Source of the DNA: a virus
Taxonomy: Duplodnaviria > Caudoviricetes
Direction: 5' to 3' (one strand)
Virus record (IMG/VR): IMGVR_UViG_3300027759_000085
Span: 1,452-65,451 of that record
Length of the DNA stretch: 64,000 bases
The translations under genes were made by a program, and so were the position numbers. Every line of letters begins with the position of its first letter. The stretch's first letter is position 1. Under the pieces are notes generated by a model. The model ran no database searches. It had not been told where the DNA came from and was given only the letters and a program-made list of their open reading frames with translations. This document shows positions 1 through 64,000 of this stretch, piece after piece.

Positions 1-125
1 TTGGCTAGATGTATCATCCTGCTCTCCGAAAACTTAGTTTGGATATGTGAGTTGATGTCTATCTGACCTATCTCTAAGGAGCAAAGTATAAGAGCTATAA
101 ATATTATTATCTTTTTTATAACCAT
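1..125 (-). CDS. partial hypothetical protein with N-terminal hydrophobic stretch (runs off window)
   Basis: Manual translation MVIKKIIIFIALILCSLEIG..., open to base 1; continues the minus-strand operon. Confidence 0.5.
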   Translation of the reverse strand, partial: MVIKKIIIFIALILCSLEIGQIDINSHIQTKFSESRMIHLA

Positions 126-132
126 ATATAGT

Positions 133-300
133 TTATTTTATTGATCTGAATTCGTAAATAAATTTGTTTAGTAATAGGCTGAACATGGTTATAACCATTG
201 CTCCAGACAGATAAGGAGATGATAGTTCTTCTCCATACGATACGGTAGCCATTACAAGCAACACCAATGTAATCATTAAATACCTTTGTAGTTCCTTCAT
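133..300 (-). CDS. small membrane protein (55 aa), not in ORF track
   Basis: MKELQRYLMITLVLLVMATV...; ATGA overlap with the 297..530 stop; two hydrophobic segments. Confidence 0.6.
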   Translation of the reverse strand: MKELQRYLMITLVLLVMATVSYGEELSSPYLSGAMVITMFSLLLNKFIYEFRSIK

Positions 301-530
301 CCTCTGTTTATTTTAAAATCGTTAAATAAGACCTTAGGAGCTACCATTTTAATCTCCATGCGTGAATAATACTCGCTAATAAAATCCATTGCCGTATGCC
401 TATCTATATCAGCTACAGAGCATAATACATTTATTGCTAGTCTGTACTTGCTTTCAGAAGATACTAACTTACTGAAACCTTTGATGCTTTGTGCATACCT
501 GACTAGCTCCTCATATCTGATCTGATCCAT
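297..530 (-). CDS. hypothetical early protein
   Basis: Tightly packed ORF in minus-strand operon. Confidence 0.65.
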   Translation of the reverse strand: MDQIRYEELVRYAQSIKGFSKLVSSESKYRLAINVLCSVADIDRHTAMDFISEYYSRMEIKMVAPKVLFNDFKINRG

Positions 531-705
531 AATAATCTTCTATAACCGAGTTTAATGAATTAGTATCTGTTATGCCAAATTCCTCCTTGATAGACTTGAA
601 TAGCTTGGCTATAAAACGCTTTTCTCTTTGGTCACCACTGCTAAAATACATTGAAGACATCCATCCTATGGTATAATACAATGCTCCACTTTCATCCTTT
701 TCCAT
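511..705 (-). CDS. hypothetical early protein
   Basis: Packed ORF with TAAGATCATG leader. Confidence 0.6.
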   Translation of the reverse strand: MEKDESGALYYTIGWMSSMYFSSGDQREKRFIAKLFKSIKEEFGITDTNSLNSVIEDYYGSDQI

Positions 706-709
706 GATC

Positions 710-901
710 TTAATTGCTTAGTATGTTGATTAATAATAATGAACCGATAATTACTACGTATGTAAGCAAGATGATTAATACTGCTACTGTAGGTAGTGTA
801 TTCTTTTCTTTGCTCACCTCACATGGGTATAATATACACCCATCTGGATATGCCGTGTGGCTTATTTTTATGCTAGTCTTCATCTTATTCTCTATTTTCA
901 T
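710..901 (-). CDS. small protein with C-terminal TM helix
   Basis: Likely start MKIENK at 901; hydrophobic C-terminus. Confidence 0.5.
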   Translation of the reverse strand: MKIENKMKTSIKISHTAYPDGCILYPCEVSKEKNTLPTVAVLIILLTYVVIIGSLLLINILSN

Positions 902-1211
902 CCCATCCACAATTAATACACGATATGTCTCCAGAAGAGTTTTTAATAATATTTTTAGAACCACAATTATCGCAAGATGGTTCTTCTATTAATTCAATGT
1001 TTCGCCAATCACACTCATCACTGATGGCATAAAATATCTTTTCTATTGTGGCTTCATTGTTCAATGCCGTGTCAAGAACATTATACGCTTGTTCATCTGT
1101 ACATTCGTAACGATCTGTTACATCTTGAATAGTCCATAAATTACCTACACAATAACCATATTGCTTCAAGATGGCTTTTGCTTGTTCGATTTCTGTTAGT
1201 TGATTTTCCAT
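885..1211 (-). CDS. hypothetical protein with C-terminal Zn ribbon
   Basis: CDNC...CINC pair. Confidence 0.7.
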   Translation of the reverse strand: MENQLTEIEQAKAILKQYGYCVGNLWTIQDVTDRYECTDEQAYNVLDTALNNEATIEKIFYAISDECDWRNIELIEEPSCDNCGSKNIIKNSSGDISCINCGWDENRE

Positions 1212-1215
1212 GATT

Positions 1216-1416
1216 TTATTTGTCTTTATGATCTTTTATAATTAATTCTTTAAGATTAGATAGTTTTTCTTTGATCCTTGCAGTTGCATCTGATACACAA
1301 ATTCGCTCGTATGCATCTTCGTTCTGCAAATATATGTCTATATCTAGACTAATTACCAATGTGCTCATCTCATCTATTAGCTTTAGTTTTTCTTCCATTT
1401 GTTTAAGTTTACTCAT
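1216..1416 (-). CDS. hypothetical coiled-coil protein
   Basis: Packed ORF. Confidence 0.6.
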   Translation of the reverse strand: MSKLKQMEEKLKLIDEMSTLVISLDIDIYLQNEDAYERICVSDATARIKEKLSNLKELIIKDHKDK

Positions 1417-1627
1417 TAAATAAATCTGTTGATTCTATAACTACAGATACACAAGCAGTCCATACATACCAATCATTATCACCATCTACTTCTAGTATAT
1501 CATTATAAGAATTTATTGCCGATTGTTTTGGATCAGGTGATTCACCTTCTCTGTAAGTCATCCAATAGTCTTCAAACTTATCGGGTTCTGTTCTGTGTTT
1601 TAGCGTAACTGCTACGATGTAATCCAT
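1409..1627 (-). CDS. hypothetical acidic early protein
   Basis: Start reassigned to MDYIV (AAAAACATG leader). Confidence 0.6.
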   Translation of the reverse strand: MDYIVAVTLKHRTEPDKFEDYWMTYREGESPDPKQSAINSYNDILEVDGDNDWYVWTACVSVVIESTDLFNE

Positions 1628-1643
1628 GTTTTTAGGTTTAAGG

Positions 1644-1823
1644 TTAATAATTAAGATCGGGAAAATCACACGGGTCTGATATAAGACCACAGTCTGGACA
1701 TTCTATCTTGTCTAAGTTTACTTCTACTTCGTGCAATACTACTGAACCACAGTCACCACACGTTACAATGTTAATTCCAGATGATTTTATAATCTCTTGT
1801 TGTAATTCTAATTGTGTTTTCAT
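1644..1823 (-). CDS. small Zn-ribbon protein
   Basis: CGDC...CPDC; start at MKTQLE just after the upstream stop. Confidence 0.7.
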   Translation of the reverse strand: MKTQLELQQEIIKSSGINIVTCGDCGSVVLHEVEVNLDKIECPDCGLISDPCDFPDLNY

Positions 1824-1824
1824 A

Positions 1825-2124
1825 TTATTTCTTTTTAAATTGTTCAAACCATTCTGGTATATCAGCTAATACAAAATCAGAATACTCAATTAAAGTTGCT
1901 TCTATTATCTGTTTAACTTCTTCCTCACTATACATTCTTTTAGCTTGCCATTTAGCACCTTGAATAAAGCCAGTTCTATTTTTAGAATATTTATCTGCTA
2001 ATCCATATATTCTATCAGTAGCTTCTTCAAGTGTTTCTTGCTTAAATTCTTCATACAATCCTAGATTCTCATCATATCTCATCATGTCAATTAGATTTTG
2101 TTTTTGTTCTTCTTTTGGTTTCAT
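1825..2124 (-). CDS. hypothetical protein of the ETLEEA/GAKWQ/MYSEEEV modular phage family
   Basis: Motifs QETLEEA, GAKWQAKRMYSEEEV, EWFEQFKKK, recalled from aquatic Bacteroidota phages. Confidence 0.7.
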   Translation of the reverse strand: MKPKEEQKQNLIDMMRYDENLGLYEEFKQETLEEATDRIYGLADKYSKNRTGFIQGAKWQAKRMYSEEEVKQIIEATLIEYSDFVLADIPEWFEQFKKK

Positions 2125-2140
2125 TTTCTTTTAGTTTAAA

Positions 2141-2359
2141 TTATCTGTAAATACCTGCCCAATTTGAGCCTTGATTAGTTATAAGCACTACTTGAGCCTT
2201 TACTAAACTATCATCCTTTAATTCATTCATAAGGTTTGTTGCTCTATCCAGAGCCTCATCATAATCCTTAGCATAAACAAAGGTAGTATAATCAATGTTA
2301 TTTCCTGCTTTATCCTTGAAGAAAGCTTTATATTTCTTTACTCTGCTAACAAGTCCCAT
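2141..2359 (-). CDS. hypothetical early protein
   Basis: Packed ORF. Confidence 0.55.
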   Translation of the reverse strand: MGLVSRVKKYKAFFKDKAGNNIDYTTFVYAKDYDEALDRATNLMNELKDDSLVKAQVVLITNQGSNWAGIYR

Positions 2360-2622
2360 GATCTTAATTCATTTAGTTTTTTACTATTTAATCCTAATGA
2401 CTTGATAATAAACTTAGCTAGTCTACTGTTAACCTTTGGCTCTGTAACGTCATTAGAGCCTATCTGCTGAACGATCTCTGATGGCTCCATACCTAATACT
2501 CGCTTACAGAATTTAACGTCTTGTCCGAGGTAAAAAGCCTTAGTACCTTGACTGGTAGTTACTTCTAGAGTCCAGTTATGATCAAAGCCATAACTTGAAT
2601 TTATTTTAATTTGTGCTTTCAT
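2338..2622 (-). CDS. hypothetical early protein
   Basis: TAAGAACATG leader; FYLGQDVKFC motif. Confidence 0.75.
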   Translation of the reverse strand: MKAQIKINSSYGFDHNWTLEVTTSQGTKAFYLGQDVKFCKRVLGMEPSEIVQQIGSNDVTEPKVNSRLAKFIIKSLGLNSKKLNELRSWDLLAE

Positions 2623-2626
2623 GTTC

Positions 2627-2722
2627 TTATAAGTTTTGAATTGCAGTTAATATTCCGTTAATTATCCATATTAATGTTACTGTGGCTAGTGGCCATTTGA
2701 TCCATTGTGTTTTAGTTTTCAT
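2627..2722 (-). CDS. 31-aa single-TM microprotein, not in ORF track
   Basis: MKTKTQWIKWPLATVTLIWIINGILTAIQNL; AAAGAACATG leader; its stop is the TAA of the next TAAGAACATG. Confidence 0.6.
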   Translation of the reverse strand: MKTKTQWIKWPLATVTLIWIINGILTAIQNL

Positions 2723-2742
2723 GTTCTTTAATTTTAGTGTGT

Positions 2743-2931
2743 TTAATAATTTATCAATAGTCCAATAGCATATTTTATAAAATGTGATACGTCTTTTCCA
2801 CCAATCAAGTAATTGCCCTCACTATTATAAATATAGGCTCTGAATTTTTCGGTAGTCGTGTTGGTTAATTGAAATTCATTTTCATGCTCAAAAATGAAGT
2901 CTGTAATTGCTCTTTTAAGTTCTGTTCTCAT
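2743..2931 (-). CDS. hypothetical early protein
   Basis: Start reassigned to MRTELK (TAAGAACATG). Confidence 0.7.
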   Translation of the reverse strand: MRTELKRAITDFIFEHENEFQLTNTTTEKFRAYIYNSEGNYLIGGKDVSHFIKYAIGLLINY

Positions 2932-2935
2932 GTTC

Positions 2936-3049
2936 TTAGTTTTTTTTACGGTTAATAATGTACTGTGCAATAGACCCAACTATCATTGCTGGTGCTATAA
3001 TGGCAGTAAAGATTACTGCGATGCTGATAAGATACTCTGTGTTTTCCAT
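2936..3049 (-). CDS. 37-aa single-TM microprotein, not in ORF track
   Basis: MENTEYLISIAVIFTAIIAPAMIVGSIAQYIINRKKN; its stop is the TAA of TAAGAACATG. Confidence 0.6.
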   Translation of the reverse strand: MENTEYLISIAVIFTAIIAPAMIVGSIAQYIINRKKN

Positions 3050-3064
3050 GTTTGATTTAAATTA

Positions 3065-3085
3065 ATGGGAGTTATTAGCTCCCAT
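3065..3085 (-). terminator. intergenic hairpin (terminator or processing site)
   Basis: ATGGGAGTT-ATT-AGCTCCCAT inverted repeat. Confidence 0.4.
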
Positions 3086-3099
3086 ATAAGTGTGAATGA

Positions 3100-3465
3100 T
3101 TATAAGTCTATTGCTTCGCCTAAGTTACAGTCATAATAAGCTAACTGCTCATTATCTCGAGCGTATAAGATAGCTTCTGATCTGCTCTCTATATGAATAG
3201 ATACATCTAATACTAGATCATTACCATCGACCCATGCACCTAAAAAAAGCTCCTGATTTTCACCTGATATAATCAAGTCTGCTTTTATCTTTATGTAATC
3301 AGCAATAGTATACTGCAGATTGTTTGGATTATACTCTGATCTAGATTCATGATCTCTGATCGAAACCATAAAACCATAGTCAGGATTAAATTCACCCGTC
3401 AATAGATTGTAACTTGCACCACCAGTATTGATGATTGCATTTTTGAAATTGATTAAATTGCTCAT
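3100..3465 (-). CDS. conserved phage early protein of unknown function
   Basis: GGASY..GFMVS..LGAW..LDVS..EQLAYYD pattern; TAAGAACATG leader. Confidence 0.75.
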   Translation of the reverse strand: MSNLINFKNAIINTGGASYNLLTGEFNPDYGFMVSIRDHESRSEYNPNNLQYTIADYIKIKADLIISGENQELFLGAWVDGNDLVLDVSIHIESRSEAILYARDNEQLAYYDCNLGEAIDL

Positions 3466-3476
3466 GTTCTTAAGGT

Positions 3477-3719
3477 TTAAAAATTAGTGACTAATAAATG
3501 ATTAATATTGATTTGACTTTTAGTTTCAGTGAAATTTATATGGACTTTAAAGTCATTATTTTTCTTGCTGAATTTAGTGTATAGCCTACACTGTAATGCA
3601 TTGATCACCTCATGCTTATCTTTGTTATGAAATAAACAAAGTGAAATAAAACTTGACTGCTTGCACAAGTCTGCATTGAATAAGTTAACGGCAATATGGT
3701 ATTTTCTGCTCTTTGTCAT
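3477..3719 (-). CDS. hypothetical early protein
   Basis: Packed ORF. Confidence 0.55.
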   Translation of the reverse strand: MTKSRKYHIAVNLFNADLCKQSSFISLCLFHNKDKHEVINALQCRLYTKFSKKNNDFKVHINFTETKSQININHLLVTNF

Positions 3720-3754
3720 AAGATTAAAGATTAAATTGTTTATGATTTGATTAA

Positions 3755-4333
3755 TTAAAAATTACTTTGTACGCTAGCCCATATAATAGCCTGATACTCG
3801 AAGCCCTTAAGCCCTAATTTCTTTGCTTTGCTTATTGTAAGGCGTTCTAACTGATCGTATGCTAAATGGCCTAATGATTGTATGGTTTGATTAAAACAAG
3901 CCCTAATATGCCATACATCTACTGTTATTCGATCTTCATCTAAGCTACCTACATTACATACAAAAGAGTAAGTTTTTCTAGATTCATTAGTAATTTTAAC
4001 AGTACCTAATGCAATAGCAAACGCCTTAAATTTATTGGTGTGAAACGTGCTCACTTTAATATCCGTAGGGCTTAATCCGTTCTTTACTGCATTCAATACA
4101 GTGACCGTATCTTTTAAATTTGTAGCCCATTTATTGCGAGGGCTTAAGGCAGAAACTACAGAGGCAATAACATCTGATCCAATACCGAAAATCTGTTCCT
4201 GATCCTTGCAAAATTGATTTGCATTTTTGTACCAATCAAGCCCGCTTTTGATCTGCTCATTTGTAGCTAGATTAAAGTAATGATCTAGATTTTTAGATAC
4301 TTTTGCTAACTGGTTTTTAGTTAATTTTTTCAT
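3755..4333 (-). CDS. HhH-GPD DNA-glycosylase-like phage protein (DUF7178-like)
   Basis: GLDWY, ALSPRNKW, KTYSF, TVDVWHIRA, QAIIW motifs. Confidence 0.7.
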   Translation of the reverse strand: MKKLTKNQLAKVSKNLDHYFNLATNEQIKSGLDWYKNANQFCKDQEQIFGIGSDVIASVVSALSPRNKWATNLKDTVTVLNAVKNGLSPTDIKVSTFHTNKFKAFAIALGTVKITNESRKTYSFVCNVGSLDEDRITVDVWHIRACFNQTIQSLGHLAYDQLERLTISKAKKLGLKGFEYQAIIWASVQSNF

Positions 4334-4337
4334 GTTC

Positions 4338-4493
4338 TTAATTTTTTAAATAGTTAATAATTAAGGTTTTTAATCTCTTTAAATTGGTTTCTGTAAATTG
4401 CTGGTTTCCGTAGCTTTCCGCTCTATATATATTTTGAATAAAATAAATTCCGAAACCTTTATATTTAGCAAAAAATTTTATGTTTTTTTTCAT
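4338..4493 (-). CDS. 51-aa hypothetical protein, not in ORF track
   Basis: MKKNIKFFAKYKGFGIYF...; starts at a TAAGAACATG and stops in the next one. Confidence 0.65.
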   Translation of the reverse strand: MKKNIKFFAKYKGFGIYFIQNIYRAESYGNQQFTETNLKRLKTLIINYLKN

Positions 4494-4517
4494 GTTCTTA
4501 GATTTAAAGATTAATAA

Positions 4518-4742
4518 TTAATAGCTCCACAAAATTAGATCGTTTAAATTGCACCACCTACGGCAATCATTTTCAATTTTGTGCGTCTCATTACAGTAAG
4601 TAGTTAATTCTGTAGGTTGAAAATCATCTGTTACGTCATAATAACGCAAAGTGATTTTTTTATAATCTGCTGGATCGCTCAAAGCAATACCTAAAACTGT
4701 AGTTTGGCCTGATTTGTCAGTGAATAAAAATACTTTTTTCAT
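4518..4742 (-). CDS. hypothetical early protein
   Basis: ORF immediately downstream of the hammerhead cleavage site. Confidence 0.65.
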   Translation of the reverse strand: MKKVFLFTDKSGQTTVLGIALSDPADYKKITLRYYDVTDDFQPTELTTYCNETHKIENDCRRWCNLNDLILWSY

Positions 4743-4760
4743 GATTGTTTAAATTTTTAT

Positions 4761-4811
4761 GGTTAAGACGCTTCACAGCGTTTCGGATATTTAATCCATC
4801 ATCAGTTAACC
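4761..4811 (-). ncRNA. type I hammerhead ribozyme
   Basis: GGUUAA CUGAUGA U GGAU-uaaau-AUCC GAA ACGC-ugugaa-GCGU C UUAACC: complete catalytic core, three stems, GUC cleavage triplet. Confidence 0.85.
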
Positions 4812-5044
4812 TTAAATTGTATTATACCATTCCAATCAGGATGACTAAATAATTGAGGGCAGAAATAATTATCGAAACCATGCTCTTCTAAATCATCAAT
4901 AAAGTCAGCATATAAATCAGCCTTCATTAAATGTACCGTTCCTTTGTTATAAATCTCTACGTGATAATTAGTTTCCATATCGGCATTCCAGCTACCATTT
5001 ACATAAATTTCAATTAGATTATTCATAATGTTTACTTTTTTCAT
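4802..5044 (-). CDS. hypothetical early protein
   Basis: Its TGA stop is part of the hammerhead CUGAUGA. Confidence 0.65.
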   Translation of the reverse strand: MKKVNIMNNLIEIYVNGSWNADMETNYHVEIYNKGTVHLMKADLYADFIDDLEEHGFDNYFCPQLFSHPDWNGIIQFKVN

Positions 5045-5054
5045 GTTTTTAGGT

Positions 5055-5195
5055 TTAAAGATTAAAATATGTTATTAATTCATTTTCTTGTTTATCAGTT
5101 AACAATAAATTGCCGTCTCTGTATAAACTTAATATTTCTGCATCTGTTGGATTATATCCGTATATTTTTTTATGATTTGCTTTAATTTTTTTCAT
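5055..5195 (-). CDS. 46-aa hypothetical protein, not in ORF track
   Basis: MKKIKANHKKIYGYNPTDAEILSLY...; fills an operon gap. Confidence 0.55.
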   Translation of the reverse strand: MKKIKANHKKIYGYNPTDAEILSLYRDGNLLLTDKQENELITYFNL

Positions 5196-5221
5196 TTTCT
5201 TAGGTTTTTAGGTTTATAGTT

Positions 5222-5455
5222 TTAAATGCAAGTATTTGATAGATCAATATCTATATCTTTATAATTTACAGATAGGTATTTATGTAATTGATTTAAATTT
5301 CTAAATGCTCTGATAGTTTCTTTATCGCTCCAACACGTAGAAAAATGATACTCTTTAATAATGGCAATATAATTACCTTTGAATACTTTGCCTTTGTCTG
5401 CTACCAATAATACATTATCGGTTAGCACGTTTTCTTTTAAAATAAATTGAGTCAT
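5222..5455 (-). CDS. first gene of the early operon, hypothetical
   Basis: TAAGAACATG leader downstream of the promoter. Confidence 0.7.
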   Translation of the reverse strand: MTQFILKENVLTDNVLLVADKGKVFKGNYIAIIKEYHFSTCWSDKETIRAFRNLNQLHKYLSVNYKDIDIDLSNTCI

Positions 5456-5494
5456 GTTCTTAAGTTTTTAAAATTGTTAACTGATTTGATGATA

Positions 5495-5527
5495 CAATAG
5501 TAAGGACAAAGAATAATACAATCCAAA
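5495..5527 (-). promoter_or_regulatory. Bacteroidota sigmaA-type early promoter
   Basis: TTTG (-33), 21-nt spacer, TACTATTG (-7; consensus TAnnTTTG). Confidence 0.6.
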
Positions 5528-5537
5528 TTTATTTGCA

Positions 5538-5619
5538 GTTTATAATGATTCTAAATAAGGAAACTGATTCTGGAGCATGGAAACAAAGATTAAGCACGTA
5601 GTTTATAGAGATTCTAAAT
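5538..5619. promoter_or_regulatory. two Fur-box-like palindromes
   Basis: GTTTATAATGATTCTAAAT (5538-5556) and GTTTATAGAGATTCTAAAT (5601-5619) versus palindrome ATTTAGAATnATTCTAAAT. Confidence 0.5.
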
Positions 5620-5957
5620 AGTGTATATATATAAATGCTCCTCATATAGTAAAGAAACATAAACAGAAAACAATATAATAGATAGTATAAAGAGTATACA
5701 TATATATAAGAGACAAAGCAAAGTAGTAAACTAGATAGGTAAAAAATGAGATAGTAATATAGTTAACTGGTTTTTAGATGCATTCAAGGTACTTAATAAG
5801 CTACGTTTAATGATCATTTGAATAACAAAGGGTAAAAATAAGACTGTTAGACTGTAGTTATTCCATCTTAACAAGCATAAACATACACTAACCAACAAAA
5901 ACACAAACCAGCCTTTAAAGTACATTAAACCAACATAGCCAATACCTTAGTGTATTT

Positions 5958-6227
5958 TACTATAAAACTTAGCAAACTTAAAAACCGTGTTTAAACATAC
6001 GTGAATACACCTTTGCACACGGTGGAGACAAAGACTTAGTGTACTTTGCTAAGGATCTTAGTATATAGGATGCATTACCTTACACGTGTAAAGAAAAAAG
6101 AGATACATATCTGCCAGTATACTATATAACGCAACAGGCAAGAGATCAAAGGATCAGAAGGCATTCCTTTATCTGCTGGATGCTAAGAAAGTTAGCAATC
6201 TGGATGACGATGCTAAGATCGTTAGCA
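5958..6227. repeat. four 17-bp palindromic boxes TGCTAA-N5-TTAGCA
   Basis: Perfect at 6181-6197 and 6211-6227; degenerate at 6047-6063 and 5958-5974. Confidence 0.65.
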
Positions 6228-6559
6228 AGGGTGCTGGGTCTGGTGATTCGGGTTATTGAGGGGTATGGGGGTACTGTATTGTATGGTATAACCCCTAGAG
6301 AACACACTCACATCATCCAGGATGTACCCTATACATTTTACGGTACTAAACCCTATTAAATAAAAGAAAGTGTCTTAGAGAGCTTGTATTTAGGTCCTAT
6401 ATATACAATTAAAAATAACAACATATCTCTTAAGCTCTACACGACTGCTTGTACTCCTATAGTTTATATACTAGATGATTCAATCTATTAAACTAGTGTA
6501 TCTAGGTCAAGTTCTCCTAGTTTTGTGTCGTATTTAAAGAGACGTATGTTGTATTGTAT

Positions 6560-6769
6560 TTAATTGTTAGGTCCTAGGAACCATATTAGATTGTTTAGTT
6601 TATCTATCTCATATATGTAGCAGAGGAAGTCTTTATCTCCTGTAGATTCTTTGAATATGGAGAGCTTTTGTTCTTTTATATCGAAGCAGTAGTCATAGAT
6701 ACCATGGTAGTATAGATCACCACCTAGGTTTCTAAAGTCATTAGCTTCTAGTTGAGCTTGTGTGATCAT
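6560..6769 (-). CDS. hypothetical protein
   Basis: Overlapping start/stop with neighbour. Confidence 0.65.
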   Translation of the reverse strand: MITQAQLEANDFRNLGGDLYYHGIYDYCFDIKEQKLSIFKESTGDKDFLCYIYEIDKLNNLIWFLGPNN

Positions 6770-7116
6770 AGTTGATTAGGTATAGCAGAACGATACCATT
6801 CTTTTTTTATTGCAAGATCTAACATTTCTAATAGCTCACTTACAAGATCATCGGTTAATATTGACCATATTTCCTGGAATTTCTCTTCATCCTTTTTCTT
6901 TAATCTTTTATTATCCCATCTCTTTAAGAACTTATAGAACTTACCAAATATAAAATCATCGTTGTCCCAACATAGATCTTGCTCAGGGTATGAAGGGTCC
7001 TTTAAATTATTGAATTCTATCCATGATCCTGAATCAGAATCAAAATCATAATCATATATTATTCTAACTAACTTAATGTTACCTCTGTTGTTCTCTATTG
7101 CTTCTGTATGTATCAT
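6766..7116 (-). CDS. hypothetical protein
   Basis: Packed ORF. Confidence 0.7.
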   Translation of the reverse strand: MIHTEAIENNRGNIKLVRIIYDYDFDSDSGSWIEFNNLKDPSYPEQDLCWDNDDFIFGKFYKFLKRWDNKRLKKKDEEKFQEIWSILTDDLVSELLEMLDLAIKKEWYRSAIPNQL

Positions 7117-7130
7117 AATGATTTATTTGT

Positions 7131-7577
7131 TTAGTACCACCAGTATCTCATGCCATAAGTCTTTCTGTGCCTGCCTTTTTCTCCAGCTAAGAGCACAAAT
7201 AGTCTTCTCCATTCTTTTTCTTCTAGTTCAGTAGCCTTATCAAATATTTTTGATTCGTGTCCACTTAAGTCAACTAGTCTATATCCACCATTTTCTTCTT
7301 TAAATACAGATGATGATGTAAATTCTAGTTTAAGAGCCACCCTGGCTTTTTCTACATAGTCACCTTCTTCTATGGACTGCATAATGTCTATGGTTTCGTT
7401 TATGTTTTTTGTTATATTTTTATAATGAAACGATTCATTTTTAACATTTTGTTCTATACACTGTTTTAATCCCTGTAGAGACCTTCTAAGAATGATTAAA
7501 GAGAACATATAGTCAAAGTTTCTGTGGTTCCATAGCTCTTTCCTAAAGAACCAGATGTTTTTAATTAAGTTTATCAT
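7131..7577 (-). CDS. conserved phage hypothetical protein
   Basis: KNIWFFRKELW...GMRYWW pattern. Confidence 0.7.
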   Translation of the reverse strand: MINLIKNIWFFRKELWNHRNFDYMFSLIILRRSLQGLKQCIEQNVKNESFHYKNITKNINETIDIMQSIEEGDYVEKARVALKLEFTSSSVFKEENGGYRLVDLSGHESKIFDKATELEEKEWRRLFVLLAGEKGRHRKTYGMRYWWY

Positions 7578-8230
7578 ATTATTTGATTTATTAGTGTCAT
7601 GTCTGTAGCTCCATTGCCGTGTATAAAGACAGGAGTTGTATTAGTTTTTAAGTTTATTAGTCTACCATCCTTGTAATCAAAATCATCATCTGCTATATGT
7701 GAGTAAGATTGAAATAAGATACAATTAAAATCTCTAATAATATGATAATCATAATTATTTCTTAAATATCTTCTAGTAAACCATTCTTGATCGTCATCCT
7801 CGTAATTTGGTGGTGAGCTTTCAAATAAATTAATGAATGAATTCCTATTACTATAATATAATCCAGAATTAATGTATTTCCAATCTCCATGATTATTTGA
7901 TGGGTAGGCTACGGCTAATTCTGCTACTGGCCAACAAGCTTTTTCACAAGAAACTACAATTGATGGAGAAAATGGAAGGTTATCATTAAACTCTTCTGGA
8001 GATCCAAGGACAACCACATCGTGAGCATCTACAAACACAAAGCTTTCTATCTGGGGATTGTTAATTAAAAAACTATGGGTCTGTATTAACTTAGTACCAA
8101 AACCTTTCCACTCTGAATCTATGATATATACTTCCCATCCAAACCTCTCTGCAGACTTAGTTAGTCGTTCAACTCCTGGGTGATTAGGTTTATTAGTTAC
8201 AGTTATTATGGTATTTGTTTTCATAATCAT
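7574..8230 (-). CDS. PLOD/procollagen-type GT-A glycosyltransferase
   Basis: FVDAHDVV (DxD), EKACWP, YINSG, DDQ and HGNG motifs of the PLOD GT domain. Confidence 0.8.
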   Translation of the reverse strand: MIMKTNTIITVTNKPNHPGVERLTKSAERFGWEVYIIDSEWKGFGTKLIQTHSFLINNPQIESFVFVDAHDVVVLGSPEEFNDNLPFSPSIVVSCEKACWPVAELAVAYPSNNHGDWKYINSGLYYSNRNSFINLFESSPPNYEDDDQEWFTRRYLRNNYDYHIIRDFNCILFQSYSHIADDDFDYKDGRLINLKTNTTPVFIHGNGATDMTLINQII

Positions 8231-9021
8231 TACTCTATTGGTGTAAATAACTCTCTTGTTCCTGATTTATAGTCGTTTATTAGTTGATGTAACTCACCAA
8301 ACTTAGTAGAAACATAGTCAGACTTAAACTTAAGATACTCAGTATTCTCTCCTGTGTCTATGTGATCTATCTCTATGTGGTTTAAAAAAGCATTACAGAA
8401 CCCAGCTATCTGTGACTTAGCAGATGCAATGGTGTCATCTAAGCCATAGATACCACCTAACTGCTCTAATCCACCTATCTTATCTATTAGCTTGTGGTGA
8501 TACATCTGACAGGTACCCATACAATGGTTTATGATCTCTACTGTATGCCAACTTTCTCCTATGTTATGAGGTATCTGCATTAATTGAGATTGATATCCAT
8601 CGGTTCTGTATGGTGACTCAATAAGATCCTTTCTTTTTAATCCTAAGATACCTATTGGTGGGGTGAGCCTATCTCCTATATTTAATACCTCTTCCATGTC
8701 ATCAACCCAACCTTTTTTATAAACAACTACATCATTGTCCATCTTAATTAGATGCTCACCTGGATTTCTGTGGGACCAAGCTTGATTAATAGCTTTTGCT
8801 GTACCTACGTTTTCTTTATTTGTAATTATTGTTAACCAATACCAATTATTGTATTCCGCTAATACTTCTTTTGTTTCTTTACATGAATCATTGTCAACAA
8901 CTATTAATCTATGCTTATCAAAATCTACATTACCATTAAAAAGATTATCTAATGTTCTTTTTGTGTATTTTGTACGATCATTTTCTACCGTATCATAAAT
9001 TGCCATTGCTATTAAAGCCAT
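8230..9021 (-). CDS. GT2 family glycosyltransferase
   Basis: IVVDNDS, NVGTAKAIN, MDND (DxD), GLDD. Confidence 0.85.
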   Translation of the reverse strand: MALIAMAIYDTVENDRTKYTKRTLDNLFNGNVDFDKHRLIVVDNDSCKETKEVLAEYNNWYWLTIITNKENVGTAKAINQAWSHRNPGEHLIKMDNDVVVYKKGWVDDMEEVLNIGDRLTPPIGILGLKRKDLIESPYRTDGYQSQLMQIPHNIGESWHTVEIINHCMGTCQMYHHKLIDKIGGLEQLGGIYGLDDTIASAKSQIAGFCNAFLNHIEIDHIDTGENTEYLKFKSDYVSTKFGELHQLINDYKSGTRELFTPIE

Positions 9022-9022
9022 T

Positions 9023-9217
9023 TTATAAACTAAATAATATATAAGCTAATGACAATATAATCAGAGTATACATTAACCAGCTAATAACCCTAGATTTAAT
9101 ACTATTACACCCAGTAAGATAAGTGATATTATCCTCTATCATGTGATTAAATACACCATAATAGTTTGAGTTCTTTAATAGATCATGCTTAATCTGCTTA
9201 GGCTTTCTTGTTTTCAT
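9023..9217 (-). CDS. small membrane protein
   Basis: C-terminal TM segment. Confidence 0.55.
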   Translation of the reverse strand: MKTRKPKQIKHDLLKNSNYYGVFNHMIEDNITYLTGCNSIKSRVISWLMYTLIILSLAYILFSL

Positions 9218-9348
9218 CGCTGTATAAGTTTTCTTAGTTCCATTTCTATTTCCTTAAGCTCTTGTTCTTTTCTTTTTTTTAAGTCCATTAGTAACTTAAT
9301 CGTTTTCTGTTGCTTTGCTTGTTCTTCCAAAATTTCTAGTATTGCCAT
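9214..9348 (-). CDS. 44-aa coiled-coil protein, not in ORF track
   Basis: MAILEILEEQAKQQKTIKLL...; ATGA overlap with the next gene. Confidence 0.55.
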   Translation of the reverse strand: MAILEILEEQAKQQKTIKLLMDLKKRKEQELKEIEMELRKLIQR

Positions 9349-9365
9349 GTTATTATTAGTTATTA

Positions 9366-9560
9366 TTATTTTTTAAATATCCAAAATAAGAACGCTATAA
9401 GACTAAATATTACTAATACTGGTAAACACCACATAAATATTAATATTAAAGCTAAAACTCTCCCAAGTACAGGCGTTTTCATTATAAAGTCTATGGGCCT
9501 AACTGCCAGATCATATCCAAAGCTCTGGATAATCTCAAATATAAATTTATTCGTTCTCAT
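9366..9560 (-). CDS. small membrane protein
   Basis: Long hydrophobic C-terminal half. Confidence 0.55.
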   Translation of the reverse strand: MRTNKFIFEIIQSFGYDLAVRPIDFIMKTPVLGRVLALILIFMWCLPVLVIFSLIAFLFWIFKK

Positions 9561-9747
9561 CGCCTATTATGTCTTTAAGGTGTTGTATACAAAGTATAAA
9601 AGACAGTATTTGTCCGTTTAAGCTATCTTTTACTCTTTCACCTGGAGATAGATCTCTTTTAGTTCTTATATTAAGTACCTCATCCTCAAGGGCTTCTATA
9701 GCATCCTGTAATGATGTTTTATTGTATTGTTTATTTTCCATAATCAA
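9547..9747 (-). CDS. hypothetical protein
   Basis: Packed ORF. Confidence 0.55.
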   Translation of the reverse strand: MIMENKQYNKTSLQDAIEALEDEVLNIRTKRDLSPGERVKDSLNGQILSFILCIQHLKDIIGDENE

Positions 9748-9940
9748 TTTTATTATTTGCTGTCATTTCTAACGCATCACAGAGTATGTTTATATCTGCT
9801 TTTAATTTGTAAGATCTACCATCAACCATTTCAATAGTATAATGATCAGTATTGAAAAATTGAAATATAGATATAATATATTTAGGGTTTATGCAAACCT
9901 CACTTCCATGTATGTCTATAAACCTATAAAACCTTGTCAT
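9731..9940 (-). CDS. hypothetical protein (FlbD-like small beta fold)
   Basis: Start reassigned to MTRFY; INPKYI..TIEMVDG pattern. Confidence 0.5.
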   Translation of the reverse strand: MTRFYRFIDIHGSEVCINPKYIISIFQFFNTDHYTIEMVDGRSYKLKADINILCDALEMTANNKIDYGK

Positions 9941-9984
9941 AACGTAAAGGTATGGTATTGTTTTTATATATGGAAATTTTTTTA

Positions 9985-9992
9985 TACATTTG
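9985..9992 (+). promoter_or_regulatory. -7 box at the divergent transcription switch
   Basis: TACATTTG with an upstream TTG. Confidence 0.55.
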
Positions 9993-10013
9993 CTTAATCT
10001 TTTTTTGAAAAAA

Positions 10014-10283
10014 ATGAATATAAAACAAAATAGTAAATACATTTTAGATCATCCATATACCAAACAAGCTATAAAAGAGTACAATGATGGTAATCAAAGT
10101 ATGTTAGAGCATCTATTGTTTGAGATACAGTTTCACACCTTTGATATGACAACATTACTGTGCTCTAAAGCTATCGGTATCCATAAATGGAATAATATTG
10201 GAGCAATCAAAGGTATTATAAGACATATTGAACCACCAACTAACTTATCTATATTACTTAACATACCCAGTAAAAAATCTTGA
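10014..10283 (+). CDS. hypothetical protein
   Basis: Start reassigned to MNIKQ. Confidence 0.6.
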   Translation: MNIKQNSKYILDHPYTKQAIKEYNDGNQSMLEHLLFEIQFHTFDMTTLLCSKAIGIHKWNNIGAIKGIIRHIEPPTNLSILLNIPSKKS

Positions 10284-10492
10284 GTAAACATCAGTATGTA
10301 ATATCTAATGAATTCTTTTCCTTAACAAAGGATCAAATACAAGACGATATAGATGACTTTTTTATTTATTATGTAGAATCTATCGGTGGATATCATAATT
10401 TTGGTTTAAAACATTCAAACAGAAGTAAAGAACTGTATATGAGTAGTTGGATAGAGTATAAAGATAAAAATGTTAACTTTGAAGATAACTAA
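10280..10492 (+). CDS. hypothetical protein
   Basis: TTG start overlapping the upstream stop; followed by a terminator. Confidence 0.55.
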   Translation: MSKHQYVISNEFFSLTKDQIQDDIDDFFIYYVESIGGYHNFGLKHSNRSKELYMSSWIEYKDKNVNFEDN

Positions 10493-10497
10493 CAGAT

Positions 10498-10526
10498 AGC
10501 TCACCTTAAAAAGTGGGCTTTTTTTT
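10498..10526 (+). terminator. intrinsic terminator
   Basis: AGCTCAC-loop-GTGGGCT followed by a T run. Confidence 0.7.
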
Positions 10527-10544
10527 ATTTATTTTTGTCCTATT

Positions 10545-10691
10545 ATGAAAAAATCATCTGTATCTAAAAAAGTATTGGCTCCAGTGAAGCACGGTGCTAA
10601 TAAAAGCAATGTTCCATCAAAGAACACAATGCCTCAACCTAAAAACCCATATACTAAAGCTACTGGCTTTGGTCTTAAGAGTTGTAAATAA
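10545..10691 (+). CDS. 48-aa Lys-rich protein, not in ORF track
   Basis: MKKSSVSKKVLAPVKHG..., after a TATTTTTG box. Confidence 0.6.
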   Translation: MKKSSVSKKVLAPVKHGANKSNVPSKNTMPQPKNPYTKATGFGLKSCK

Positions 10692-10693
10692 GA

Positions 10694-10834
10694 ATGGCAA
10701 AGCTTAAGGAGTCTGTATCTAAAAAACTTGATAAAAAGAAAGTATCAAGGCCAGGTAGACATTCTAAAAAGAAATCAAGTAGCTTGAAGTCTTCTAAGAA
10801 CTATTTAAAAAAATACAGGAGCCAAGGTAAGTAA
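10694..10834 (+). CDS. 46-aa basic protein (KKYRxQG family), not in ORF track
   Basis: ...RPGRHSKKKSSSLKSSKNYLKKYRSQGK. Confidence 0.7.
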   Translation: MAKLKESVSKKLDKKKVSRPGRHSKKKSSSLKSSKNYLKKYRSQGK

Positions 10835-10837
10835 TTT

Positions 10838-11233
10838 ATGATCACACAAGAGGAACGTAATGAAAAGATTGCAGAAACTCTAGCAGCAACTCAATCTAAA
10901 AACGGGTTAGTTGAAAAGTTAGTTTTTACGTTATTGCCTATTTGTGTATCTGCTATTGGTTGGTTACTTACTCAGGTAAGCACTTTAAATAATCAGATAA
11001 CTGTTTTAAATAACAAGATTGCAGTTGTGGTAACTGCTGAAAATAAAGCTATTCCACCACAAGGAACAACGATTGAAATGGAAGCAATCAGGGCAGCAGC
11101 AGCACAATCAAGAGCAGATATGAAAATGGAAATCATTGAGAAAATGACTAACATAAAAGAATCAGCTGCAACTGAAAGAGCAGAGATTAGGCAGCGTTTA
11201 GCAGTATTGGAATTTAAAAATAAATTAAAATGA
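10838..11233 (+). CDS. membrane-anchored coiled-coil protein of the lysis cassette
   Basis: One TM plus coiled coil, upstream of holin and endolysin. Confidence 0.6.
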   Translation: MITQEERNEKIAETLAATQSKNGLVEKLVFTLLPICVSAIGWLLTQVSTLNNQITVLNNKIAVVVTAENKAIPPQGTTIEMEAIRAAAAQSRADMKMEIIEKMTNIKESAATERAEIRQRLAVLEFKNKLK

Positions 11234-11442
11234 AACAGTTTTTTTGTGATGAGAACGGAAGTCTAAGCATGAAGCGTTTATGTGGATTGTTATGTGTTAT
11301 TGCTCTATGCGTTACTATGTATCATAATAGTTTTAGCGAAGAGCATACTGCACCTGCTGCAATATTAGTTGAATCAGTAGCGTTGTTGGCATTCGGTTGT
11401 CTTTCATTAACTAGCGCAGATAAAATACTTAAAAAGAAATGA
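11230..11442 (+). CDS. putative holin
   Basis: 70 aa, two TM segments, SMKR motif, basic tail, adjacent to endolysin. Confidence 0.6.
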   Translation: MKQFFCDENGSLSMKRLCGLLCVIALCVTMYHNSFSEEHTAPAAILVESVALLAFGCLSLTSADKILKKK

Positions 11443-11900
11443 AATTATCTGCACATTTAGATTTATCAGAGGTAACTAGGTCAGACTCTGCTAAGCGTAA
11501 CGGTATTAGTAATATGCCAACTCCAGAGCACATAGCAAACTTTAAGTTGTTAGCTGAGAATGTATTTGAACCTATAAGAGAACATTTTGGTGTTCCTATA
11601 CGTATTAGTTCTGGTTATAGAAGCAAAGAGCTTAATGACAAGACTAAGGGAGCTTCTAAGACCTCTGATCATTGTTTTGGTAGAGCTATAGACATAGACA
11701 ACGATGGTACATCTATAACCAATAAACAGATATTTAATTTTATTAAGGATAACTTAAAGTATAAGCAGTTAATTTTTGAATTTGGTACAGATGAAAATCC
11801 TGCATGGGTTCATGTTTCTTATGATCCTAATAACTTAAAGAATGAAACATTAAAGGCAGTTAAAGTAAACAATGTAACTAAATATATTAAATACATATAA
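11439..11900 (+). CDS. endolysin, peptidase M15A family
   Basis: SSGYRS, SDH, AID and WVHVS Zn-ligand motifs. Confidence 0.9.
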   Translation: MKLSAHLDLSEVTRSDSAKRNGISNMPTPEHIANFKLLAENVFEPIREHFGVPIRISSGYRSKELNDKTKGASKTSDHCFGRAIDIDNDGTSITNKQIFNFIKDNLKYKQLIFEFGTDENPAWVHVSYDPNNLKNETLKAVKVNNVTKYIKYI

Positions 11901-11902
11901 AA

Positions 11903-12178
11903 ATGAAAAAGGTAAATAAAGTAAAAGTTGTAGAACCAAAACCAATTAGAAGAGTAATGCTACCTGAAGTAAAGGTAGTAGCTCCAAGAATACGTAAGAT
12001 TATTGAAGAAAAAGTAGGACTATCCCCTAAGGGTATGGCTTCTAAGCGTTCTGTAGATAGTTTAAAAAGAGTTGGTTTTAGTAAGGCTATTGGTGAGCCA
12101 ATTAAGATTAAAGGTCAAATTTCTACTTACGGTCCAGCTGCAAGTGATGTTATCAAGAAGAAGTTAAAAGGTAAATAA
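11903..12178 (+). CDS. basic hypothetical protein
   Basis: Lys-rich; LPEVKVVA motif. Confidence 0.6.
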   Translation: MKKVNKVKVVEPKPIRRVMLPEVKVVAPRIRKIIEEKVGLSPKGMASKRSVDSLKRVGFSKAIGEPIKIKGQISTYGPAASDVIKKKLKGK

Positions 12179-12182
12179 CATT

Positions 12183-12320
12183 ATGGAAAAGAATTCACTT
12201 TGGAACAACATCAGGGAAAAAGCCAAGCAGAATAAAATGACAGGAGCTAAACCTAAGAAGCCTACTGCTGCTATGTTAAAGCAGGAAGCTAAGATTAATG
12301 CTAAAACTCCAAAGAAATAA
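12183..12320 (+). CDS. 45-aa basic protein, not in ORF track
   Basis: MEKNSLWNNIREKAK...KPTAAMLKQEAKI. Confidence 0.65.
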   Translation: MEKNSLWNNIREKAKQNKMTGAKPKKPTAAMLKQEAKINAKTPKK

Positions 12321-12326
12321 AATGTA

Positions 12327-12548
12327 ATGATGATTTACGAGCCAACTAATAGGCTTGAAGTAAGTACTCCTAAAGGTGATGGTGTAGTTTTTTATTTGAT
12401 TGACTACGGTCATGAATCAGATACTATCTACACCATTATCATTAACGATACTGGGGAGCTTTGGCAATTTACCAATCGTGACATTATAGTAAAACCTAAT
12501 ATAACATTTAGAAGATATGGCAAAGACACCAGCATGGACAAGATCTGA
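12327..12548 (+). CDS. conserved phage hypothetical protein
   Basis: TPKGDG..IDYG..TGELW..N pattern. Confidence 0.7.
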   Translation: MMIYEPTNRLEVSTPKGDGVVFYLIDYGHESDTIYTIIINDTGELWQFTNRDIIVKPNITFRRYGKDTSMDKI

Positions 12549-12789
12549 GGGCAAGGATCCAAAAGGAGGGCTCAATAAAAAAGGAGTCGCTTCATATCGT
12601 AAGGCTAATCCAGGAAGTAAGCTTAAAATGGCTGTAACTACTCCTCCTTCTAAACTTAAAGCAGGTAGTAAGGATGCTAATAGACGTAAGAGCTTCTGTG
12701 CTAGAATGTCTGGTGTTAAAGGCCCTGCTACCAAACCAAATGGTGAGCCTACAAGAAAAACTCTTGCTCTCCGTAAGTGGAACTGTTAA
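12517..12789 (+). CDS. DUF6321-like small basic protein
   Basis: AWTRSEGK..GGLN..RRKSFCARM..ALRKWNC. Confidence 0.8.
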   Translation: MAKTPAWTRSEGKDPKGGLNKKGVASYRKANPGSKLKMAVTTPPSKLKAGSKDANRRKSFCARMSGVKGPATKPNGEPTRKTLALRKWNC

Positions 12790-12975
12790 TTATGCCCAAC
12801 AGTAAACTATATAAGAGTTAATAGAACTTCTTCTTTTTTTATTGAGCATACGTTTTACATTCCTAGTTATATTTCTATTTTTTTTTTGTCTTTTTACACC
12901 CTTACATTGTTTACATCTACACACTATTACTTTGCTAGGTTCAGAGTCTTCTTCTATTTGTTTATAATACTTCAT
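12790..12975 (-). CDS. small basic Cys protein
   Basis: CRCKQC; lies downstream of the structured RNA. Confidence 0.55.
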   Translation of the reverse strand: MKYYKQIEEDSEPSKVIVCRCKQCKGVKRQKKNRNITRNVKRMLNKKRRSSINSYIVYCWA

Positions 12976-12979
12976 CTTA

Positions 12980-13396
12980 CTTAGATTGTATACCTACTCT
13001 AATCCCAGCAGTTCTATTAGACTCCCAAGTTCCTACATTTAAGTAGTTGATATTAATTAGTGCGTACCCCAGAACTGAATTAATCAGACAAGCCCATCTA
13101 TCAAACTTGTTTTCGTACCACCCCATTATTGTCTGCCTGCTGGTCAAGAGATTGATGTAGAATCCAATTGCTCTCACTTTGACTAATGGTTTATTAATAC
13201 CTTTATACTCATGTTTTTGATTGCTCTCACAAGCCTATGCTCTTCCCAGTAATAGAGTTCTGAACTGGGTAAGACCTAAAAAACCCTCTCCTGACGGTTG
13301 AGATTAAATAGGATGGTTGCAAGTTCTTATTTAAGGATTATAGATGTCAGTGAGAGGGTAATATCTTTATGACTATAATCGATATAAAAACTTGCA
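12980..13396 (-). ncRNA. putative large structured ncRNA or leader, copy 1
   Basis: Follows a TACATTTG promoter (13400-13407); interleaved stems; core homologous, with covariation, to 63916-63991. Confidence 0.6.
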
Positions 13397-13519
13397 CAAC
13401 AAATGTACGGATAATATTTAACAATTTCAATACCCAATAACTATTTTTAAATATATTTGTTATTGTCGTTCTATATACCTATATTTGAATTGTATTTTAA
13501 AAATAACATATATAAAAAA

Positions 13520-13864
13520 ATGGAAATTAAAGGAAGAGTATTCGCTGTAGGAAACACAGAAACAGTAAGCGAAAAGTTTAAAAAAAGAGAATTAATTCTT
13601 GAGTATGCAGAAAACCCAGAGTACATTGAGTACATTAAGTTAGAGGCTACACAAAACAAAACAGATCTATTAGACACAGTTAGAGAAGGAGATGAAGTTG
13701 AGATTTCATTTAACCTTAGAGGTAGAGGCTGGAAGGATAAGACTGGAAAACAAAACTATACTAATAACCTGGTTATCTGGAAAGTAATCAAGTCTACTGG
13801 AGCTTATGCTAATCAGTTAGTTGAGGTTAATCATTCACACGAAGACTCTGGTCTACCGTTTTAA
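13520..13864 (+). CDS. DUF3127 family OB-fold SSB-like protein
   Basis: MEIKG..FKKRE..GDEVEISFNLRGR..acidic LPF tail; TATATTTG promoter at 13480. Confidence 0.8.
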   Translation: MEIKGRVFAVGNTETVSEKFKKRELILEYAENPEYIEYIKLEATQNKTDLLDTVREGDEVEISFNLRGRGWKDKTGKQNYTNNLVIWKVIKSTGAYANQLVEVNHSHEDSGLPF

Positions 13865-13901
13865 ATTTCAAATCCTGTAATCAATATAATAACTTGCGTG
13901 T

Positions 13902-13946
13902 AAACAAAAAGGTGGGGAGTATACGGGCTTCTCGCCTTTTTTGTTT
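13902..13946 (+). terminator. bidirectional intrinsic terminator
   Basis: AAACAAAAAGGTGGGGAG-loop-CTTCTCGCCTTTTTTGTTT. Confidence 0.7.
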
Positions 13947-13961
13947 TTAAATTTAAAAATT

Positions 13962-14201
13962 ATGAAGAACTTAAAAAGATCTGTAAAATTAAAGCAGGTT
14001 AAAGATGGCCAGAAACTGGTTAAAGAAATAAATGAGATTGTAAGGACTGCTGCAAACAACTATGGGTTCCTAACGAGCTTGTTAGTTGAAGGAGATGCAG
14101 AAGCTACATACCATAATATAATGGACTACAGAGAGAGTGTAGATAAGATGATACAAGAGTTTAGTGATTTAAATGAAAATAAAAAAGGACCTACTAATTA
14201 A
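13962..14201 (+). CDS. hypothetical protein
   Basis: Start at MKNLK. Confidence 0.6.
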   Translation: MKNLKRSVKLKQVKDGQKLVKEINEIVRTAANNYGFLTSLLVEGDAEATYHNIMDYRESVDKMIQEFSDLNENKKGPTN

Positions 14202-14214
14202 GCAGATCCTTTTT
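14182..14214. terminator. terminator between convergent genes
   Basis: AAAAAGGACCT...AGATCCTTTTT. Confidence 0.5.
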
Positions 14215-14238
14215 CTTGTTTTTAAACTCAGTTGGTTA

Positions 14239-14490
14239 TTAAACCAATGCAGCGTTAGAAGCAGTAACAACAGCAGCAGGAGTAGCACTAGCCAAAATAG
14301 TTTTGCTTTGGAATAGGTTACCTACATTGTAGCTGTAGTCAATAGCTGATTGAACTCCAGAAGTTACAGTGTTAGCTACAACTCCTTGAATTCTGCTTAC
14401 GCTGATTACTTCAGCAGCAGAAGTATAAACACCTGCTTCGTTAGGATCTTCAGACTGGGTAAAAACATTTAAAGAAATAAGATTTGCCAT
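14239..14490 (-). CDS. small Ala/Val/Ser-rich protein, possible virion component
   Basis: Own TACTTTTG promoter (14530-14537) and terminator; GCT/AAC-rich codons like the capsid gene. Confidence 0.65.
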   Translation of the reverse strand: MANLISLNVFTQSEDPNEAGVYTSAAEVISVSRIQGVVANTVTSGVQSAIDYSYNVGNLFQSKTILASATPAAVVTASNAALV

Positions 14491-14545
14491 CTTTTTTTAG
14501 ATTTAAGGTTAATAAATAAATGAATGATACAAAAGTACATATTAT

Positions 14546-15550
14546 ATGATTAAGATTTTAACGTATGCTCCAGCTATAGGAGATGGTACAAGTTTCTATA
14601 GACTTGCAGGAGTTATGCCATATTTAGAGCAAGAATACAGTGATATTAAAGTAACTGATATATCAAATAATAAGTTTATTGATTGGTATATTCTTATTGG
14701 TGCAGATATATTATTATTTCAGAGACCATTTAACGAACAGCACTTTGCTGCTATTAAGATGGCTAGGAATATGAATATAAAGGTAGTTATTGACTATGAC
14801 GATGATTTGTTTAATATACCTCAAGATAATCCAGTTCATTTAAGTTTTGAGCCTCACAAGGAAACAATGAAGCTTATATGTCAGGTTGTAGATGAAATAT
14901 GGGTATCAACAGATTCAATTAAAAGAACCGTTTCTTTTTGGAATAAGAATGTAACCATTATACCCAATGCTCTCAATGATTATGTATTACCAGTAAATAA
15001 AAAGAAAGAATTTAACTTAGAAACAAAAAAGGTAGCATACAGGGGTGGTACAACTCATGAGGTAGATGTTTACTCAAAGATAGATCAATGGTCGAGTATC
15101 ATAAATAATAATAAAGACTTTGAGTTTTATTTTCTTGGTGCCAGATTCTTATTCTTAGAGTCACTATGTGGAGATAATTATAATGCCATGGTAGGTATGC
15201 ATATTATAGATTACTTTAAATTTTTTTCTGAGCTCAACCCAAACATATTTATATACACATTAAAAGATACACCATTCAATAGAGCTAAGAGCAATATATC
15301 ATGGATAGAGGCAACTTATGCAGGTGCATCGGTAATTGCTCCAGAGTTTCTTCCTGAGTTTGCAACTATGCCAGGTGTTATAACATACAATGAATTAATG
15401 GATAGTGTATTTGAAAATGTAAAAGATCTTAATAAAGGTCTGGCAATAACAAATGATTTATCCTGGAAATATATAAGACAAAACCTTTTATTGTCTCAAG
15501 TAAACAACCAAAGATATCAATCACTACTAGCGTTAAAAAAAAGTAAATAA
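14546..15550 (+). CDS. glycosyltransferase (GT-B-like)
   Basis: FYR, FQR, VVIDYDDDL, FNRAKS..IE motifs. Confidence 0.75.
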   Translation: MIKILTYAPAIGDGTSFYRLAGVMPYLEQEYSDIKVTDISNNKFIDWYILIGADILLFQRPFNEQHFAAIKMARNMNIKVVIDYDDDLFNIPQDNPVHLSFEPHKETMKLICQVVDEIWVSTDSIKRTVSFWNKNVTIIPNALNDYVLPVNKKKEFNLETKKVAYRGGTTHEVDVYSKIDQWSSIINNNKDFEFYFLGARFLFLESLCGDNYNAMVGMHIIDYFKFFSELNPNIFIYTLKDTPFNRAKSNISWIEATYAGASVIAPEFLPEFATMPGVITYNELMDSVFENVKDLNKGLAITNDLSWKYIRQNLLLSQVNNQRYQSLLALKKSK

Positions 15551-15592
15551 ATGTATGTATATTTGTATGTACACTAACAAAGAAAACAATTA

Positions 15593-15802
15593 ATGAAACA
15601 TTCGACAGTAAAAAACAACGTATCTGCAATGTATCCAATACGTTTAAAGTATGTTGAGCGAAAGAAAATAGAAATAGTTGCCGCAGACAAGGGAAGAAAA
15701 GTATCTGAGCATCTACATTGGCTTATTGCTCAATCTATACGAAACTATGAATCTACGTTTGGAGAAATAGAGCTAACTATACAAGAAAGGACAGGGAAAT
15801 GA
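15593..15802 (+). CDS. small putative DNA-binding (RHH-like) protein
   Basis: YPIRL..AADKGRKVSE; TATATTTG promoter at 15558. Confidence 0.45.
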   Translation: MKHSTVKNNVSAMYPIRLKYVERKKIEIVAADKGRKVSEHLHWLIAQSIRNYESTFGEIELTIQERTGK

Positions 15803-16359
15803 AGACATACGGGGATCAGTTTATAATTAAATACGACATCGGATCAATTAGGAAGGTTGAGGTCGGTGGAACCATTATCGAGATTGCAGCGGAATGCAAT
15901 ATGGATATTAGGGGTAACTCTGACCAGATTGGCGTTATTGAATCAGCACCAGAAGGTCATGATTTTTTTAAAAAGGGGGATACGGTATTAACTCATTACT
16001 TGGCATCGGGAAGTGACAGGTCATTTGAGTACGAAGGAATCACATATCACCGTGTCCCCCTTAACATGATTTTCTTAAGAATAAACGAAGATAAAACCTT
16101 TGACTTAAACGACAAGATATACATCTGTGAAGAGATTGTTGTAGAGGCACCAAAGAGCCCCTCAGGGATACTTTTAACTCCGTTTGATGATAAGCGTGAG
16201 CCGATGAAATTGCGTGCCTTACACGTGCCTAAATATAGCCATGGCATACTCGTAGGAGATTACCTTATATCACAAGATGATTACCAGTATACTTTCAACT
16301 ACGACAAGAAGAAGTATATCCAAATTAACTACGATCACATACTAGCAACTTATGAGTAA
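15799..16359 (+). CDS. GroES-like co-chaperonin
   Basis: KKGDTV, SPSGILL and VGD motifs, upstream of terminase. Confidence 0.55.
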   Translation: MKTYGDQFIIKYDIGSIRKVEVGGTIIEIAAECNMDIRGNSDQIGVIESAPEGHDFFKKGDTVLTHYLASGSDRSFEYEGITYHRVPLNMIFLRINEDKTFDLNDKIYICEEIVVEAPKSPSGILLTPFDDKREPMKLRALHVPKYSHGILVGDYLISQDDYQYTFNYDKKKYIQINYDHILATYE

Positions 16360-16714
16360 GATAGATAAAAAAGGACTTACCAAGAATCAGCTAGAGTACA
16401 TTACTAAGATAGAAGAAGAGTTAGATTTATTTAAGAACGATGGAGCTAAAAGACTATTGTCTGAGTTGTCTGGTATAGCTGGAGACTTTGCCGATGATAT
16501 AGTTAAAATAAGAAGCGGAGAAGGTGTTGGTGTTTACATTAATGAGAACGCCAACGACAAAATGATAGACAAGGTAATGAAGCTTGTAGATAAGATGGAT
16601 AAGTTTAAGTTACTTGCTCAACTAAGCTCTCCTGAAGAAGAAGTAAAAGAAATTAAAAAAAGTATTAGAAGACCAGAGGACTTAGCATTCAATGTCAACA
16701 AGGATAGATCATAA
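16352..16714 (+). CDS. putative terminase small subunit
   Basis: Helical 120 aa, overlapping the TerL start. Confidence 0.4.
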   Translation: MSKIDKKGLTKNQLEYITKIEEELDLFKNDGAKRLLSELSGIAGDFADDIVKIRSGEGVGVYINENANDKMIDKVMKLVDKMDKFKLLAQLSSPEEEVKEIKKSIRRPEDLAFNVNKDRS

Positions 16715-18704
16715 GTTAATAGAGGGTGCGTTAGAGAAATTTGAAAGACGAAAGATCTGTGGAGAGATAACTGTTGACCTTCCTCAGCCTCCACCATTTA
16801 GGACTATTGATAATTACGAAAAGAAAAAGAAGGACCAGAAATTTAACTACCTTAATATTCCAGATGATATAGATGACCTAATAGATACATTAGGAGATGA
16901 CTTTATTGAACGTGAGTACAATAGGATAAGACACGGTTATTGGTTTTTTAACTACGGTAATCTTGAATACATAACTGGATATCACTACGCATTCCTTAAC
17001 TATATGTACATAGATGGTGAAAAGCCATTGTTTACAGATGCACAAAGAGACTTCTTCTATGCCTGGGATGCTGCAGAGAAAGACCCTACTTGTTATGGAC
17101 TTTGCTTAACTACTCCCAGACGATGGGGTAAGGGTGAAGTATCTATTATTATTGCTTACCTAAGAACTATATTAAATCCATTCTCTCACTGTGGTATACA
17201 GTCAAAGACAGCAGATGATGCTAAGGGTCTGTATTCCAAGCTTGTACAAAGATGGCAACGTATGCCTCAGTACCTTAAACCTATTGATGAGGGTGAATCT
17301 AACCCAAAGAGTGCTCTACGTTTCTTTGAGCCAAGCATAAGAAGCACTAAGATCCAAAGAAAAGAATACAAGAAAGCATTAAACTCCTGGATAGACTTTG
17401 CTGCTACAGTAAAGACTGCATATGATGGTCAGAAGTTAAAGACTTATATATATGATGAGATTGCAAAAGCTGAAGGTATTGACGTAAAGGAGTGTTGGGA
17501 TATTGTTAAGTTCTGTTTAGTTAACGGATCTACTATTATAGGCAAAGCTCTTTTAACTACAACCGTAGAAGATGGTGACTCATTCGAGTCTTCAATTAAA
17601 TACAAAGAAATCTGGGAGCAATCAAATCCTAACTCCAAGCTTGAAAGTGGTAAGACACAGTCTGGGCTATGGAGGTATTTTAATCCTGCGTTTATGGGTT
17701 ACTATGGGTGTGATGATGTTACTGGTGTTTCATTCATTGATGACTACGGATACTCAAGGCAAGAGTTAGCAAAAGAATACATATTAAGACAAAGGATTGG
17801 TTTAGATGACAGGTCCTTAGCTTCAATGAAACGTAAACTACCTTTAACAGTAGAAGAAGCCTTTCAAACAGATGCTAGTCAATGTCACTTCAACGCTATT
17901 AACTTATCTGACCAGCTCACCTACTTAAGAGAGTATGCACCTAAGGGATTAGTAAACAGAGTTACATTCTACAGGAAGACAGATAACACTGTTACTTGGA
18001 GACCAGACCCTAGGGGTAAGTTCCAGATGTGTTGGGATTTCAAAGACCAAGCTCAATCAAATAAAAATACGTTTGAACATGGATTAAGAAAGCCTAATAA
18101 TACGGAGTCATTCGCTATTGGAGTCGATCCATTTGCCTCTACTATTATTACTGGGGACCAAGGCTCAAATGGAGTAGCTTACGTATATAGAAAGGATGAC
18201 ATAAACGATCCAGAAGATAGTGGACTTGTTGTGTGTAGGTATGCAGATAGACCGCCACTTAAGTCTATATTTCACGATCAGATTATTATGATGTGTGAAT
18301 ACTATGGATGTAAAGCTAATTACGAAAGTGATGTAGAGGATTACTATGAATACTTCATTAATAAAGGATATAAGAACTATGTCATGTGGAGACCTAAGTC
18401 TACCATAGATCCCAATAGAAAAAATAAAAAGGTAAAGTACGGTACACCATCTAAGGATCCATTTGCCTTACAGAAACATTTTGACACTGTTTTTAATTAC
18501 GTTGAGCTAAGGTGCGATAAAATATATTTCGAGGAATTAATACTTGACCTTGTAGCATATAAACACGTTAAAAGAACAAAGTTTGATGATACTGTAGCAT
18601 TTGGTATGAGTCTTCTTGCAGGAACAGAAAATGTTAAGGCACAAAAGGATGATGCTCCATTAGTGTTCATGAAATATGCTCAGCCAATTAAGCTTAACTA
18701 CTAA
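16692..18704 (+). CDS. terL: terminase large subunit
   Basis: Walker A PRRWGKG, Walker B YIYDE, nuclease GVDP and DDTV. Confidence 0.9.
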   Translation: MSTRIDHKLIEGALEKFERRKICGEITVDLPQPPPFRTIDNYEKKKKDQKFNYLNIPDDIDDLIDTLGDDFIEREYNRIRHGYWFFNYGNLEYITGYHYAFLNYMYIDGEKPLFTDAQRDFFYAWDAAEKDPTCYGLCLTTPRRWGKGEVSIIIAYLRTILNPFSHCGIQSKTADDAKGLYSKLVQRWQRMPQYLKPIDEGESNPKSALRFFEPSIRSTKIQRKEYKKALNSWIDFAATVKTAYDGQKLKTYIYDEIAKAEGIDVKECWDIVKFCLVNGSTIIGKALLTTTVEDGDSFESSIKYKEIWEQSNPNSKLESGKTQSGLWRYFNPAFMGYYGCDDVTGVSFIDDYGYSRQELAKEYILRQRIGLDDRSLASMKRKLPLTVEEAFQTDASQCHFNAINLSDQLTYLREYAPKGLVNRVTFYRKTDNTVTWRPDPRGKFQMCWDFKDQAQSNKNTFEHGLRKPNNTESFAIGVDPFASTIITGDQGSNGVAYVYRKDDINDPEDSGLVVCRYADRPPLKSIFHDQIIMMCEYYGCKANYESDVEDYYEYFINKGYKNYVMWRPKSTIDPNRKNKKVKYGTPSKDPFALQKHFDTVFNYVELRCDKIYFEELILDLVAYKHVKRTKFDDTVAFGMSLLAGTENVKAQKDDAPLVFMKYAQPIKLNY

Positions 18705-18725
18705 AAAACAATACTTTAAATTAAT

Positions 18726-18733
18726 TAACTTTG
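18726..18733 (+). promoter_or_regulatory. late promoter -7 box
   Basis: TAAT-TAACTTTG-TAA before portal. Confidence 0.6.
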
Positions 18734-18756
18734 TAACTGAATTTACATTAACATAA

Positions 18757-21210
18757 ATGTCGCAATCAACATTATACGGATTTCCATCCCCATTACTTCC
18801 CGATCAAACAAAGAATAGTCCAGAGTATGGATTAAAACTTATGAAAAGTGCATATGGGCAATGGATTAATGGATATGGTGGTTTTAGCCAAAAGCAAAGA
18901 CAAACCAGATTTGATTACAATAAAGCTTATGCTCAGGGTATGCAGCCAATGCAGGAGTTCCTTGACTATTTAGATATTAATGGTCAACAGCCATATTCTA
19001 ATATAGACTTTACTCCACTACCTATAGCTATACCTTTATTACAAAGAATCAAAGACAGGTTCAATCAAAGAATTGAAAAGATAAGATGTAACTCTATTGA
19101 CCCAGTTAGTATATCTAAAAAGAATAAAGAAAAAATGGATGCTAAGTTCCGTATGGAATTTAAAGATCAAATTGCTCAGATAGAACAACAGTCAGGAGTT
19201 CAGTTAGAGGATCCAGATGCTTTTACTCCAGAGGATACTGAAGAGTTAGATGTTCACTTTGGCTTTACGTATAAACAACGTGAAGAGGTGATGATGGAGC
19301 AGGGTATTGATCTTGTTTTATATGATAACCAATGGACTGAAACTAAGAACTCTATTCTTGATGATTTATTGATTTATGGTTTTGCTGGAACAAGAACAGA
19401 CATAGATAACAATGGCCGTATTAAGGTCCGTAAAATAAATCCATATAACCTGATTGTTTCTTATAGTGAAAGAAGCGATATGAATGACCTTGAATGGGTA
19501 GGTGAAGTTTTCTATATGTCAATCACTGACGTTAGACAGCAGTATCCAGGAAAGATTAGTGAAGAGGAACTGTTTAACCTATCAAAGAGTATGGTAGGTA
19601 AGTTTAATAATCCTGCATCATTTACATTCACGTGGAACTACCAGTATGCAAATGCTATAGCAAGACCATACGATGCATTTAAAGTACCTGTTCTTCAGTT
19701 GTCATTAAAAACACTTTATAACATTACTTACGAAAAGAATGAAGATAGGTTTGGTAAAACTATATTAGATAAAACAACTAAGTTTAAAGATGGTAAGGAA
19801 TACGTTAAATCTAAGCCATTCTATGTAGAATACGAGGGTGCATGGATCTGTGATACAAACTACCTGCTTCATTGGGGTATAGCCAATAACATGGCCAAGC
19901 CAAATGATAACTTACAGGAATGTATTCTTCCGTACACTATCTATATGTACAACAATAATAGGATGACTAATAAGCCAGTCATTGAAACTATTATTCCTTC
20001 TATTAAACAAATGCAGTTAGCTCACCTACAGATTCAAAAGATTGTTTCTCAGGCAGCTCCAGATGGTTATACTGTAGATATTGCAGGTATGGCTGATGTA
20101 GATTTAGGTAATGGTAAGGGTGCATTACAACCAATGGAGTTAATTCGTATCTATAAACAAACGGGTGTTATATTCTATAAGGGCCAAGTTGATGATACAG
20201 AAGGTAATTCAAGACCTCCTATTACTCCATTAAATGTTCCATTCACAGCTAAACTAGAATCATTTATTAACCTATACAATTTTGAACTAAACAAGTTAGA
20301 AAGAATGCTAGGATCTAATTCGTTAGACCAAGGTATTATATCTAATCAAGCTGTAGGTAAAGGAGTACTAGATTCTGCTAGACAGATTGGTGAGAACTCT
20401 ATTAACTATGTATACAACTCATATCTAAATATATTAGAAAGAACTGCAAAGCTAACTCAAATGAGATTGTGGGATATCCTAGTATTTGGTAAAAAAGGAT
20501 ATGAAGGATATAAGTATGCATTGGGTAGCGATAGAGTAGACTACATCAAACTAGAAGCAGATAGTGAATTTGAAAAGACAAACTTTGATGTTAAGATAGA
20601 AGCAACTATTGATGATAATGCAAAGCAAATGTTAGAAAATAATATTCAGCAAGCATTGGCTCAACAAAGTATCGAACTAGAGGATGCTATACAAATAAGA
20701 CTATTAGATAATCCAAAGGCGGCTAATTACTATTTAGTTTCGGCTCAAAAGAAGAGACGTAAACAAAAAATGGATGATGCCAGGTCAAACAGTGAGATGC
20801 AAATGCAACAAGCCGTACAGGCAGCTCAAGCTAAATCACAAGGAGAACTTCAACTAGAACAAGCTAAGGCTCAGTTTAAGCTTCAACAATACGAAGAAGA
20901 GTTAGAAAATGATAAAGAGAGAGAGACACTTAAATACTTTAATATTCTTAGAGTTAAAACGCTTGAAAAACTATTGGAGCAAGGCACGAGTATTGATGAA
21001 ATGCCTTCGTTTATATTTGATGGTATTGACGCTGTTGTTAAAACTCAGAAACAGATTATACTGGAAGAACTGCAAGATCAAGCAGAGCAACAACAAGCTA
21101 AAGAACAACAGATAGCTGCTCAACAGGAACAACAAATGCAACAGGAAGAGCAAGGTGTTCCTATGGAAGAAGAAGAAATTCCAGAAGAGGCACAGCAACC
21201 AATGATGTAA
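18757..21210 (+). CDS. portal protein (crAss-like)
   Basis: 817 aa after TerL; QTG motif; Q-rich helical barrel tail. Confidence 0.85.
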   Translation: MSQSTLYGFPSPLLPDQTKNSPEYGLKLMKSAYGQWINGYGGFSQKQRQTRFDYNKAYAQGMQPMQEFLDYLDINGQQPYSNIDFTPLPIAIPLLQRIKDRFNQRIEKIRCNSIDPVSISKKNKEKMDAKFRMEFKDQIAQIEQQSGVQLEDPDAFTPEDTEELDVHFGFTYKQREEVMMEQGIDLVLYDNQWTETKNSILDDLLIYGFAGTRTDIDNNGRIKVRKINPYNLIVSYSERSDMNDLEWVGEVFYMSITDVRQQYPGKISEEELFNLSKSMVGKFNNPASFTFTWNYQYANAIARPYDAFKVPVLQLSLKTLYNITYEKNEDRFGKTILDKTTKFKDGKEYVKSKPFYVEYEGAWICDTNYLLHWGIANNMAKPNDNLQECILPYTIYMYNNNRMTNKPVIETIIPSIKQMQLAHLQIQKIVSQAAPDGYTVDIAGMADVDLGNGKGALQPMELIRIYKQTGVIFYKGQVDDTEGNSRPPITPLNVPFTAKLESFINLYNFELNKLERMLGSNSLDQGIISNQAVGKGVLDSARQIGENSINYVYNSYLNILERTAKLTQMRLWDILVFGKKGYEGYKYALGSDRVDYIKLEADSEFEKTNFDVKIEATIDDNAKQMLENNIQQALAQQSIELEDAIQIRLLDNPKAANYYLVSAQKKRRKQKMDDARSNSEMQMQQAVQAAQAKSQGELQLEQAKAQFKLQQYEEELENDKERETLKYFNILRVKTLEKLLEQGTSIDEMPSFIFDGIDAVVKTQKQIILEELQDQAEQQQAKEQQIAAQQEQQMQQEEQGVPMEEEEIPEEAQQPMM

Positions 21211-21230
21211 AAACTAATTATAATTATAGT

Positions 21231-21238
21231 TAATTTTG
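21231..21238 (+). promoter_or_regulatory. late promoter -7 box
   Basis: TAGT-TAATTTTG-TAA. Confidence 0.6.
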
Positions 21239-21286
21239 TAAATAAGGAATAAACACACACACAAAGAATAAAAGGAAGAATATTTT

Positions 21287-22363
21287 ATGGAAGAAAATGT
21301 AAACAGGGCCACATCTTGGGAGGATGTCCTGAACAATAACTTTAATGCTTCAGCTCCAGTAGAGGAGATTGTAGAGAATGTTGAAGTTAATGAAGAACAA
21401 GTAGCAGTCGATGCTGCAGGAGAAGTGGTTAACGAGGAAGTAATAACTCCTACACAACCAACTGTAGTTGCTCAAGAAGTAAGTCAGGTATCTGATCTAG
21501 ATCCAAACAAGCAAGCTCTAATAGATGCTATACTTGATGGTAAGGAAGATTTAGTTTACGACTACTTTAGACAAAAGAATACAGACTATAATCAGTTTAG
21601 TGATATTGATGTCATTAAGACTAAGATAGCAAATGAAAATCCTGCATGGGATGCTGATGATATTGAACTAGAGATTGAATCAAAATATGGCTCATCTCTT
21701 CTTAGTGAAAAGATAGATATCAGTGAAATAGACAAAGACATTTATCCAGATGAGTATAAAGATGCTCTTAAGATAAATAAAGAAATTGATAAAGCAGAAA
21801 AGCTTTTAAAGAGAGATGCAAAGGAAACAAGAGTTATCCTGGAAGATCTAAAAAATAACATTTCCCTACCAGTTTCCGAAAGGAGATTAGTAGAAAAAGA
21901 TACAGTAAGTACAGAGAACGTAGAAGCCTCTGCAGAATATACCCAGGAAGAATTAAAACAAATTCAGGCTGATTGGATTTCTGCAGTAGAAAAAGGTGTA
22001 CCAGAAGTGAGTGAGTTTAAGTTTAAATTAGGAGACGAGGATGTATCCTATAAGATAACTGAAGATGAACAAAAACAACTTGTAGACAAGATGAAAGGTT
22101 TTAACGCAGAAAGTTATTTACTGGAACGTGGATGGCTAAACCAAGATGGTTCTCCTAACATAAAGAAGATTACCGAGGATGTGTATATTCTTGAAAATAA
22201 CGAGAAGATTTTTAGGTCAGGTTGGACACAAGCAAAAGAGAAGGCAAAGATGGATATCATTAGTAAAGATATTAAGAATATTAATCTAAACCAATCTACT
22301 AACACTGTTGATGCTCAAGGCTCAAATCAATATAGCTTTGGAGATTACGTGCTAGGACTATAA
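21287..22363 (+). CDS. putative scaffolding protein
   Basis: Highly acidic helical protein between portal and capsid. Confidence 0.65.
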   Translation: MEENVNRATSWEDVLNNNFNASAPVEEIVENVEVNEEQVAVDAAGEVVNEEVITPTQPTVVAQEVSQVSDLDPNKQALIDAILDGKEDLVYDYFRQKNTDYNQFSDIDVIKTKIANENPAWDADDIELEIESKYGSSLLSEKIDISEIDKDIYPDEYKDALKINKEIDKAEKLLKRDAKETRVILEDLKNNISLPVSERRLVEKDTVSTENVEASAEYTQEELKQIQADWISAVEKGVPEVSEFKFKLGDEDVSYKITEDEQKQLVDKMKGFNAESYLLERGWLNQDGSPNIKKITEDVYILENNEKIFRSGWTQAKEKAKMDIISKDIKNINLNQSTNTVDAQGSNQYSFGDYVLGL

Positions 22364-22400
22364 AAATTTTACACACATTTAAAAACAAAACAAAAAGACT

Positions 22401-23747
22401 ATGTCAACTATACCTAGTGCTTATAGCACCGCATCCGCAACCAGAGCAGGAACCCTGATCTCTGAGTTGAACATCGTTGTACCACGTGCATATCGTGAGT
22501 TCATCGATAAATTCCAGTTTGTTCCTTACGTAATGTTGAACGAACTTGCTGGTAACACATTAGCTTCTGATAACAAGTTATTCTATCACTACGAATCAAA
22601 AGGTCGTCAAATGTCATTTGTACGTGCTTCTGCTACCGTTTCAGGTGCTGCAGGTGCTTCAATTACATTCACTATCGATTCTGCTGATTACTTTGCATCT
22701 GGTACTAAGTCTCTTCCAGAAGTTGGATTGATTCTTTACAATGCACGTACAGGAGTTGAAAACCGTGTTACAGCTGTTAACAAAACTACTCCATCTGCTC
22801 ACACAGTTACTATTGCTCCAGTTATTGCTACTGAAAATGCAAGTGTTGTTGCTGGTGACGAACTTCAAGGTCGTGGTTACAAGTATGTAGGTGAAGCATC
22901 TGACTACACTACTACTACTATCCAGGGTATTGATAAGTACACTAACTACGTAACTCAAATTCGTATCGACTCTAAATTCACAGATTTGAACTTAGCAGAA
23001 GCGATTGACTTTGAATACGATGGTCAGCGTTACTACAAATACAAGCAATTGGCTGATGACAACAAGAAATTCTTGTTACAGCGTGAGTTAATGCTTATGG
23101 ACTCTAACTTGACTGACAACTTAGGATACAATGAAACTGGTTCTGCAGGTGTTATCCAGCAAACTCAAGCTAATGGCTTGAACATTGGATACTCTACTTT
23201 CAGTGCTCAGAATACATTTGCTTCTATTGAGCGTCAATTAGACTCTCAAGGTGCTCCACAAGAATACGATTGGTTGTGTGATGTTAAGCAACACATTGCT
23301 ATTCAGAATTCTTTGGGTGCTGATTTCAATAACGGTGCTATTCTTTACAATCAAGGCAATGAGTCTGGATTGAATGGAAACTTAGATTTAGCTTTCGGGT
23401 TTAAGTCTTTTGCTCCTTACCAACGTAAGTTCAACTTCACTCGTTACTTACCATTCTCTGAGCAAGCGTTCTACGGATCATCCGCAAATGGAACCACTCG
23501 TGAGAACTTCGGATTGTTGATTCCAAAAGGATCTTCTTCTGATGCAGTAACTCGTAATGTTGTACCTCGTTTCAATGTTCGTTTCCAGGATATCCTTGGT
23601 AACGGTCAAAAAGTTCAAATTGCTGAGACTGGTGGTCTAGCTAAAGTTCCAACCTCTGCCAAAATGGAATTGGTTGTTTCTCAAGTAGCTTACTATGGTG
23701 TTCAAGTAATGGGTGCTAATCAATATGCTATTGTAAAAGGTAGCTAA
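22401..23747 (+). CDS. major capsid protein
   Basis: 448 aa, position, strongly biased codons, followed by a strong terminator. Confidence 0.85.
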   Translation: MSTIPSAYSTASATRAGTLISELNIVVPRAYREFIDKFQFVPYVMLNELAGNTLASDNKLFYHYESKGRQMSFVRASATVSGAAGASITFTIDSADYFASGTKSLPEVGLILYNARTGVENRVTAVNKTTPSAHTVTIAPVIATENASVVAGDELQGRGYKYVGEASDYTTTTIQGIDKYTNYVTQIRIDSKFTDLNLAEAIDFEYDGQRYYKYKQLADDNKKFLLQRELMLMDSNLTDNLGYNETGSAGVIQQTQANGLNIGYSTFSAQNTFASIERQLDSQGAPQEYDWLCDVKQHIAIQNSLGADFNNGAILYNQGNESGLNGNLDLAFGFKSFAPYQRKFNFTRYLPFSEQAFYGSSANGTTRENFGLLIPKGSSSDAVTRNVVPRFNVRFQDILGNGQKVQIAETGGLAKVPTSAKMELVVSQVAYYGVQVMGANQYAIVKGS

Positions 23748-23753
23748 TAATAT

Positions 23754-23780
23754 AAGGGGAGGGTTCGCTCTCCCCTTTAT
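23754..23780 (+). terminator. intrinsic terminator
   Basis: AAGGGGAGGG-TTCG-CTCTCCCCTTT. Confidence 0.8.
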
Positions 23781-23843
23781 TTGTTAAATCTAGGAAGAAG
23801 AAGAAAACAAAAAATAATACAAACATACACACATAAAAAGAAA

Positions 23844-24722
23844 ATGGAAGAACAATTAGTAATTAAAAAAAGGGGAAATCCAAACTTTGGTAAAAAAGAA
23901 GAATTATCACAAGACTTTTTGGATTTAGATAAAACATATCATTTCGTGTTAACTAAAACATGGGAAGGATATAAGCCAAGAGATAAAGAGGGTGGTCATA
24001 TTAGTTCAAACCCATATCCTCCAATTTTCTCTTTGCCAAATGAAGGTATCACAATTGATGATGCAACAGGTAAGAATAGACGCTGGAGATGCCTAAGAGG
24101 TATTGATACTATCTGGGTTGATGAGCAAGAGGGTGTAGAGCCACAAAGTTTTGAAGACTATGAAGATATTATCTTCTCTACTGGTCATTTAACTGTTAAG
24201 GGTTATGAGAGAAATAAGCTTGCTGCTTTATTAGCTCACGATACTTATGAAGGTAAAAAATATAGAAAGGCAAATATAAAGCCTGAGTATAGATTAATTG
24301 ATAGAGACGCAGATACTAAACGTGCTCTTGATTCATTAGATGTAGAATACGAAGCTCTTAAGTTAGCTAAGGAATGTTCTGATGATGAGATGCTACCGTT
24401 TGCATATGTACTAGGTATTAATCTAAGTCAAACATCTAATAGTATTCGTAAGGATTTTATTATGAGAGCTAAGAGTAACCCAGCTTACTTTATTAAGCAC
24501 TTTGTAGATCCTAAAAACAATATTGTATTCAAGGTTAAAGAAGCCTTGGAGGATGATATTATAAGTTCATCAGTACTAGAAAATAAACTAGTATGGGCTG
24601 AAAGTAGAAAGTTTATCACAGATGTTCCTAAAGGTTCTGACGTTCCTCAATTGGTAGCCAAACTTGTTCTTCAAGGAGACAAGGATGTTGTAGCTGCTTA
24701 TGAGCAACTGAAGAAGATGTAA
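23844..24722 (+). CDS. conserved structural or cargo protein downstream of MCP
   Basis: Start at MEEQL; syntenic with the crAss-like gene following the capsid. Confidence 0.7.
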   Translation: MEEQLVIKKRGNPNFGKKEELSQDFLDLDKTYHFVLTKTWEGYKPRDKEGGHISSNPYPPIFSLPNEGITIDDATGKNRRWRCLRGIDTIWVDEQEGVEPQSFEDYEDIIFSTGHLTVKGYERNKLAALLAHDTYEGKKYRKANIKPEYRLIDRDADTKRALDSLDVEYEALKLAKECSDDEMLPFAYVLGINLSQTSNSIRKDFIMRAKSNPAYFIKHFVDPKNNIVFKVKEALEDDIISSSVLENKLVWAESRKFITDVPKGSDVPQLVAKLVLQGDKDVVAAYEQLKKM

Positions 24723-24754
24723 GAACTTCCCTGATTCCTTTCTTTTGTGTAGTT

Positions 24755-24790
24755 AGCTCCCATCCTTAATTGGTTGGGGGCTTTCTTGTT
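24755..24790 (+). terminator. terminator hairpin preceded by a pyrimidine-rich tract
   Basis: AGCTCCCATCC-TTAATT-GGTTGGGGGCT-TTCTT. Confidence 0.65.
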
Positions 24791-24835
24791 AGAGCTTAAA
24801 AAACGCTTTTAAATATTGATTATCTTTGTATCATC

Positions 24836-25516
24836 ATGACTATAGACGAAGTACATACATTCATTGATTTCATAGCAAAGAAGAGTAATGCAGGTGGTTA
24901 TATAACTCCAGCAGAACAAGATTTGTTATTAAATAGGGCTCAAATCCAATACTTTAATAAGTTATACGGTAATCAAAATGATTATAGATATGACAGACCA
25001 GTACCTAAAATATCGTATGCTATAACAGAAAAAATAAGCAATAGTTTGTCACCATTTTTATCGGATCCTACAGCACTTGTTATTGATGGTAATGGGCTTG
25101 TTAATACCCCTGGTGATTTATTTCAAACGGTATCTATCACGCACACAGTTTCTGGTCTTGACTATGAAATAACAAGAGTAGAACAAGACAGGGTATCAAA
25201 CAATCTAACTTCTTCAATAGAAGCCCCAGATGCTAAGTACCCAATATACACACAGTTAAGAACTAAGCTACAGTTTTATCCTAAGAATTTAGCTACGGCA
25301 ACTATTATATATCTTAAAGAACCAACCGATATGGTATGGGGATATACTACTGTTAATGGAAGACCAGTGTATGATTCTGGGACTAGTGTTCAGCCATTAT
25401 GGAAAGATATGGACATGAATGAAATTATTTATTTAGCACTAAGTTATATCGGTGTAAACTTGAAGGACCCAGAAGTTTCTCAGTTTGCTAATGTTAAAAC
25501 TCAAACGGGATTATAA
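24836..25516 (+). CDS. tail ring/adaptor protein
   Basis: EQDLLLNRAQ and YLKEP motifs; synteny; TATCTTTG promoter at 24821. Confidence 0.7.
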   Translation: MTIDEVHTFIDFIAKKSNAGGYITPAEQDLLLNRAQIQYFNKLYGNQNDYRYDRPVPKISYAITEKISNSLSPFLSDPTALVIDGNGLVNTPGDLFQTVSITHTVSGLDYEITRVEQDRVSNNLTSSIEAPDAKYPIYTQLRTKLQFYPKNLATATIIYLKEPTDMVWGYTTVNGRPVYDSGTSVQPLWKDMDMNEIIYLALSYIGVNLKDPEVSQFANVKTQTGL

Positions 25517-25518
25517 AA

Positions 25519-26163
25519 ATGGCAGTTACAACTTACGGATATCTTGCTGAACAAATACTTTCAACCTATTACAAGGGTGTAAGAAGTGATGATAGTTCTT
25601 ATTCATTAAAATACATTGCATCCATGTTGGCACAGGAAGTTGCTTTCATGGCCAGAAAGAATGCATTTGAGAATGGGAACAATGGTGACATTACTTATAT
25701 CAATGATACATTCATTAGTACGTTTAAGAGCTTGGCTGTGGCTACAGATAATATTAGTTTGGAAAAGTACATCGTGCTACCATCTATGCCAACAGCTTTA
25801 CCTAATAACCAAGAGATTGTATCGGTATCATTAAATAGGAAAACAAATAAAACATTTATCCCAATGAAGAACAAGGATAGATTTGCTCAGGCATTTCTTC
25901 CATCTATAAGAGGAGTTGTTTTTTATTACATAGAAGATGGTAAATTATATTTTGATAATCCAGAAAACTTTATATTCACTTCAATTACATTAAAGATGGC
26001 AGGTGCTCTACCAAGTGGTGATATATTGGATGCTCAACTTAATATACCTAAAAACTATGAGACCGAGATTATAGATAAGGTATTAAATAGATTACTTTCT
26101 GTTAACAGATTAGGAAGAGATTTGACTAATGATGGTGACGATATAAATAATAACATTCAATAA
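25519..26163 (+). CDS. tail ring protein
   Basis: Synteny in crAss-like tail block. Confidence 0.6.
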   Translation: MAVTTYGYLAEQILSTYYKGVRSDDSSYSLKYIASMLAQEVAFMARKNAFENGNNGDITYINDTFISTFKSLAVATDNISLEKYIVLPSMPTALPNNQEIVSVSLNRKTNKTFIPMKNKDRFAQAFLPSIRGVVFYYIEDGKLYFDNPENFIFTSITLKMAGALPSGDILDAQLNIPKNYETEIIDKVLNRLLSVNRLGRDLTNDGDDINNNIQ

Positions 26164-26936
26164 TGAGTAGAATTGGACTTAAACAAATTATTGCTGAACT
26201 TATAGACAGCAAGGATTCTAGCTCACATGAGTTTAGAAGAATGTATAATATAGGTGTAAGAGGTGTTCGTGAATTTAACACTGACATTGTAGGAAACTTC
26301 TCTACTAAACTATTAGATGTTAATGCTAATAAAACAGCAGACCTTCCAGAAGATTATGTATCCTATTCTAAAATGGGAGTTATTAATGAAAAGGGAGAGA
26401 TTGTTACACTTAGATCTAATCCTCAATTAAGTAATTATAATATTGGACACTCACTTAACCCTGATAGATTCGAAGGAGTCCCAGGTATTGGAGCTGTATC
26501 ATATCCTGCTATACCATATAACTATCCATATATATACTATAACTTTTTTGTATCTAACCAGTCTTTCAATTTATTTGGTCTTGCTGGTGGTGGACAAGAT
26601 ATAGGTCAATACAAAGTAGATGAGGAGTGTGGAATAATTATCTTTGGTCCTTACTTTAAGTACGAAAAGATTTTACTTGAATATCTTGGTGATGGAATGG
26701 ATAGAGATTGTGATGACTATATGATAGACAGTCGTGCCGCTGAAGCTATGTTAGCTTACATCAGATGGAAGACAGCCCTTGATAACCCTAAGAAGTATGG
26801 ACAAGGGATTATGAGGGATTACAAGCAAGAATATAAGTCTGAGAGACTAAAGGCTAAGATGCGTATAAATAAAATTGTTGTGTCTGAATTTGAAGATATA
26901 CAAAGAATTACCAATAAATTAGCACCAAGATCATAA
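26163..26936 (+). CDS. tail tubular/ring protein
   Basis: LPEDYV, LEYLGDG and AYIRW motifs. Confidence 0.65.
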   Translation: MSRIGLKQIIAELIDSKDSSSHEFRRMYNIGVRGVREFNTDIVGNFSTKLLDVNANKTADLPEDYVSYSKMGVINEKGEIVTLRSNPQLSNYNIGHSLNPDRFEGVPGIGAVSYPAIPYNYPYIYYNFFVSNQSFNLFGLAGGGQDIGQYKVDEECGIIIFGPYFKYEKILLEYLGDGMDRDCDDYMIDSRAAEAMLAYIRWKTALDNPKKYGQGIMRDYKQEYKSERLKAKMRINKIVVSEFEDIQRITNKLAPRS

Positions 26937-29900
26937 TGATAGAAAGTAAAGTATTCGCAGGTGGAGGTCTTAATCAAGATGTTGATAATAACTTTTTAAA
27001 ACCTAATGATTGGAAGGATGCTTTAAATATTAGGGTTACTGATAGACTTAACAATACAGATAATATTATTTCTAATATAAAAGGAAATACATCTGTAAGT
27101 TATGCTCTCCCTGCAGGAACTAATAAATGTATTGGTGAGTACGCTAATGAAAAGGCTGGAAAATTTTATTCATTTATATGGAACAGTAATAATGATCACT
27201 CTATAACCGAATACGATCCTACATTAAATACGATAACAAAAGTCCTGCAGGCTAGTTATCTTAATTTTCAGGAGTACCAATTAATTAATGGAATAGGAAT
27301 AGTTGATGATAATCTATTGTACTGGACCGATGGGTTTAATCCTCCTCGTGGTATAATGATAGATAGGGCCAAGGAAACTAGTCCTCCATATTATACTAAT
27401 TCAGTAAGTATATCGTTAGCTAAACCACCACCATCTGTATTAGTTACTCCATCTTATGCAAATGATCCAAATTACCCAGCTACACCTGTAGCAGTAAACA
27501 GATTAAAGGGTCAACTATTTCAATTTAGATATATATATATTTATGAGGATGGATCTAGAAGTGCATGGAGTTCATGTAGTACGGTTCCATATCCAACACT
27601 AGAGGTTAATAGTACCGTATCTAGTGAGGCATTTAGAAATAATAATATAGTTTTAAATTTTGATGTAGGTACAAAATATGTTAAATCAATAGAAGTAGCT
27701 GCACTAGTTAAAGGTATTGCATCAACTGGTACTACCCAAGATTGGTTTGTGATTTTAGCTAAAAGTAGAGCTGCTTTAATTGCTGATACAGGATCATATA
27801 ATTCATTAACAAATGCTTATGAGTATAGATTCTTTAATGATGGTTTATATCAATCTGCTGATGTTGTAGAAACTGATTTACCTTATGATTATGTACCATT
27901 AACATCTAAGTGTTTAGATATAATAAATGGAAATGTTCTTATATTAGCAAATAATAAAGAAGGATATGATAACATAACTACAGATGTAACTTTAGGTGTA
28001 ACATATGTTGCTCCTGATATTGGGGCAAGAATGACTGTTTATCATCCATTAGTAACAACTAATTATTTTTTTTCTGGTGTTCCCGTAACTGGAGATGTAA
28101 TTAATTATGATCTTGATTATTGGGAAGGAGGAGCAGGTCCACCAGATCCACCAACTGGTAATATAACTGGTACATATACTGTTACTGGATTGCAATCTGG
28201 AAATTTAAATTTAACTGTAAATGGTTTAAGTAGTCAAATTGCATTTGATACTGGCATGGATGTAATAGGTACAGTAACTGTACAGCCAAATGGTTCAATT
28301 TTATTAAGTTTTGCTTCATCTCCTGAAGAAGTTGTTTTTGGTGATGAATTCTCTATGACAGTAACATTGGCAGCCTCATCATTAACAGCATCTTTGTCAA
28401 CCTATAAAACAAATTCAAGATACCAATTTGGATTAGTTTATTATGATGATTTTAATAGAAGTACATATGTACAAACTTCTGATAATTTTATAGTTTCAAC
28501 AGATTCATTTGGCGAGGTAGAAGGAGATAATCCAGTAATATCTTGGCAAATAGATCATGCAGCTCCATCATGGGCAACTACATATCAATGGGTTAGAACA
28601 GAGCAACTTACACATAGTAAATTTTTATTTTGGTTGGCTACAGCAATAGCTGCTCCAGCAGGTAAAAATTATTATGAACTTAATATTAGTTCGTTAATTA
28701 CATATAGTGCAACAAACCCTGACAGTATATTAAACTATGAATATACTCCTGGTGATAGATGTACTATACATAAGATTGGAGCTACATGGCAATCTTCATT
28801 TGATGTAGCCATTGTTGGTGAAGAAGTTACCTCTTCGGTACATAAGATTTGGATAGAAAAAGGTATTTCGCTCACACCAGGTACAACAGACGTTCTTATT
28901 GAAATATATACTCCTAAGACAAGGTCTAATCAACCTACCGAACAATTCTTTTATGAATTTGGTGAAGTATATAGCTGTACTTCTGGAACACACACAGTAC
29001 TTACTGGAGATTTTACACTAGGCGATGTATTTTATAGAGGAAGATTATTTTCTGCTGGAGTTACAACGAATGTAGAAGATCCAAACTTTAGTGATTTTTA
29101 TATTAGTAGCTTTAGCTCCAATGGTAGGGCTAATATATTCTCACCACAAGCCAAACAGCTCACTCTGCCGACAGATGTAAGGTTCAGTGATACCTATGTA
29201 CCAAATACAAATATAAATGGCTTGAGCAGGTTCTATGGAGACGCATTTGAGACATACGACAGGGTAAACGGATCTATACAGAAAACAACTGTAAGGGATA
29301 ACTACTTAATATTATTCCAAGAGTTAAAGATAGGTTATGTTCCAATAATGCAAAGCATACTTGAGGACCAAGGTTCTGGTAATGCAGCTAACGTAGCAAT
29401 CTCAAATAAACTATTAAACAAGGTTAGATACTTTGCTGGAGACTTTGGTATTGGTTTAGTTCCAGAATCTATGGCCAGGTTTGCTGGTGTTATATACTTT
29501 GTAGATTCTAACAGAGGTCAGGTAGTTAAGTTATCTGATGGTTTACAACCTATAAGTACTGCTGGTATGGATAGTTATTTCACAAGTAAATTAACATCTA
29601 TCAAAAGCTCACCTAATGTAAAAGTTATAGGATCATATGATCCATATAACGATGAGTATATAGTAAGCTTTAAGATAGCTACTGCATCAAACGCTGGAGA
29701 TGCTACTTTAGCATTTAGTGAAATGATAAACAGGTGGACATCATTCTATTCATTCATACCTGATTCTGGTGGTTATATATTTAATCAATACATAACACAT
29801 AAAGCTGGGGTATTATACACACATAACAACAATAGTTCTTATGGTACGTTTTATGGTACCAACACTGAATCTTATGTTGATATTGTATTTAACAATTCAC

Positions 29901-30199
29901 CAACTCTAATTAAAACATTCTTAGGGTTCATAGAGCAATCAAATACAAAATGGACTCCAACTGTTATCTCAACAAGCAATGCTCAAGCATCTTCATTAAA
30001 TGATACTGATTTATTTGAAAAGGAAGATGTATTCTTTGCTAGTTTCTTAAGGGACTCAAACTCACCTAATGGATTAATAAATGGAGATGATCTAAAGGGT
30101 AACTGGATTAGGTTAAAGCTTACTGAAAGCAATGTAACTAAGTCTACATTATTCTCTGTAGATTTAAGATCTATACCATCTTATCAAGGTATAAAATAA
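26936..30199 (+). CDS. tail stabilisation (muzzle/nozzle) protein
   Basis: GGLNQD..DALN start; YWTDG, YQFGLVYYD, WTSFYSF, KEDVFF. Confidence 0.8.
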   Translation: MIESKVFAGGGLNQDVDNNFLKPNDWKDALNIRVTDRLNNTDNIISNIKGNTSVSYALPAGTNKCIGEYANEKAGKFYSFIWNSNNDHSITEYDPTLNTITKVLQASYLNFQEYQLINGIGIVDDNLLYWTDGFNPPRGIMIDRAKETSPPYYTNSVSISLAKPPPSVLVTPSYANDPNYPATPVAVNRLKGQLFQFRYIYIYEDGSRSAWSSCSTVPYPTLEVNSTVSSEAFRNNNIVLNFDVGTKYVKSIEVAALVKGIASTGTTQDWFVILAKSRAALIADTGSYNSLTNAYEYRFFNDGLYQSADVVETDLPYDYVPLTSKCLDIINGNVLILANNKEGYDNITTDVTLGVTYVAPDIGARMTVYHPLVTTNYFFSGVPVTGDVINYDLDYWEGGAGPPDPPTGNITGTYTVTGLQSGNLNLTVNGLSSQIAFDTGMDVIGTVTVQPNGSILLSFASSPEEVVFGDEFSMTVTLAASSLTASLSTYKTNSRYQFGLVYYDDFNRSTYVQTSDNFIVSTDSFGEVEGDNPVISWQIDHAAPSWATTYQWVRTEQLTHSKFLFWLATAIAAPAGKNYYELNISSLITYSATNPDSILNYEYTPGDRCTIHKIGATWQSSFDVAIVGEEVTSSVHKIWIEKGISLTPGTTDVLIEIYTPKTRSNQPTEQFFYEFGEVYSCTSGTHTVLTGDFTLGDVFYRGRLFSAGVTTNVEDPNFSDFYISSFSSNGRANIFSPQAKQLTLPTDVRFSDTYVPNTNINGLSRFYGDAFETYDRVNGSIQKTTVRDNYLILFQELKIGYVPIMQSILEDQGSGNAANVAISNKLLNKVRYFAGDFGIGLVPESMARFAGVIYFVDSNRGQVVKLSDGLQPISTAGMDSYFTSKLTSIKSSPNVKVIGSYDPYNDEYIVSFKIATASNAGDATLAFSEMINRWTSFYSFIPDSGGYIFNQYITHKAGVLYTHNNNSSYGTFYGTNTESYVDIVFNNSPTLIKTFLGFIEQSNTKWTPTVISTSNAQASSLNDTDLFEKEDVFFASFLRDSNSPNGLINGDDLKGNWIRLKLTESNVTKSTLFSVDLRSIPSYQGIK

Positions 30200-30215
30200 A
30201 TTCATATTTTTTAGT

Positions 30216-30223
30216 TAAATTTG
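30216..30223 (+). promoter_or_regulatory. late promoter -7 box
   Basis: TAGT-TAAATTTG-TAA. Confidence 0.6.
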
Positions 30224-30246
30224 TAAATAAAATAAAAATCAATATT

Positions 30247-30870
30247 ATGGCAGGAGGATTTCCACTTGGCTCATTTGCTAAATCTTTAGGCTCGGTAGCA
30301 TCTGCTGGAGCTAGTGCTACTCCATTGGGTATGGGTATAGCAGCAGGAGCTGGACTATTAAAGGCAGGCTTAGGTTTTCTTCAGCAAGCCAAGGGTAAGA
30401 AAATGCTTAAGAATACTGTTGATCCAGGTTATGTTATACCTAAAGGTTACGAACAGAATTTAGGTCAGGCTGAACAAATGGCCAAGGGTGGTATACCATC
30501 TCAGGAGTATAACCTAGCTAGTACAAATATACAAAGAGGCACACAAGCAGGATTGCGTCAACTTAGTAGAATGTCTAATCCTTTTGCAGCTATATCTGGA
30601 TTGGCAAGAAGTCAATCTGATTCATTTTCTAAACTAGACGCATCTAATGCATCAGCCAAGAGACAAAATATCTTACAGGCTATGGGTGCAAGACGTGAGA
30701 TGGCAGGACAGCAGTTAGCTCAACAGCAATACTCTCAAAATAGATACTTTGATAAAGTAAATGAGGCTAATGCTAGAATTGGTGCAGGCACTCAGAATAT
30801 GTTTGGTGGATTAGGTGACATAGGAACTGCTGGGATATATGGGTCAATGGGTGGTAAAAAGAATGCTTAA
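30247..30870 (+). CDS. putative ejection/pilot protein
   Basis: Gly/Ala hydrophobic N-terminus, Q/A-rich helix, follows muzzle. Confidence 0.6.
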   Translation: MAGGFPLGSFAKSLGSVASAGASATPLGMGIAAGAGLLKAGLGFLQQAKGKKMLKNTVDPGYVIPKGYEQNLGQAEQMAKGGIPSQEYNLASTNIQRGTQAGLRQLSRMSNPFAAISGLARSQSDSFSKLDASNASAKRQNILQAMGARREMAGQQLAQQQYSQNRYFDKVNEANARIGAGTQNMFGGLGDIGTAGIYGSMGGKKNA

Positions 30871-30911
30871 TATCTATTGCTAATATAAACAATAATTTGT
30901 AAATTTAAATA

Positions 30912-32270
30912 ATGGCAATTAAAACAGGAATAGGTGTAGGTGCAGCTCAAGTATTTGATACTAGCGGTATTATGAATGCTTATGGTAGACAGATAGCTCA
31001 ACAACAGAGAGCAGAAGCAGCTCAAGCACAGAGAGAATATCTTAGTGCAGAAAAAGAAAAAGAAAGAGCAGAAAGAGAAGCAGCTAGATTTGATGAAAAT
31101 ATAGCAGATATAATGGCTAGTGCTAAAACTTCTGGTGCTAGAGATGTTGACGTTCCAGATATTACTAAGTCATATAATGATATAAAAGACTTCTATTCAA
31201 AGTCTGGTTCATTAAAAGATTCCGATAAGCCATTGTTTAGAGCAGAGCTAAGAAATAGAATTAACTCACTTAATGAGTATGCTCAGCGTTCAGAAAAACT
31301 GTCTAAGGATGCATTGGCTATATCTTCAGAGATTGCTAGAAATGAGTGGGATTATGATCCTGCATCAGTAGCAGATATAAACGACATATTAAAAACTCCA
31401 TTAAGTAAACTTGGAGATAGAGCAAACTTAGATCCTCAGAGGTATAAAAGGCTACCTAACTTTGGATTGATAGATACTATTATAGACTCTACATACGAAA
31501 AAGGTAATGAGAACGCTAAGTTTGCTGGAGAGGTATTTGATAAGGGTAAAAGATTTAATGTAAAAAGAATTGAGCCAGCTTTTATTCAGAATAATTTAGT
31601 ACAGCGTTTCACAAGCTCACCAGAAGCATTAAAAGCTATTAGTAGTCTATATGTAAGAGAACTTGGTAAACAACCAACAAACGAAGAACTTATCAATTAT
31701 ATAATGGATAAGTATAAGACCAAGCACAAGTTTGATTATATTGGTGAAGCAAGGGACCTTAAGGAACCAAAGAGTGGAACTGACGAACAAGATAAATACA
31801 CTTATAGACAACAGATAATTACTGGAGCACTTGAAAATGATCCAGGTTCTATAAATAAAATAAAGGCTGCATTGCCTCCAGGAAGTAAAATTATTCCATA
31901 TAAGTCACTTAGCACAGGCAAATCAAAAGGTGGTTATAATTCATTAAAAATAACTATACCAGGAGGTGAGGTGGACTCTAAAGGTAATCCTATATTACCA
32001 TTAGAACAAATAATTGAATCGTCTAGAGGAGAGGGTGTTATTAAACTAAACAGAATATTAAATACCTATACTGGAGAAAACATATCTGATAGTAAATTAG
32101 GTATTAAAGGTGGAAAGCCTGCTGGTCAGCAAATAGAAGTTAATATACCTAAACCAAATGCGTCTACTCCTAGTATACCTACTGCTACAAGAGCTGAATG
32201 GAAATCGGCTGGATGGAGTGATTCAGAGATTAATGAAGGAATTAAACAAAAAGTTATAAAAGTTAAATAA
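30912..32270 (+). CDS. putative internal virion (ejected) protein
   Basis: Coiled-coil N-terminus; position. Confidence 0.55.
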   Translation: MAIKTGIGVGAAQVFDTSGIMNAYGRQIAQQQRAEAAQAQREYLSAEKEKERAEREAARFDENIADIMASAKTSGARDVDVPDITKSYNDIKDFYSKSGSLKDSDKPLFRAELRNRINSLNEYAQRSEKLSKDALAISSEIARNEWDYDPASVADINDILKTPLSKLGDRANLDPQRYKRLPNFGLIDTIIDSTYEKGNENAKFAGEVFDKGKRFNVKRIEPAFIQNNLVQRFTSSPEALKAISSLYVRELGKQPTNEELINYIMDKYKTKHKFDYIGEARDLKEPKSGTDEQDKYTYRQQIITGALENDPGSINKIKAALPPGSKIIPYKSLSTGKSKGGYNSLKITIPGGEVDSKGNPILPLEQIIESSRGEGVIKLNRILNTYTGENISDSKLGIKGGKPAGQQIEVNIPKPNASTPSIPTATRAEWKSAGWSDSEINEGIKQKVIKVK

Positions 32271-35200
32271 TGGCTGATTTACCAAAACCAAGTGATTTAT
32301 TGAAAAAAGGATTGCCTAAACCACAAGACTTATTGGAAAAAAAAAATCCTATTCAGAACGGTTCTGGTATTGGTACGCAGACTTCATTCTCTGGCTCAAA
32401 GCCTTTCCAAACCCAAGTAGATACTAAAATACCCTCTGTATTAACAGAGCAAGGTAAGGTAGGTTATGAGCAAGAAATTCAGAAAAAAGCTCAACAAAAA
32501 CAAAAACTTTCAGAACAATTAAAGAGTGCAAAAGATGTTTATTATCAAGCTCAAGGAGATGCATCGTCATTTTCTTTGTATGATGGATATCAGTCTTCTA
32601 TAAAAAATATAGATGATGAGATTTCTAAAAACTATCCAGATGAAGCTACCGTTTCACGAACAGTTTCTGGTCAAGAAAGTTTTCAAAAATATAAAGCCAA
32701 AAGAGATCAACTTATTTCTGATAGAGAAATATTGAGTCAAGAGTCAAAAAATGCATTAAGATATATAAATCCAAAAATTGAATCTGATATAAATTTAGAT
32801 TTTGAAAAAAATGGGTTAGATAAATTCACAAGAGATGTAGATGGTTTTAAAGTTGCCGATGAATATAAAATAGATGATTATGCTAAACAATACGCAGAAA
32901 AATCTGGTTTATCTGATGATGGTACATTTAAAAAACTTGTTTATGATAAATTAAAATCATCTGTTTCATTTAAAATAAGTGAACCTGAAATTAAAAAAGA
33001 GTTTGACAAATTATACAAAAGTAAAACTGGAGTAACTCCAGATGAAGCTATTGAAAAAGATTTTTTAAATAATTTTATTGAAGGTAAAAAAATACAATCT
33101 AATTTAATTCTTCAAGTTGAATCATTAAACAAAGAAATAAAAACAAAGATTAATGATTCAGCCAAGTCCTTATCGATTGAGTATAAGCCAATACTTGAAT
33201 CTATTAATACTAATTATAAAGTTGAAACAGATGAAATAAAATCTAAAATTGAACAACTTAATCAATCTTATAAATCAGGCCTTATTTCAAGACAAGATTA
33301 TGAATTAGCATTTACTAACACTAAAGCTCAGTTTGATTTAGCAGATGAACAATATAGACAACTATTTGACGCTGAATCAAAAAAGTATCTTAATAATCAG
33401 AATGAGCTATTTTCTAAATACAACAAAAGATTTAATAGACAAGTTTCTGAATTTAAAAGCATGGCAGATCAACAACTGTCTGATGCATCAAGTAAATACG
33501 GTAAGTCGTATAAAATGTCACCAGAGGTAAAGAACCAATATGAATCTCTTTGGGGTCAAGCTACTAAAAACTATCTATCAAAAGAAGAGGCTGTTAAATA
33601 TGAATTAGACAGGTCTTCTTTAATGGGTAATATCGGTGGACAATTTGCTAAAAATCTGTTTATGGGTATTGGTGGTGGTATTAAAAGTATATCGTCAATG
33701 TATGATTTTGATGCTGGATATGTTTTGGGAGATTATTTGGAAAACTCATTTACTTCATCAAGCCCAGAAATAAAATCTGGATGGGATTTACTTGATCCTA
33801 TTAAACTACAAACATCTACGGGTAAAATGATTGGTGGTATGGCTCCAATATTAGGAGCTTCAGCTTTAACAGCTGCTGCAACAAAAAGTGCACCTACTGC
33901 TTTGAGATTATTAACTACTGGTCTTGGTAACTATCTTATAGAGACTGCTCAGATTGGTGGTGGAGTTAAGGATCAAGTTTTTCAAAATACTGGAAACATT
34001 GCAGATGCCAATAAAGCTGCTAAAAAAGTTATGGATGCAAACTTGTATTTGCTACCACTATACGCTTTAGATGGGTTACCATTTCTTGGTAATGTTACAT
34101 TGGGTATTGGTAATACTTTTGCTAGGGCTGGAGCTAAGGCTGCTCTAGAAGTAGTTACTGAACTCCCACAAGAATATTTTCAAGGAATATTTGAAGATTT
34201 AGCAGTTGCTGATAAACCTATATCGGACACATTTAAAACTATGACTCTTGATAAATTCGAGAACACAGCATTAAATGTTATACCCACATCAGTTTTATTG
34301 GGTGGTGGTGGGACAGCTATTCAGGGCGTTAGAGAAAATATTTCTAAAATGCAAGGTCGTTCACTTGCTGCAAAAGTTGATTTATCTAACCTTACAGAAA
34401 CCACTAAAAAACAATTTATTTATGATACGGTTTTAAGAAGGGGAGATGTTTTCTCTAAGGCATATGTTTCTTCTTTGTTTAACTCTGGCAATATAAATGA
34501 ACAAGAGATGGAGTCGTTTAGTAAAATGATTGACGACTCGGCTAATATAATGACAGAATCTAAAAAAATTGGATTAAATAAAGCTCAATCAAAAGTTTAT
34601 GCTGCATTAAGATTTGATTATTTACAATCTAAAAATGAATTTGATTCAGAGCAGGATGAAGTATCAAAGAAAGTATATAAAGCCAAAATGGATTCAGCAG
34701 AAAAGTCTCTAAATACTTATCTTTCTGGTGGCAAACCAGATGCGGTTCTTTTGACACTACCAAATAATGAGCAATACATATATAGTTTTGAAACACTAAA
34801 TTCAATTATTAATGAGGGTGGTGAAATATTAAATCAAATTATAAGTGGAGAAGTTTCTATAGGTTTACTTTCTGATAAATCAAACCCGAAAGCAAAAGAA
34901 TTATCCGATAAATTAACTAAATTAAAACAAGATGCCGTTCAAGTCAAAACAGCAGGTCAAGTTCCTGTACAGCCAGAAGCCACAATTGGCGAAGAAGTGG
35001 AGCAAGGAAAACCCAAATCAGAAGCTGAAGTCGTTACCGAAGAAGGTGTCAAGGCAGAAGAAGTAGGTAGTAATGTAGGGGAAGATTTGAAAATAACAGG
35101 AGATGTAGGTATTGATAAATCAAACATTCCTCTTGATAAAACAAGTCAGCCAGTTAATTTAGGGTCAATATTAGCAACAAATGGTGATAAATTAGATATA

Positions 35201-37714
35201 TCCGCAGAAGAAATAAATTTAAGTTATCCTGGTAAAAAGAAATACGTTAGGAAAATAACAGCGACCAAAGGAGATGAAAAGGCAATAATATCATTTTGGG
35301 AGAATAATAATAAATTAATAATACTTCACGTAGAAAGCACTAAAAAAGGTGCTGGATACGGAACAGATTTAATTAATAAAGTTATTAAAGAGGCAAAAGA
35401 CGCTGGAATAGAAGAGATAGTAGCAGATAACGTAGAAAGTCTTTCATCAGAAAAATATTGGGAGAAGCAAGGATTTATTCAAGACCCTAATTCCCGTAGT
35501 AATAGAATTTTACCGTTATCTACTGCTCAAGAACAAACCCCTGGAAAACAAGTAGAACAACTAAGAGCAGAAGAACAAGCTGAACTAAAAGCCGCAATAC
35601 CTAACGCAGAACAATACCTAACAGATGGTAAGGTTGATAAGGCTAAACTAACTGATACTAAAGATAAAAAAGCCTTTAAGAAAATCTACGATAAGTACGA
35701 TAAGCTCATTACTCCTTTGTTGCCTAAGAAAGAAGCTAAAGTAGAAGAGGCAGCAACCTATAGTGGAGTAAATAAATTATTTAAATCTAATTTTGAACTT
35801 TCTAATATAGGAACACCTGAACAATACTCTAAATATTTAGGCACTATATTCCCCGAAAGTAAAGTAAAAGGCATTGTTTATCATGGAAGTAAGACTAAAA
35901 AACCTACTCAGATTTTTGTAGAAACTTTTATTGGTAAAAACAATAAAATACTTGGTGCAGGAAATGGATTCTATTTCACTTCTGATATTAATTATAGCAA
36001 GGTTTATGGAGAAACTACTTTAAGTATAATTGATATTAAAAATCCAATTGATTTTAATTCAGATAATTATGATTCATTAGAAGACTTAAAAAAAGCTGCT
36101 AGAGAATTATCTAATAAAGGAGATGGAGTAATTGATTCAAGAGAAAATAACTATTATCCACAAGGCGAAGAAAAACTTAAATTATCATCAAGTCCTGATT
36201 ATATTGTTTTTAAACCAAGTCAAATACATATATTAGGAAGTAACCAAGATATAGAAGGGTTTAAAAATTTTGTTAGTAAAAAAGAAGCCAAAGCTGATGC
36301 TGTTATAACACCAGACAATTCTTCTAATTATGCAAATATGACAGAGGATGATAAAGGCAACTTTGTTTTTTTCCATGTGGGTAAAAAAGGATATAAAAAA
36401 ATAAAAAAATCATCTGGTGCAACTACGGCTACATCTAAAGAAGAAGCTTCTGCATTATCTAAGGTTGGTGGAGTTGCTATGTATTATACATCTCCTTCTG
36501 ACTCTGAAACAATGGTTACTGGAGAGGGTAAGTATGCAGTTGCTGTACCAAAAGAAAAAGTATATGACTTTAATACAGATAAATTAAATTTTATTGAAGA
36601 AGCTAAGGCTAGACATGAATCTGAAAATCCAGGAAAGGCATTTGATTTAAATTCTCAGCTCGCCTATGTAACTAAGATAGCAGGTGAGAATGGTTTTGAC
36701 ATGGTTGTTGCTCAATGGGATGGAAAAACAAGAGCTCAAACAACAAAAGAATTTATACCATCAGATATTCAAGAATCAGAAGGTAATGTTGTTAAGAAGA
36801 AATTCACCGAGGATTACGAATCTAATAAGAAAAAAGGATTTGAACCAGTAATACCAGTTTCAAAATCTAAAAAACTAGCTGATCTTTATAATAAGATTAA
36901 TGAGATAAGGAATAAAGAAAAAAAGTATGATGATCTATATAGTTTATACGCAGATAGCAGTAAATTACAACAAGAAGACATAACAAAACTTATAGAAGAA
37001 TCTAATCTTCCACAAGAGATCAAGGATGAGTATAAAGATATTATTGAGTCTAAAGAGGAATCTAGGAGATCAAAAAATATAGCAGGTAAAAAGGTAAAGG
37101 TTAAAAATGCTCCAGAAGGCAATCATTTAAATATAGGCCTAAATGAAGGTAGAACAAAGAAAAAAATGTCAATTGATGACGTTTTATCTAAATTACCTAA
37201 AGATGTAAAAGTTATTTCTTATTCAGAAATTGATGTAGCTAGCGGTGAGCCAACTCTTGTTATAGAAACAGATAGACCACTTACTGCATTAGAAATAATC
37301 AAGTTGCTTGATGATACTAAACAACAGGCTATACCTCAATTATCTAACGGAGAAGGTGTTTTATATGACACTGAAAGAGGTACTGAAAATGGTTGGGGTG
37401 AATTTGATCCAAATCTTTTTATTTTACAAGATGGTAAAAGTTTAAGCCAATACACAAAAACTAAAGTTCCTAAACTAAACGAATCAAATGTAGAAAATGC
37501 GATTGAGTTACTAGATGATATTAGGGATAACAAAAGAAAAGCTGAACGTGCAAGTAGTAGAAAAAAAGCTGATCTTGAACAGAAAATAACAGAAGCTGAA
37601 ACTGAATTAGATAAAATACCAGATGAAACTAAAATAGTTAGGGTTATTAATGATAACTTTGATAAGATTAAAAAAGACTTAAAAGAACAAGGACTACTAA
37701 ACGTAAAATGTTAA
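32270..37714 (+). CDS. large polyvalent virion protein with TM region, GNAT, ART-PolyVal, second ART-like and SAM-lyase-like domains
   Basis: KKGAGYGT..YWEKQGF; VYHGS..GFYFT..KNP..DGVI..YIVFKPSQI; NIGL..EPTLV..QQAI..WGEFDP. Confidence 0.7.
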   Translation: MADLPKPSDLLKKGLPKPQDLLEKKNPIQNGSGIGTQTSFSGSKPFQTQVDTKIPSVLTEQGKVGYEQEIQKKAQQKQKLSEQLKSAKDVYYQAQGDASSFSLYDGYQSSIKNIDDEISKNYPDEATVSRTVSGQESFQKYKAKRDQLISDREILSQESKNALRYINPKIESDINLDFEKNGLDKFTRDVDGFKVADEYKIDDYAKQYAEKSGLSDDGTFKKLVYDKLKSSVSFKISEPEIKKEFDKLYKSKTGVTPDEAIEKDFLNNFIEGKKIQSNLILQVESLNKEIKTKINDSAKSLSIEYKPILESINTNYKVETDEIKSKIEQLNQSYKSGLISRQDYELAFTNTKAQFDLADEQYRQLFDAESKKYLNNQNELFSKYNKRFNRQVSEFKSMADQQLSDASSKYGKSYKMSPEVKNQYESLWGQATKNYLSKEEAVKYELDRSSLMGNIGGQFAKNLFMGIGGGIKSISSMYDFDAGYVLGDYLENSFTSSSPEIKSGWDLLDPIKLQTSTGKMIGGMAPILGASALTAAATKSAPTALRLLTTGLGNYLIETAQIGGGVKDQVFQNTGNIADANKAAKKVMDANLYLLPLYALDGLPFLGNVTLGIGNTFARAGAKAALEVVTELPQEYFQGIFEDLAVADKPISDTFKTMTLDKFENTALNVIPTSVLLGGGGTAIQGVRENISKMQGRSLAAKVDLSNLTETTKKQFIYDTVLRRGDVFSKAYVSSLFNSGNINEQEMESFSKMIDDSANIMTESKKIGLNKAQSKVYAALRFDYLQSKNEFDSEQDEVSKKVYKAKMDSAEKSLNTYLSGGKPDAVLLTLPNNEQYIYSFETLNSIINEGGEILNQIISGEVSIGLLSDKSNPKAKELSDKLTKLKQDAVQVKTAGQVPVQPEATIGEEVEQGKPKSEAEVVTEEGVKAEEVGSNVGEDLKITGDVGIDKSNIPLDKTSQPVNLGSILATNGDKLDISAEEINLSYPGKKKYVRKITATKGDEKAIISFWENNNKLIILHVESTKKGAGYGTDLINKVIKEAKDAGIEEIVADNVESLSSEKYWEKQGFIQDPNSRSNRILPLSTAQEQTPGKQVEQLRAEEQAELKAAIPNAEQYLTDGKVDKAKLTDTKDKKAFKKIYDKYDKLITPLLPKKEAKVEEAATYSGVNKLFKSNFELSNIGTPEQYSKYLGTIFPESKVKGIVYHGSKTKKPTQIFVETFIGKNNKILGAGNGFYFTSDINYSKVYGETTLSIIDIKNPIDFNSDNYDSLEDLKKAARELSNKGDGVIDSRENNYYPQGEEKLKLSSSPDYIVFKPSQIHILGSNQDIEGFKNFVSKKEAKADAVITPDNSSNYANMTEDDKGNFVFFHVGKKGYKKIKKSSGATTATSKEEASALSKVGGVAMYYTSPSDSETMVTGEGKYAVAVPKEKVYDFNTDKLNFIEEAKARHESENPGKAFDLNSQLAYVTKIAGENGFDMVVAQWDGKTRAQTTKEFIPSDIQESEGNVVKKKFTEDYESNKKKGFEPVIPVSKSKKLADLYNKINEIRNKEKKYDDLYSLYADSSKLQQEDITKLIEESNLPQEIKDEYKDIIESKEESRRSKNIAGKKVKVKNAPEGNHLNIGLNEGRTKKKMSIDDVLSKLPKDVKVISYSEIDVASGEPTLVIETDRPLTALEIIKLLDDTKQQAIPQLSNGEGVLYDTERGTENGWGEFDPNLFILQDGKSLSQYTKTKVPKLNESNVENAIELLDDIRDNKRKAERASSRKKADLEQKITEAETELDKIPDETKIVRVINDNFDKIKKDLKEQGLLNVKC

Positions 37715-37717
37715 ACC

Positions 37718-38212
37718 ATGAAACAAAAAATATTATCTGAAAAGATAGAATCTAAACTAAATGAATTAATAGGTCAAGAACTATATGCTATGTATGCGTA
37801 TAAGGCTATTGCTAACTGGTGTCAAGATGCTGGGTTCTTAAGAGCACATCCATTCTTTATTGAGGAAAGCTCAGATGAGAAACTACACGCTGAAATATTG
37901 GAGCAGTATATATTAGATATGGGAGGAGTTCCTGACCTAAAAAATATAGATAAGCCAGAGGAGTCATTTAAGAGCCTTACAGACGTAGTTTATGCTTCGT
38001 ATGATATGGAGGTAGCATTAGGAGAGAAGTACGCTGAGTTCGCCTTAGAATGCGTTACAGAAGATGCTATTACTTTGACTAAGATACAAGAGTTTATCAA
38101 GATACAGACTGAATCTATCGGATTTTATGGCGATATTTGTTCTGCAGCAAAAGGATTGTCTACAAGCAAGTTTGAGCAGTTAATGTTAGAGAAGATTTTA
38201 GTTAAAGGATAA
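37718..38212 (+). CDS. non-haem ferritin (FtnA-like)
   Basis: LNELIGQELYA..Y, DEKLH, DME, IQTE ferroxidase pattern; 164 aa. Confidence 0.85.
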   Translation: MKQKILSEKIESKLNELIGQELYAMYAYKAIANWCQDAGFLRAHPFFIEESSDEKLHAEILEQYILDMGGVPDLKNIDKPEESFKSLTDVVYASYDMEVALGEKYAEFALECVTEDAITLTKIQEFIKIQTESIGFYGDICSAAKGLSTSKFEQLMLEKILVKG

Positions 38213-38221
38213 TAATTAATT

Positions 38222-41200
38222 ATGAGTAACTGTAAGTTTACATTAAGAGATGAAAATGGTAATATTATCGTTGATGGTGTTAGCGAGCAAGAGTTTAAAA
38301 AGTATTTAGCTTTAAATGCTTCTACTGCTCAAAAGTTACTTGGTGAATCTCGCATCATTGGTGAAGCAATAGAGCCAGAAGTTTTTTCTGAGTTTGAAGA
38401 TGTTTCAGATGAGGATGCAATGGCTATGCTTAAGAATAGCATAGAAACTCCATTTAGAAATAAAGAAAAGCTAGAAAAGACTTCAAAGAGTATATTCTCA
38501 AGATTCATGACAGCTCTTGTTGACTCTCAATATAATGTAATAGATAAGTTATTAAAAGATTTTGGTTACGTTGGTAAAATAGCTGTAGCTGCATTAAAAA
38601 ACAGAAAAGGATATACTGGCATATCTTCATTAAGAAGTAGGTTATTCAATAAAGAAATATTTGATGACTTAGGGGTATTCCCCAATGTAGATATTGATGG
38701 AGTAAAAGTTTCTGAAAAGGATCTGTTTGATGTGTTTCTAAATCTTAATCGTATAATAAAAATCGATGAAAGAATTAGGGACAAGTTTTATAATTTTATG
38801 TCATTGCGTGACAAGTTAAAAAACGATGATAGTTTGACAGATGATCAAAAGATTGAAATTAAAAATGAAATAGATAATCTTAGGGATTATTTAGTAAAGA
38901 GGGATGCTATAGATGTAAAGAATGGTGAATACGTTCAGAAACAATATAGGCATACTGGCAATAAAACAGCTGCTACTGCTAGAGCTGAATTAAGGTCAAT
39001 TAAAAAATCAACCCCTGAATTATACAAGAAATTTGAAAAGAAGGGCCAGTCTTATTATGATGCATACAAGGCATTGTTATATGATCAGTATAAAAACAAT
39101 ATGATTAGCAAGAGTGTTTATGATGAACTTATTGCATATGATTATATACCAACAAGATACATTCAGCATATTATTGAAAGTGAACTTGCTGAATCTGGCT
39201 CTAAAGCTGCATCTAAACTATCTACATCTATAAAGAACTTAACTGGTGGTAGTGATGCCGATGTTATGACTAACTTTCAGGCTATACTTGAGATATATAC
39301 TAATCATACATATAAACAAATATTTGAAAATACATCGGCATTATCTCTTGCAAAAGCTATTATAAAAAAACCAGTAACTAAATCAGAATCAAAAGAATTA
39401 ATTAAAGCATCTGATGCTAAATTAAACCCAGCTGGAGTTCAAAATATTAATCTTGAAATGTATGTTGATGAACCAACTGGATTTGATAAGTTTGGTAATC
39501 CAACATATGGAGATATACCTGTAGGTATGGATGTTATTTACTTCTATAGGGATAATGGTAAGAAGGAAAGAATTGTAGCACCAAAGGATTTTGTAGATAT
39601 ATATTATGATCGTAACGGTTTAACATCACCAAAGGGTGAAGATATACTTAATAGGACTAGTAAGTGGACAGGTATTAATATATTTAAATCTTTAATAACA
39701 AAAAATAATCCTGCGTTTGGTATTTACCAGTTAACCATGGATGCTCCACAAGCTATAATAGCAACTAATGCTTATCCAGATTTCTTTTTAGGAAGTTTCA
39801 TGTTAGCAAGTGATTATGCATCTGTATCAAAAGACATTGTTGACTTTATTCGTGCAGATAAGTTAAGTCCATTATTTAAGGAAGCTATTAATGCAGGTAT
39901 ATTCTCTGACTTTATATCTACAGAAACTGATTTACTTAAATTCTCTCCATTAACAAATATTAAAGGTGAAACAAATTTTTTAACTACTGTTAAATTTTTA
40001 AAATACAAATCTGGTAAAGCTGCTCAAACAGCATTAGATGGTATAGCTAAATTAAATGAAGGTATAGAATATGCAACTAGATTAGCTGTATATAAGCGAG
40101 TTAAAGAAAATACAACTAAACAATTTTTAAAAGAAAATAATGGTAAGCCACTTAGCTCAGAACAAGAGTTTGAGGTTAGAATGCTAGCTGCTGAGCAAGC
40201 TAGAAATGTAGTTGACTTTTCAAGATCTGGAACACTTGGTAAACCATTAAATAAACTGTTTGCATATTTAAACGCTGGTATTCAAGCATTTTATTCATCA
40301 TCAAGATCATTAAAGGATAACCCTACCAAGGCTGCTGTTCTTTTAGGTGAGATTGGTTTGGGTACTACGATGTTATTAGCTTATTCTCTTGGAGATTTCG
40401 GTGGTGATGATGAGGAAAAGAAGAAAAGATTAGATGAATATATGTCACTTCCTGATTACCAAAGATCAAACTACTTTAATATATACAATCCTTTTAGTGA
40501 AGAAGGATCTTCTTATAGATTTATAAGATTATATAAACCACAATTATTTAGAGGTTTTTTAAATATGGTGGAGCAAGGTTATCTTAAGATGGCTAAGAAG
40601 CAAGATATCGATCAGTCTCAAATAGTTGGAGCATTTATGAATGATTTACCAGTAGACCCATCTGGATTAAATATATTAACCAGGAATCCATTAGTAAATG
40701 GTATGATTAAATACAATTGGAACTATGATGCATTCAGAAAACAATATGTAGTAAGGAATGAGGAGAAGATAGAAAACTGGGCAGAATATGATAAGAATAC
40801 TGGTGATATATATAAAAAGGCAGGTAAACTTACAGAAGGTATTTTTGGTACCGAGGGTATATCTCCTAAGAGAGCTCAGGCACTTGTTGAATCTCTTATT
40901 GGAGACCCAAGTAAAAACACTACTACTGCTCTACTTGATAAAGCTGGTCGTGTAATGTACTATGGTGTAACTGCCAATTCAGAAGGTCTTAATAAAGAAC
41001 TACCAGCACCTGGTGAAGAAGCAGATTGGTTATTTAAACTATCTGGATTAAAGGGTAGAATATTTACTAAAACACCAGAAATAGATTACGAGTTTGCAGA
41101 TAAACTTAAAAAAGAAGAAAGAAAGCAGTATACTCAAAACAAGTTTATTAAAGAACAAGTTGATCAGATATTTGCTGAAAGTAAAGATAAAAAAGAAGCA

Positions 41201-41509
41201 TTGCTTACCTCGACAATCATGTTAGATGAGTTAATTAAGAATGGTGATATAACTAGAGATGACAAGAATAGAATACTTAAGATACAACAAAAGAGAGATT
41301 TTATAAAGGATAAGCCTAGGTTCTATGGTGACTTATTATATTCTAGCTCAAATGATTCTAAGGTTACTATATTAGATTACGAGACTGAGTCATTAGATGA
41401 TAAAAAGTTTAATGATATATTATATGATCTAAGATTAAATAACATAATCAGTAAGGATGTATTATTCAAGGTTCAATCAAATAGATATGCAAGAGCAAAA
41501 AAGAAATAA
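38222..41509 (+). CDS. large ejected protein with LPD38-like domain
   Basis: ARNVVDFSRSG..YLNAGIQ..LPDYQRSNYF..KPQ pattern. Confidence 0.7.
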   Translation: MSNCKFTLRDENGNIIVDGVSEQEFKKYLALNASTAQKLLGESRIIGEAIEPEVFSEFEDVSDEDAMAMLKNSIETPFRNKEKLEKTSKSIFSRFMTALVDSQYNVIDKLLKDFGYVGKIAVAALKNRKGYTGISSLRSRLFNKEIFDDLGVFPNVDIDGVKVSEKDLFDVFLNLNRIIKIDERIRDKFYNFMSLRDKLKNDDSLTDDQKIEIKNEIDNLRDYLVKRDAIDVKNGEYVQKQYRHTGNKTAATARAELRSIKKSTPELYKKFEKKGQSYYDAYKALLYDQYKNNMISKSVYDELIAYDYIPTRYIQHIIESELAESGSKAASKLSTSIKNLTGGSDADVMTNFQAILEIYTNHTYKQIFENTSALSLAKAIIKKPVTKSESKELIKASDAKLNPAGVQNINLEMYVDEPTGFDKFGNPTYGDIPVGMDVIYFYRDNGKKERIVAPKDFVDIYYDRNGLTSPKGEDILNRTSKWTGINIFKSLITKNNPAFGIYQLTMDAPQAIIATNAYPDFFLGSFMLASDYASVSKDIVDFIRADKLSPLFKEAINAGIFSDFISTETDLLKFSPLTNIKGETNFLTTVKFLKYKSGKAAQTALDGIAKLNEGIEYATRLAVYKRVKENTTKQFLKENNGKPLSSEQEFEVRMLAAEQARNVVDFSRSGTLGKPLNKLFAYLNAGIQAFYSSSRSLKDNPTKAAVLLGEIGLGTTMLLAYSLGDFGGDDEEKKKRLDEYMSLPDYQRSNYFNIYNPFSEEGSSYRFIRLYKPQLFRGFLNMVEQGYLKMAKKQDIDQSQIVGAFMNDLPVDPSGLNILTRNPLVNGMIKYNWNYDAFRKQYVVRNEEKIENWAEYDKNTGDIYKKAGKLTEGIFGTEGISPKRAQALVESLIGDPSKNTTTALLDKAGRVMYYGVTANSEGLNKELPAPGEEADWLFKLSGLKGRIFTKTPEIDYEFADKLKKEERKQYTQNKFIKEQVDQIFAESKDKKEALLTSTIMLDELIKNGDITRDDKNRILKIQQKRDFIKDKPRFYGDLLYSSSNDSKVTILDYETESLDDKKFNDILYDLRLNNIISKDVLFKVQSNRYARAKKK

Positions 41510-41771
41510 GTTAGCTGGGAAGCACCCCTCTTATGATAGTTTGAATATGTCAGAAGATAGACGTAAGAAGAAGATTGCATACGATAAAAAGTATTCAGCT
41601 ACAGAGGTACGTAAGAACTATAGGGTAGAGCTAAACAAGGCTAACAAGTCTATGGGTAAGAAGGGAGATGGTAAAGACGTTTCTCATTCTAAAAGTGGTA
41701 AGCTCACCCTAGAAGTCTCTAAGTCAAACAGATCTAGAAATGGGGCTAACGGCAAAAGTTCTAAGAAATAA
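41487..41771 (+). CDS. small basic degenerate-HNH-like protein
   Basis: GDGKDVSH..SNRSRNG. Confidence 0.6.
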   Translation: MQEQKRNKLAGKHPSYDSLNMSEDRRKKKIAYDKKYSATEVRKNYRVELNKANKSMGKKGDGKDVSHSKSGKLTLEVSKSNRSRNGANGKSSKK

Positions 41772-41844
41772 TATGCCTGATAAAAAGTAAAAGCTATATT
41801 TGGTATCTTTGCCTAAATCAATATTCTAAATTCAGATATAAGAT

Positions 41845-42372
41845 ATGGCAACATTTGCATCAACCCAGGAATTCACAGTAGCCCAAAGTGCAGATTGCAC
41901 CACATATACGCTTACTGATACATCCAATTATACTTCAAACGATGAAGGTTATACTATTAACTCATTTAGTAATAGAAGTTTCCTTATTTACGATAGTACC
42001 AATACATTAATAAGTACTATTAATCTAGGTCTAAACCTAACTGCTACCTATACTCTTACTCAAGATGAGATGCTCATTATAGTACTTTCATGTACTCCAA
42101 CAAGCACAGGTGTAGCAATAACTAAATCACATAGTGTATTATCTACTTGCTTTCTAGAATTAGCATTTGCTGAGATTGTATCTGAGACTGAGTGTGGTTG
42201 TGGATGTAGTGGAGGTAATTCATGTACCTGTGACTCAACGTCTAGTAATACGATTACATTGCTTCAGTATATCAGAGCAGCTGAAATATTTGCTGAGTAC
42301 TCTAATCCTGTAGCTGCACAAAAGCAATTAGACGCAGGAACTGCATTAGTTCAGGCTAACTTAAATAATTAA
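41845..42372 (+). CDS. tail fibre hub/structural protein
   Basis: Thr/Ser-rich with a CGCGC cluster; TATCTTTG promoter at 41804. Confidence 0.55.
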
Positions 42373-42388
42373 TATTTTTATATATATA

Positions 42389-44104
42389 ATGTTAACTCCA
42401 CAGGAACTATTATATAGAATTCAAAATGGTGAGCAATTCTTTGCTTTACTAATGGATGAATATGTCGATGAGACAGAGGAGTTAGAACCAGTAGATAGTG
42501 AATTAAAGCAAAGGATAAACTGTATATTTCTAATTCTAGAGGCTATAAGCTTCCTATACTATAGAGGTATCTATACTAACGATCCTGTATGCATGGCCTT
42601 GTACAAGAGGTTAATGAACTGCTTAGGTATATTTGCTGGATCTCCACTATTTATACTAGACCCATCTATAATATTTCCTGGTATTATACTACCTCCTATA
42701 TTCCAAGGACCTCAGGGATTACAAGGTCCTCAAGGGCCACAAGGTCCACGAGGCTTTCAAGGATTTCAAGGTGTTCAAGGATTTCAAGGTGTACAGGGTG
42801 CAGTTGGACCACAGGGTACTCAAGGAACACAAGGCTTCCAAGGCTTTCAAGGAGTACAAGGTTTCCAGGGTTTAACGGGTCCACAAGGCTTCCAGGGTGT
42901 ACAGGGTACACAAGGGCCAAGGGGTTTCCAAGGTTTTCAAGGAACACAGGGTGCTCAGGGAGTACAAGGAAATAATGGAACAAGTGTTGTCTTAAAAGGT
43001 TCGGTAGCTACTGTAGGTAATTTACCATCGGTAGGTAATACTGTTGGTGATCTATATATTGTACTGGCTAGTGGTGATGGATATGTTTGGGATGGAAGTG
43101 CATGGAATAATGTAGGACCTATTGTGGGTCCACAGGGTGCTCAAGGGACTCAAGGATTTACTGGTACACAGGGTGTTCAAGGATCTACGGGTCCCCAAGG
43201 TATTACTGGTGCCCAGGGATTCCAAGGTGTACAAGGTACACAAGGACCTATAGGGACTCAAGGTTTTCAAGGTACTCAAGGACCTACGGGTCCACAAGGC
43301 TCTACGGGTGCACAGGGAGTGCAAGGATTCCAAGGTCCTACTGGTCCACAAGGTCTTACTGGACCTCAAGGTTTTCAGGGATTTCAAGGATTTCAAGGAG
43401 CAACTGGTAGTCAAGGCTTTCAGGGTCCTACGGGACCTCAAGGTGCTACAGGTGCTCAGGGGCCAACAGGACCTCAAGGTGCTACGGGTCCTCAAGGTCT
43501 TACTGGCCCACAAGGACCAGGTGGACCTCAGGGATTTACAGGACCACAGGGACCAAATGGACCCCAAGGACCTCAGGGTTTTACTGGACCTCAAGGACCT
43601 ACTGGACCGCAAGGGTTTACAGGTCCTCAAGGAGCTCAGGGTGTACAAGGACCTACAGGATTTATTGGTAGTTTAACTACATCTGGATCATCAGGTGCAG
43701 CTACATTAGTTGGCTCAACCTTAAATGTACCAATATATAGTGATGCTCTTGGTGGTTATCTACCATTGAGTGGTGGAACATTGACTGGTGCTCTAGGAGG
43801 TACATCTGCTTCATTTAGTAGTAGTGTGACTGCATCAGCATTCTTTGAAAGTTCTTCTATTAGAGGTAAAAACATTATAGCTACTAATCCATTACTTTCA
43901 CTTAACATTGATGTAATAAAATACACTCGTAAAACTGATGTAAATAAGGATATAAGATATGGTTATTCTGCTGAGCAGATACATTCATTAATGCCTGAAC
44001 TAACAGACAGGGATGTAACCTCAGTTAAGTATTTAGATGTACACACCATATTGATTGCTCAGTTACAGCAAGAGATAAGGGAATTAAAAGATAGGTTAAA
44101 ATAA
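42389..44104 (+). CDS. collagen-like fibre with C-terminal S74-like chaperone
   Basis: G-X-Q repeats; [20 protein letters not shown]. Confidence 0.8.
42706..43660 (+). repeat. collagen Gly-X-Gln triplet repeats
   Basis: [12 protein letters not shown] runs interrupted once by a beta module. Confidence 0.9.
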
Positions 44105-44105
44105 T

Positions 44106-44885
44106 ATGAGTTGGGCAGGAATAGCAGCTAATCAGGGGGTATCACGTAATAATCTACAGGATGCTGTAAATACCTCTGTGTTTACTCTAAAGAATACTAT
44201 ACCTGCAGGTTTAAAACAAATAACAAAGGTAGAAGCTGGATTTTATGTTAATATAGATCAAGGGTATGCTCCCTATGCAGGAAAGGCAAGTAATCAATTG
44301 GTAGTTAAATCTAACCTAATTGCTTGTACTGCATTATCTTACTCATATACGCTTTACTACTTTTATACTGATGGGCCTGCTTTTTATGCAGGGTATACAA
44401 CTTCAGGTGCTGCCTGTGCGGCTACAACACCTAGTATTACTGTTTATTCAAGCTCAAGTACAATAACGGTAGGAGCTGTTTTATATGTAGACCCATGTGG
44501 TTATGATCCATTCTTTGGAAATTCTTACTCTGGTGGTTATCCATATTTTAAGATAGGTAGTAATTATATAACCTTTGAGGAGTATAGTCCAGGTAATCCA
44601 TCGGTAGGTAATGTGGTTAGAACCGTAGGCAGTTGTGGACCAGTATATTACACTTATGTAGTAAGACCTAGTAATAATTTAGGAACTATATGTACAGACC
44701 CTAGTTATACAGTTTACTCAAGTAGTATATTGTTAACGGCAGGAGATTTTATATTTTATGATACTGCTCTTACGAATCCAGTGACAGGTTTTGACTATGT
44801 AGTACGTGTATCAGGTTCACCAGATATTTACTATATGAACCCAGGAACAGGAGAATTAACTTCTGATACAGGTTCTGATTGTTAA
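44106..44885 (+). CDS. tail fibre-associated Tyr/Cys-rich protein
   Basis: MSWAGIAANQ..NQLVVKS N-terminus plus two repeated beta modules. Confidence 0.6.
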   Translation: MSWAGIAANQGVSRNNLQDAVNTSVFTLKNTIPAGLKQITKVEAGFYVNIDQGYAPYAGKASNQLVVKSNLIACTALSYSYTLYYFYTDGPAFYAGYTTSGAACAATTPSITVYSSSSTITVGAVLYVDPCGYDPFFGNSYSGGYPYFKIGSNYITFEEYSPGNPSVGNVVRTVGSCGPVYYTYVVRPSNNLGTICTDPSYTVYSSSILLTAGDFIFYDTALTNPVTGFDYVVRVSGSPDIYYMNPGTGELTSDTGSDC

Positions 44886-44918
44886 TTATGATTATAATAA
44901 TAAATAAAAAATAAAAGA

Positions 44919-47900
44919 ATGGCAATTACTAATGAAGATCTAATCATTAAATTACAGCAAGGCAACTTATATTTTGCTAACTTGATGGATGAGTATGTCG
45001 ATGATTCTGTTTATTCATTAGATGTTAACTATGAGTTATTTAATAGAGCTACCTGTGTATTCTTATTATTAACTGGTTTTCAATTTCAACTTGACAAGGG
45101 TCTTGGTGGTGATAATCCAGTTACTTTAGCTATATATAAACGATTAAATTGTCTTATACCTATAAATAATCAACCGATTGAGTTTGATTTAACATTAATA
45201 TTTCCTAATGTAGAGAATGCAATTATTGTACAAGGACCACAAGGACCTCAGGGATCTACGGGTCCCCAAGGATTCCAGGGTACTCAAGGATCTACTGGAG
45301 CACAGGGAGTACAAGGAGCTACAGGACCACAAGGATTAACTGGAGCTCAAGGTCCTACTGGTCCTCAAGGTACGCAAGGATATACTGGCCCTCAGGGTAT
45401 TACTGGAGCTCAAGGTCCTATTGGTCCTCAAGGAGCTCAAGGGGCTCAAGGATTTCAAGGTAACCAAGGCACTACAGGTGATCAGGGATTTCAGGGTGCT
45501 CAAGGTAGTCAGGGATTCCAAGGAGCACAGGGTACTGCAGGTCCACAGGGCGTTCAAGGTATACAGGGTCCTGTAGGTCCACAAGGAGTACAAGGATTTC
45601 AAGGTACCACTGGAGCTCAAGGTGTTCAGGGTATTCAAGGACCTATAGGCCCACAAGGTTTTCAAGGTACGCAGGGCTTCCAAGGAGTGCAAGGCTTTCA
45701 AGGTGATGCAGGTCCACAAGGTGTGCAAGGAGTGCAAGGACCTCAAGGATTCCAGGGATTTCAGGGTGTACAAGGATTTCAAGGAGTTCAAGGAACACAA
45801 GGACCGCAAGGTAATCAAGGACCAACAGGTATTAATTCTGGACTGATTTATTATTTCAATGAGTCACAGAGCTCACCTATAGCTGGTTATAAGGTACTAT
45901 CTATTATACCATCTGGAGCTGCCGAGCAAACTGTTGTAGCAACTACTAATGGAACTACACCTGTATTGGTTAGTGACTTTATATCCGATGAGATAGATCA
46001 ACCATTGATCCCATATGGTACACAAAGATTCCATATACACTTTTTAAAGGCTAATTCAGGTAATAGTATTGAGGCATATGCTGAGTTACAATTAGCTAAT
46101 TCAGCTGGTACTTTAATAGGTTCTACTTTTACAACAAATGTGGTATTGATTGGATATATAGACGCTGTAACTCCAATTGAAACATACTTTGATGTTGTAC
46201 TGCCTAGTATTGTTATAGATCCTACCGACAGGATGGTTGTTAGGTTGTATGTTAAGGAACAATCTGGTGGCTCAAGTCACAATGTTACATTCTATACTGA
46301 GGGTGCATCTAATTATTCATATGTAGTTACTAGTTTATCTGCTCCAGCTGGAGATCAGGGTCCACAAGGTCCTCAGGGTCCTCAAGGTGTGCAGGGTATA
46401 CAGGGTACTAATGGTACTCAGGGTGTTCAGGGAGTACAGGGTCCACAGGGATTCCAAGGCTTTCAGGGTAATCAGGGCGATACTGGACCTCAGGGGTTCC
46501 AAGGATTCCAAGGTTTTCAGGGAGCACAGGGAACGCAAGGTTTCCAAGGTCCAGCTGGTGACCAAGGAGCTACGGGTGCTCAAGGTCCACAAGGTGTTCA
46601 GGGAGCTGCTGGTGCTCAAGGATTTCAAGGGCCTACGGGACCTCAAGGCTTTCAAGGGGCTCAAGGTAACCAAGGTGATGCAGGACCTCAAGGATTTCAA
46701 GGACCGCAGGGACCTCAGGGTGTTCAGGGTACACAGGGTTCTACTGCTGCAAGAAGCGAACAAACATTTACAGCAACTGCAGGACAAACAGTGTTCTCAA
46801 TGGTTTACACAGTAGGTCAGTTAGATGTTTATTATAATGGTTCAAAGCTATCTCCTGCTGAGTTTACAGCTACAAATGGTACATCATTTACATTAGCAAC
46901 TGCTTGTCAATTAAATGACATAGTTAACGCTGTAGCTTATATAACAACTGCAGGTGTAGGTGGTGGTGGAACAATAAATACTATTCCTAAGTTTACAGGT
47001 TCAACAACAACAATAGGAGATAGTGCTATTACTGATGATGGAACTACTGTTACATTGGTGAGCAGAGCATTATTAGGAACAACTGCTAACTTTACAGGTC
47101 AGCTTACCTTAGGCTCAACCATAACCAATGGAACTTATACGTATACTTTCCCAGGAGCTACGGGTACTTTGGCTCTAACAAGTCAATTACACGATGCAGT
47201 AACCTTATCTGCTATTGGTTCAACGCCTAATGCTAATGCAGCAACATTAACAGGTCAAGTTTTAAATCTACAACCTGCTGATGCAAGTTTTGGAGGTGTT
47301 GTTACTACAGGAACGCAGACTTTTGCGGGTGCAAAGACACTTACAGGAGCATTAAGTGGTACAAGTGCTACGTTTAGTGGTGATTTAACTGCTGCTAATA
47401 TTAATGTTACAGGCTCTGCAATTCCTGCAAACGGAATGTATTTAAGTACAGCCAATACGTTAAACTTTGCAACTAATAGTGGTAGTAGAATGTACATTGG
47501 TTCAACAGGCTCAGTGTTCATGACAAGCACGTTAAGTCTTGGTAATTACTTACAACTAACTTCTGCCAATACATTCATCTATGGAGGTACAACAGTAGGT
47601 AGTATTCAATACGGAAATAGCACATCTTCAACACATTTAAAAACGTATGGTGCAACTCACGCAACTCTTGCAAACGTAATTCAACTAACAAACAATAGTG
47701 TTGTTTCATTAACATTATCAGCCACAGGAGCAGCAACATTCACAGGTGCATTAACAGGTACTACTGCAAACTTCACAGGTCAGCTTACTTTAGGTTCAAC
47801 AATAACAAACGGAACATACACCTATACGCTACCATCAGCCACAGGTACTTTAGCTTTGACATCTGCTTTGAGTGGTTACTTACCATTGACAGGAGGTACG

Positions 47901-48797
47901 CTTACAGGTAGTTTGACAGGAACAAGTGCCACGTTTAGTGGAACGGTATCAGCTAATGCAGGAAATCAAGTAAGGTTTTACAGACCTGATAGTTCTTATC
48001 CAAGTGCATCTTGGTTTTGGCAAGTCAATATGGATGCGAGCAACAATCTTGATTTTGGAGTAAACGCTGGGGCTTATAAATTTAGAATAGAATCCACAGG
48101 AGCAGCTACGTTTAATTCAACACTAACGGCAGGTAGTCAGATTATTTCTGAATTATCAACTGCAAATGATATAAGATTATTAATTAATCCAACTGCTACT
48201 GCGGTTAAAATATCTGCTACTTATAATACAACGGGAAGTTATCAGCCACTTACATTTTTAACATCCGATACCGAACGTATGCGTATCACATCAGGTGGTA
48301 ACGTACTAATCGGAAGTTCAACAGATGCAGGTTACAAGCTAGATGTTAATGGGGAGATTCGTACTTTTGGTTCTGGTGCTGGTTTGACTTATGCAGACAG
48401 AAGTAGCGGAAGCTATGTATTTTATGCAACAGGTGGGGCTACATATTTTTATAATGGAGCTAATATTGCTCAAATAAATATGACAACAGGTATTTACACA
48501 CCGTTATCAAACATAAATAAAAAGAAAGATTTTGAACTATCAGAAATTGGTTTAAATGCTATTTTAGGATTAAAGCCTACTTTATACAGAATGAAATCAG
48601 ATGAATCTGATAATGAAAAAGAATTAGGTTTTATTGCACAAGAAGTAAAAGAATTTATACCACAGGCATACGTAGAAAGTGGCGAAGATGAAGATAAATT
48701 TATAGGTTTAAATTATAATGCAATAGTAGCAGCATTAGTAAAGGGTATGCAAGAACAACAAGCACAAATAGAAAAACTAAAACTATTAATTAAATAA
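44919..48797 (+). CDS. collagen-like tail fibre with S74 intramolecular chaperone
   Basis: Two G-X-Q blocks, YLPLTGGTLTG, ERMRI, SNINKK..LGFIAQEV. Confidence 0.85.
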   Translation: MAITNEDLIIKLQQGNLYFANLMDEYVDDSVYSLDVNYELFNRATCVFLLLTGFQFQLDKGLGGDNPVTLAIYKRLNCLIPINNQPIEFDLTLIFPNVENAIIVQGPQGPQGSTGPQGFQGTQGSTGAQGVQGATGPQGLTGAQGPTGPQGTQGYTGPQGITGAQGPIGPQGAQGAQGFQGNQGTTGDQGFQGAQGSQGFQGAQGTAGPQGVQGIQGPVGPQGVQGFQGTTGAQGVQGIQGPIGPQGFQGTQGFQGVQGFQGDAGPQGVQGVQGPQGFQGFQGVQGFQGVQGTQGPQGNQGPTGINSGLIYYFNESQSSPIAGYKVLSIIPSGAAEQTVVATTNGTTPVLVSDFISDEIDQPLIPYGTQRFHIHFLKANSGNSIEAYAELQLANSAGTLIGSTFTTNVVLIGYIDAVTPIETYFDVVLPSIVIDPTDRMVVRLYVKEQSGGSSHNVTFYTEGASNYSYVVTSLSAPAGDQGPQGPQGPQGVQGIQGTNGTQGVQGVQGPQGFQGFQGNQGDTGPQGFQGFQGFQGAQGTQGFQGPAGDQGATGAQGPQGVQGAAGAQGFQGPTGPQGFQGAQGNQGDAGPQGFQGPQGPQGVQGTQGSTAARSEQTFTATAGQTVFSMVYTVGQLDVYYNGSKLSPAEFTATNGTSFTLATACQLNDIVNAVAYITTAGVGGGGTINTIPKFTGSTTTIGDSAITDDGTTVTLVSRALLGTTANFTGQLTLGSTITNGTYTYTFPGATGTLALTSQLHDAVTLSAIGSTPNANAATLTGQVLNLQPADASFGGVVTTGTQTFAGAKTLTGALSGTSATFSGDLTAANINVTGSAIPANGMYLSTANTLNFATNSGSRMYIGSTGSVFMTSTLSLGNYLQLTSANTFIYGGTTVGSIQYGNSTSSTHLKTYGATHATLANVIQLTNNSVVSLTLSATGAATFTGALTGTTANFTGQLTLGSTITNGTYTYTLPSATGTLALTSALSGYLPLTGGTLTGSLTGTSATFSGTVSANAGNQVRFYRPDSSYPSASWFWQVNMDASNNLDFGVNAGAYKFRIESTGAATFNSTLTAGSQIISELSTANDIRLLINPTATAVKISATYNTTGSYQPLTFLTSDTERMRITSGGNVLIGSSTDAGYKLDVNGEIRTFGSGAGLTYADRSSGSYVFYATGGATYFYNGANIAQINMTTGIYTPLSNINKKKDFELSEIGLNAILGLKPTLYRMKSDESDNEKELGFIAQEVKEFIPQAYVESGEDEDKFIGLNYNAIVAALVKGMQEQQAQIEKLKLLIK

Positions 48798-48798
48798 C

Positions 48799-51405
48799 AT
48801 GGGCTTACCACAGAATTTAGGAAGATTATCCGCAGCATTAACCTCTGATGCATCATTAAACATTGGTGTAGGTGTAAATCCTAGTGGTTCATTTAAATTT
48901 GAGGTGGGTACAACAAGTAAGTTTACAGGAGTAGCTACCTTTGGATCTACTTTGTCTAATGGTACTTACTCTTATACTTTACCAGGAGCTACAGGTACAT
49001 TTGCATTAGTAGGTGGAGCAGGTGTAGGAACTGTTACAAGCGTTGCTGCTCTTACTTTAGGCACTACAGGAACTGACTTATCATCTACAGTAGCAAATGG
49101 CACTACAACGCCTGTAATTACGTTAAACGTACCTGATGCAAGTGCAACTGCAAGAGGTGTGGTTACTACAGGAGCGCAAACCTTTGCAGGAGCTAAAACT
49201 TTTAATAATGGTATTTCAGCAAGTAATAGCACAGGAAATACAATAGCATCTACTTGTTCAGCTACAGGTGGACTTGCTTTTTATGGTCAATCGTCTGGTG
49301 GCATAGGCGCTCAATTTGAATCAAGCGCATCAGGAGAAGCAGCATTAATTGCAAAGCATACTAGTACAGGTCCATTACAATATTGGATGACCACATCGGG
49401 AGTAGTTGCTACTATGTCAAATGCAGGTGGCTTAACTCTTGCAGGTCAGCTTACTTTAAGTTCTACCATAACCAATGGAACATATACCTATACGCTACCA
49501 TCAGCTACAGGTACATTAGCTTTGACATCTGCTTTGAGTGGTTACTTACCATTGACAGGGGGTACGCTTACAGGAGCATTAAGTGGTACAAGTGCAAGTT
49601 TTAGTCAAGGTATTTCTGCTGATGTTGGTTCGGCTACTTCTTCAATACAAGTTAGAAATGCAAGTACAGATGCCCCATTTATTGGATTTTTTCGTGGTGG
49701 AACATTAAGAAATACATTGCAATTACTTACAGATGGTTCTTTTAAACTTACTGATGCCTCCTTAGTAGCCAATGCAGGTCTTACAATGGGAGCATTAAGT
49801 GGTACAAGTGCTACGTTTAGTACTGCAAGTAATGACCAACTAATTATTAATTCAACTAATTCAACAGGTGCAAAAGAACAAGATATTAAGTTTACTAATC
49901 AATCTGTAAATAAAGCATTAATAAGAAATGTTGCAGGTGGAAATATCTTTGATTTCTATTCTTATGAATATGGTTTCTATCCTTTACGCATAGCATCCAC
50001 AGGAGCAGCTACGTTTAGTTCATCGGTTACTGCGACAAGTTTTTCAAATGCAGGTTTACAATCAGGAGAAGTATTTAATGGTACTAAATCAAATGCAGGA
50101 TATTTTGTAGGGTATTTACAAAACACATCAGCAACAGGGTTAGGATTATATATTCAAAATGGAAATGATGCAAATGATGCTTTAAGAATTGGGAATGCAG
50201 CAGGAAGTGCTAATAATATACAGTTATTTGGTAGTGGTAAAGCGTATTTTGCTGGTAACGTAGGTATAGGAACAACAAGTCCAACTGCTAAATTACAAAT
50301 AACATCAACATCAGCAGGTGCAGCAAGTGTTGCATTATTTTTAAATAATAATAGTGCCACATCAAGTACTGAAACAAGAATAGCATTTGCAGCTAATACT
50401 AATGATGATATTTCAACTAATAGATATTCATATATATCAGCTTTAAATACAAGTGGAAGTAATGGTCAAGCATTAATTTTTGCTACCAATGAAACAGGTA
50501 ATGCAGCAGTTGAACGTTTAAGAATAGCATCCACAGGAGCAGCTACGTTTAGTTCATCGGTTACTGCATCAGCTTTCATTCCAAGCGGTTCATCTGTACC
50601 AACAAACGGAATGTATTTATCGGCTGCCAATACTTTAAACTTTGCGACAAATACTACAAATAGGTTAAGTATATCAAGTACAGGCGAAACTTCATTTAAA
50701 GGAGTTGTAGGTGGTAGCTTATCTGCACTTCCACAATTCTATATAAATAGCACAGGAGCTAACTATGGATTACTACAAAATTTAAATTCTACAACTTGGT
50801 CAATAGGTTACGGAACTTCTGTATCTGCACTAGGCACTTCTCTAATAAGTTGGAATACATCAGGTAGAGTAGGCATAAATACATCAACCCCCACTGCTAA
50901 ACTTGAAGTACAAAGTGGGACAGGTAATTTAACTACAGGATTATTTTACAATTATACAGGTGACCAAACTGCCACAAATTTAATATCAACATCAGGCAGA
51001 GCCGATGTTTTTTATCATTTTCAAGCATTTAGTAGTAATACAACTGAAGTTTTTAGAATTGAATCAAATGGTAATGCAAAAAATACAAATGGTAGTTATG
51101 GTTCATTGTCTGATATAAAAATAAAAGAAAATATTTCAGATGCTACACATAAACTTGAAGATTTATTAAAAGTTAGAATTAGAAATTATAATATAATTGG
51201 ACAAGAAACAAAACAAATAGGTGTAATTGCTCAAGAATTAGAAGAAATATTTCCATCTATGGTTGATGAAAATCAGGATAGAGATGATGAAGGAAATTTA
51301 TTGGAAACTACAACAAAAGGAGTTAAATATTCAGTATTTGTACCAATGCTAATCAAGGCAATACAAGAATTATCAGAAAAAATAACACAATTAGAAAACA
51401 AATAA
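48799..51405 (+). CDS. tail fibre with S74 intramolecular chaperone
   Basis: GNVGIGTTSP, ERLRI, SDIKIKENI..IGVIAQE..LIKAIQE. Confidence 0.85.
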   Translation: MGLPQNLGRLSAALTSDASLNIGVGVNPSGSFKFEVGTTSKFTGVATFGSTLSNGTYSYTLPGATGTFALVGGAGVGTVTSVAALTLGTTGTDLSSTVANGTTTPVITLNVPDASATARGVVTTGAQTFAGAKTFNNGISASNSTGNTIASTCSATGGLAFYGQSSGGIGAQFESSASGEAALIAKHTSTGPLQYWMTTSGVVATMSNAGGLTLAGQLTLSSTITNGTYTYTLPSATGTLALTSALSGYLPLTGGTLTGALSGTSASFSQGISADVGSATSSIQVRNASTDAPFIGFFRGGTLRNTLQLLTDGSFKLTDASLVANAGLTMGALSGTSATFSTASNDQLIINSTNSTGAKEQDIKFTNQSVNKALIRNVAGGNIFDFYSYEYGFYPLRIASTGAATFSSSVTATSFSNAGLQSGEVFNGTKSNAGYFVGYLQNTSATGLGLYIQNGNDANDALRIGNAAGSANNIQLFGSGKAYFAGNVGIGTTSPTAKLQITSTSAGAASVALFLNNNSATSSTETRIAFAANTNDDISTNRYSYISALNTSGSNGQALIFATNETGNAAVERLRIASTGAATFSSSVTASAFIPSGSSVPTNGMYLSAANTLNFATNTTNRLSISSTGETSFKGVVGGSLSALPQFYINSTGANYGLLQNLNSTTWSIGYGTSVSALGTSLISWNTSGRVGINTSTPTAKLEVQSGTGNLTTGLFYNYTGDQTATNLISTSGRADVFYHFQAFSSNTTEVFRIESNGNAKNTNGSYGSLSDIKIKENISDATHKLEDLLKVRIRNYNIIGQETKQIGVIAQELEEIFPSMVDENQDRDDEGNLLETTTKGVKYSVFVPMLIKAIQELSEKITQLENK

Positions 51406-51408
51406 AAT

Positions 51409-51738
51409 ATGAAAAACATAACACCTATCTCTATATGGGATAATGGCACAGTCCAAGAAGCAACAGTATTAAATACCTATGCTATTAATGTTCAACTAAA
51501 TAATTCAGCTACCTTTTATTGGGGATTATATAGCACAATTGAGGGTAATGTAGCTAATCAGCTATCGCAAGGCAATCTAACAATGTCAGGTGAGGCTTAT
51601 ACTGAATGGACAATAGATGAATATGCATGGGATTGGGTAGCAGAACAACTTAATTTAACTATTACAGGAGATTACGTTCCTCCTGTTCCTGAGCCTATGT
51701 TAAAACCTATTGTTGAACCTATTGTAGAAGAAAATTAA
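51409..51738 (+). CDS. fibre-associated small protein
   Basis: GNLTMSGEAY..W..AWDWVA motif after fibre. Confidence 0.6.
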   Translation: MKNITPISIWDNGTVQEATVLNTYAINVQLNNSATFYWGLYSTIEGNVANQLSQGNLTMSGEAYTEWTIDEYAWDWVAEQLNLTITGDYVPPVPEPMLKPIVEPIVEEN

Positions 51739-51751
51739 AACCAAATAAATT

Positions 51752-52351
51752 ATGAAAAAGATATTAATCGGATTAGCTGTAGCAGCAGTAGTAATCATAG
51801 CAACTGTAATTATATTAACTCAAGACAAACCAGACTCAGGTGCAGACAAAGCATTAGTCTTAGTAGATGGCAAGTTTGCTTTCTGTGGAGCATCAGGAGC
51901 TGAGTTGACTGGTCGTACAATAGTAGTACAAGGTAAAACCTTTTTAGAGGGCAAATCAATCTGTCCTGTATTGGATGGTATTTCAATAGCTAACACTATG
52001 CTAGTAGGTAATCCTTCAGTTACTCCAGATAGTACAGACAATACAGTATGGTCTTACTTCTGGTACTTTGATAGCGTTCCTCAGGCACCTACATGGGACT
52101 TATTACCTACTGTAAACAGATCATTTGTAGTAACTAAAACTCAGGGCATGAGCAATATGTTCTGTATGCCTTGTAAGGTCTTAGAAGATAAAGTCAATGG
52201 TGTTACCTTAGCAGAATGTTTTGGTCCTATCAACGAAGCCGCAGTGCCTTTACGTAGGTCACTAAGAGTAGTTGAGGGTGAAACATCTATAACTCAAGCT
52301 CCAGAGGGTGCAAGTTATCCTGTAGGAACCATTATACCTGTAAATAAATAA
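51752..52351 (+). CDS. signal-anchored Cys-containing protein
   Basis: N-terminal TM; FAFCGAS, CPV, MSNMFCMPC, ECFGP. Confidence 0.65.
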   Translation: MKKILIGLAVAAVVIIATVIILTQDKPDSGADKALVLVDGKFAFCGASGAELTGRTIVVQGKTFLEGKSICPVLDGISIANTMLVGNPSVTPDSTDNTVWSYFWYFDSVPQAPTWDLLPTVNRSFVVTKTQGMSNMFCMPCKVLEDKVNGVTLAECFGPINEAAVPLRRSLRVVEGETSITQAPEGASYPVGTIIPVNK

Positions 52352-52413
52352 AACTGATTTGCAAGTGTACGTATATTATTGTATATTTGATTTTTAAAAA
52401 CAAAAATATATAT

Positions 52414-52833
52414 ATGAAAGTAAAATTAACACTAGGTGAAATCCTTAATTTAGATATTGAATTATCTGGATACGTTAACCCAGAAAATGGTGAGCAAATA
52501 TTGAGCGGTCTTTTTTCTCAACAACTATCATTAGTTACTAAGTTTAAACTGTCTGAGCTGAGAGACTTGATTGCTCCACTTAAAAAGAACGTAGAAGACC
52601 TTAAGAATGATATCATTAAGTCTAAGGGTGAGGAGAAGGATGGTACTGTATCTATACCTATGATGATTGACGATGTAGTGAACCCAGTATTTCTTGAGTT
52701 TCAAGAAGAATACAATAAGCTTATTTCAGAAGAAAAAGAATTGGAGATCTCTGAATTTAAAATAGAGGACTTTGATATTGTAACTAACGAAAGTTATAAC
52801 ACATTCTTTAAGATAATAAAAGCTCAACAATAA
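52414..52833 (+). CDS. conserved acidic protein (possible tail assembly chaperone)
   Basis: Start at MKVKL; TATATTTG promoter at 52382. Confidence 0.6.
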   Translation: MKVKLTLGEILNLDIELSGYVNPENGEQILSGLFSQQLSLVTKFKLSELRDLIAPLKKNVEDLKNDIIKSKGEEKDGTVSIPMMIDDVVNPVFLEFQEEYNKLISEEKELEISEFKIEDFDIVTNESYNTFFKIIKAQQ

Positions 52834-52848
52834 TACAGGGGATATACA

Positions 52849-54648
52849 ATGTTGTTTCATGTAATTACTAGGTGTACTAGACCAGAGAATTTAAAAAAAA
52901 TATATAACTCTTTCAACGGATACGATAAGCTTAAGTGGACTGTCGTATTCGATGGAAGTTTTTTAGCTGAAATAGACTTAGAGCTACTTGGTTGGTTAAC
53001 TAAGGTAGGTGCAAACTATAGATTATTTTATAGTACAAAGGGTTCCTATCTATACCCTCAGATCAATGACATTGTAAGCTCAAATAAGGGCTTGTGGAAC
53101 ATCCTTATTGACGATGACAATATAGTTCACCCAGATTATTTTAGTTCGTTAGAGAGCTTAATACAGGGCAACACGAGCTCAAGTGTATTCATATACAATC
53201 AGGTACTAGAGGATGACTCTATTAGGCTGTGCTCACCAGAGAATACGGTAGTTGGAAGTATAGACTTAGCTCAGTTTACATTCAATACTGATGTAATGGG
53301 TCTTGCTTCTTTTGGAGCAGGTTACTGTGGTGATGGTGAGTTTATAGAGGAGCTATACAAGAGAGTCCCAGAAGACTTTAGGTTTATAGATAAGAATCTA
53401 TGTTACTATAATTACCTTACTAGACCAGATCAGGTAGTAAAAAAAAACTCTAGTTCACCCTCGGTACCAAAAGTTCTTTGTCTAGGTAAAACTAATTTAA
53501 AGGAACTAAATTCTATAGCTCATCTAGGGTACGAGGATACCTCACTAAAGTTAGTAGACTCCATACACGATGATCCAGACTCTATTGTAACGGTAGGTAA
53601 TAAGAAGGATACTTACTATAGTGATCTGTGCTCTAAGCCATTAGAGTTAAGGAAGAGGTGGATACACTTAGATAATAACAATAAGAACCTAGGTGAGATA
53701 GCTTACAATGTAGCGATGAATGCTATATTGGATGTACACAGACCAACGGTTTCTTACTTCACATCTGCCTACAAGACAAAGGATAAGATTTGGATTGCAT
53801 ACAATTCTTTATATAATCAAACATCACATGACTGGGAATGGGTTATAGTTAACGACTCTCCTAACTGTGCAGTAACAAGAAACATTCTTAATGAGATATC
53901 TGCATTAGACTACAGGGTTAAGGTTCATGAGTTTAATAAGAAGTCTGGTGGTATTATAGGTGAGGCTAAGTATAGGGCGGCATCGTTGTGTTCTGGAGAG
54001 ATCTTGGCTGAGCTTGATCATGACGATGAGCTAAACATAAACTGTACAGACTATTTAATACAGGCATCTATTGCTCACCCACGTGCAGGATTCTTTTACA
54101 CTGACTGCTTAGAGACAGATGATTACGGTAATTCAATGACCTATGTAGATGGGTTCTCTTTTGGTTACGGTAAGTATGAAACTCAGTTACATAATGGAAG
54201 GGAGGTAAGTGTAGCCATTGCATCTCCTATTAATCCTAAGACTATACGTCACATTGTTGGAGTACCTAATCACGTTAGGGCATGGAGGAGATCCTTTTAC
54301 CATAGTATAGGAGGTCACAACAGAAGGTTAGCTATAGCTGATGACTACGAGTTAGTTGTACGTTCATTTTTAAATACAGAATTTTGTCACATAAAAGCAT
54401 TAGGTTATGATCAAAAAATATACAATAATCAATCTGGCCAGAATACTCATAACGCTACCAGGGGAGATATTCAACGTAGGGTTCGCACTATTATGGGCTT
54501 CTATAACGACCAGATAGCATCTAGGTTTAAGGCTGTAGGTTATAGTGACTGGGCATACAATTCTAATAAGAATAATCCGTTAATGGTAGAAAGTATTTTT
54601 GATGGGTATAACTATTCAAAGGAGTTTATACCTGTAAATAATGTATAA
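52849..54648 (+). CDS. tandem GT2 glycosyltransferase
   Basis: LIDDDN and ELDHDD DxD motifs; EWVIVND; ADDYE. Confidence 0.85.
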   Translation: MLFHVITRCTRPENLKKIYNSFNGYDKLKWTVVFDGSFLAEIDLELLGWLTKVGANYRLFYSTKGSYLYPQINDIVSSNKGLWNILIDDDNIVHPDYFSSLESLIQGNTSSSVFIYNQVLEDDSIRLCSPENTVVGSIDLAQFTFNTDVMGLASFGAGYCGDGEFIEELYKRVPEDFRFIDKNLCYYNYLTRPDQVVKKNSSSPSVPKVLCLGKTNLKELNSIAHLGYEDTSLKLVDSIHDDPDSIVTVGNKKDTYYSDLCSKPLELRKRWIHLDNNNKNLGEIAYNVAMNAILDVHRPTVSYFTSAYKTKDKIWIAYNSLYNQTSHDWEWVIVNDSPNCAVTRNILNEISALDYRVKVHEFNKKSGGIIGEAKYRAASLCSGEILAELDHDDELNINCTDYLIQASIAHPRAGFFYTDCLETDDYGNSMTYVDGFSFGYGKYETQLHNGREVSVAIASPINPKTIRHIVGVPNHVRAWRRSFYHSIGGHNRRLAIADDYELVVRSFLNTEFCHIKALGYDQKIYNNQSGQNTHNATRGDIQRRVRTIMGFYNDQIASRFKAVGYSDWAYNSNKNNPLMVESIFDGYNYSKEFIPVNNV

Positions 54649-54687
54649 TATTATTTATACTTTTGTAATATAAACTATAATCATTTT

Positions 54688-54984
54688 ATGAGCTCTGATA
54701 TATTAATACAGGCAGTTATTTTAGTAGTATCCAATGCAGCAACGGCTTGGTTTACTAACTCGGCAACTAAAAAGAAGCACTCAGCAGAGGCTGCAAGTTA
54801 TATTTCAGACGCATATAAAACACTAGTGGAAGACTTACAAGAACAAATAACTATAATGAAGAGCGAGATTGAAGACCTCAGGTCTAAATTGTCGGCTATG
54901 GCTGTAAGGGAGGTTGATCTTTCATTAAAAGTTAAGAAACTAGAGACTGAAAACTTAGTCCTAAAGCGAGATAAATCAATTTAA
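54688..54984 (+). CDS. TM plus coiled-coil protein (holin/spanin-like)
   Basis: N-terminal hydrophobic helix; TACTTTTG promoter at 54658. Confidence 0.5.
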   Translation: MSSDILIQAVILVVSNAATAWFTNSATKKKHSAEAASYISDAYKTLVEDLQEQITIMKSEIEDLRSKLSAMAVREVDLSLKVKKLETENLVLKRDKSI

Positions 54985-55041
54985 ATTTGGTTTTATAGAA
55001 ACTACTCCATACCTTAGCTTCAATTTAAAACATATAATACT

Positions 55042-55671
55042 ATGAAACAGTGGCTATACTGGATTGGAGGTGCATTATTATTTTCCTTAATAGTAATTTA
55101 TATTAGCTCCCCATCTAAAAAAGACTTATCTAACAAATCAGAATTAGATCTATTCTACGATCTACAAGATACCATTAAATACTACAAGAATAAGGATGGT
55201 TCTAGCACAGCTCAAATAAAGCTCTTAGAGGCAGACAAGAAGTCTTTAGGTAAGGTATTAGCACTCAAGAACAAAAGTCTCTCAGATCTTCTTAAAAGTG
55301 GCTCTACGTCAGCGACAGTGTTTGAGACCCTAACTGTTTACGATACTATTACTAAGGTAAGGGTAGACACAGTTAATTCTAAGCCTAGCTTTAAGGATTA
55401 TACTAAAGATAGGTGGATTGAGATTGACATTGAGTTAAAGAACGATAGCTTAAGAAAGTCTATAATCTTACGTGATTCAGTTAGTGTATCATTCAAAAAG
55501 GTTTCACAGGGGTTCCTTAAGAGAAAGAAGTCTGTTGTTGAGGTTAAGAATTATAATCCTTATGTAAAAATAAATAACCTTCAATCATTTGACGTTACAG
55601 AAAAAAGAGTTAACCTATTATTCCCTGGTATAGCTATTGGGGTAGCAGGTACATTGATTCTTTTAAAGTAA
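55042..55671 (+). CDS. putative spanin-like membrane protein
   Basis: TM segments at both termini; DTI/DSV repeats typical of Bacteroidota phage lysis proteins. Confidence 0.5.
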   Translation: MKQWLYWIGGALLFSLIVIYISSPSKKDLSNKSELDLFYDLQDTIKYYKNKDGSSTAQIKLLEADKKSLGKVLALKNKSLSDLLKSGSTSATVFETLTVYDTITKVRVDTVNSKPSFKDYTKDRWIEIDIELKNDSLRKSIILRDSVSVSFKKVSQGFLKRKKSVVEVKNYNPYVKINNLQSFDVTEKRVNLLFPGIAIGVAGTLILLK

Positions 55672-55672
55672 T

Positions 55673-56095
55673 ATGGCTAAAATAATAAGAAGAAAGAAGA
55701 AAGTTCTCAAAAAGAAAACTTTTAGGTCTGGCTTAGAAGACACTACAGCTCTTCAAATTAAAAGCAAGGGAGCCAAGCTTTTATATGAAACCTCTAAAAT
55801 AAAGTACACTATCCCAGAAAGTGATCACGTCTATACTCCAGACTTCATACTTCCTAATGGTATCATCGTAGAGACCAAGGGTAGGTTTATGATTGAAGAC
55901 AGAAAGAAGCACTTACTAATACGTGCTCAACACCCAGAGAAAGATATTCGTTTTGTGTTTACTAGGTCGGCAACTAAGCTATATAAGGGTGCTCGGACTA
56001 CGTATGCTGACTGGTGTGTTAAGTATAGCTTTAAGTTTGCAGATAAAAAGATACCTGATTCTTGGTTCAATGAGCAACAGAAGGAAACTACCTAA
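55673..56095 (+). CDS. T7 endonuclease I-like Holliday junction resolvase
   Basis: FRSGLE, YTPDF, ETKGRF, DIRFVF. Confidence 0.9.
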   Translation: MAKIIRRKKKVLKKKTFRSGLEDTTALQIKSKGAKLLYETSKIKYTIPESDHVYTPDFILPNGIIVETKGRFMIEDRKKHLLIRAQHPEKDIRFVFTRSATKLYKGARTTYADWCVKYSFKFADKKIPDSWFNEQQKETT

Positions 56096-56297
56096 GTATA
56101 GAGTCCCTAAGGATGATGATTTAAGTCATTCAGTATATCTAAATGCTAATGGAGACCTTATGCACCTGTTATTTGTTAATCTACCTGTAGCTGGAGTATT
56201 TGAGTGGGAAGACAGTGATGGCCCTCAACAAGATTTTTTTGTAGAATTTAAATGGGAAGAGGATGATAATGATGATGACGATGAATACTTTTATTAA
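56070..56297 (+). CDS. hypothetical protein with acidic tail
   Basis: Start at MSNRRK. Confidence 0.55.
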   Translation: MSNRRKLPKYRVPKDDDLSHSVYLNANGDLMHLLFVNLPVAGVFEWEDSDGPQQDFFVEFKWEEDDNDDDDEYFY

Positions 56298-56313
56298 CTA
56301 AATAAAAAGAAAT

Positions 56314-57570
56314 ATGCAAGAATTTAATACTGAAAAAGCTTTAGCGTATTATTCGCAAGAGCAAAACATTACCGATGCTTGTAGAAGGCATTGTTCTGAA
56401 CTGGGTATAGATTACTCTGAGAAGTATAGACACAGGCTCAGTAGGCTAATAAGTAGTGGTAGGGTTGACTCATACATTGAGAATGATACTGTTACAGAAA
56501 GTAATAACTACTCTAACGATAAAGAAAAGATTCATAATGGGTTTAATGCTATAGGTGACGATGGTCAGCTCATGAACATAGAGGCTTACTGTAAACACTA
56601 CGGATTAGATGTAAGTAAGATTAGAAGCTATAAGTTAATCAGCCACTCTGGCATACCTTTTTACAATATAGTTTTCTATGAAGAAGTAGTTGAATCATTA
56701 GTTACAGAAGAGGAGCTTAAACAAATTATATCAGAAGGATTTAAGGATATAAAATACACTGAAATAAAAAAAGAAAGCAAAAATAAAGTAGGTATAGCTA
56801 AAATAGCTGATTTACACTTAGGTAGCTATGTTGATAATTTAATTAGAACAAAGAATTTTTCTATTGATATATTGGCTAATAAGCTTTTAGAGGCTGTAAA
56901 TGATATTAACGATAGGAATTATTCAATCGTTCATGTGCACATACTAGGTGATTTAATAGAATCGTTTACAGGACTTTCTCATAAAAATACATGGAAGGGT
57001 TTAGATAAAGCCATGGTAGGATCAGAAGCTGTTAAATTAGTTGTAAAGATACTACACGATAACTTCTTGTCTAAGATTGTAAACTTAGGAGATGTTAAAG
57101 TTGTTGCTGGTAACCATGATAGAGTTACATCCGATAATAAAGAAGATGTTCAAGGAGGAGCAGCAAGTCTTGTTTGTTGGGGATTGGAACTAATAGGTTA
57201 CAATATTGAATTTAATCCATTGGTCATTACTCATACCGTAGGAAAAATTACTCATATACTTACTCATGGACACCACGCATTGAGTAAAAAATCAACTAAA
57301 CAAATATGTTGGGATTATGGTGTTCAAGGTAATTATAATTTAATTTGTGAAGGGCACTTACATAGTATAATACAAAAGCTAAATATTAATCAAAGAGATA
57401 CTTATCAAACAATTAAAGATGATGCTGTTGATCATAGAAGAATGAATTGCCCTAGTTTCTTTACTGGTAATTTTTTTAGCGAATCACTTGGCTACACATC
57501 AGAGAGTGGGTTTGTAATTACAGAAGATAATGGTAAGGGAGTTCCTAATGTATTTTATTACGCTATTTAA
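56314..57570 (+). CDS. calcineurin-like metallophosphoesterase
   Basis: DLH, GDLIE, GNHD, HGH and GHLH motifs. Confidence 0.85.
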   Translation: MQEFNTEKALAYYSQEQNITDACRRHCSELGIDYSEKYRHRLSRLISSGRVDSYIENDTVTESNNYSNDKEKIHNGFNAIGDDGQLMNIEAYCKHYGLDVSKIRSYKLISHSGIPFYNIVFYEEVVESLVTEEELKQIISEGFKDIKYTEIKKESKNKVGIAKIADLHLGSYVDNLIRTKNFSIDILANKLLEAVNDINDRNYSIVHVHILGDLIESFTGLSHKNTWKGLDKAMVGSEAVKLVVKILHDNFLSKIVNLGDVKVVAGNHDRVTSDNKEDVQGGAASLVCWGLELIGYNIEFNPLVITHTVGKITHILTHGHHALSKKSTKQICWDYGVQGNYNLICEGHLHSIIQKLNINQRDTYQTIKDDAVDHRRMNCPSFFTGNFFSESLGYTSESGFVITEDNGKGVPNVFYYAI

Positions 57571-57578
57571 TAATTAAT

Positions 57579-58139
57579 ATGAATAATTTAAAATTTTGTA
57601 GGTCTTGCGAAAAAGATAAAAGCATATATGAGTTTTATAAAAAAGGAGAATATGCAGACGGAAGATACCCAAGGTGTATAGAATGTGTAAAAAGAAAAAT
57701 ATATTTACCAGAAAAAACTTTAATTATTAATAACAAAAAGCAATGTACTAAATGTAATGAATTTAAGGATTTAAGTTTTTTTAGTAAAAGAATTAATAGA
57801 AAATCTGGAGTCCAATCTTCTTGCAAGAAGTGCAAAAATAAACGTGTTAAGAGAGACCCTAAAAAAACTAGAGAGATTAGCCTATATAAATCTTATAATA
57901 TATCATCATTAGATTTTGAAAATATTCTAGCATCTCAAAATAATAAATGTGCTATATGTGGTATAGACCAAAACTCATTAAAAGATGGTAAGAAAAAATA
58001 TCTATGTGTTGACCATTGTCATATAACTGGCAGTATTAGAGGTTTATTATGCGATAAATGCAATAGAGGTATAGGATTATTAAGTGATAATATAGATAAT
58101 CTTTTTAATGCTATAGCTTATTTAAAAAAATATAAGTGA
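57579..58139 (+). CDS. endonuclease VII-type HNH (homing) endonuclease with Zn fingers
   Basis: CAIC..VDHCH..RGLLC..CN plus two N-terminal CxxC pairs; very AT-rich. Confidence 0.85.
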   Translation: MNNLKFCRSCEKDKSIYEFYKKGEYADGRYPRCIECVKRKIYLPEKTLIINNKKQCTKCNEFKDLSFFSKRINRKSGVQSSCKKCKNKRVKRDPKKTREISLYKSYNISSLDFENILASQNNKCAICGIDQNSLKDGKKKYLCVDHCHITGSIRGLLCDKCNRGIGLLSDNIDNLFNAIAYLKKYK

Positions 58140-58143
58140 TACT

Positions 58144-58204
58144 ACTTAGAATCATTCTAAATTGTAAATAAATTTTGTAGTGTCAATTACATTATAGATA
58201 TTTA
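58144..58204 (+). promoter_or_regulatory. Fur-box-like palindrome plus promoter resembling the early promoter
   Basis: TTAGAAT-C-ATTCTAA (58146-58160), then TGTAAATAAATTTTG as on the minus strand at 5524-5556; -7 box is weak. Confidence 0.55.
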
Positions 58205-58207
58205 CCG

Positions 58208-58282
58208 ATGTAAATTTTTCATGTTCTTTAGTTAATAATGGGCGAGTATGTTTGGTGGTTCTTACTGCTCGCCCTTATTTTC
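58208..58282 (+). ncRNA. putative sRNA antisense to early-gene start codons
   Basis: TTTTTCATGTTCTTTAG tract followed by a GGGCGAGTA/TGCTCGCCC terminator hairpin and TTATTTT. Confidence 0.55.
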
Positions 58283-58304
58283 TAACCTAACCCAACAAAC
58301 CTTT

Positions 58305-58670
58305 ATGAAAAAACTTTTGATTTTTAAAACAGATGGTAAAAACAGAGTATTTGAAACTGGTAGTCAAAGAGATAATGACACCAACAAGTCATTGCCTAAT
58401 CACCTAGATGCCTATGTACGTATGAGGTATGGTTACCTGCTCAGGCATGGAGCTAATCATTACGATAAGGGTAACTGGAGAAAGGGTCAACCTACCGAGG
58501 CAGCAATTGAAAGTCTTCATAGACACCTAGCTAAGTTTGAGATCAATCAAGATCTTGGTTTGCCACAGGATGAGGATCATCTGTCTGCTATTATATTTAA
58601 TGTTCAGCTAATTATGAAGAACGAACAGAGAGAAGGTGTTAAGGTTGATCAGTATTACATTCCTATTTAG
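58305..58670 (+). CDS. dATP/dGTP diphosphohydrolase domain protein (DUF5664)
   Basis: GANHY..NWRKG..SLHRHL..DEDHLSAIIFN. Confidence 0.8.
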   Translation: MKKLLIFKTDGKNRVFETGSQRDNDTNKSLPNHLDAYVRMRYGYLLRHGANHYDKGNWRKGQPTEAAIESLHRHLAKFEINQDLGLPQDEDHLSAIIFNVQLIMKNEQREGVKVDQYYIPI

Positions 58671-58678
58671 TTTTTTAA

Positions 58679-58740
58679 GTAAAACGCTTATTATTTGTGT
58701 AAAACACTTAAATGCACCCATTATTTATGTAAAACGCTTA
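58679..58740. repeat. three direct repeats GTAAAACRCTTA
   Basis: 58679-58690, 58699-58710, 58729-58740. Confidence 0.7.
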
Positions 58741-58952
58741 TTTTTGTCACATATTTAATTAGTATTTGGGACTAAAATTCAAATTAATGTGCATTATATT
58801 ACACTTTATATTAAACAATATTAAATAATGGCAGGTGATTTTTTTTATTACAAACTATTGTGCAATATTTTGCACTTTATGATGTATATTATCATCAAAA
58901 TAAGAAGAAATGAAGAAAATATTCACCATTGCTAAACTAAGAAATAATTACT

Positions 58953-59327
58953 ATGGCAAAAATAACTAATGTACAAATAGATTTACTTAAAGCATTCGTT
59001 AAAAGATTTGATCTTGATTTTGTTGATGGTGGTAAGTCTATTAGTTTTGAGAATGCTATCAGAATATTTGATGGTGAGAGTCCAGTACATAAGACTAGGG
59101 ATGAACGAAGAAATGAATTCATTAGCTCACTGTCTCCATACCTACTAACCTATGGATCTAAGATGCTTAATGATTTTTACAGGTACTGGGCAAGAGATGA
59201 TGGAGCTAAGATGAGGTTTGAGAACCAGAAGAGTTGGAACGTAGAGCTCAGGCTTGCCAAGTGGAAGTCTAATCAGGATGAGTATGAACGCAATAATTAT
59301 ATACAACAATTAACTAAAAGGATATGA
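58953..59327 (+). CDS. replication-initiator C-terminal-like protein
   Basis: DFYRYW..KMRFE.QKSW..RLAKW, upstream of helicase. Confidence 0.55.
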   Translation: MAKITNVQIDLLKAFVKRFDLDFVDGGKSISFENAIRIFDGESPVHKTRDERRNEFISSLSPYLLTYGSKMLNDFYRYWARDDGAKMRFENQKSWNVELRLAKWKSNQDEYERNNYIQQLTKRI

Positions 59328-59557
59328 CAATTACACCACAAGAAAAAGCAAAGAGCTTGATTAGTATAAACTCACTCACTATTCTTAGTGTAGTGGGCAA
59401 TAAGTTAACTATGAGTGAAGTGAAAGAGATAGCTAAAGAATTTACATTGTTGGAAGTTGATGAGATACTAAGTACCCTATATGATTATCATTATGATTCT
59501 GGAAGTGGAGCTTATGAATACTATACAGAAGTTAAACAGGAATTAGAGAGCCTATAA
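59324..59557 (+). CDS. conserved phage hypothetical protein
   Basis: TPQEKAKSL..VDEIL..YYTEVKQELE. Confidence 0.7.
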   Translation: MTITPQEKAKSLISINSLTILSVVGNKLTMSEVKEIAKEFTLLEVDEILSTLYDYHYDSGSGAYEYYTEVKQELESL

Positions 59558-60612
59558 TGATTAAAAAATACAGTAGAGCCAATGAGTTTACGCAAGACAT
59601 CATTGACTCTCAGCATACTACATTTGATAAGGGGTGGAGTTGTGGTTGGAATATAGGTGATGAAAATATAAGTTTTAAAAGAGGTTACACTTCTTATATT
59701 TATAGTCACCCAGGTCAGGGCAAGACTGTATTTGTTACTGAGTCTCTACTTTGTTTAGCTAAGAACGATAATCTTAATGTGTGTATCTATTCACCTGAGA
59801 CTGGAGGTAGGAGTGAGATAGTTTGGAATCTTATACAGGTTTATACTGGGAAGAGATTGTACGGTAAGAATGCTCACAAGATAAGTAAGGATGAGATCGA
59901 GAAGGCTATTGAGTTTATTGATAAGCACTTCATTATACTGGAGCATAACCCATTCTCTGGTAAGGGCAACGAGAGGTTTACAGTAAAGGATATATTTAAT
60001 CAGGTACACATGGCTGAGAAGGAATACGATATGAAGGTAGATGTACTATGTATTGATCCATTCAATCTATTGGACAGGGAGCTAGAGGATGATCGTAAGG
60101 CTATACAGGACTATGTTCTTAGCACCCTTGGTTTTATTAACTCAGCATCTAAGAAAATGAATCTACATACCATATTAGTTGCTCACCTTGCAGGAGATGA
60201 ATTAATAGTAGACAAGGATACAGGTATAGAGTATAGTCCTAAGCCACACCCTAGTAAGCTAGCAGGTGGCCAGAGTTTCTGGAGAGCAGGGTTCCAAATG
60301 ATAGGTATCTGGAGACTTCCCTACGGTTGTTTAGATAAGCAGGGGTTCGCTTATAAAGAGAACTCTATGTGGATTATGACCCAGAAGGTAAAGCCTATAG
60401 GTACAGGAAGGCTCGGTCACTTTGAATTGTATTACGATACCAATACTCATACACTATATGAGACATTCGGAGACAAGAGATTTAGGTGTGGAGAGATGAA
60501 CAATAACTTTAGCTTATATGTAGACGCTGGGTTCTCAAAGATGGAGTCTTCCATAAAACCTAATACACTATTTGACAGTAAGTCTGAACCAGATTTAACT
60601 AACCCATTCTAA
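59557..60612 (+). CDS. SF4 (DnaB/T7 gp4-like) replicative helicase
   Basis: HPGQGKT, SPE, IDPFN, LVAH, QKVK..G. Confidence 0.85.
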   Translation: MIKKYSRANEFTQDIIDSQHTTFDKGWSCGWNIGDENISFKRGYTSYIYSHPGQGKTVFVTESLLCLAKNDNLNVCIYSPETGGRSEIVWNLIQVYTGKRLYGKNAHKISKDEIEKAIEFIDKHFIILEHNPFSGKGNERFTVKDIFNQVHMAEKEYDMKVDVLCIDPFNLLDRELEDDRKAIQDYVLSTLGFINSASKKMNLHTILVAHLAGDELIVDKDTGIEYSPKPHPSKLAGGQSFWRAGFQMIGIWRLPYGCLDKQGFAYKENSMWIMTQKVKPIGTGRLGHFELYYDTNTHTLYETFGDKRFRCGEMNNNFSLYVDAGFSKMESSIKPNTLFDSKSEPDLTNPF

Positions 60613-60614
60613 TT

Positions 60615-60959
60615 ATGTCAGCATATAAAGAGTACGCCAAGAGGATAGAAGATAAGCTCCAAGCTTATGATTATTTTCAAAATAAAACATTGGATATGTT
60701 AAAGATCTCCATTGACCTAGGCATTTCTTATGGTGACCTATATATTGTATCTAGAAATACTGAGGATGAGGATCTTAAGAAAACATTAACTCATTCATTA
60801 AAGACCTTAAATAAAGCCAGAGATGGTTATGATCAGATGTACGCACAGTATGTTCACGCAGTTACTGGTTTCTGGGAACTAAGGGAGCAGGTATTGATCA
60901 TGAGTAAGATTATAGTAGAACACGAAGAGTTACAGGAATCACTTAAAAGAGAAATATAA
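60615..60959 (+). CDS. hypothetical helical protein
   Basis: Packed ORF. Confidence 0.65.
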   Translation: MSAYKEYAKRIEDKLQAYDYFQNKTLDMLKISIDLGISYGDLYIVSRNTEDEDLKKTLTHSLKTLNKARDGYDQMYAQYVHAVTGFWELREQVLIMSKIIVEHEELQESLKREI

Positions 60960-60967
60960 ATAACAAC

Positions 60968-62014
60968 ATGGGAAACATACACAAAATAAATTGGACTGGA
61001 TCTTCTCACGAAGAATGGTTAGCTCAGCGTAAAGCTACAGAGGGCATTGGTAACTTAGATGTTACACGTATTGGTGCATCAGATGTATCGGTAATTACTG
61101 GGTCTAATAAGTGGAAGTGCAAGAGGAGACTCTTCTATCACCTGATAGGGTTATATAGCTCTGAGTGGAGAACTAATAAGTCTGTCGCTGGTCATCTACT
61201 GGAGCCAGTGGTGGCCGCTAACTGGGAGGCTTGGAATGAGTCTGAGGATCAATTTCTGTTTAACCTTGAGAGGGGTGTTAAGGTAAGGAACACTAAGAGA
61301 GCAGATTACTTTTTATTGAACGATAAGTACGAGAATCTGTTTGTTAGTATAGATAGACTTCACGATGGTGATGTATACTCTCCGTGGACTGGTGAACTAT
61401 ATCCTGAGCTCACCCCGATAGAATTAAAGACTACAGAGGATAGCTACTATAGACTATGGACAGATGGTATAACTGCCTCATACATGGATCAGGTGCAGGC
61501 TCAGATGATGATATCTGAAACTAAGGTGGCCGTGTTCTGCGTACTAGTGAATGGAACTTATTTTCACGTAAGGGAGGTAGAGTATGATAGTTTTCTTGCT
61601 GAGCAGATAGACTCTAAAACAAAAGAGTTTGCTGTTGTTGTAAAGGCAGGTAAGCAGATACTTGATCTAATGAACTCAGCTAAGACTGAGAAGGAAAGAG
61701 AAGAGTACGAGGCTATGCTTGAGGAGATTACTCCAGATCCATTAGAATTAAGTGATGAGCAGGATCTAAACAAGGAGAGATTTGGATCCTCGCTAGGCTC
61801 TGTTATAGGCGATGAGAGAGACTTTAAATTCCTAGAGGACTACCAGTCAGCTCACGATGGAATAAAGGCTCTGGAGGAAGCTAAACAGCTCGCAAAGAAC
61901 AATCTGACTACTAAGATGAAGGATGCTGAGGAGTTGAAGTATGAGGGAGGTAAGGTTACATGGAGGAGGTCACCAGATAAGCGTGATTTCTTTAGTATAA
62001 AGCTATTCAAATAA
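60968..62014 (+). CDS. YqaJ-like viral recombinase exonuclease
   Basis: EEWLAQR, IGASD, GHLLE, SIDR, ELKT, QVQAQM. Confidence 0.9.
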   Translation: MGNIHKINWTGSSHEEWLAQRKATEGIGNLDVTRIGASDVSVITGSNKWKCKRRLFYHLIGLYSSEWRTNKSVAGHLLEPVVAANWEAWNESEDQFLFNLERGVKVRNTKRADYFLLNDKYENLFVSIDRLHDGDVYSPWTGELYPELTPIELKTTEDSYYRLWTDGITASYMDQVQAQMMISETKVAVFCVLVNGTYFHVREVEYDSFLAEQIDSKTKEFAVVVKAGKQILDLMNSAKTEKEREEYEAMLEEITPDPLELSDEQDLNKERFGSSLGSVIGDERDFKFLEDYQSAHDGIKALEEAKQLAKNNLTTKMKDAEELKYEGGKVTWRRSPDKRDFFSIKLFK

Positions 62015-62080
62015 TATTTTGTATTTATTTTCAAATAGATTTGTTTGGTAATGTTGAAAAACATATATTTGTTGAACAAT

Positions 62081-62178
62081 AGTCAGGTGGCGGAATCAGG
62101 TAGACGCTAAGTTAACAGACAGAAGGAGATGGAGAGGAATGGCTCGCCTTCATACAGGTTCAAATCCTGTCCTGACTA
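62081..62178 (+). tRNA. tRNA-like RNA (Leu-type D/T arms, no canonical anticodon arm)
   Basis: AGTCAGG/CCTGACT acceptor, GCGGAATCAGGTAGACGC D arm, ACAGG-TTCAAAT-CCTGT T arm; TATATTTG promoter at 62064. Confidence 0.65.
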
Positions 62179-62249
62179 CGCAAAAAACAAATTGGCCGAG
62201 TTTCTTTACCCTTAAATGGATGAGTTTTATAAGCCTTAGTTAAGAATAC

Positions 62250-62392
62250 TGTAGGGTGGTGAAATTGGCAGACACGCACCTCTTGTCTCGAGGGCGGGGA
62301 ATTATCTAATAAAGACAGAATACGGGTTGACCACAAATTGATTTTGTTCTGTTCCTAAAGACCCTGTGGAGGTTCGAATCCTTCCCCTACAG
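62250..62392 (+). tRNA. tRNA-like RNA, GTC in anticodon position, ~70-nt variable region
   Basis: TGTAGGG/CCCTACA acceptor, GTGAAATTGGCAGACAC D arm, CCTC-TTGTCTC-GAGG, GGAGG-TTCGAAT-CCTTC. Confidence 0.65.
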
Positions 62393-62415
62393 CTAATTAA
62401 ATAAATAAACGCAAA

Positions 62416-63057
62416 ATGATAAAAACAGGAGAACAATTAAAGGCTGAGCTATATGCTCCACTACCTTCAGAGGCAATTAAACCTCACCCAACTAAGACCT
62501 TCTTATCTACTATTAAGCCTATCTATGTAACAGATAGATTAAATGAGGTATTTGGTATTGGTGGATGGCAATTAAGAACAGAGAATATTCTGGTTAATGA
62601 CAATGGTACAGTAGTTAATAAGATTACACTTACTGTTCCGAAGTACGATATTTATTATGAATGTTTTGGTGGTAATGATAATGGTGGCCAGACATCAAAG
62701 GGATTTGATCTGGGTGATGCATTTAAGGGAGCTACTACTGATGGGTTAACTAAGATCTGTTCTTATCTTGGTATTGGTATTGATGTATTTAGAGGTAAGC
62801 AATTTAGTAAGGTGAGCACACCTGCTCCAATAGCTAACACATCTATACCTAAAGCACCAGATGAACGCTTAGATAAAGCAGAGTTAGCTTTAAATAAAGT
62901 AATTACAGATACTAAGGAGTTGGTACTTAAGCAAAAAGATTTTAAGGCTACACCAGAGGGAGCTAACTTTCAATCATCTGCCAGTATATCTGACTTGGTT
63001 AAGTCTAATGATATTGATTTAGTTATGGCATTTTATAAGTTTATTACAAAGAAATAA
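62416..63057 (+). CDS. Rad52/Sak-like ssDNA annealing protein
   Basis: VTDRLNEVFGIGGW, AFKGATTDGLTK..LGIG. Confidence 0.85.
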   Translation: MIKTGEQLKAELYAPLPSEAIKPHPTKTFLSTIKPIYVTDRLNEVFGIGGWQLRTENILVNDNGTVVNKITLTVPKYDIYYECFGGNDNGGQTSKGFDLGDAFKGATTDGLTKICSYLGIGIDVFRGKQFSKVSTPAPIANTSIPKAPDERLDKAELALNKVITDTKELVLKQKDFKATPEGANFQSSASISDLVKSNDIDLVMAFYKFITKK

Positions 63058-63731
63058 TGAGATACAAGAGAAATAATTTTTCTGAGGAAGAGATTGAGCA
63101 AATAGAGTCACTAGGTAAAATAGTTTGTTACATATTTGGTATAGAGGAAGGTGATTTAAGAGGTAGATGTAGACAACGTGATTTTACTGATGCACGTAAG
63201 GTTCTGGCAAGTTGTGCTTCCAGTAACATAGAAGTTAAGGCATCTTATAATATAAAGTCTGTAGGGTATAACCACTTGACACTGGCTTCGTGGTATTTGG
63301 GCGTGGATCACTCGACCGTATCTTATTCTATTAATAAGGCCGCAACTTTATACCAGGTTGATGATAATTTTAAGGTTATGTACGATTGTGTTATGGCTAT
63401 TGTAAATAATCCAAACGATGATACGCTGAGTAAACTAAATAAGTACGCATGGCATAAGCCAATTACATGGGAGGATGTAAGAGATAATAAGAAGTTTAGG
63501 CATAAGCACAGACTTGCTTTAGCTCCAAAGGAAGTTATTGATGGCATAGTTAATCTATATCAACGTGGATACGGTGGTGCATTGATCTCCAATAAATACT
63601 CTGTGTTATCTTCATTTATTAACTACGTAATTAGTGAGCTTAAAGTAACTAGGTTAAGTAAAGTACCTTCATTTTCACGTACCTCACAATTGATTGCAAG
63701 AAGAAGTGCAGTTGTTAAAGTTGACTATTAA
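63057..63731 (+). CDS. DnaA C-terminal-like HTH protein
   Basis: R.R..TDARK and DHSTVSY motifs. Confidence 0.65.
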   Translation: MRYKRNNFSEEEIEQIESLGKIVCYIFGIEEGDLRGRCRQRDFTDARKVLASCASSNIEVKASYNIKSVGYNHLTLASWYLGVDHSTVSYSINKAATLYQVDDNFKVMYDCVMAIVNNPNDDTLSKLNKYAWHKPITWEDVRDNKKFRHKHRLALAPKEVIDGIVNLYQRGYGGALISNKYSVLSSFINYVISELKVTRLSKVPSFSRTSQLIARRSAVVKVDY

Positions 63732-63761
63732 AAAACTTAGTATTTAATTTGTATCTTTGCA

Positions 63762-64000
63762 CTATTGAGCTGAGGAGCTTGATAGATTTAAATTAGAGAT
63801 TACTTAATCATATAAGATAACCTCATCGTATCCAATTAGTATTCACAATAAGATGGTGATTACTTTAGCTCCTCAGCTGGATTAGATGGGGTTATTTTTG
63901 TTAGCTCCCACCTGATATTCACCTGTTCTACATCTCCTGTACAGGTAATAGCATAGGCTCGGAAGAGCAATCAAAAGCTAGGGAGTATAAATAAAATGTT
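63762..64000 (+). ncRNA. putative structured ncRNA or leader, copy 2 (truncated by window end)
   Basis: TATCTTTG promoter at 63752; interleaved stems; core homologous to 13202-13275. Confidence 0.6.

Follow-up and report, generated by a model that had tools for sequence, protein, structure and literature searches.

The question raised by this locus is which regulator reads a palindrome that recurs, almost unchanged, in front of two predicted promoters of a phage. The DNA analysed here (referred to as the window) is a stretch of 64,000 nt with a GC content of 34.2%, taken from an IMG/VR record that is 59% complete (Table 1). It belongs to an uncultured crAss-like phage of Bacteroidota. No relative was found among GenBank phages, either by megablast of positions 4000-9000 or by tblastn of a 448-aa structural protein. 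An earlier interpretation of the letters alone (the sequence-only reading) had described Fur-box-like palindromes at an early operon and at a small RNA and had proposed an iron-sensing circuit of the Fur/RyhB kind, involving the phage ferritin. A literature search retrieved no paper on Fur boxes at promoters of Bacteroidota phages or on a phage ferritin circuit.

Table 1. Position of the source DNA and of the features discussed in the text (window coordinates unless stated otherwise).
Feature	Position	Strand	Description
Source DNA	IMG/VR record IMGVR_UViG_3300027759_000085, positions 1,452 to 65,451		Window of 64,000 nt; record of 65,451 bp
Shared 32-bp module, copy 1	5523-5554	-	TTAGAATCATTATAAACTGCAAATAAATTTGG, read 5554..5523; palindrome, A/T-rich linker, TTTG
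Shared 32-bp module, copy 2	58146-58177	+	TTAGAATCATTCTAAATTGTAAATAAATTTTG; 3' end is the predicted -33 TTTG (58174-58177)
Box 1	5538..5556	-	19-mer ATTTAGAATCATTATAAAC; 7-1-7 core 5540-5554 with one arm mismatch
Box 2	58144..58162	+	19-mer ACTTAGAATCATTCTAAAT; perfect 7-1-7 core 58146-58160
Box 3	5601-5619 (repeat copy 5600..5620)	-	Degenerate direct-repeat copy of box 1
S1 -33 element (predicted)	5524..5527	-	TTTG; layout as in L010 and the phi14:2 middle promoters
S1 -7 element (predicted)	5495..5502	-	TACTATTG; one mismatch to TAnnTTTG
S2 -7 element (predicted)	58197..58204	+	GATATTTA, weak; 44 bp from box centre
Leftward operon	133..5455	-	About 20 small ORFs 3' of S1; assigned family: DUF7178 at 3755-4333
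Small RNA or leader	58205..58281	+	Intrinsic terminator: stem 58240-58274, T-run to 58281
Phage ferritin (Ftn type, 164 aa)	37718..38212	+	PF00210, E 4e-22; in a large virion/cargo gene block

A palindromic module at two predicted promoters

The 32-bp architecture that had been described as common to the minus-strand site at the presumed early promoter and the plus-strand site at 58146 was recovered, both strings being present and identical at 28 of 32 positions. The 5' half of the module is a 7-1-7 palindrome (TTAGAAT-C-ATTCTAA), which is perfect in copy 2. A degenerate 30-mer matched the window twice, at the two module copies, while none of 100 shuffles gave a match, and a third copy is absent from the whole record. 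Of the 18 specified positions of the pattern ATTTAGAATNATTCTAAAT, 16 are matched by box 1 and 17 by box 2. The predicted Fur box of Riemerella anatipestifer is ATTTAGAATTATTCTAAAT (PMC5609570), which is the consensus used in the sequence-only reading. A recount agreed with the matches given there (16/19 for box 1, 17/19 for box 2 and 14/19 for box 3).

Chance levels were taken from a first-order Markov model of the window. The 15-mer palindrome TTAGAATNATTCTAA occurs once exactly (0.003 expected) and twice with at most one mismatch (0.11 expected), and the 19-mer occurs twice with at most two mismatches (0.028 expected). With up to four mismatches, four sites were counted compared to 3.3 expected. 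Boxes 1 and 2 are therefore far beyond chance. The motif score of box 3, taken alone, is at chance level. As a sequence, it is part of a 21-nt direct repeat of box 1 (19/21 identical, 63 bp apart), in which one half-site is intact and the other one altered at the inner two bases. What had been called a third, weaker box is real as a duplication and degenerate as a palindrome.

Both good boxes are intergenic and lie 10-11 nt 5' of a TTTG, with a -7-like box approximately 20 nt further on. At the leftward promoter (S1), the order is AAATAAA, TTTG, 21 nt and TACTATTG with one mismatch, the latter 45 bp from the box centre; at the rightward promoter (S2), TTTG is followed by 19 nt and GATATTTA, with two mismatches. 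In Flavobacterium, TAnnTTTG covers positions -12 to -5 (PMC9723704). One relative (L010) has TATACTTGTATCAACAAA where S1 has its -7 element, and the S2 element is kept in relatives as (G/T)A..TTTA(C). The module is thus located just upstream of -33, as had been stated, if TACTATTG (5502..5495) and GATATTTA are the -7 boxes; this assignment is a prediction, because the S1 module itself contains an exact TAnnTTTG (TAAATTTG), at 16 bp from the box 1 centre. A scan of positions 5000-6800 with a sigma-70-type consensus gave 9 matches (11.7 expected) and was uninformative, in line with a Bacteroidota host.

The product predicted for S2 is a small RNA or leader upstream of a dATP/dGTP-diphosphohydrolase-like gene starting at 58305. 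It folds into a G+C-rich hairpin followed by a T-run (MFE -30.6 kcal/mol, fold z-score -4.5), is conserved in nine related contigs and matched no Rfam family. Elsewhere in the window, a weak Rfam match to tRNA was obtained at 62081-62178. The S2 30-mer is invariant in relatives (30/30), with approximately 60% identity in the 200 nt upstream and 84-88% in the 120 nt downstream. Among 52 related loci, the box is located upstream of the same gene in 13, where it precedes three unrelated terminator-ended RNAs at a constant box-to-TTG spacing. All 18 specified positions of the Riemerella-type box are matched in L010. In three other contigs (L135-L137), the gene homologous to the first one of the S1 operon (57% identity) has no box in front of it, and in 39 of the 52 relatives there is no intergenic space where S2 would be. 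The module can thus be dispensed with.

Four canonical promoters of the type TTG-N18-22-TAnnTTTG are intergenic in the window (13430-13400, 13457-13487, 52359-52389 and 62041-62071). None of them has a box, which is therefore not a general promoter part. This bears on the view that the box is an architectural promoter element read by no regulator, i.e. a UP-like tract, bent DNA or a hairpin promoter for an N4-type virion RNA polymerase. The box is A/T-rich and located where UP elements are found, and in the crAss-like phage phi14:2 early genes are described as being transcribed by a virion RNA polymerase with a preference for single-stranded templates (bioRxiv 10.1101/2020.03.07.982082). However, UP elements are neither dyad-symmetric nor found together with Fur genes and TonB receptors, and a UP element was rejected for the perfect dyad as well as for the four promoters without a box. 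For the early transcripts of phi14:2, no common motif is described in the same preprint, and the phi14:2 promoters carry no such palindrome. The D-x-D-x-D catalytic motif of crAss-type polymerases (searched as D[FYWLIV]DxD) was not found in any of nine large ORFs of this 59% complete record, and an ORF of 1814 aa has no family match. With no recognisable polymerase in the part of the genome covered and with the box tied to sigma-A-type elements at phased distances, the N4-type hairpin promoter was rejected too. Altogether, an architectural role is very unlikely.

The same word in bacterial genomes and in other phages

One genome of each species was searched for the exact 19-mer ATTTAGAATNATTCTAAAT, and 80 loci among the matches listed were examined together with their flanks. 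A core iron or oxidative-stress gene adjoins the 19-mer in 41 of these 80 loci, namely genes for Fur (9), TonB receptors (9), rubrerythrin (8), Fe-S assembly (4), ferritin/Bfr (2) and Bfd (2), and one each for HmuY, imelysin, superoxide dismutase, catalase, peroxidase, VIT1 and ferredoxin. NqrA, cytochrome c, CcmE, HemA or metal transporters are the neighbours in a further 15. Controls with the reversed pattern apply to site counts only. In five Bacteroidota genomes, two of which have a single Fur-family gene, 29 sites with at most two mismatches were counted compared to one for the reversed control. The 401 sampled genomes of the class Bacteroidia contain 29 exact G/C-centred sites (reversed control: 0), and 17 of the 25 loci examined there are flanked by iron, haem or respiration genes. 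A motif scan of host iron-uptake promoters had been suggested as a check; in Bacteroidota genomes, the 19-mer adjoins genes for TonB receptors, HmuY and Fur. A division of labour between two regulators, with A/T-centred boxes for uptake and G/C-centred boxes for respiratory genes, was considered and rejected, since G/C-centred boxes are also present at Feo, haem oxygenase, TonB and SufBD genes.

Outside the Bacteroidota, the 19-mer adjoins genes for rubrerythrin, bacterioferritin, Bfd and VIT1 in Rhizobiales, while in Streptococcus and Allofustis its neighbours are P-type ATPase genes. This distribution marks the word as an operator type of the Fur family in general. We take the Rhizobiales loci to be of the Irr ICE box type and the Firmicutes loci to be of the PerR box type.

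In viral contigs, the exact 19-mer was found in at least 124 stretches compared to four for the reversed control, an approximately 30-fold enrichment. In 41 very diverse viral records of 19 to 266 kb, 83 sites with at most two mismatches stand against one control site. None of the 41 box-bearing or related records, 25 of which are at least 90% complete, encodes a Fur-family protein. Since the word adjoins genes of Fur-family regulons in bacteria, including Bacteroidota, and recurs in many phages without a Fur gene of their own, an input from the host's iron regulator is the best reading. The Fur-box interpretation stands to this extent, its support being comparative. The palindrome is probably a site for a host Fur-family regulator, most likely Fur itself, through which the two phage promoters would be modulated by iron.

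The viral boxes have preferences of their own. Their centre base is G or C in 95 of 115 cases (45 of 123 in bacterial boxes), and CTT...AAG flanks are favoured, which could reflect either a different binder or shared ancestry. The former possibility corresponds to an operator for a phage-encoded or other non-Fur regulator, with the likeness to a Fur box due to mimicry or coincidence; most small ORFs of the window are without a family and could include a DNA-binding protein. Such a phage regulator must, however, be common to all of the diverse records in which Fur-family genes are lacking, and an arbitrary palindrome would match 17-18 of the 18 host positions in about 1 of 1000 cases, as estimated from base composition. 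The G/C-centred boxes at host Feo, haem oxygenase, TonB and SufBD genes also argue against it, and a non-Fur binder is considered improbable.

The least probable explanation is that the boxes are decoys. The phage DNA, as it replicates, would then sequester Fur and relieve the repression of iron uptake in the host, and the boxes would have no role at phage promoters. The copy number climbs in replication, and several phages carry three to seven boxes. The window, in contrast, has two good ones, and the fixed distance to the -33 and -7 elements, helix-phased across phages, would be needless in a decoy.

Position of the box and the sign of regulation

In the viral flanks, the first TAnnTTTG is found preferentially at 5, 24-26, 44-45, 54-55 and 65-66 bp from the box centre. 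After similar flanks had been collapsed, 42 of 71 clusters fell on these 10 positions, while 6.6 would be expected for a uniform distribution. The offsets in the window (45 bp at S1, 44 bp at S2) correspond to the largest viral peak, which centres the box near -56/-57. Members of this peak combine an exact distal -7 box with the absence of a proximal one. Phage promoters thus show a helix-phased series at about -36, -56, -66 and -77, of which -66 and -77 are shared with promoters of host respiratory genes. At the host loci with the box at 53-56 bp (six) or 65-66 bp (nine), the gene that follows is without exception nqrA, ccmE, sdh or one for cytochrome c or ferredoxin. At host uptake and regulator genes, the box is located over or abutting the core promoter, and TonB-receptor genes form an offset class of 17-18 bp. 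Judged from these offsets, the distal layout looks more like that of an activator than that of a classical, overlapping repressor.

In the proposed mechanism, the phage would have placed a host Fur-family site on two of its own promoters for host RNA polymerase, each predicted to consist of the 19-bp box, an A/T-rich linker of 10-11 nt, the -33 TTTG, a spacer of about 20 nt and an imperfect -7 element. Iron-loaded Fur at -56/-57 would modulate the recruitment of RNA polymerase, and both the leftward operon of small genes and the S2 small RNA or leader (58.2 kb) would be expressed according to the iron status of the host. Since near-perfect copies of the host box are found on two promoters, the phage probably ties the operon and the small RNA to this status. 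If Fur binds, activation in iron-replete cells appears somewhat likelier than repression, because the site is located upstream of the core promoter at a helix-phased position.

The opposite sign has to be weighed in the same framework. Holo-Fur might act as a repressor, either by blocking the A/T-rich UP-like tract and the -33 element or at an overlapping promoter with TAAATTTG as its -7 box, so that the operon and the small RNA would be switched on solely in iron-starved cells, a RyhB-like logic. Repression is the classical mode of Fur action. The -7 boxes of the window are imperfect, and TAAATTTG as the -7 element would put box 1 over the -33 region, which suggests repression; this exact TAnnTTTG, 16 bp from the box 1 centre, is close to the 17-18 bp of the host TonB-receptor class. 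For Riemerella, low iron is reported to lower the expression of Sdh, cytochrome c and cbb3 genes in the wild type and also when fur is mutated (PMC5609570, Table 2). The persistence of this decrease in the mutant argues against Fur as an activator of such genes in that organism, and these Riemerella results provide no support for activation of respiratory genes by Fur. On the other hand, the S2 relatives lose the G of the internal TAAATTTG (TTTC) and keep the distal ATTTAC. The offsets of 44-45 bp coincide with the largest viral peak, in which the distal -7 box is exact and a proximal one is missing, and helical phasing of distal sites is unexpected under simple occlusion. The repressor alternative is therefore rated as rather unlikely.

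Ferritin, the small RNA and comparison with known systems

The proposed link to ferritin was not supported. The window and a close relative encode the ferritin, but of 35 other viral records with a box only two have one, and no box was found in front of the phage gene. Its best matches in the PDB are bacterial non-haem ferritins (E ~1e-12), and its identity to proteins of the 401 sampled Bacteroidota genomes is at most 36%, which gives no clue to the host. A wider scenario would bring the ferritin back in. Many Bacteroidota phages might use host Fur as an activator at phased boxes, so that infection programmes would be licensed by iron sufficiency, and in this lineage the phage's own Ftn-type ferritin, made with the virion genes, might later drain Fe2+, strip Fur of its metal and shut the promoters, thereby acting as an early-to-late timer. 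This is speculative and, in our estimation, unlikely.

If host Fur does read these sites, a crAss-like phage of the lytic type senses the iron state of its host through the host's own regulator, and this arrangement would be common among phages that infect Bacteroidota, a phylum dominant in iron-limited gut and marine particle communities. It would further point to direct, position-dependent activation by Fur at respiratory genes of Bacteroidota and provide a handle on why the outcome of infection might depend on iron supply. The box also provides a motif that can be searched for when uncultured phages are to be linked to hosts in the Bacteroidota.

Among known systems, the Fur-RyhB pair of enterobacteria resembles the window in having a terminator-ended small RNA 3' of a promoter with a Fur-type box. 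In enterobacteria, the Fur box of ryhB overlaps the core promoter. The box of the window does not overlap that of the small RNA but is centred 44 bp upstream of the predicted -7 element, and in relatives three unrelated RNAs fill the same slot. We know of no RyhB-type small RNA in Bacteroidota. In a duplex scan of the small RNA against 79 phage translation-initiation regions, the best hit was the DUF7178 gene (-26.1 kcal/mol; 5th percentile for shuffled seeds -25.0), and the ferritin mRNA was outside the best eight. With the box about 56 bp upstream of the predicted start, no Rfam family and no convincing target among these phage regions, the RyhB-like circuit is not supported.

The Riemerella Fur box is likewise a 19-bp inverted repeat, of a kind that in Bacteroidota genomes is found beside genes for TonB receptors, HmuY and Fur. 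It is described as lying within 100 bp of the start codon of iron-uptake genes, with T in its centre (PMC5609570). The predicted site of the window differs in being on a phage, upstream of -33 and centred on C or G. The Irr ICE and PerR boxes share the 19-mer with the window; they belong to other phyla and other paralogues, so that this likeness bears solely on the candidate paralogue.

For phi14:2, middle promoters are described as tripartite, with an A-rich block, a -33 and a -7 element (bioRxiv 10.1101/2020.03.07.982082). The promoters upstream of g070, g075, g108 and g110 were extracted from NC_021806. Like S1 and L010, they consist of an A-rich stretch, TTTG(CAT), about 20 nt and TA..TTTGTATCA. 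This pattern for host RNA polymerase (A-rich, (C/T)TTG, about 20 nt, TAnnTTTG) is matched with one mismatch by S1 and with two by S2. Unlike the phi14:2 promoters, which are without an upstream palindrome, those of the window carry the additional Fur-type box 10-11 nt before -33.

Control of phage genes by metal regulators of the host has precedents. Examples are corynephage beta, whose tox promoter is a target of DtxR, and the Shiga-toxin phages, in which Fur acts at the stx1 promoter. In both cases, as proposed here, the operator of a host metal regulator is located on a phage promoter and a phage gene follows iron. The phages of these examples are temperate, and a single toxin gene carried as cargo is repressed there through an operator that overlaps its promoter, whereas the boxes of the window precede an operon of the phage's own genes and a small RNA in a crAss-like phage, at a distal, helix-phased position that recurs across many phages.

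Palindromic boxes and their promoters

The two strings that the sequence-only reading had quoted as a module shared by the early operon and the small RNA are both present (Table). The two copies, each consisting of a palindrome, an A/T-rich linker and TTTG at the predicted -33 position, share 28 of 32 bases. Written as a degenerate 30-mer, the module matches only these two places in the window, and 100 shuffles yielded no match. The 5' half of the module forms a 7-1-7 palindrome (TTAGAAT-C-ATTCTAA), which is perfect at site 2 and mismatched at one arm position at site 1. The exact 15-mer was seen once where a Markov model of the window predicts 0.003 occurrences, and two 19-mers within two mismatches were seen where it predicts 0.028; with up to four mismatches, 4 sites were seen in the window versus 3.3 expected. 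The Riemerella consensus proposed for these boxes, ATTTAGAATTATTCTAAAT, is given in PMC5609570, as a RegPredict prediction backed by gel shifts on four promoters, and the matches of 16 (box 1), 17 (box 2) and 14 (box 3) out of 19 were reproduced. Box 3, proposed as a third and weaker site, scores at chance level as a motif, but is a 21-nt direct-repeat copy of box 1 (19 of 21 identical, 63 bp apart); it is read as a putative decayed duplicate with one half-site intact.

At the predicted promoter S1, box 1 is followed by the A/T-rich linker, TTTG, 21 nt and TACTATTG, leading into some 20 small ORFs that form a leftward operon. The relative L010 repeats this layout with TATACTTGTATCAACAAA as -7 element. 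At the predicted promoter S2, TTTG is followed by 19 nt, the weaker GATATTTA and a structured RNA with a strong terminator. In Flavobacterium psychrophilum, TAnnTTTG occupies -12 to -5 (PMC9723704), which would therefore centre the boxes near -56/-57 relative to the predicted start sites. The -7 elements assigned in the window deviate from the consensus, and the site-1 module itself contains an exact TAAATTTG at 16 bp from the centre of box 1. Upstream of S1, 1.1 kb without a convincing gene contain direct repeats and several inverted repeats; the box of L010 likewise follows DNA free of genes, in which CTAAAACTTTTAGCA units recur. S2-type promoters (window, L003, L008, L151) always carry a short inverted repeat between -33 and -7, with lineage-specific sequences (GTAGT..ATTAC, GTAGT..ACTAC, TGTT..AACA, TAGTTTT..AAAACTA). 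This repeat may serve as a second operator or, if transcription starts earlier than predicted, as a 5' hairpin.

Features of the window
Feature	Position	Detail
Box 1	5538-5556(-)	site 1
Box 2	58144-58162(+)	site 2
Box 3	5601-5619(-)
Module copies	5554..5523(-); 58146-58177(+)	sites 1 and 2
S1 TTTG; predicted -7 element	5527..5524; 5502..5495
First gene of S1 operon	ATG at 5455
Gene-free stretch	5456-6560	upstream of S1
Direct repeats therein	5937-5972 / 6026-6061; 6179-6198 / 6209-6228
Canonical promoters	13430-13400(-); 13457-13487(+); 52359-52389(+); 62041-62071(+)	intergenic
Terminase	16692-18701	Pfam/PHROGs
Portal	18757-21207	Pfam/PHROGs
crAss-type ring protein 2	25519-26160	Pfam/PHROGs
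crAss-type muzzle protein	26936-30196	Pfam/PHROGs
Ferritin block	32270-41506
Ferritin, 164 aa	37718-38209	PF00210, E 4e-22
Collagen-repeat fibres, fibre-like	42389-44101; 44919-48794	two proteins, long collagen triple-helix repeats
Recombination/replication block	from 55 kb on	Pfam/PHROGs
S2 TTTG; predicted -7 element	58174-58177; 58197-58204
S2 spacer inverted repeat	58178-58192
Terminator of structured RNA	58240-58281	fold z-score -4.5
dATP/dGTP-diphosphohydrolase-like gene	starts 58305	downstream of structured RNA
Promoter and tRNA-like element	62041-62178	98-nt element

The 30-mer is also found in ten other viral contigs. In three contigs compared closely it is 30/30 identical, with about 60% identity in the 200 nt upstream and 84-88% in the 120 nt downstream. 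A box with at most one mismatch lies upstream of the homologue (61-90% identical) of the gene that follows the S2 RNA in 13 of 52 loci, where it is followed by three unrelated terminator-ended RNAs at constant box-to-TTG spacing. No box was found in the up to 330 nt examined upstream of the gene in the other 39 loci; in the 12 of these that were read, the gene directly abuts the preceding coding region and there is therefore no intergenic spacer. L157 has a terminator of the L151 type some 250 nt before the gene, and its box may therefore sit outside the stretch examined. Box, promoter and small RNA thus form a portable cassette that is dispensable, with the box as its most constrained part.

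The palindrome in bacteria and in other phages

The exact 19-mer with free centre, scanned in one genome per bacterial or archaeal species, gave at least 120 loci. When the ORFs flanking 80 loci (600-nt flanks) were run through Pfam, a core iron or oxidative-stress gene adjoined the palindrome in 41 of the 80 among the matches listed, a raw share, since the reversed-pattern controls apply to site counts. The neighbours are Fur-family proteins (9), TonB-dependent receptors (9), rubrerythrin (8), Fe-S assembly proteins (4), ferritin/bacterioferritin (2), Bfd (2) and, once each, HmuY, imelysin, Fe/Mn-SOD, catalase, peroxidase, VIT1 and ferredoxin. In 15 further loci the neighbours are NqrA (4), cytochrome c (4), CcmE (2), HemA, P-type ATPases (2), a cation-efflux protein and a solute-binding protein. 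The spread over Bacteroidota, Rhizobiales, Firmicutes, Acidobacteriota and Verrucomicrobiota, among the matches listed, marks the palindrome as an operator word of the Fur family in general. With two mismatches allowed, five Bacteroidota genomes, two of them with a single Fur-family gene, contain 29 sites versus 1 for the reversed pattern. The G/C-centred exact box has 29 sites in 25 of 401 genomes sampled from the class Bacteroidia (0 in the control), and 17 of the 25 loci inspected lie beside iron, haem or respiration genes.

A search of IMG/VR contigs for the exact 19-mer gave at least 124 stretches versus 4 for the reversed control. Across 41 viral records (the one containing the window, five relatives of the window and 35 chosen because they carry an exact box), 83 sites with up to two mismatches were found versus 1 control site, several records having 3-7 sites each. 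None of the 41 (19 to 266 kb; 25 at ≥90% completeness) encodes a Fur-family protein. The centre base is G/C in 95 of 115 viral boxes versus 45 of 123 bacterial ones, and viral flanks favour CTT...AAG; these preferences may reflect ancestry, selection of the best site or another binder. On balance, a predicted Fur box is the best-supported explanation of the palindrome and a reasonably probable one, the direction of control being uncertain. Some phages carry tandem or multiple boxes, such as two boxes 3 bp apart on the L252 contig or 4-7 boxes in single genomes (viral records G412, G414, G418, G433). A recurrent viral cassette (L199, L216, L246, L285-L287, L299) comprises the box, about 19 nt and TTTGGCTCCCCGGATCC..TTCGTATATTTA, with a conserved G+C-rich spacer from -33 to the TATATTTA -7 box.

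Box position and proposed direction of control

In Bacteroidota uptake, haem-degradation, Fe-S-assembly and Fur genes, the box overlies or abuts the core promoter (centre-to-(-7) distances of 5-18 and 36-38 bp). Ahead of nqrA, cytochrome c, ccmE, sdh and ferredoxin genes, six loci have it at an offset of 53-56 bp and nine at 65-66 bp; such fixed distances hint that these iron-rich respiratory genes are controlled directly and in a phase-dependent manner. The respiratory-gene loci (L037, L042, L083, L090, L331, L332, L334, L336, L337, L342, L344) include multihaem cytochrome c and sdh cytochrome b. Viral offsets peak at 5, 24-26, 44-45, 54-55 and 65-66 bp; after similar flanks were collapsed, 42 of 71 clusters fell on these ten positions versus 6.6 expected if uniform, and the series 24.5, 44.5, 54.5 and 65.5 is in helical phase. 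With offsets of 45 (S1), 44 (S2) and 44 (L010), these boxes fall into the most populated viral class, which has diverse members. Activation by a metal-loaded Fur-family regulator, probably Fur itself, is tentatively favoured because the phasing and the position upstream of -33 fit a factor contacting RNA polymerase. The response of Riemerella counts against it, since low iron lowers Sdh, cytochrome c and cbb3 genes in the fur mutant too (PMC5609570, Table 2).

Gene content, ferritin and known systems

The parent IMG/VR virus record is linear (65,451 bp; completeness 59% by CheckV), and the window, which spans its bases 1452-65451, has a GC content of 34.2%. Gene families were assigned with Pfam and PHROGs; the crAss-type D-x-D-x-D polymerase motif is absent from all nine large ORFs of the window. 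Four intergenic promoters of the canonical Bacteroidota form TTG-N18-22-TAnnTTTG imply that the host is almost certainly a member of the Bacteroidota and that at least part of the transcription is performed by its RNA polymerase. One of them, TTG-N20-TATATTTG, lies immediately 5' of a tRNA-like element (Rfam tRNA, 35.9 bits; no ARAGORN call). An S74 intramolecular chaperone domain terminates the second collagen-repeat protein and the next protein (868 aa).

The ferritin belongs to the bacterial non-haem Ftn type (top PDB matches E about 1e-12) with at most 36% identity to any protein of 401 sampled Bacteroidota genomes. It is flanked by a 1814-aa ORF without family match and by an LPD38-domain ORF of 1095 aa, within the block that crAss-like phages use for virion cargo genes. 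A circuit joining this ferritin to a RyhB-like RNA, as the sequence-only reading had it, is speculative. Ferritin was found in only 4 of the 41 viral records (the window's record, its close relative and two of the 35 box-selected ones), so that it does not generally accompany the box. Architecturally, the RyhB analogy does not hold, since the box lies clear of the predicted core promoter. The small RNA matched no Rfam family. A duplex scan of 79 phage translation-initiation regions gave no convincing target for it: the best duplex, with the DUF7178 gene, scores close to the 5th percentile obtained with shuffled seeds, and the ferritin gene is outside the best eight.

A full-text literature search found no paper on Fur-type boxes at Bacteroidota phage promoters. 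Host metal-regulator sites on phage promoters are of a kind already known, and the interest of the finding lies in a layout that is widespread and directly testable. In Cellulophaga phage phi14:2, a tripartite motif mapped by primer extension precedes the middle genes, E. coli RNA polymerase is reported to initiate in vitro at two of these promoters (P070 and P075), and long intergenic regions are transcribed at a high level (bioRxiv 10.1101/2020.03.07.982082). The phi14:2 middle promoters, extracted from NC_021806, resemble S1 in having an A-rich block, (C/T)TTG, 20 nt and TAnnTTTG.

Follow-up and report, generated by a model that had tools for sequence, protein, structure and literature searches.

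Large conserved RNAs with many covarying helices are nearly always ribozymes, ribonucleoprotein scaffolds or sophisticated sensors, and to our knowledge few new RNA classes of such size are now found. Attenuation leaders with a pre-emptor or anti-terminator are exemplified by the expression platforms of riboswitches and by the countertranscript attenuation of pT181 and pIP501. HEARO (HNH Endonuclease-Associated RNA and ORF) is the omega-RNA of IscB, and RNA decoys of phages include the RNA anti-CRISPRs (Racrs) and pseudo-ToxI. GOLLD and ROOL are Rfam families of large, ornate non-coding RNAs that are frequent in phages and prophages (PMC12286853).

The window analyzed here, a stretch of 64,000 nucleotides from a Caudoviricetes record, carries an RNA element that shares features with each of these systems. 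The initial annotation had described two related loci, each with a promoter, a bulged hairpin, a hairpin closed by a GNRA tetraloop and identical linkers. All of these elements were found at both loci in the positions given. The loci are true copies of one structured RNA, and a 27-nt core with the same flanking hairpins recurs in independent contigs.

Copy 1 is a lone minus-strand unit amid plus-strand genes. Its promoter-like sequence TACATTTG (13400–13407, minus strand, read from the sequence) is the only sense-strand TAnnTTTG of the element, a motif that we take to be the Bacteroidota −7 type promoter consensus, and lies at −166 from the core. Leader segment A (UGCAAGUUUUUAU, 13384–13396) is the predicted 5' end of the transcript and forms 13 bp with segment A' (AUAAGAACUUGCA, 13318–13330). 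Segment A' lies within the loop of a terminator-like hairpin, the 5' strand of which is segment B (13346–13359); here, ACCCUCUC(ACUGAC) pairs with (GUCAG)GAGAGGGU. Segment B' (GUCAGGAGAGGG, 13278–13295), as read from the sequence and the pairing, is followed by U6. The features that follow on the minus strand were read from the sequence: the bulged hairpin P1, UCUU-A-CCCAGU...ACUGGG-AAGA (13241–13274; TCTT-A-CCCAGT...ACTGGG-AAGA in DNA); the core, consisting of AGCAUAG, hairpin P2 (GCUU-GUGA-GAGC) and AAUCAAAAAC (DNA AATCAAAAAC) at 13213–13241; GAGTATAAA, which ends at 13202; and the 3' domain (12976–13212). Within the 3' domain, we assigned a hairpin with a second GUGAGAGCAAU (13180–13145), a long-range helix between CCAGCAG (13143–13137) and CUGCUGG (13011–13005), and a hairpin CUAC-UUAAAU-GUAG (13046–13033), and a 3' segment repeats the 5' core (GGGAUUAGAGUAGG..CAAUCUAAG). 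The additional stems annotated in this domain, CAGACAA/TTGTCTG and CAGTTCT/AGAACTG, were borne out, together with a second GTGAGAGCAAT read further 3'. The body ends at about 12976, immediately before an optional 61-aa basic CxCxxC ORF (12790–12975, minus strand), for which neither a Pfam domain at the cut-off nor a PHROG was found.

Copy 2 lies on the plus strand, behind a promoter-like TATCTTTG (63752–63759) that occupies the same position in relatives L005, L004, L168, L174 and L177. Its leader segment A (AGCUGAGGAGCU, 63768–63779) is the exact complement of segment A' (63867–63878), and the two are the sole matches to each other within the window. Segment A' abuts segment B' (GGAUUAGAUGGGGUUA with its U-run, 63879–63899), with which segment B (AAGAUAACCUCAUCGUAUCC, 63815–63834) pairs in the minimum-energy fold. 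In relatives of copy 2, B and B' form 13–15 bp, and CAUC/GGUG is replaced by CACC/GGUG in L005. Segment C (GUUAGCUCCCACCUGA, 63900–63915) was assigned from the minimum-energy fold of the copy-2 continuation; in this model it can pair back onto B', which would place the U-run in a loop. P1 follows as TATT-C-ACCTGT...ACAGGT-AATA (63916–63950), and the remaining stretch (63950–64000) contains the core, with AGCAUAG, GCUC-GGAA-GAGC and AAUCAAAAGC (63950–63978), and the beginning of the 3' domain, including GAGTATAAA at 63983–63991. The initial annotation had called for an extension past 64000, and this was achieved within the record itself: copy 2 leaves the window at its end and resumes at the start of the same record, the first 141 bases of which repeat window positions 63860–64000 at 96%. 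The remainder of copy 2 corresponds to positions 142–391 of L002, the record start, and is followed by a 142-aa HNH-like ORF (L002 392–820). In the relative L005, a copy-2-type element runs unbroken from the promoter to the 142-aa HNH-like ORF. Copy 2 is part of a whole element, not a second isolated fragment.

Pattern searches and searches by neighboring genes revealed about 30 further instances. They fall into four subgroups, A with the type of copy 2, B with the type of copy 1, and C and D, and diversity inside each subgroup is low. The carriers are uncultured freshwater (lake-water) phages of a Flavobacteriia type. With the 27-nt core as the pattern, true relatives made up 10 of 18 viral matches and 9 of 18 metagenome matches, and the rest were chance matches without flanking context. 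The route through a capsid-like gene yielded a further 10 loci with the RNA among 80, including three new variants, and a search with the HNH protein returned one relative locus only, which was already in the set. Core variants with CAAACAAAA or AGGATAG exist and were missed by the patterns that included the changed half; the census is therefore a lower bound. A core pattern with a variable gap gave at least 118 stretches, 21 of them with hairpin-forming inserts not 11 or 12 long, and none of the matches listed had the family context. Relaxed searches with two half-patterns yielded 53 and 88 stretches, in which a single hairpin former was found, and it was unrelated. In genome contigs, the exact core occurred three times, each time by chance, and there is thus no prophage copy with the exact core among them.

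The relationships between the subgroups are uneven. Copy 1 is homologous to subgroup A over approximately 230–250 nt (E = 1.8e-10 and 4.4e-10), and C and D are homologous overall (E = 8.7e-41). Between C and A, the core alone was matched (nhmmer, E = 2.3e-4), and between C and B no match was obtained. The A/B and C/D bodies are joined only by the 27-nt core, a similar architecture and a few short motifs. Judging from position and short shared motifs, the 3'-domain helices of copy 1 are probably equivalent to those of groups C and D.

The body, approximately 330 nt in length, is composed of P1, the near-invariant AGCAUAG strand, the 4-bp GNRA hairpin P2, a AAUCAAAA strand and long-range closing helices that bring its ends together. 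The covariation that had been noted between the two copies holds across the homologues, with compensatory changes keeping the pairings of P1, P2 and the group-C helices. P2 occurs in five variants among 26 instances, all of which keep the four pairs and a GNRA loop. P1 takes one shape from three unrelated sequences, among them ACCUGU/ACAGGU in A and GGCUGA/UCAGCC in C and D. In group C, represented by 12 distinct sequences, 96.7% of cells pair, and double changes were observed in 14 of 104 pairs, compared with 4.1 ± 1.3 in shuffled alignments (none of 500 reached 14) and at most three with slid partners; the closing helix (helix 5) has single unpaired positions in two variants. Between groups C and D, entire helices have been swapped, as in the replacement of CGAGGGGG/CCCCCUCG by CAUAUCC/GGAUAUG, and many G-U pairs are compatible solely with the strand given here. 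In the 3' domains of A and B, overlapping helices compete with one another (CAGACAA/UUGUCUG, ACAAG/CUUGU, CAAGUUU/GAACUUG and CAGUUCU/AGAACUG). The folding energy of the whole RNA was no better than that of shuffled sequences (z = −0.21 for copy 1 and −1.11 for the copy-2 continuation), and the case for an RNA therefore rests on covariation, not on thermodynamics.

One further explanation considered at the outset was that a 66-aa ORF with a GTG start, overlapping copy 1 (13177–12977, minus strand), is the conserved feature. The homologues speak against this: the frame is open in copy 1 only, and sense-strand reading frames in the bodies of subgroups A, C and D hold 4–13 stops each. More generally, a feature of protein or DNA, whether this ORF, a site for binding or a sequence targeted by the HNH endonuclease, is hardly credible as an account of the family. 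The 27-nt core is nearly invariant as DNA, and an HNH-like gene stands behind the A-type copies, but this account is already largely refuted: the ORF is not conserved, the hairpin between the invariant strands covaries, many G-U pairs fit one strand only, and the HNH gene is missing from subgroups B, C and D.

No known RNA family accounts for the element. The RNA of about 400 nt matched none of the 4227 models of Rfam 15 at the gathering score, and at E ≤ 10 nothing relevant was found on copy 1, on the full copy-2-type element (L005) or on a group-C element (L053), for which the best same-strand scores were 16–24 bits against thresholds of 41–120. A scan of the whole window gave a single match, to the tRNA model, at 62081–62178, and ARAGORN reported no tRNA or tmRNA fold in the window, L002, L053, L166, L327 or L331. 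Three representatives had no blastn match in 50,697 phage records, and the group-C capsid-like protein had no tblastn match in GenBank phages. Since Rfam gave no match, the helices change in compensation and the ORF is not conserved, three of the four findings that the initial annotation had named as contrary to its reading were not made. A full-text search of the literature returned nothing about the present RNA family. The matching passages of PMC10690425 do not concern this element; the set of over 10,000 candidate viral RNAs in that paper may already include the family without naming it. As judged from its sequences, the family appears to be an uncatalogued, elaborately folded non-coding RNA. 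GOLLD and ROOL are likewise large, structured, phage-borne RNAs with their own transcription signals; however, their models do not match, and the present body is smaller (~330 nt), belongs to phages of other (Flavobacteriia-type) hosts and follows an attenuator leader.

The leader preceding the body is approximately 110–190 nt long. The segment at its 5' terminus, in many cases a hairpin loop, has its complement in a terminator-like hairpin, either within the loop or across the loop and one strand, and this hairpin is followed by a U-run. U-runs of 5–9 after stems of 6–15 bp were present in all but one of the 20 distinct leaders listed; for the exception (L054) the script chose the wrong U-run, and the copy 2 leader, which was outside the script, was judged by its fold. 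The leader interior is conserved neither between nor within subgroups, and the conserved domain lies 3' of the terminator. The 5' segments of subgroup A differ yet stay complementary to their partners (AGCUGAGGAGCU, AGCUUCCGAGGUUC, AGCUUCCUAGGUUC and UUGUUUCAUGCAAGAUU). Similarly, the D leader sets AGGCAGGUUGU against AGUCCCGAUU, and the two variants of B keep their complementarity, with UGCAAAGUUU/AGACUUUGCA in relative L178 in place of the A/A' sequences of copy 1. In group C, 97.2% of cells of the loop–loop helix pair and two of its six pairs show double changes; the statistics are modest, as 18 of 500 shuffles reached this score. Group C also has an equivalent of the segment C pairing, seen as a helix of positions 14–23 with 107–115 and, by manual reading, as a pairing of B' with the same segment. 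A search of the window for targets in trans gave no further meaningful match to the leader segments or to the complement of AAUCAAAA.

Both parts of an attenuator are thus present in these leaders, a hairpin with a U-run and an alternative pairing kept by covariation. The group-C site was called terminator-like by terminator prediction. Copies 1 and 2 received no call from the same tool; their loops measure 51 and 44 nt, above its 8-nt limit, which explains the missing call for copy 1. The copy 1 leader folded better than all of 200 shuffles (z = −4.13), with a minimum-energy fold that uses A–A', and none of 200 shuffles was as good as the copy 2 leader (z = −4.86). Among five leaders, z scores were −4.1, −4.9, −1.8, −2.2 and −4.5, and the minimum-energy fold was the read-through form in two and the stop form in three, the energies of the two forms being similar. 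Each element has one sense-strand TAnnTTTG and no antisense one inside it. These features point to a terminator/anti-terminator or kissing-loop device, predicted from the sequences, in which the 5' segment may either prevent or help termination. Attenuation leaders share the pairing of an upstream segment with a terminator-like hairpin and U-run, as well as the two competing folds. In contrast to them, the partner of the present 5' segment is the terminator loop, which gives a kissing-loop-like geometry; moreover, no conserved aptamer, leader peptide or antisense promoter was recognized in the element, and the terminator precedes its large conserved domain instead of following it.

The genomic context of the RNA was that of an optional cassette. 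The RNA is present in 10 of 80 phages whose capsid-like gene is 78–100% identical and absent from the other 70. Among 66 regions upstream of this gene, 38 had no cassette, nine carried the RNA, seven each carried one of two other non-coding cassettes, and the other five contained ORFs, among them small ORFs and a single DNA methylase. The two other non-coding cassettes, of the L327 and L331 types, follow the same leader logic. A promoter-like sequence of its own stands ahead of the capsid-like gene whether the cassette is present or absent, and the group-C element lies between a terminator and this promoter-like sequence. An ORF upstream of the group-C element was considered as a partner protein and rejected: it was near full length in two of ten RNA loci, weak or partial in two more, and matched weakly or partially in one RNA-free locus.

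The gene that follows the RNA is a different one in each subgroup: A has the HNH-like gene, B the 61-aa ORF, C the capsid-like gene and D a PAS/HisKA-like gene. The 142-aa ORF behind copy 2 matched HNH endonuclease PHROGs weakly (E = 1.2e-5 and 6.5e-4) and no Pfam family at E ≤ 0.1. The DNA contig of one relative joins position 12788 to 12989 (a single contig, depth 4), and this relative thus lacks the 61-aa ORF. The HNH-like ORF and the 61-aa ORF are non-constant partners of the RNA. The RNA itself differs from its relatives at 6 of 505 and 9 of 347 letters, against 8–17% in the flanks. Of 24 sequencing runs listed as holding part of the stretch, one is an RNA run; contigs from it were present in 13 of 30 bins and absent from 12790–13480, which is uninformative either way.

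This context separates the element from three described systems that it resembles in part. In common with HEARO, it is a structured RNA some hundreds of nucleotides long that, in subgroup A only, is followed directly by an ORF with an HNH motif; however, it does not match the Rfam models, B, C and D lack any HNH gene, and no RuvC or other IscB domain was found in the 142-aa ORF, as it had no Pfam match at E ≤ 0.1. Group I introns with HNH genes are also phage RNAs several hundred nucleotides in length in which GNRA loops and long-range helices occur; they can be present or absent between near-identical phages and may have a 3' HNH ORF, as in subgroup A. In contrast, the present element is intergenic, has its own promoter and does not interrupt a gene, it has no flanking exons to join, and the Intron_gpI model gave no match at E ≤ 10 on copy 1, L005 or L053. 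With the RNA decoys it shares an accessory, individually promoted RNA at a variable locus, which in relatives carries a gene of counter-defence type (the DNA methylase). Unlike the decoys, it resembles neither CRISPR repeats nor tandem antitoxin repeats and exceeds them by far in size and in the extent of its structure, and a decoy role for it is hypothetical.

The position of the element ahead of an ORF raises the question of whether it regulates that ORF in cis, as a large riboswitch-like or protein-binding untranslated region controlling read-through and translation. The RNA could be a 5' untranslated leader, because the A and B start codons lie 20–25 nt past the last helix and no terminator was predicted at the 3' end of the body or found between the RNA and the next ORF; the 3' end of A and B repeats the 5' core, including an A-rich stretch ahead of the ATG, and the leader contains a terminator-type switch. 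We nevertheless consider this reading unlikely. The terminator lies 5' of the large domain, which therefore cannot set it co-transcriptionally, and the downstream genes are unrelated to one another. Seventy of 80 related phages do without the RNA and express the same capsid-like gene from the retained promoter-like sequence, the ORF behind copy 1 is missing in a relative, and no ligand-aptamer family was matched. That the body is a new self-processing ribozyme, whose cleavage at or near its ends would free a defined RNA or shorten the mRNA behind it, seems to us quite improbable: its size, the near-invariant AGCAUAG and AAUCAAAA strands, the GNRA loop, several conserved internal loops, the closing helices that join the ends and a conservation greater than that of the flanking genes would all fit, but the resemblance is a general one, no Rfam ribozyme family appeared at E ≤ 10, and no catalytic-core motif was recognized.

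A role at the origin, in which the promoter-driven transcript would form a persistent hybrid that starts phage replication at a frequency set by the leader, is very doubtful. Copy 2 does stand at the end of a replication module (Rad52-like and DnaA_C-like genes), copy 1 adjoins a DUF3127/SSB-like gene, and the hypervariable complementary leader segments resemble the specificity determinants known from plasmid copy control. However, the group-C cassette is placed amid structural genes, and 70 of 80 close relatives do not have it, as would not be the case for an essential origin; this pattern suggests that cassette-free relatives replicate normally. No covariation between the RNA and the downstream DNA was seen, and the element contains no antisense promoters.

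The elements form a sequence family with covarying, strand-specific pairings; each has one promoter-like site, and they occur as an optional cassette beside unrelated genes. We favor, with a probability of roughly 0.55, the reading that the element is a stand-alone accessory non-coding RNA, the output of which is gated by the attenuator, with its function deduced from sequence and context. The gene would be a self-contained cassette of Bacteroidota-type promoter, leader and body. Host RNA polymerase would start at the cassette promoter, and the leader would adopt either a read-through or a stop fold as its 5' segment either competes with the terminator or forms a kissing contact with it; this interaction may set the share of transcripts that stop after the leader and the share that enter the body. 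Once folded, the body would probably act in trans, as its context suggests, and as an RNA itself: it may serve a host or phage factor as decoy, sponge, scaffold or catalyst while the phage takes over its host or counters host defence, and it presumably does not act as a switch for the gene behind it.

A more far-reaching proposal, which we put forward tentatively and hold to be possible but not probable, is that such elements are phage 'RNA morons'. A portable promoter and kissing-loop attenuator would be joined to different large RNA bodies and swapped among unrelated Flavobacteriia-type phages, and the conserved 330-nt body would constitute a new class of functional RNA (a ribozyme, or a decoy or sponge against a host defence or takeover target), not a gene-specific regulator. 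The bodies concerned would be those of this family and of at least two other uncatalogued ones at the same hot spot.

The family is small, with about 30 instances. Its cassette comes and goes between almost identical phages, at a locus common to a methylase and two further RNA cassettes, which suggests that RNA genes are traded in the way of anti-defence proteins. The 5' end of the leader recognizes its own terminator loop, and its sequence is free to change as long as complementarity is kept; this arrangement may be a simple, portable setting for RNA dosage. If true, the family would offer a testable route into RNA-based host takeover or counter-defence in Bacteroidota.

All motifs that the initial annotation had quoted were found, by direct reading of the sequence, at the positions and on the strands it had assigned. 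On the minus strand, copy 1 begins with the promoter-like motif TACATTTG (13407-13400), followed by a leader of about 120 nt, a U-run (13283-13278) and the bulged hairpin P1 (13274-13241). Next comes the core, AGCAUAG / GCUU-GUGA-GAGC / AAUCAAAAAC (13241-13213), and further helices occupy the ~235 nt after it, reaching down to 12976; a 61-aa ORF lies behind them (12975-12790, minus strand). Copy 2, on the plus strand, comprises the promoter-like motif TATCTTTG (63752-63759), a leader, P1 (63916-63950) and the core (63950-63978), after which the element leaves the window. Copy 1 is the sole minus-strand unit within a 50-kb plus-strand block of the window, and copy 2 closes the other end of this block.

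The window covers bases 1452-65451 of a virus record 65,451 bases long. The first 141 bases of this record (L002 1-141) match window 63860-64000 at 96%, with all mismatches confined to the first 20 bases, within the hypervariable leader stem. Moreover, a related contig, L005, holds the copy-2-type element unbroken: the end of a DnaA_C-like gene (likened by eye to that upstream of copy 2), promoter, leader, RNA and a 142-aa ORF. The end repeat and the unbroken element together indicate that copy 2 goes on at the start of the record, with the RNA remainder at L002 142-391 and the 142-aa ORF at L002 392-820 (plus strand), both just outside the window. The record is probably a circle whose assembly was broken at the variable leader stem; the break seems to have been caused by strain variation there. 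Despite a completeness estimate of 59%, the record probably represents an almost entire genome, either circular or terminally redundant. The 142-aa ORF showed weak PHROG matches to HNH endonuclease and a CxxC pair near its N-terminus, with no Pfam match; it is a candidate free-standing homing endonuclease and might aid the spread of the cassette.

A core search pattern (AGCATAG, 11 free bases, CAATCAAAA) retrieved 18 stretches from the viral collection, 10 of them in the family context. A slightly tighter pattern retrieved 18 stretches from metagenomes (9 real) and three from genome contigs (none real). The relatives were assigned to subgroups A (copy-2 type: own record, L004, L005, L168, L174, L177), B (copy-1 type: own record, L178), C (L045 to L058, L169, L180) and D (L166, L175, L176). 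When the capsid-like protein encoded 3' of the group-C RNA was used as a query, 207 relatives were obtained and 80 loci kept; nhmmer detected the RNA in 10 of the 80. Three of these were new variants with the core CAAACAAAA, one of which also carried AGGAUAG; as the core patterns are blind to such variants, about 30 instances is a minimum count. Subgroups C and D are homologous along the whole RNA (E 8.7e-41), and A and B across ~230-250 nt (E ~2e-10 to 4e-10). Between C and A the core alone was matched (E 2.3e-4), and C gave no match to B at the sequence level. From the core, the identical order of elements and short common motifs (GGGGUAC, GGGAG and a AGGUGCAAU-like stretch, plus a UUAAAU-loop hairpin in B and C), we infer that the A/B bodies are probably linked to the C/D bodies.

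P2, a 4-bp stem with a GNRA loop, occurred in five sequence variants among 26 instances with all pairs kept, and P1 adopted one shape with three unrelated sequences. For the 12 distinct RNAs of group C, RNAalifold predicted 104 pairs, and 96.7% of cells pair. The initial annotation had noted compensatory changes in the bulged stem; in group C, double-sided changes affected 14 of the 104 pairs, compared with 4.1±1.3 in shuffles (0/500 reached 14) and at most three when partners were slid. A long-range helix in C and D joins the invariant AGCAUAG to CUAUGCU ~290 nt downstream. For the helix next inward, group C has CGAGGGGG/CCCCCUCG, L353 has CAAGGGGG/CCCCCUUG and group D has CAUAUCC/GGAUAUG. 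Several hairpins were swapped wholesale between C and D with stem length and loop size kept, for example one with a 5-bp stem and a 12-nt A-rich loop. The many G-U pairs are possible on one strand only, which indicates an RNA rather than a DNA palindrome. The test proposed for an RNA as opposed to an ORF also favored the RNA, since the 66-aa frame is open in copy 1 only and the A, C and D bodies have 4-13 stops in their sense frames. The closing helix has single mismatches in two group-C variants, several overlapping helices compete in the 3' domain of A and B so that no single structure emerged, and the whole-molecule folding energies of copy 1 and the copy-2 continuation were no better than those of shuffles.

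The view that this RNA belongs to no known family held when copy 1, the full A-type element of L005 and one group-C element were searched against Rfam at E<=10, which returned only scattered sub-threshold hits to families unrelated to it, with several of the hits on the opposite strand. Three representatives had no blastn match in 50,697 GenBank phage records, and full-text literature searches listed nothing on this RNA family. One study predicts over 10,000 candidate RNAs, as yet without names, from the same virus collection (PMC10690425); these might include this family. We conclude that this is a real, large, structured RNA family, previously uncatalogued. At gathering scores, Rfam 15 reported on the window only a tRNA model at 62081-62178 (plus strand; 35.9 bits across 98 nt); ARAGORN found no tRNA in the whole window, and the site may hold a tRNA-like gene that is unusual or contains an intron.

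The RNA is carried as a mobile accessory cassette. When 66 regions preceding the capsid-like gene were clustered for the group-C phage family, 38 proved cassette-free, nine held this RNA, seven held L327-type and seven L331-type non-coding sequence, and five were singletons with ORFs, one encoding a DNA methylase. Cassette content varies among phages whose capsid-like genes are 96-99% identical, and the proximal promoter-like sequence of that gene is retained in all forms. The ORF directly upstream of the group-C RNA varies among loci. In DNA runs, divergence from relatives was 1-3% in the RNA, compared with 8-17% in adjoining coding DNA. One relative's DNA contig (run X2, depth 4) skips 12788-12989, so that the 61-aa ORF is gone and the RNA kept; another (run X10) skips window 12715-13058. 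Some relatives of the group-C phages have protein genes in place of an RNA at the hot spot, namely L367 (732-1046) and, at the equivalent site, L371, L345, L379 and L381; these genes include an N6/N4 DNA methylase (Pfam E 4e-16), and the remainder had no family match. In two phage groups that are unrelated to each other, small basic proteins are encoded beside the RNA: DUF6321 (window 12517-12789, plus strand) and DUF5754 (group C; L053 961-1233, plus strand). A CAR-SG-P motif was seen by eye in both. The only cultured relatives of the phage's own large terminase are Flavobacteriaceae phages (86/89 records; hosts Flavobacterium, Cellulophaga, Tenacibaculum and Maribacter), with best matches of ~26% identity and all below 60%. 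In X24, the sole metatranscriptome with this phage, no contig of the phage lay over the RNA locus. The sole 100%-identical X24 contig on the stretch compared lies at window 14251-14507, over a minus-strand ORF (14239-14490), a small gene that may be highly expressed.

The leader layout is common to all subgroups. The sense strand has one TAnnTTTG, and segment A begins 3-13 nt past it; B, a loop holding A', B' and 5-9 U follow in that order. B-B' and the U-run together resemble an intrinsic terminator, and the group-C site was predicted as one by a terminator-calling tool. Segment A shows complementarity to the loop of this terminator and, in C and D, also to part of one stem strand; as it lies within the loop of a 5' hairpin in these two subgroups, a kissing-loop pair is one reading of the contact. 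The A/A' sequences are fully replaced between close relatives with complementarity kept (five forms in subgroup A, two in B), and two D contigs with almost identical bodies carry AGGCAGG/CCUGCCU and AGUCCCGAU/AUCGGGACU. In group C, 97.2% of A-A' cells pair, with double changes at 2/6 pairs and modest shuffle statistics (18/500 reach the score). Leaders folded better than shuffles (z -4.1, -4.9, -1.8, -2.2, -4.5); two had the A-A' form as their minimum-energy fold and three had the terminator form, a split that a bistable element would be expected to give. B' has a possible alternative partner directly 3' of the U-run. The leaders examined contained no conserved aptamer, leader peptide or antisense promoter.

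The L327- and L331-type cassettes (~450 nt each, seven loci each upstream of the capsid-like gene; ~900-1400 of L327 and of L331, minus strand) lie on the opposite strand with the promoter motif TATATTTG and had no Rfam match at gathering. Their leaders also have a 5' segment that pairs with the terminator loop, with covarying pairs GUGCAG/CUGCAC, CUUGCGG/CCGCAAG and CGAGCGG/CCGCUCG. L380 and L389 have one leader in common and different bodies; L380 joins the leader of one type to the other body, suggesting modular exchange.

The main rival explanation is a cis-acting leader for the next ORF, a reading consistent with the start codons close behind the body in A and B and with a body 3' end that carries no terminator. 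However, the genes downstream are unrelated, differing from subgroup to subgroup, and cassette-free relatives occur naturally. A ribozyme or a primer RNA is possible but unsupported. The data best fit an accessory non-coding RNA gene with its own promoter, in which the terminator-based leader would set RNA dosage and the body would work as RNA. Such an attenuator would be unusual in being self-recognising. Since the accessory locus is typical of counter-defence or takeover genes, a role of the body as a decoy, sponge, scaffold or catalyst is plausible.

What the first reader, a model, noticed from the sequence alone, without database searches (positions are those of the whole stretch)
58144..58282. 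Candidate phage sRNA antisense to the shared start-codon motif of early genes
Seen: a short unit of promoter-like sequence, TTTTTCATGTTCTTTAG and a GC terminator hairpin. The tract is the reverse complement of the AAGAACATG(AAA) leader of seven minus-strand early genes, with ATGs at 2622, 2722, 2931, 3465, 4333, 4493 and 5455. It gives 10-15 contiguous nt of pairing, e.g. TTTTCATGTTCTTTA at 2716-2730. Near matches occur at 1627, 5044 and 5195. Read on the minus strand it encodes only MKNLHR*, so it is not itself a gene start. Inference: a single trans-acting sRNA that shuts off translation of the early regulon by masking start codons, which suits SD-less Bacteroidota initiation.
Basis: partly seen in the sequence, partly recalled or inferred. 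Interest (0 to 1): 0.85.

Follow-up and report, generated by a model that had tools for sequence, protein, structure and literature searches.

The report
Phage short RNA unit mirroring early-gene starts
A small promoter-to-terminator unit in a Flavobacteriia-type phage carries an inverted copy of the sequence around the start codons of the phage's own early genes, so it may make a short RNA that masks those starts, but no RNA has been seen.

Summary
AAGAACATG occurs 8 times in the window, all on the minus strand: 7 at early-gene starts and 1 at 58220-58228 (0.9 expected). A leader matrix built without that site scores it 20.2 bits, the best hit outside the early operon (chance 0.7-2.3% per window).

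The site lies in a compact unit:
- a Flavobacteriaceae-type Fur box (58144-58162), also found in front of the early operon;
- a small hairpin;
- an unpaired linker (58215-58239);
- a strong terminator (58240-58281), 23 nt before a dATP/dGTP diphosphohydrolase-like gene.

The unit recurs at 14 of 52 related loci. Box and terminator are kept, but the linker is not. Lineage B lacks it and shows no antisense bias to its own early starts. Lineage C carries a different linker that mirrors a different early-type leader (19 nt exact).

A trans-acting anti-leader RNA is plausible (about 0.4) but unproven. No RNA data cover the unit, and the decisive co-variation test could not be run. The main rival is a cis leader or attenuator carrying a relic of a gene junction.

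The parts
58144..58162 (+). Fur-box-like operator (ACTTAGAATCATTCTAAAT). It contains the perfect palindrome TTAGAAT-C-ATTCTAA at 58146-58160.
   Evidence: Matches 17 of 19 positions of the box predicted for Riemerella anatipestifer, for which EMSA is reported (PMC5609570, passages read). A second copy lies at 5525-5554 on the minus strand. The box is invariant in 11 aligned units. It also precedes KatG-type peroxidase and sufBC genes in metagenome contigs.
58158..58204 (+). Promoter-like region with candidate -7/-33 elements: TAAATTG at 58158-58164, TTTG at 58174-58177, GATATTTA at 58197-58204. The transcription start is not known; candidates lie near 58172, 58184 and 58210.
   Evidence: Read by eye against the Bacteroidota -33 TTTG / -7 TAnnTTTG consensus, which is recalled. 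The existence of -7/-33 elements in Flavobacterium is mentioned in a PMC5609570 passage. TTT(T)G and TTTAC are conserved at fixed spacing in lineages A, B and C. The sigma-70 scan was uninformative.
58200..58215 (+). Small hairpin ATTTAC-CGAT-GTAAAT
   Evidence: Predicted in the MFE folds. The TTTAC arm is invariant in all 11 aligned units. Lineage B reads TTTAC-CTCA-GTAAA.
58215..58239 (+). Unpaired U-rich linker, the 'seed'. It is the reverse complement of an early gene junction: [ATTATTAAC][TAAAGAACATGAAAAA].
   Evidence: It is unpaired in 2 of 3 candidate RNAs and partly paired in the third. It is present only in lineages A/A' and, with a different sequence, in C.
58240..58281 (+). Intrinsic terminator: stem GGGCGAGTA/TACTGCTCGCCC with a long loop, then TTATTTT. 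AATAA (58235-58239) can extend the stem by pairing with TTATT. The loop holds a second GTTCTTA at 58258-58264.
   Evidence: Fold z-scores are -3.5 to -4.2. A hairpin plus T-run is present in 10 of 10 folded representatives of lineages A, A', B and C, with different stem sequences.
58305..58670 (+). dATP/dGTP diphosphohydrolase-like gene, always directly downstream of the unit
   Evidence: PF18909, E 5.4e-11. It is the neighbour in all 14 loci that have the unit.
5521..5557 (-). Second copy of the box plus TAAATTTG, about 70 nt upstream of the first early ATG (5455)
2620..5461 (-). Seven early-gene starts with the leader TAAGAACATG, the putative targets. Near matches are at 1627, 5044 and 5195.
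   Evidence: In at least two junctions (4338-4340 and 2627-2629) the TAA of the motif is the stop codon of the upstream ORF.

Best explanation
58144-58282 is a self-contained short transcription unit placed as the 5' leader of the dATP/dGTP diphosphohydrolase-like gene. It consists of a host-type (Fur-box) promoter region, a small hairpin, an unpaired U-rich linker and a strong intrinsic terminator.

Transcription that stops at the terminator would release an RNA of about 70-110 nt. Read-through would give the mRNA of the downstream gene.

In this lineage the linker is an inverted copy of the early-operon gene junction (stop region, leader, ATG and the first codons). The released RNA can therefore pair over roughly -25 to +8 of eight or more early mRNAs. 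Its most likely action is as a trans antisense RNA that hinders ribosome binding at these Shine-Dalgarno-less starts.

Shown: the sequence features, their non-random match, the conservation of box and terminator, and the lineage-specific linkers.

Inferred: that the promoter fires, that the terminator stops transcription, and that pairing and repression happen in the cell.
For: - Motif statistics: 8 of 8 AAGAACATG on the minus strand against 0.9 expected. Site 58222 scores 20.2 bits on a leader matrix built without it, with 0.007-0.023 such hits expected per window. The adjacent ATTATTAAC is otherwise found on the minus strand only in three early junctions.
- Predicted partners: contiguous complements of 15, 14, 14, 12, 11, 10, 10 and 10 nt to early starts. 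With the linker alone, 8 of the 9 best RNAduplex partners among 94 start regions are early genes, with mean energies of -14.7 against -9.2 kcal/mol.
- Placement: the tract is unpaired and sits directly 5' of the terminator.
- Conservation: the unit occurs at 14 of 52 related loci while its upstream neighbour varies. The box is invariant, and a terminator is present in 10 of 10 folded representatives with diverged stems.
- Shared box: the same box precedes the early operon and matches a published Flavobacteriaceae Fur box at 17 of 19 positions.
- Second lineage: the reverse complement of the L041 linker matches an early leader in L244 exactly over 19 nt up to the ATG, and a second L244 leader over 14 nt. 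The reverse complement of the L241 linker matches the window's 1627 leader over 14 nt.
- Lineage specificity: the L244-type 19-mer has 0 matches in the window at up to 3 mismatches. The window's leader motif has only chance-level matches in L244 (2 against 1.5 expected).
Against: - No RNA evidence of any kind covers the unit.
- The linker is absent in lineage B (4 of 11 aligned units).
- In the two lineage B genomes that hold both the unit and the early operon, the unit's RNA is no more complementary to early starts than to others (maxima 8 against 8, and 10 against 10). Their leader motif AACCCTTAA never occurs in antisense orientation. Anti-leader pairing is therefore not the conserved core function of the unit.
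- The nine closest relatives carry CATGTAC-TTAG instead of CATGTTCTTTAG, and their early leaders are unknown.
- The lineage C support rests on contigs from different samples that are not shown to be the same phage.
- Pairing is A/U-rich. Leaders are A-rich and the linker is U-rich, which inflates weak matches. One non-early start (56314) also has 12 nt.
- AATAA of the linker can pair with the terminator's T-run, which offers a structural reason for part of the tract.
- The unit and the early operon share the same box, so they may be expressed together rather than in sequence.
Confidence: 0.4

Rival explanations
1. The unit is a cis-acting leader or attenuator only. It is the regulated promoter and leader of the diphosphohydrolase-like gene, and expression depends on read-through or antitermination at the hairpin. 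The linker is a neutral relic or insertion of an inverted gene-junction fragment with no trans function.
For: - The promoter-like box, terminator and gene follow in one orientation with only 23 nt between the T-run and the ATG. The gene's mRNA must therefore pass the hairpin.
- The unit is always tied to this gene while the upstream neighbour varies.
- Lineage B keeps the box, small hairpin and terminator without any linker tract.
- The minus-strand reading of the tract looks like a fossil junction (...SPIIN* followed by MKNLHR*) without a real ORF.
Against: - A relic that keeps exactly the -25..+8 part of a junction and nothing else needs two flanking deletions or a short inverted patch.
- An unrelated linker in lineage C is again antisense to an early-type leader.
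- No alternative antiterminator pairing was seen by eye, though none was searched for systematically.
- No Rfam leader or riboswitch family matches.
Confidence: 0.33
2. There is no dedicated RNA. The hairpin is simply the terminator of the long upstream plus-strand (late) gene block, the box is an operator or promoter that happens to lie before it, and the complementarity reflects generic junction sequence that this phage uses on both strands.
For: - All genes from about 10 kb to 57.5 kb run on the plus strand into this spot.
- A plus-strand junction upstream of ATG 56314 also carries TTATTAACTAAA.
- Lineage B early operons are full of hairpin-plus-leader cassettes.
Against: - The order of box before terminator is conserved in three lineages.
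- The CATGTTCTT core is found nowhere else in the window outside the early starts.
- The match is significant for the whole window.
Confidence: 0.15
3. The motif acts at the DNA level. A phage or host protein would recognise the leader-like sequence in either orientation, so the copy at 58215-58239 is one more binding site rather than an RNA seed.
For: The motif is repeated at many junctions and occurs once in inverted orientation near a regulatory box.
Against: - The motif is locked to the ATG with fixed spacing, and at some junctions it includes the upstream stop codon. This points to the RNA and translation level.
- There is no palindromy and no candidate binding protein.
Confidence: 0.07
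4. The site is a real minus-strand gene start for a micro-ORF (MKNLHR).
For: It has a leader-like context, and the six codons are unchanged in the close relatives.
Against: - The ORF has only 6 codons.
- It is absent in lineages B and C.
- No minus-strand genes or promoter-like box lie nearby.
- The close relatives are too similar for the conservation to mean much.
Confidence: 0.03

Closest known systems
Fur-repressed base-pairing sRNAs of bacteria
   Same: A Fur-type box at the promoter and a short RNA ending in an intrinsic terminator. An unpaired seed is complementary to the translation initiation regions of several mRNAs.
   Different: The unit is phage-encoded. The putative targets are the phage's own early genes through one shared leader. 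The hosts (Bacteroidota) lack Hfq (recalled). No homology exists: Rfam found nothing. Expression and Fur control are untested.
Phage antisense RNAs that mask ribosome binding sites: P22 sar, P1/P7 c4, lambda OOP (recalled)
   Same: A short phage RNA with its own promoter and terminator, complementary to the start region of phage genes, acting as a translational block.
   Different: Those RNAs are encoded opposite to or next to their targets. Here the unit lies 53 kb away in the record (about 13 kb if the genome is circular), so it would act purely in trans on eight or more targets.
Lambda sRNA PreS/LPR1 (bioRxiv 10.1101/2024.10.31.621285; abstract and outline read)
   Same: A phage-encoded trans-acting sRNA that regulates by base-pairing during infection.
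   Different: According to the abstract, PreS acts on host genes of the replication machinery. The present candidate would act on phage early genes. There is no sequence relation.
Promoter-proximal terminated leaders under antitermination, such as the lambda PR'-tR' 6S RNA (recalled)
   Same: Promoter, short structured RNA and strong terminator lie directly in front of the genes they control.
   Different: No antiterminator protein or RNA element (nut, put or qut-like) was identified here. The linker's match to distant start codons has no counterpart in those systems.

Membership tests
Trans-acting base-pairing sRNA (functional class) | Own promoter | tested here: inconclusive
   The box is shared with the early operon and with cellular genes. 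The -7/-33-like elements were read by eye only. There is no transcription start data.
Trans-acting base-pairing sRNA (functional class) | Intrinsic terminator that defines a short RNA | tested here: met
   Hairpin plus T-run, fold z-scores -3.5 to -4.2. Present in 10 of 10 folded relatives.
Trans-acting base-pairing sRNA (functional class) | Accessible seed complementary to several mRNAs at their start regions | tested here: met
Trans-acting base-pairing sRNA (functional class) | Seed conserved or co-varying with its targets | tested here: inconclusive
   Absent in lineage B. Changed in the close relatives, whose targets are unknown. Lineage C has a different anti-leader linker, but no contig links it to its own early operon.
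Trans-acting base-pairing sRNA (functional class) | A discrete transcript is detected | not testable with these tools
   No RNA holder was listed. The single run laid does not cover the unit.
Any curated RNA family (Rfam 15) | Covariance-model match | tested here: not met
   At 57900-58500 with E up to 10, only a chance snoRNA hit at E 3.5. In the whole window at gathering score, only a tRNA.
Cis-antisense phage RNAs (sar, c4, OOP type) | Encoded on the opposite strand of, or adjacent to, the target | tested here: not met
   The targets lie at 1627-5461 and the unit at 58144-58282.
Transcription attenuator or riboswitch-type leader | Terminator between promoter and gene, in one orientation | tested here: met
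Transcription attenuator or riboswitch-type leader | Mutually exclusive antiterminator structure or a known ligand or protein site | not tested
   Inspected by eye only. No systematic search for alternative structures was made, and the script machine was lost.
Flavobacteriaceae Fur box | 19-bp palindrome ATTTAGAATTATTCTAAAT upstream of iron or oxidative-stress genes | tested here: met
   17 of 19 positions at 58144-58162 and 16 of 19 at the early copy (by eye). The same box precedes KatG-type peroxidase and sufBC genes. Binding by Fur itself was not tested.

The most novel reading that the evidence does not exclude
A phage-encoded sRNA with a Fur-box promoter ties host iron or oxidative status to translation of the phage's whole early regulon. 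It does so by masking a shared Shine-Dalgarno-less leader and start codon. Its seed is renewed in each lineage by copying the current early-gene junction in inverted orientation (lineage A: anti-TAAAGAACATG; lineage C: anti-AACTTAAACTTAAAAC or anti-CCTTAAACCTAAAA).
Probability: 0.25. Interest if true: 0.85.

Novelty: new variant of a known kind. Interest (0 to 1): 0.6.

Why it matters
If the RNA is real and acts as proposed, one short RNA would control a whole block of phage early genes through a shared start-site sequence. This would occur in a bacterial phylum where translation starts without a Shine-Dalgarno sequence and where very little is known about RNA regulators or phage gene timing.

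The Fur-type box on both the unit and the early operon would also make phage development answer to the host's iron or oxidative state.

Even under the rival reading, the conserved arrangement of Fur box, leader and terminator in front of a nucleotide-pool enzyme is a defined and testable regulatory module for uncultured Flavobacteriia phages.

Tried and rejected
Known RNA families. Rfam found nothing for the unit.

Expression. No RNA holder was listed. The one run laid (X1, RNA by guess, contigs only) covers only 57609-58000 and 59814-60000, not the unit. This says nothing either way.

Promoters. The sigma-70 and terminator consensus scans were uninformative. They missed the long-looped terminator.

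Co-variation in the close relatives (linker variant GTAC):
- Their five longest records hold only the unit's own copy of AAGWACATG.
- ORF maps show that at most the far end of a convergent minus-strand block is reached.
- A search with that distal protein found only its own contig.
- tblastn of 18 window early proteins against all fetched loci found nothing closer than 72% identity, which is G006.
- TAAGWACATG occurs more than once only in the window's own loci; 213 of 246 loci have no match.

Lineage C. The records of L041 and L241 lack an early operon, and the record of L244 lacks a unit. Relatives of an L244 early protein (4 loci) have no box.

Other attempts:
These were mostly unrelated cellular or repeat contexts, so it did not yield relatives.
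- There are no cultured relatives. Only distant protein-level or 70% DNA hits were found.
- RNAalifold on the MAFFT alignment gave no consensus pairs, so hairpins were folded one by one.
- The minus-strand gene reading was rejected.
- A promoter inside the hairpin (TATGTTTG at 58247-58254) was considered. It is not conserved in relatives.
- Pairing of the linker with the downstream gene's own start (8 nt) was considered. It is not conserved, because the relatives start ATGAGT.
- Supplementary files of papers were closed and none was consulted. Table 5 of PMC5609570 was seen only as the passages printed.

Full report
WHAT IS THERE.

The window is bases 1452-65451 of a 65,451-base IMG/VR virus record, with 34% G+C. 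Small minus-strand ORFs fill 1-10 kb. From about 10 kb to the end every sizeable ORF is on the plus strand.

The finding lies in the 165-nt gap between two plus-strand genes. Upstream is an endonuclease VII/HNH-type gene (57579-58139, PF02945, E 3e-19). Downstream is a dATP/dGTP diphosphohydrolase-like gene (ATG at 58305, PF18909, E 5e-11).

Read 5' to 3' on the plus strand, the gap holds:
- a 19-bp box, ACTTAGAATCATTCTAAAT, with a perfect 7-1-7 palindrome (58144-58162);
- a T-rich stretch with TTTG (58174-58177);
- a small hairpin ATTTAC-CGAT-GTAAAT (58200-58215);
- a strong hairpin, GGGCGAGTA...TACTGCTCGCCC (58240-58274), followed by TTATTTT;
- 23 nt of A/C-rich leader before the ATG.

AAGAACATG occurs 8 times, always on the minus strand. 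Seven copies are at ORF starts between 2620 and 5461, and one is at 58220-58228. The expectation is 0.9, and none of 100 shuffles reached 8.

One stray 9-mer would not be surprising on its own, because the expected chance count is about one. I therefore built a position matrix from the seven leaders (-14 to +9) without the site in question. That site scores 20.2 bits. It ranks directly after the true and near leaders and well above the next hit outside the early operon, which scores 13.6. Sequences simulated from the window's own order-1 and order-3 statistics gave 0.023 and 0.007 such hits per window (300 runs each).

The match also extends. GTTAATAAT (58231-58239) is the reverse complement of ATTATTAAC. 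That 9-mer occurs only six times in the window, and three of those copies are in early junctions.

Contiguous complementarity between the candidate RNA and the start regions is 15, 14, 14, 12, 11, 10, 10 and 10 nt for early genes. The best of 73 other starts have 12 and 10 nt. With the linker alone, 8 of the 9 best RNAduplex partners are early genes.

The minus strand encodes only MKNLHR*. The frame entering the tract (...SPIIN*) has no start codon.

In at least two early junctions the TAA of TAAGAACATG is the stop codon of the preceding ORF. The repeated motif is therefore a gene junction (stop, spacer, start), not only a leader.

THE UNIT IS CONSERVED; THE TRACT IS NOT.

The downstream protein has 52 related loci in IMG/VR. 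In 14 of them the same box, with at most 2 mismatches, lies upstream of the gene in the same orientation. The other 38 lack it, and the gene abuts other coding sequence. One more unit (L241) came from a pattern scan.

The upstream neighbour varies. The HNH gene is in the window only; elsewhere the neighbour is a phosphoesterase-like ORF or another ORF. The unit therefore travels with the downstream gene.

An alignment of 11 distinct units shows three lineages:
- Lineage A/A' is the window plus nine near-identical contigs.
- Lineage B is L022 (G006), L024 (G007), L025 and L028.
- Lineage C is L041 and L241.

The box, a TTT(T)G, the TTTAC arm of the small hairpin, and a terminal hairpin with a T-run are present in all three. 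The hairpin stems differ in sequence but fold in 10 of 10 representatives.

The tract between the small hairpin and the terminator is 25 nt in A/A' and absent in B. In C it is 22-38 nt of different sequence. In A' it reads CATGTAC-TTAG instead of CATGTTCTTTAG.

WHAT THE BOX IS.

A second copy of the box lies at 5525-5554 on the minus strand, about 70 nt before the first early ATG, and a weaker third copy lies a little further upstream. The third was also marked in that note.

G006 and G007 have the same layout: a box before the unit, and boxes before a convergent early operon.

The box matches the 19-bp Fur box predicted for Riemerella anatipestifer (Flavobacteriaceae) at 17 of 19 positions. 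Binding of Fur to promoter fragments containing that box was reported there (PMC5609570, passages read).

Among them the box sits 33 nt before a 745-aa two-domain peroxidase (KatG type) and about 60 nt before sufB-sufC.

The box is therefore a cellular Fur-family operator type that the phage uses at both of its early-looking promoters. Where transcription starts in the unit is unknown. Depending on which -7-like element is used, the terminated RNA would be about 70, 100 or 110 nt. In two of these three forms the tract is fully unpaired.

DOES THE TRACT FOLLOW THE LEADERS?

Lineage B gives a negative control. The early leaders of G006 and G007 are of the AAACCCTTAA-ATG type, and neither record has any TAAGNACATG. 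Their units lack the tract, and the RNA is no more complementary to early starts than to others (8 against 8, and 10 against 10). AACCCTTAA occurs 7 times in each genome, always in the sense orientation in the early operon. Anti-leader pairing is therefore not the conserved function of the unit. Equally, where the motif is absent the tract is absent.

Lineage C gave an unexpected result:
- The reverse complement of L041's linker matches an early-operon leader of another contig (L244) exactly over 19 nt, ending at the A of the ATG. It matches a second L244 leader over 14 nt.
- The reverse complement of L241's shorter linker matches the window's own 1627 leader over 14 nt.
- The matches are lineage-specific. 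The 19-mer has no match in the window at up to 3 mismatches, and the window's motif is at chance level in L244.

L244 and L041 come from different samples and cannot be shown to be one phage. This is suggestive, not decisive.

HOW IT MOST LIKELY WORKS.

The order of box, leader, terminator and gene, with 23 nt between the T-run and the ATG, means that the diphosphohydrolase-like gene can only be expressed by reading through the hairpin. Most transcripts probably stop there and release a short RNA.

The unpaired part of that RNA is, in two of three lineages, an inverted copy of the current early-gene junction. It covers just the stretch that a ribosome must reach. I therefore take a trans-acting anti-leader RNA as the single most likely reading, at about 0.4.

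A relic explanation needs two deletions that spare exactly this stretch, and it needs this twice independently.

Several points count against my reading:
- There are no RNA data. The one run laid does not cover the unit.
- The tract is absent in lineage B.
- The centre of the tract is changed in A'.
- Pairing is A/U-rich and of low complexity.
- AATAA at 58235-58239 may simply extend the terminator stem.
- The unit shares its box with the early operon, so timing is not explained.

The cis-only leader or attenuator with a relic tract is nearly as likely, at about 0.33.

COMPARISON WITH KNOWN SYSTEMS.

By working principle the candidate resembles Fur-repressed sRNAs (RyhB class) and phage antisense RNAs that mask start sites (P22 sar, P1 c4). 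These comparisons are recalled, not tested. It also resembles the recently described trans-acting lambda sRNA PreS, which acts on host genes (abstract read).

It is not a member of any curated RNA family. It is not a cis-antisense RNA, because its targets lie 53 kb away in the record.

Full-text searches for phage sRNAs acting on the phage's own early genes, or for sRNAs of Flavobacterium phages, found nothing relevant in the listings. This covers only the open-access library.

VERDICT.

Interest is 0.6. If true, it would be a new variant of a known kind.

Noticed in passing
window 58144-58162 and 5525-5554 (minus); loci L119 7493-9730 (minus), L124 172-2372: The palindromic box shared by the unit and the early operon is a cellular Fur-family operator type. 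It matches the published Riemerella Fur box at 17 of 19 positions. The same box precedes a KatG-type peroxidase and sufBC in low-GC metagenome contigs.
   Followed up: partly
window 58670-58745 and 58780-58880: Between the diphosphohydrolase-like gene and the next gene lie three roughly 20-nt direct repeats (core TGTAAAACGCTTATT) and two 30-nt repeats. They look like iterons or operators, possibly an origin or a second control region.
   Followed up: no
window 57579-58139: The endonuclease VII/HNH-type gene sits between the phosphoesterase-like gene and the unit only in this genome. In relatives L013-L016 and L018 the unit starts 2 nt after the upstream ORF's stop. The gene therefore looks like a free-standing homing-type insertion.
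   Followed up: no
L101 (G006) 14249-18740 minus; G007 (L104+L105) early operon: Early operons of lineage B relatives carry repeated cassettes of a GC-rich hairpin, a T-run, AAACCCTTAA and the ATG. The 9-mer occurs 7 times per genome, always in sense orientation. The window's early operon has no such hairpins.
   Followed up: partly
The Rfam scan of the whole window at gathering scores reports only a tRNA at 62081-62178 and no hammerhead. No permissive scan of that spot was run.
   Followed up: no
whole record: CheckV rates the 65.4-kb record 59% complete. More distant relatives that share the DUF7178 early gene are rated 94-100% complete at 59-63 kb. G006 shows the early operon converging on the replication genes within 11 kb. 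The record may therefore be nearly complete and circularly permuted.
   Followed up: no
window 56291-56302: The plus-strand junction before the phosphoesterase-like gene (ATG 56314) carries TTATTAACTAAA, the same stop-rich module as the early junctions. It gives a 12-nt complement to the linker.
   Followed up: no
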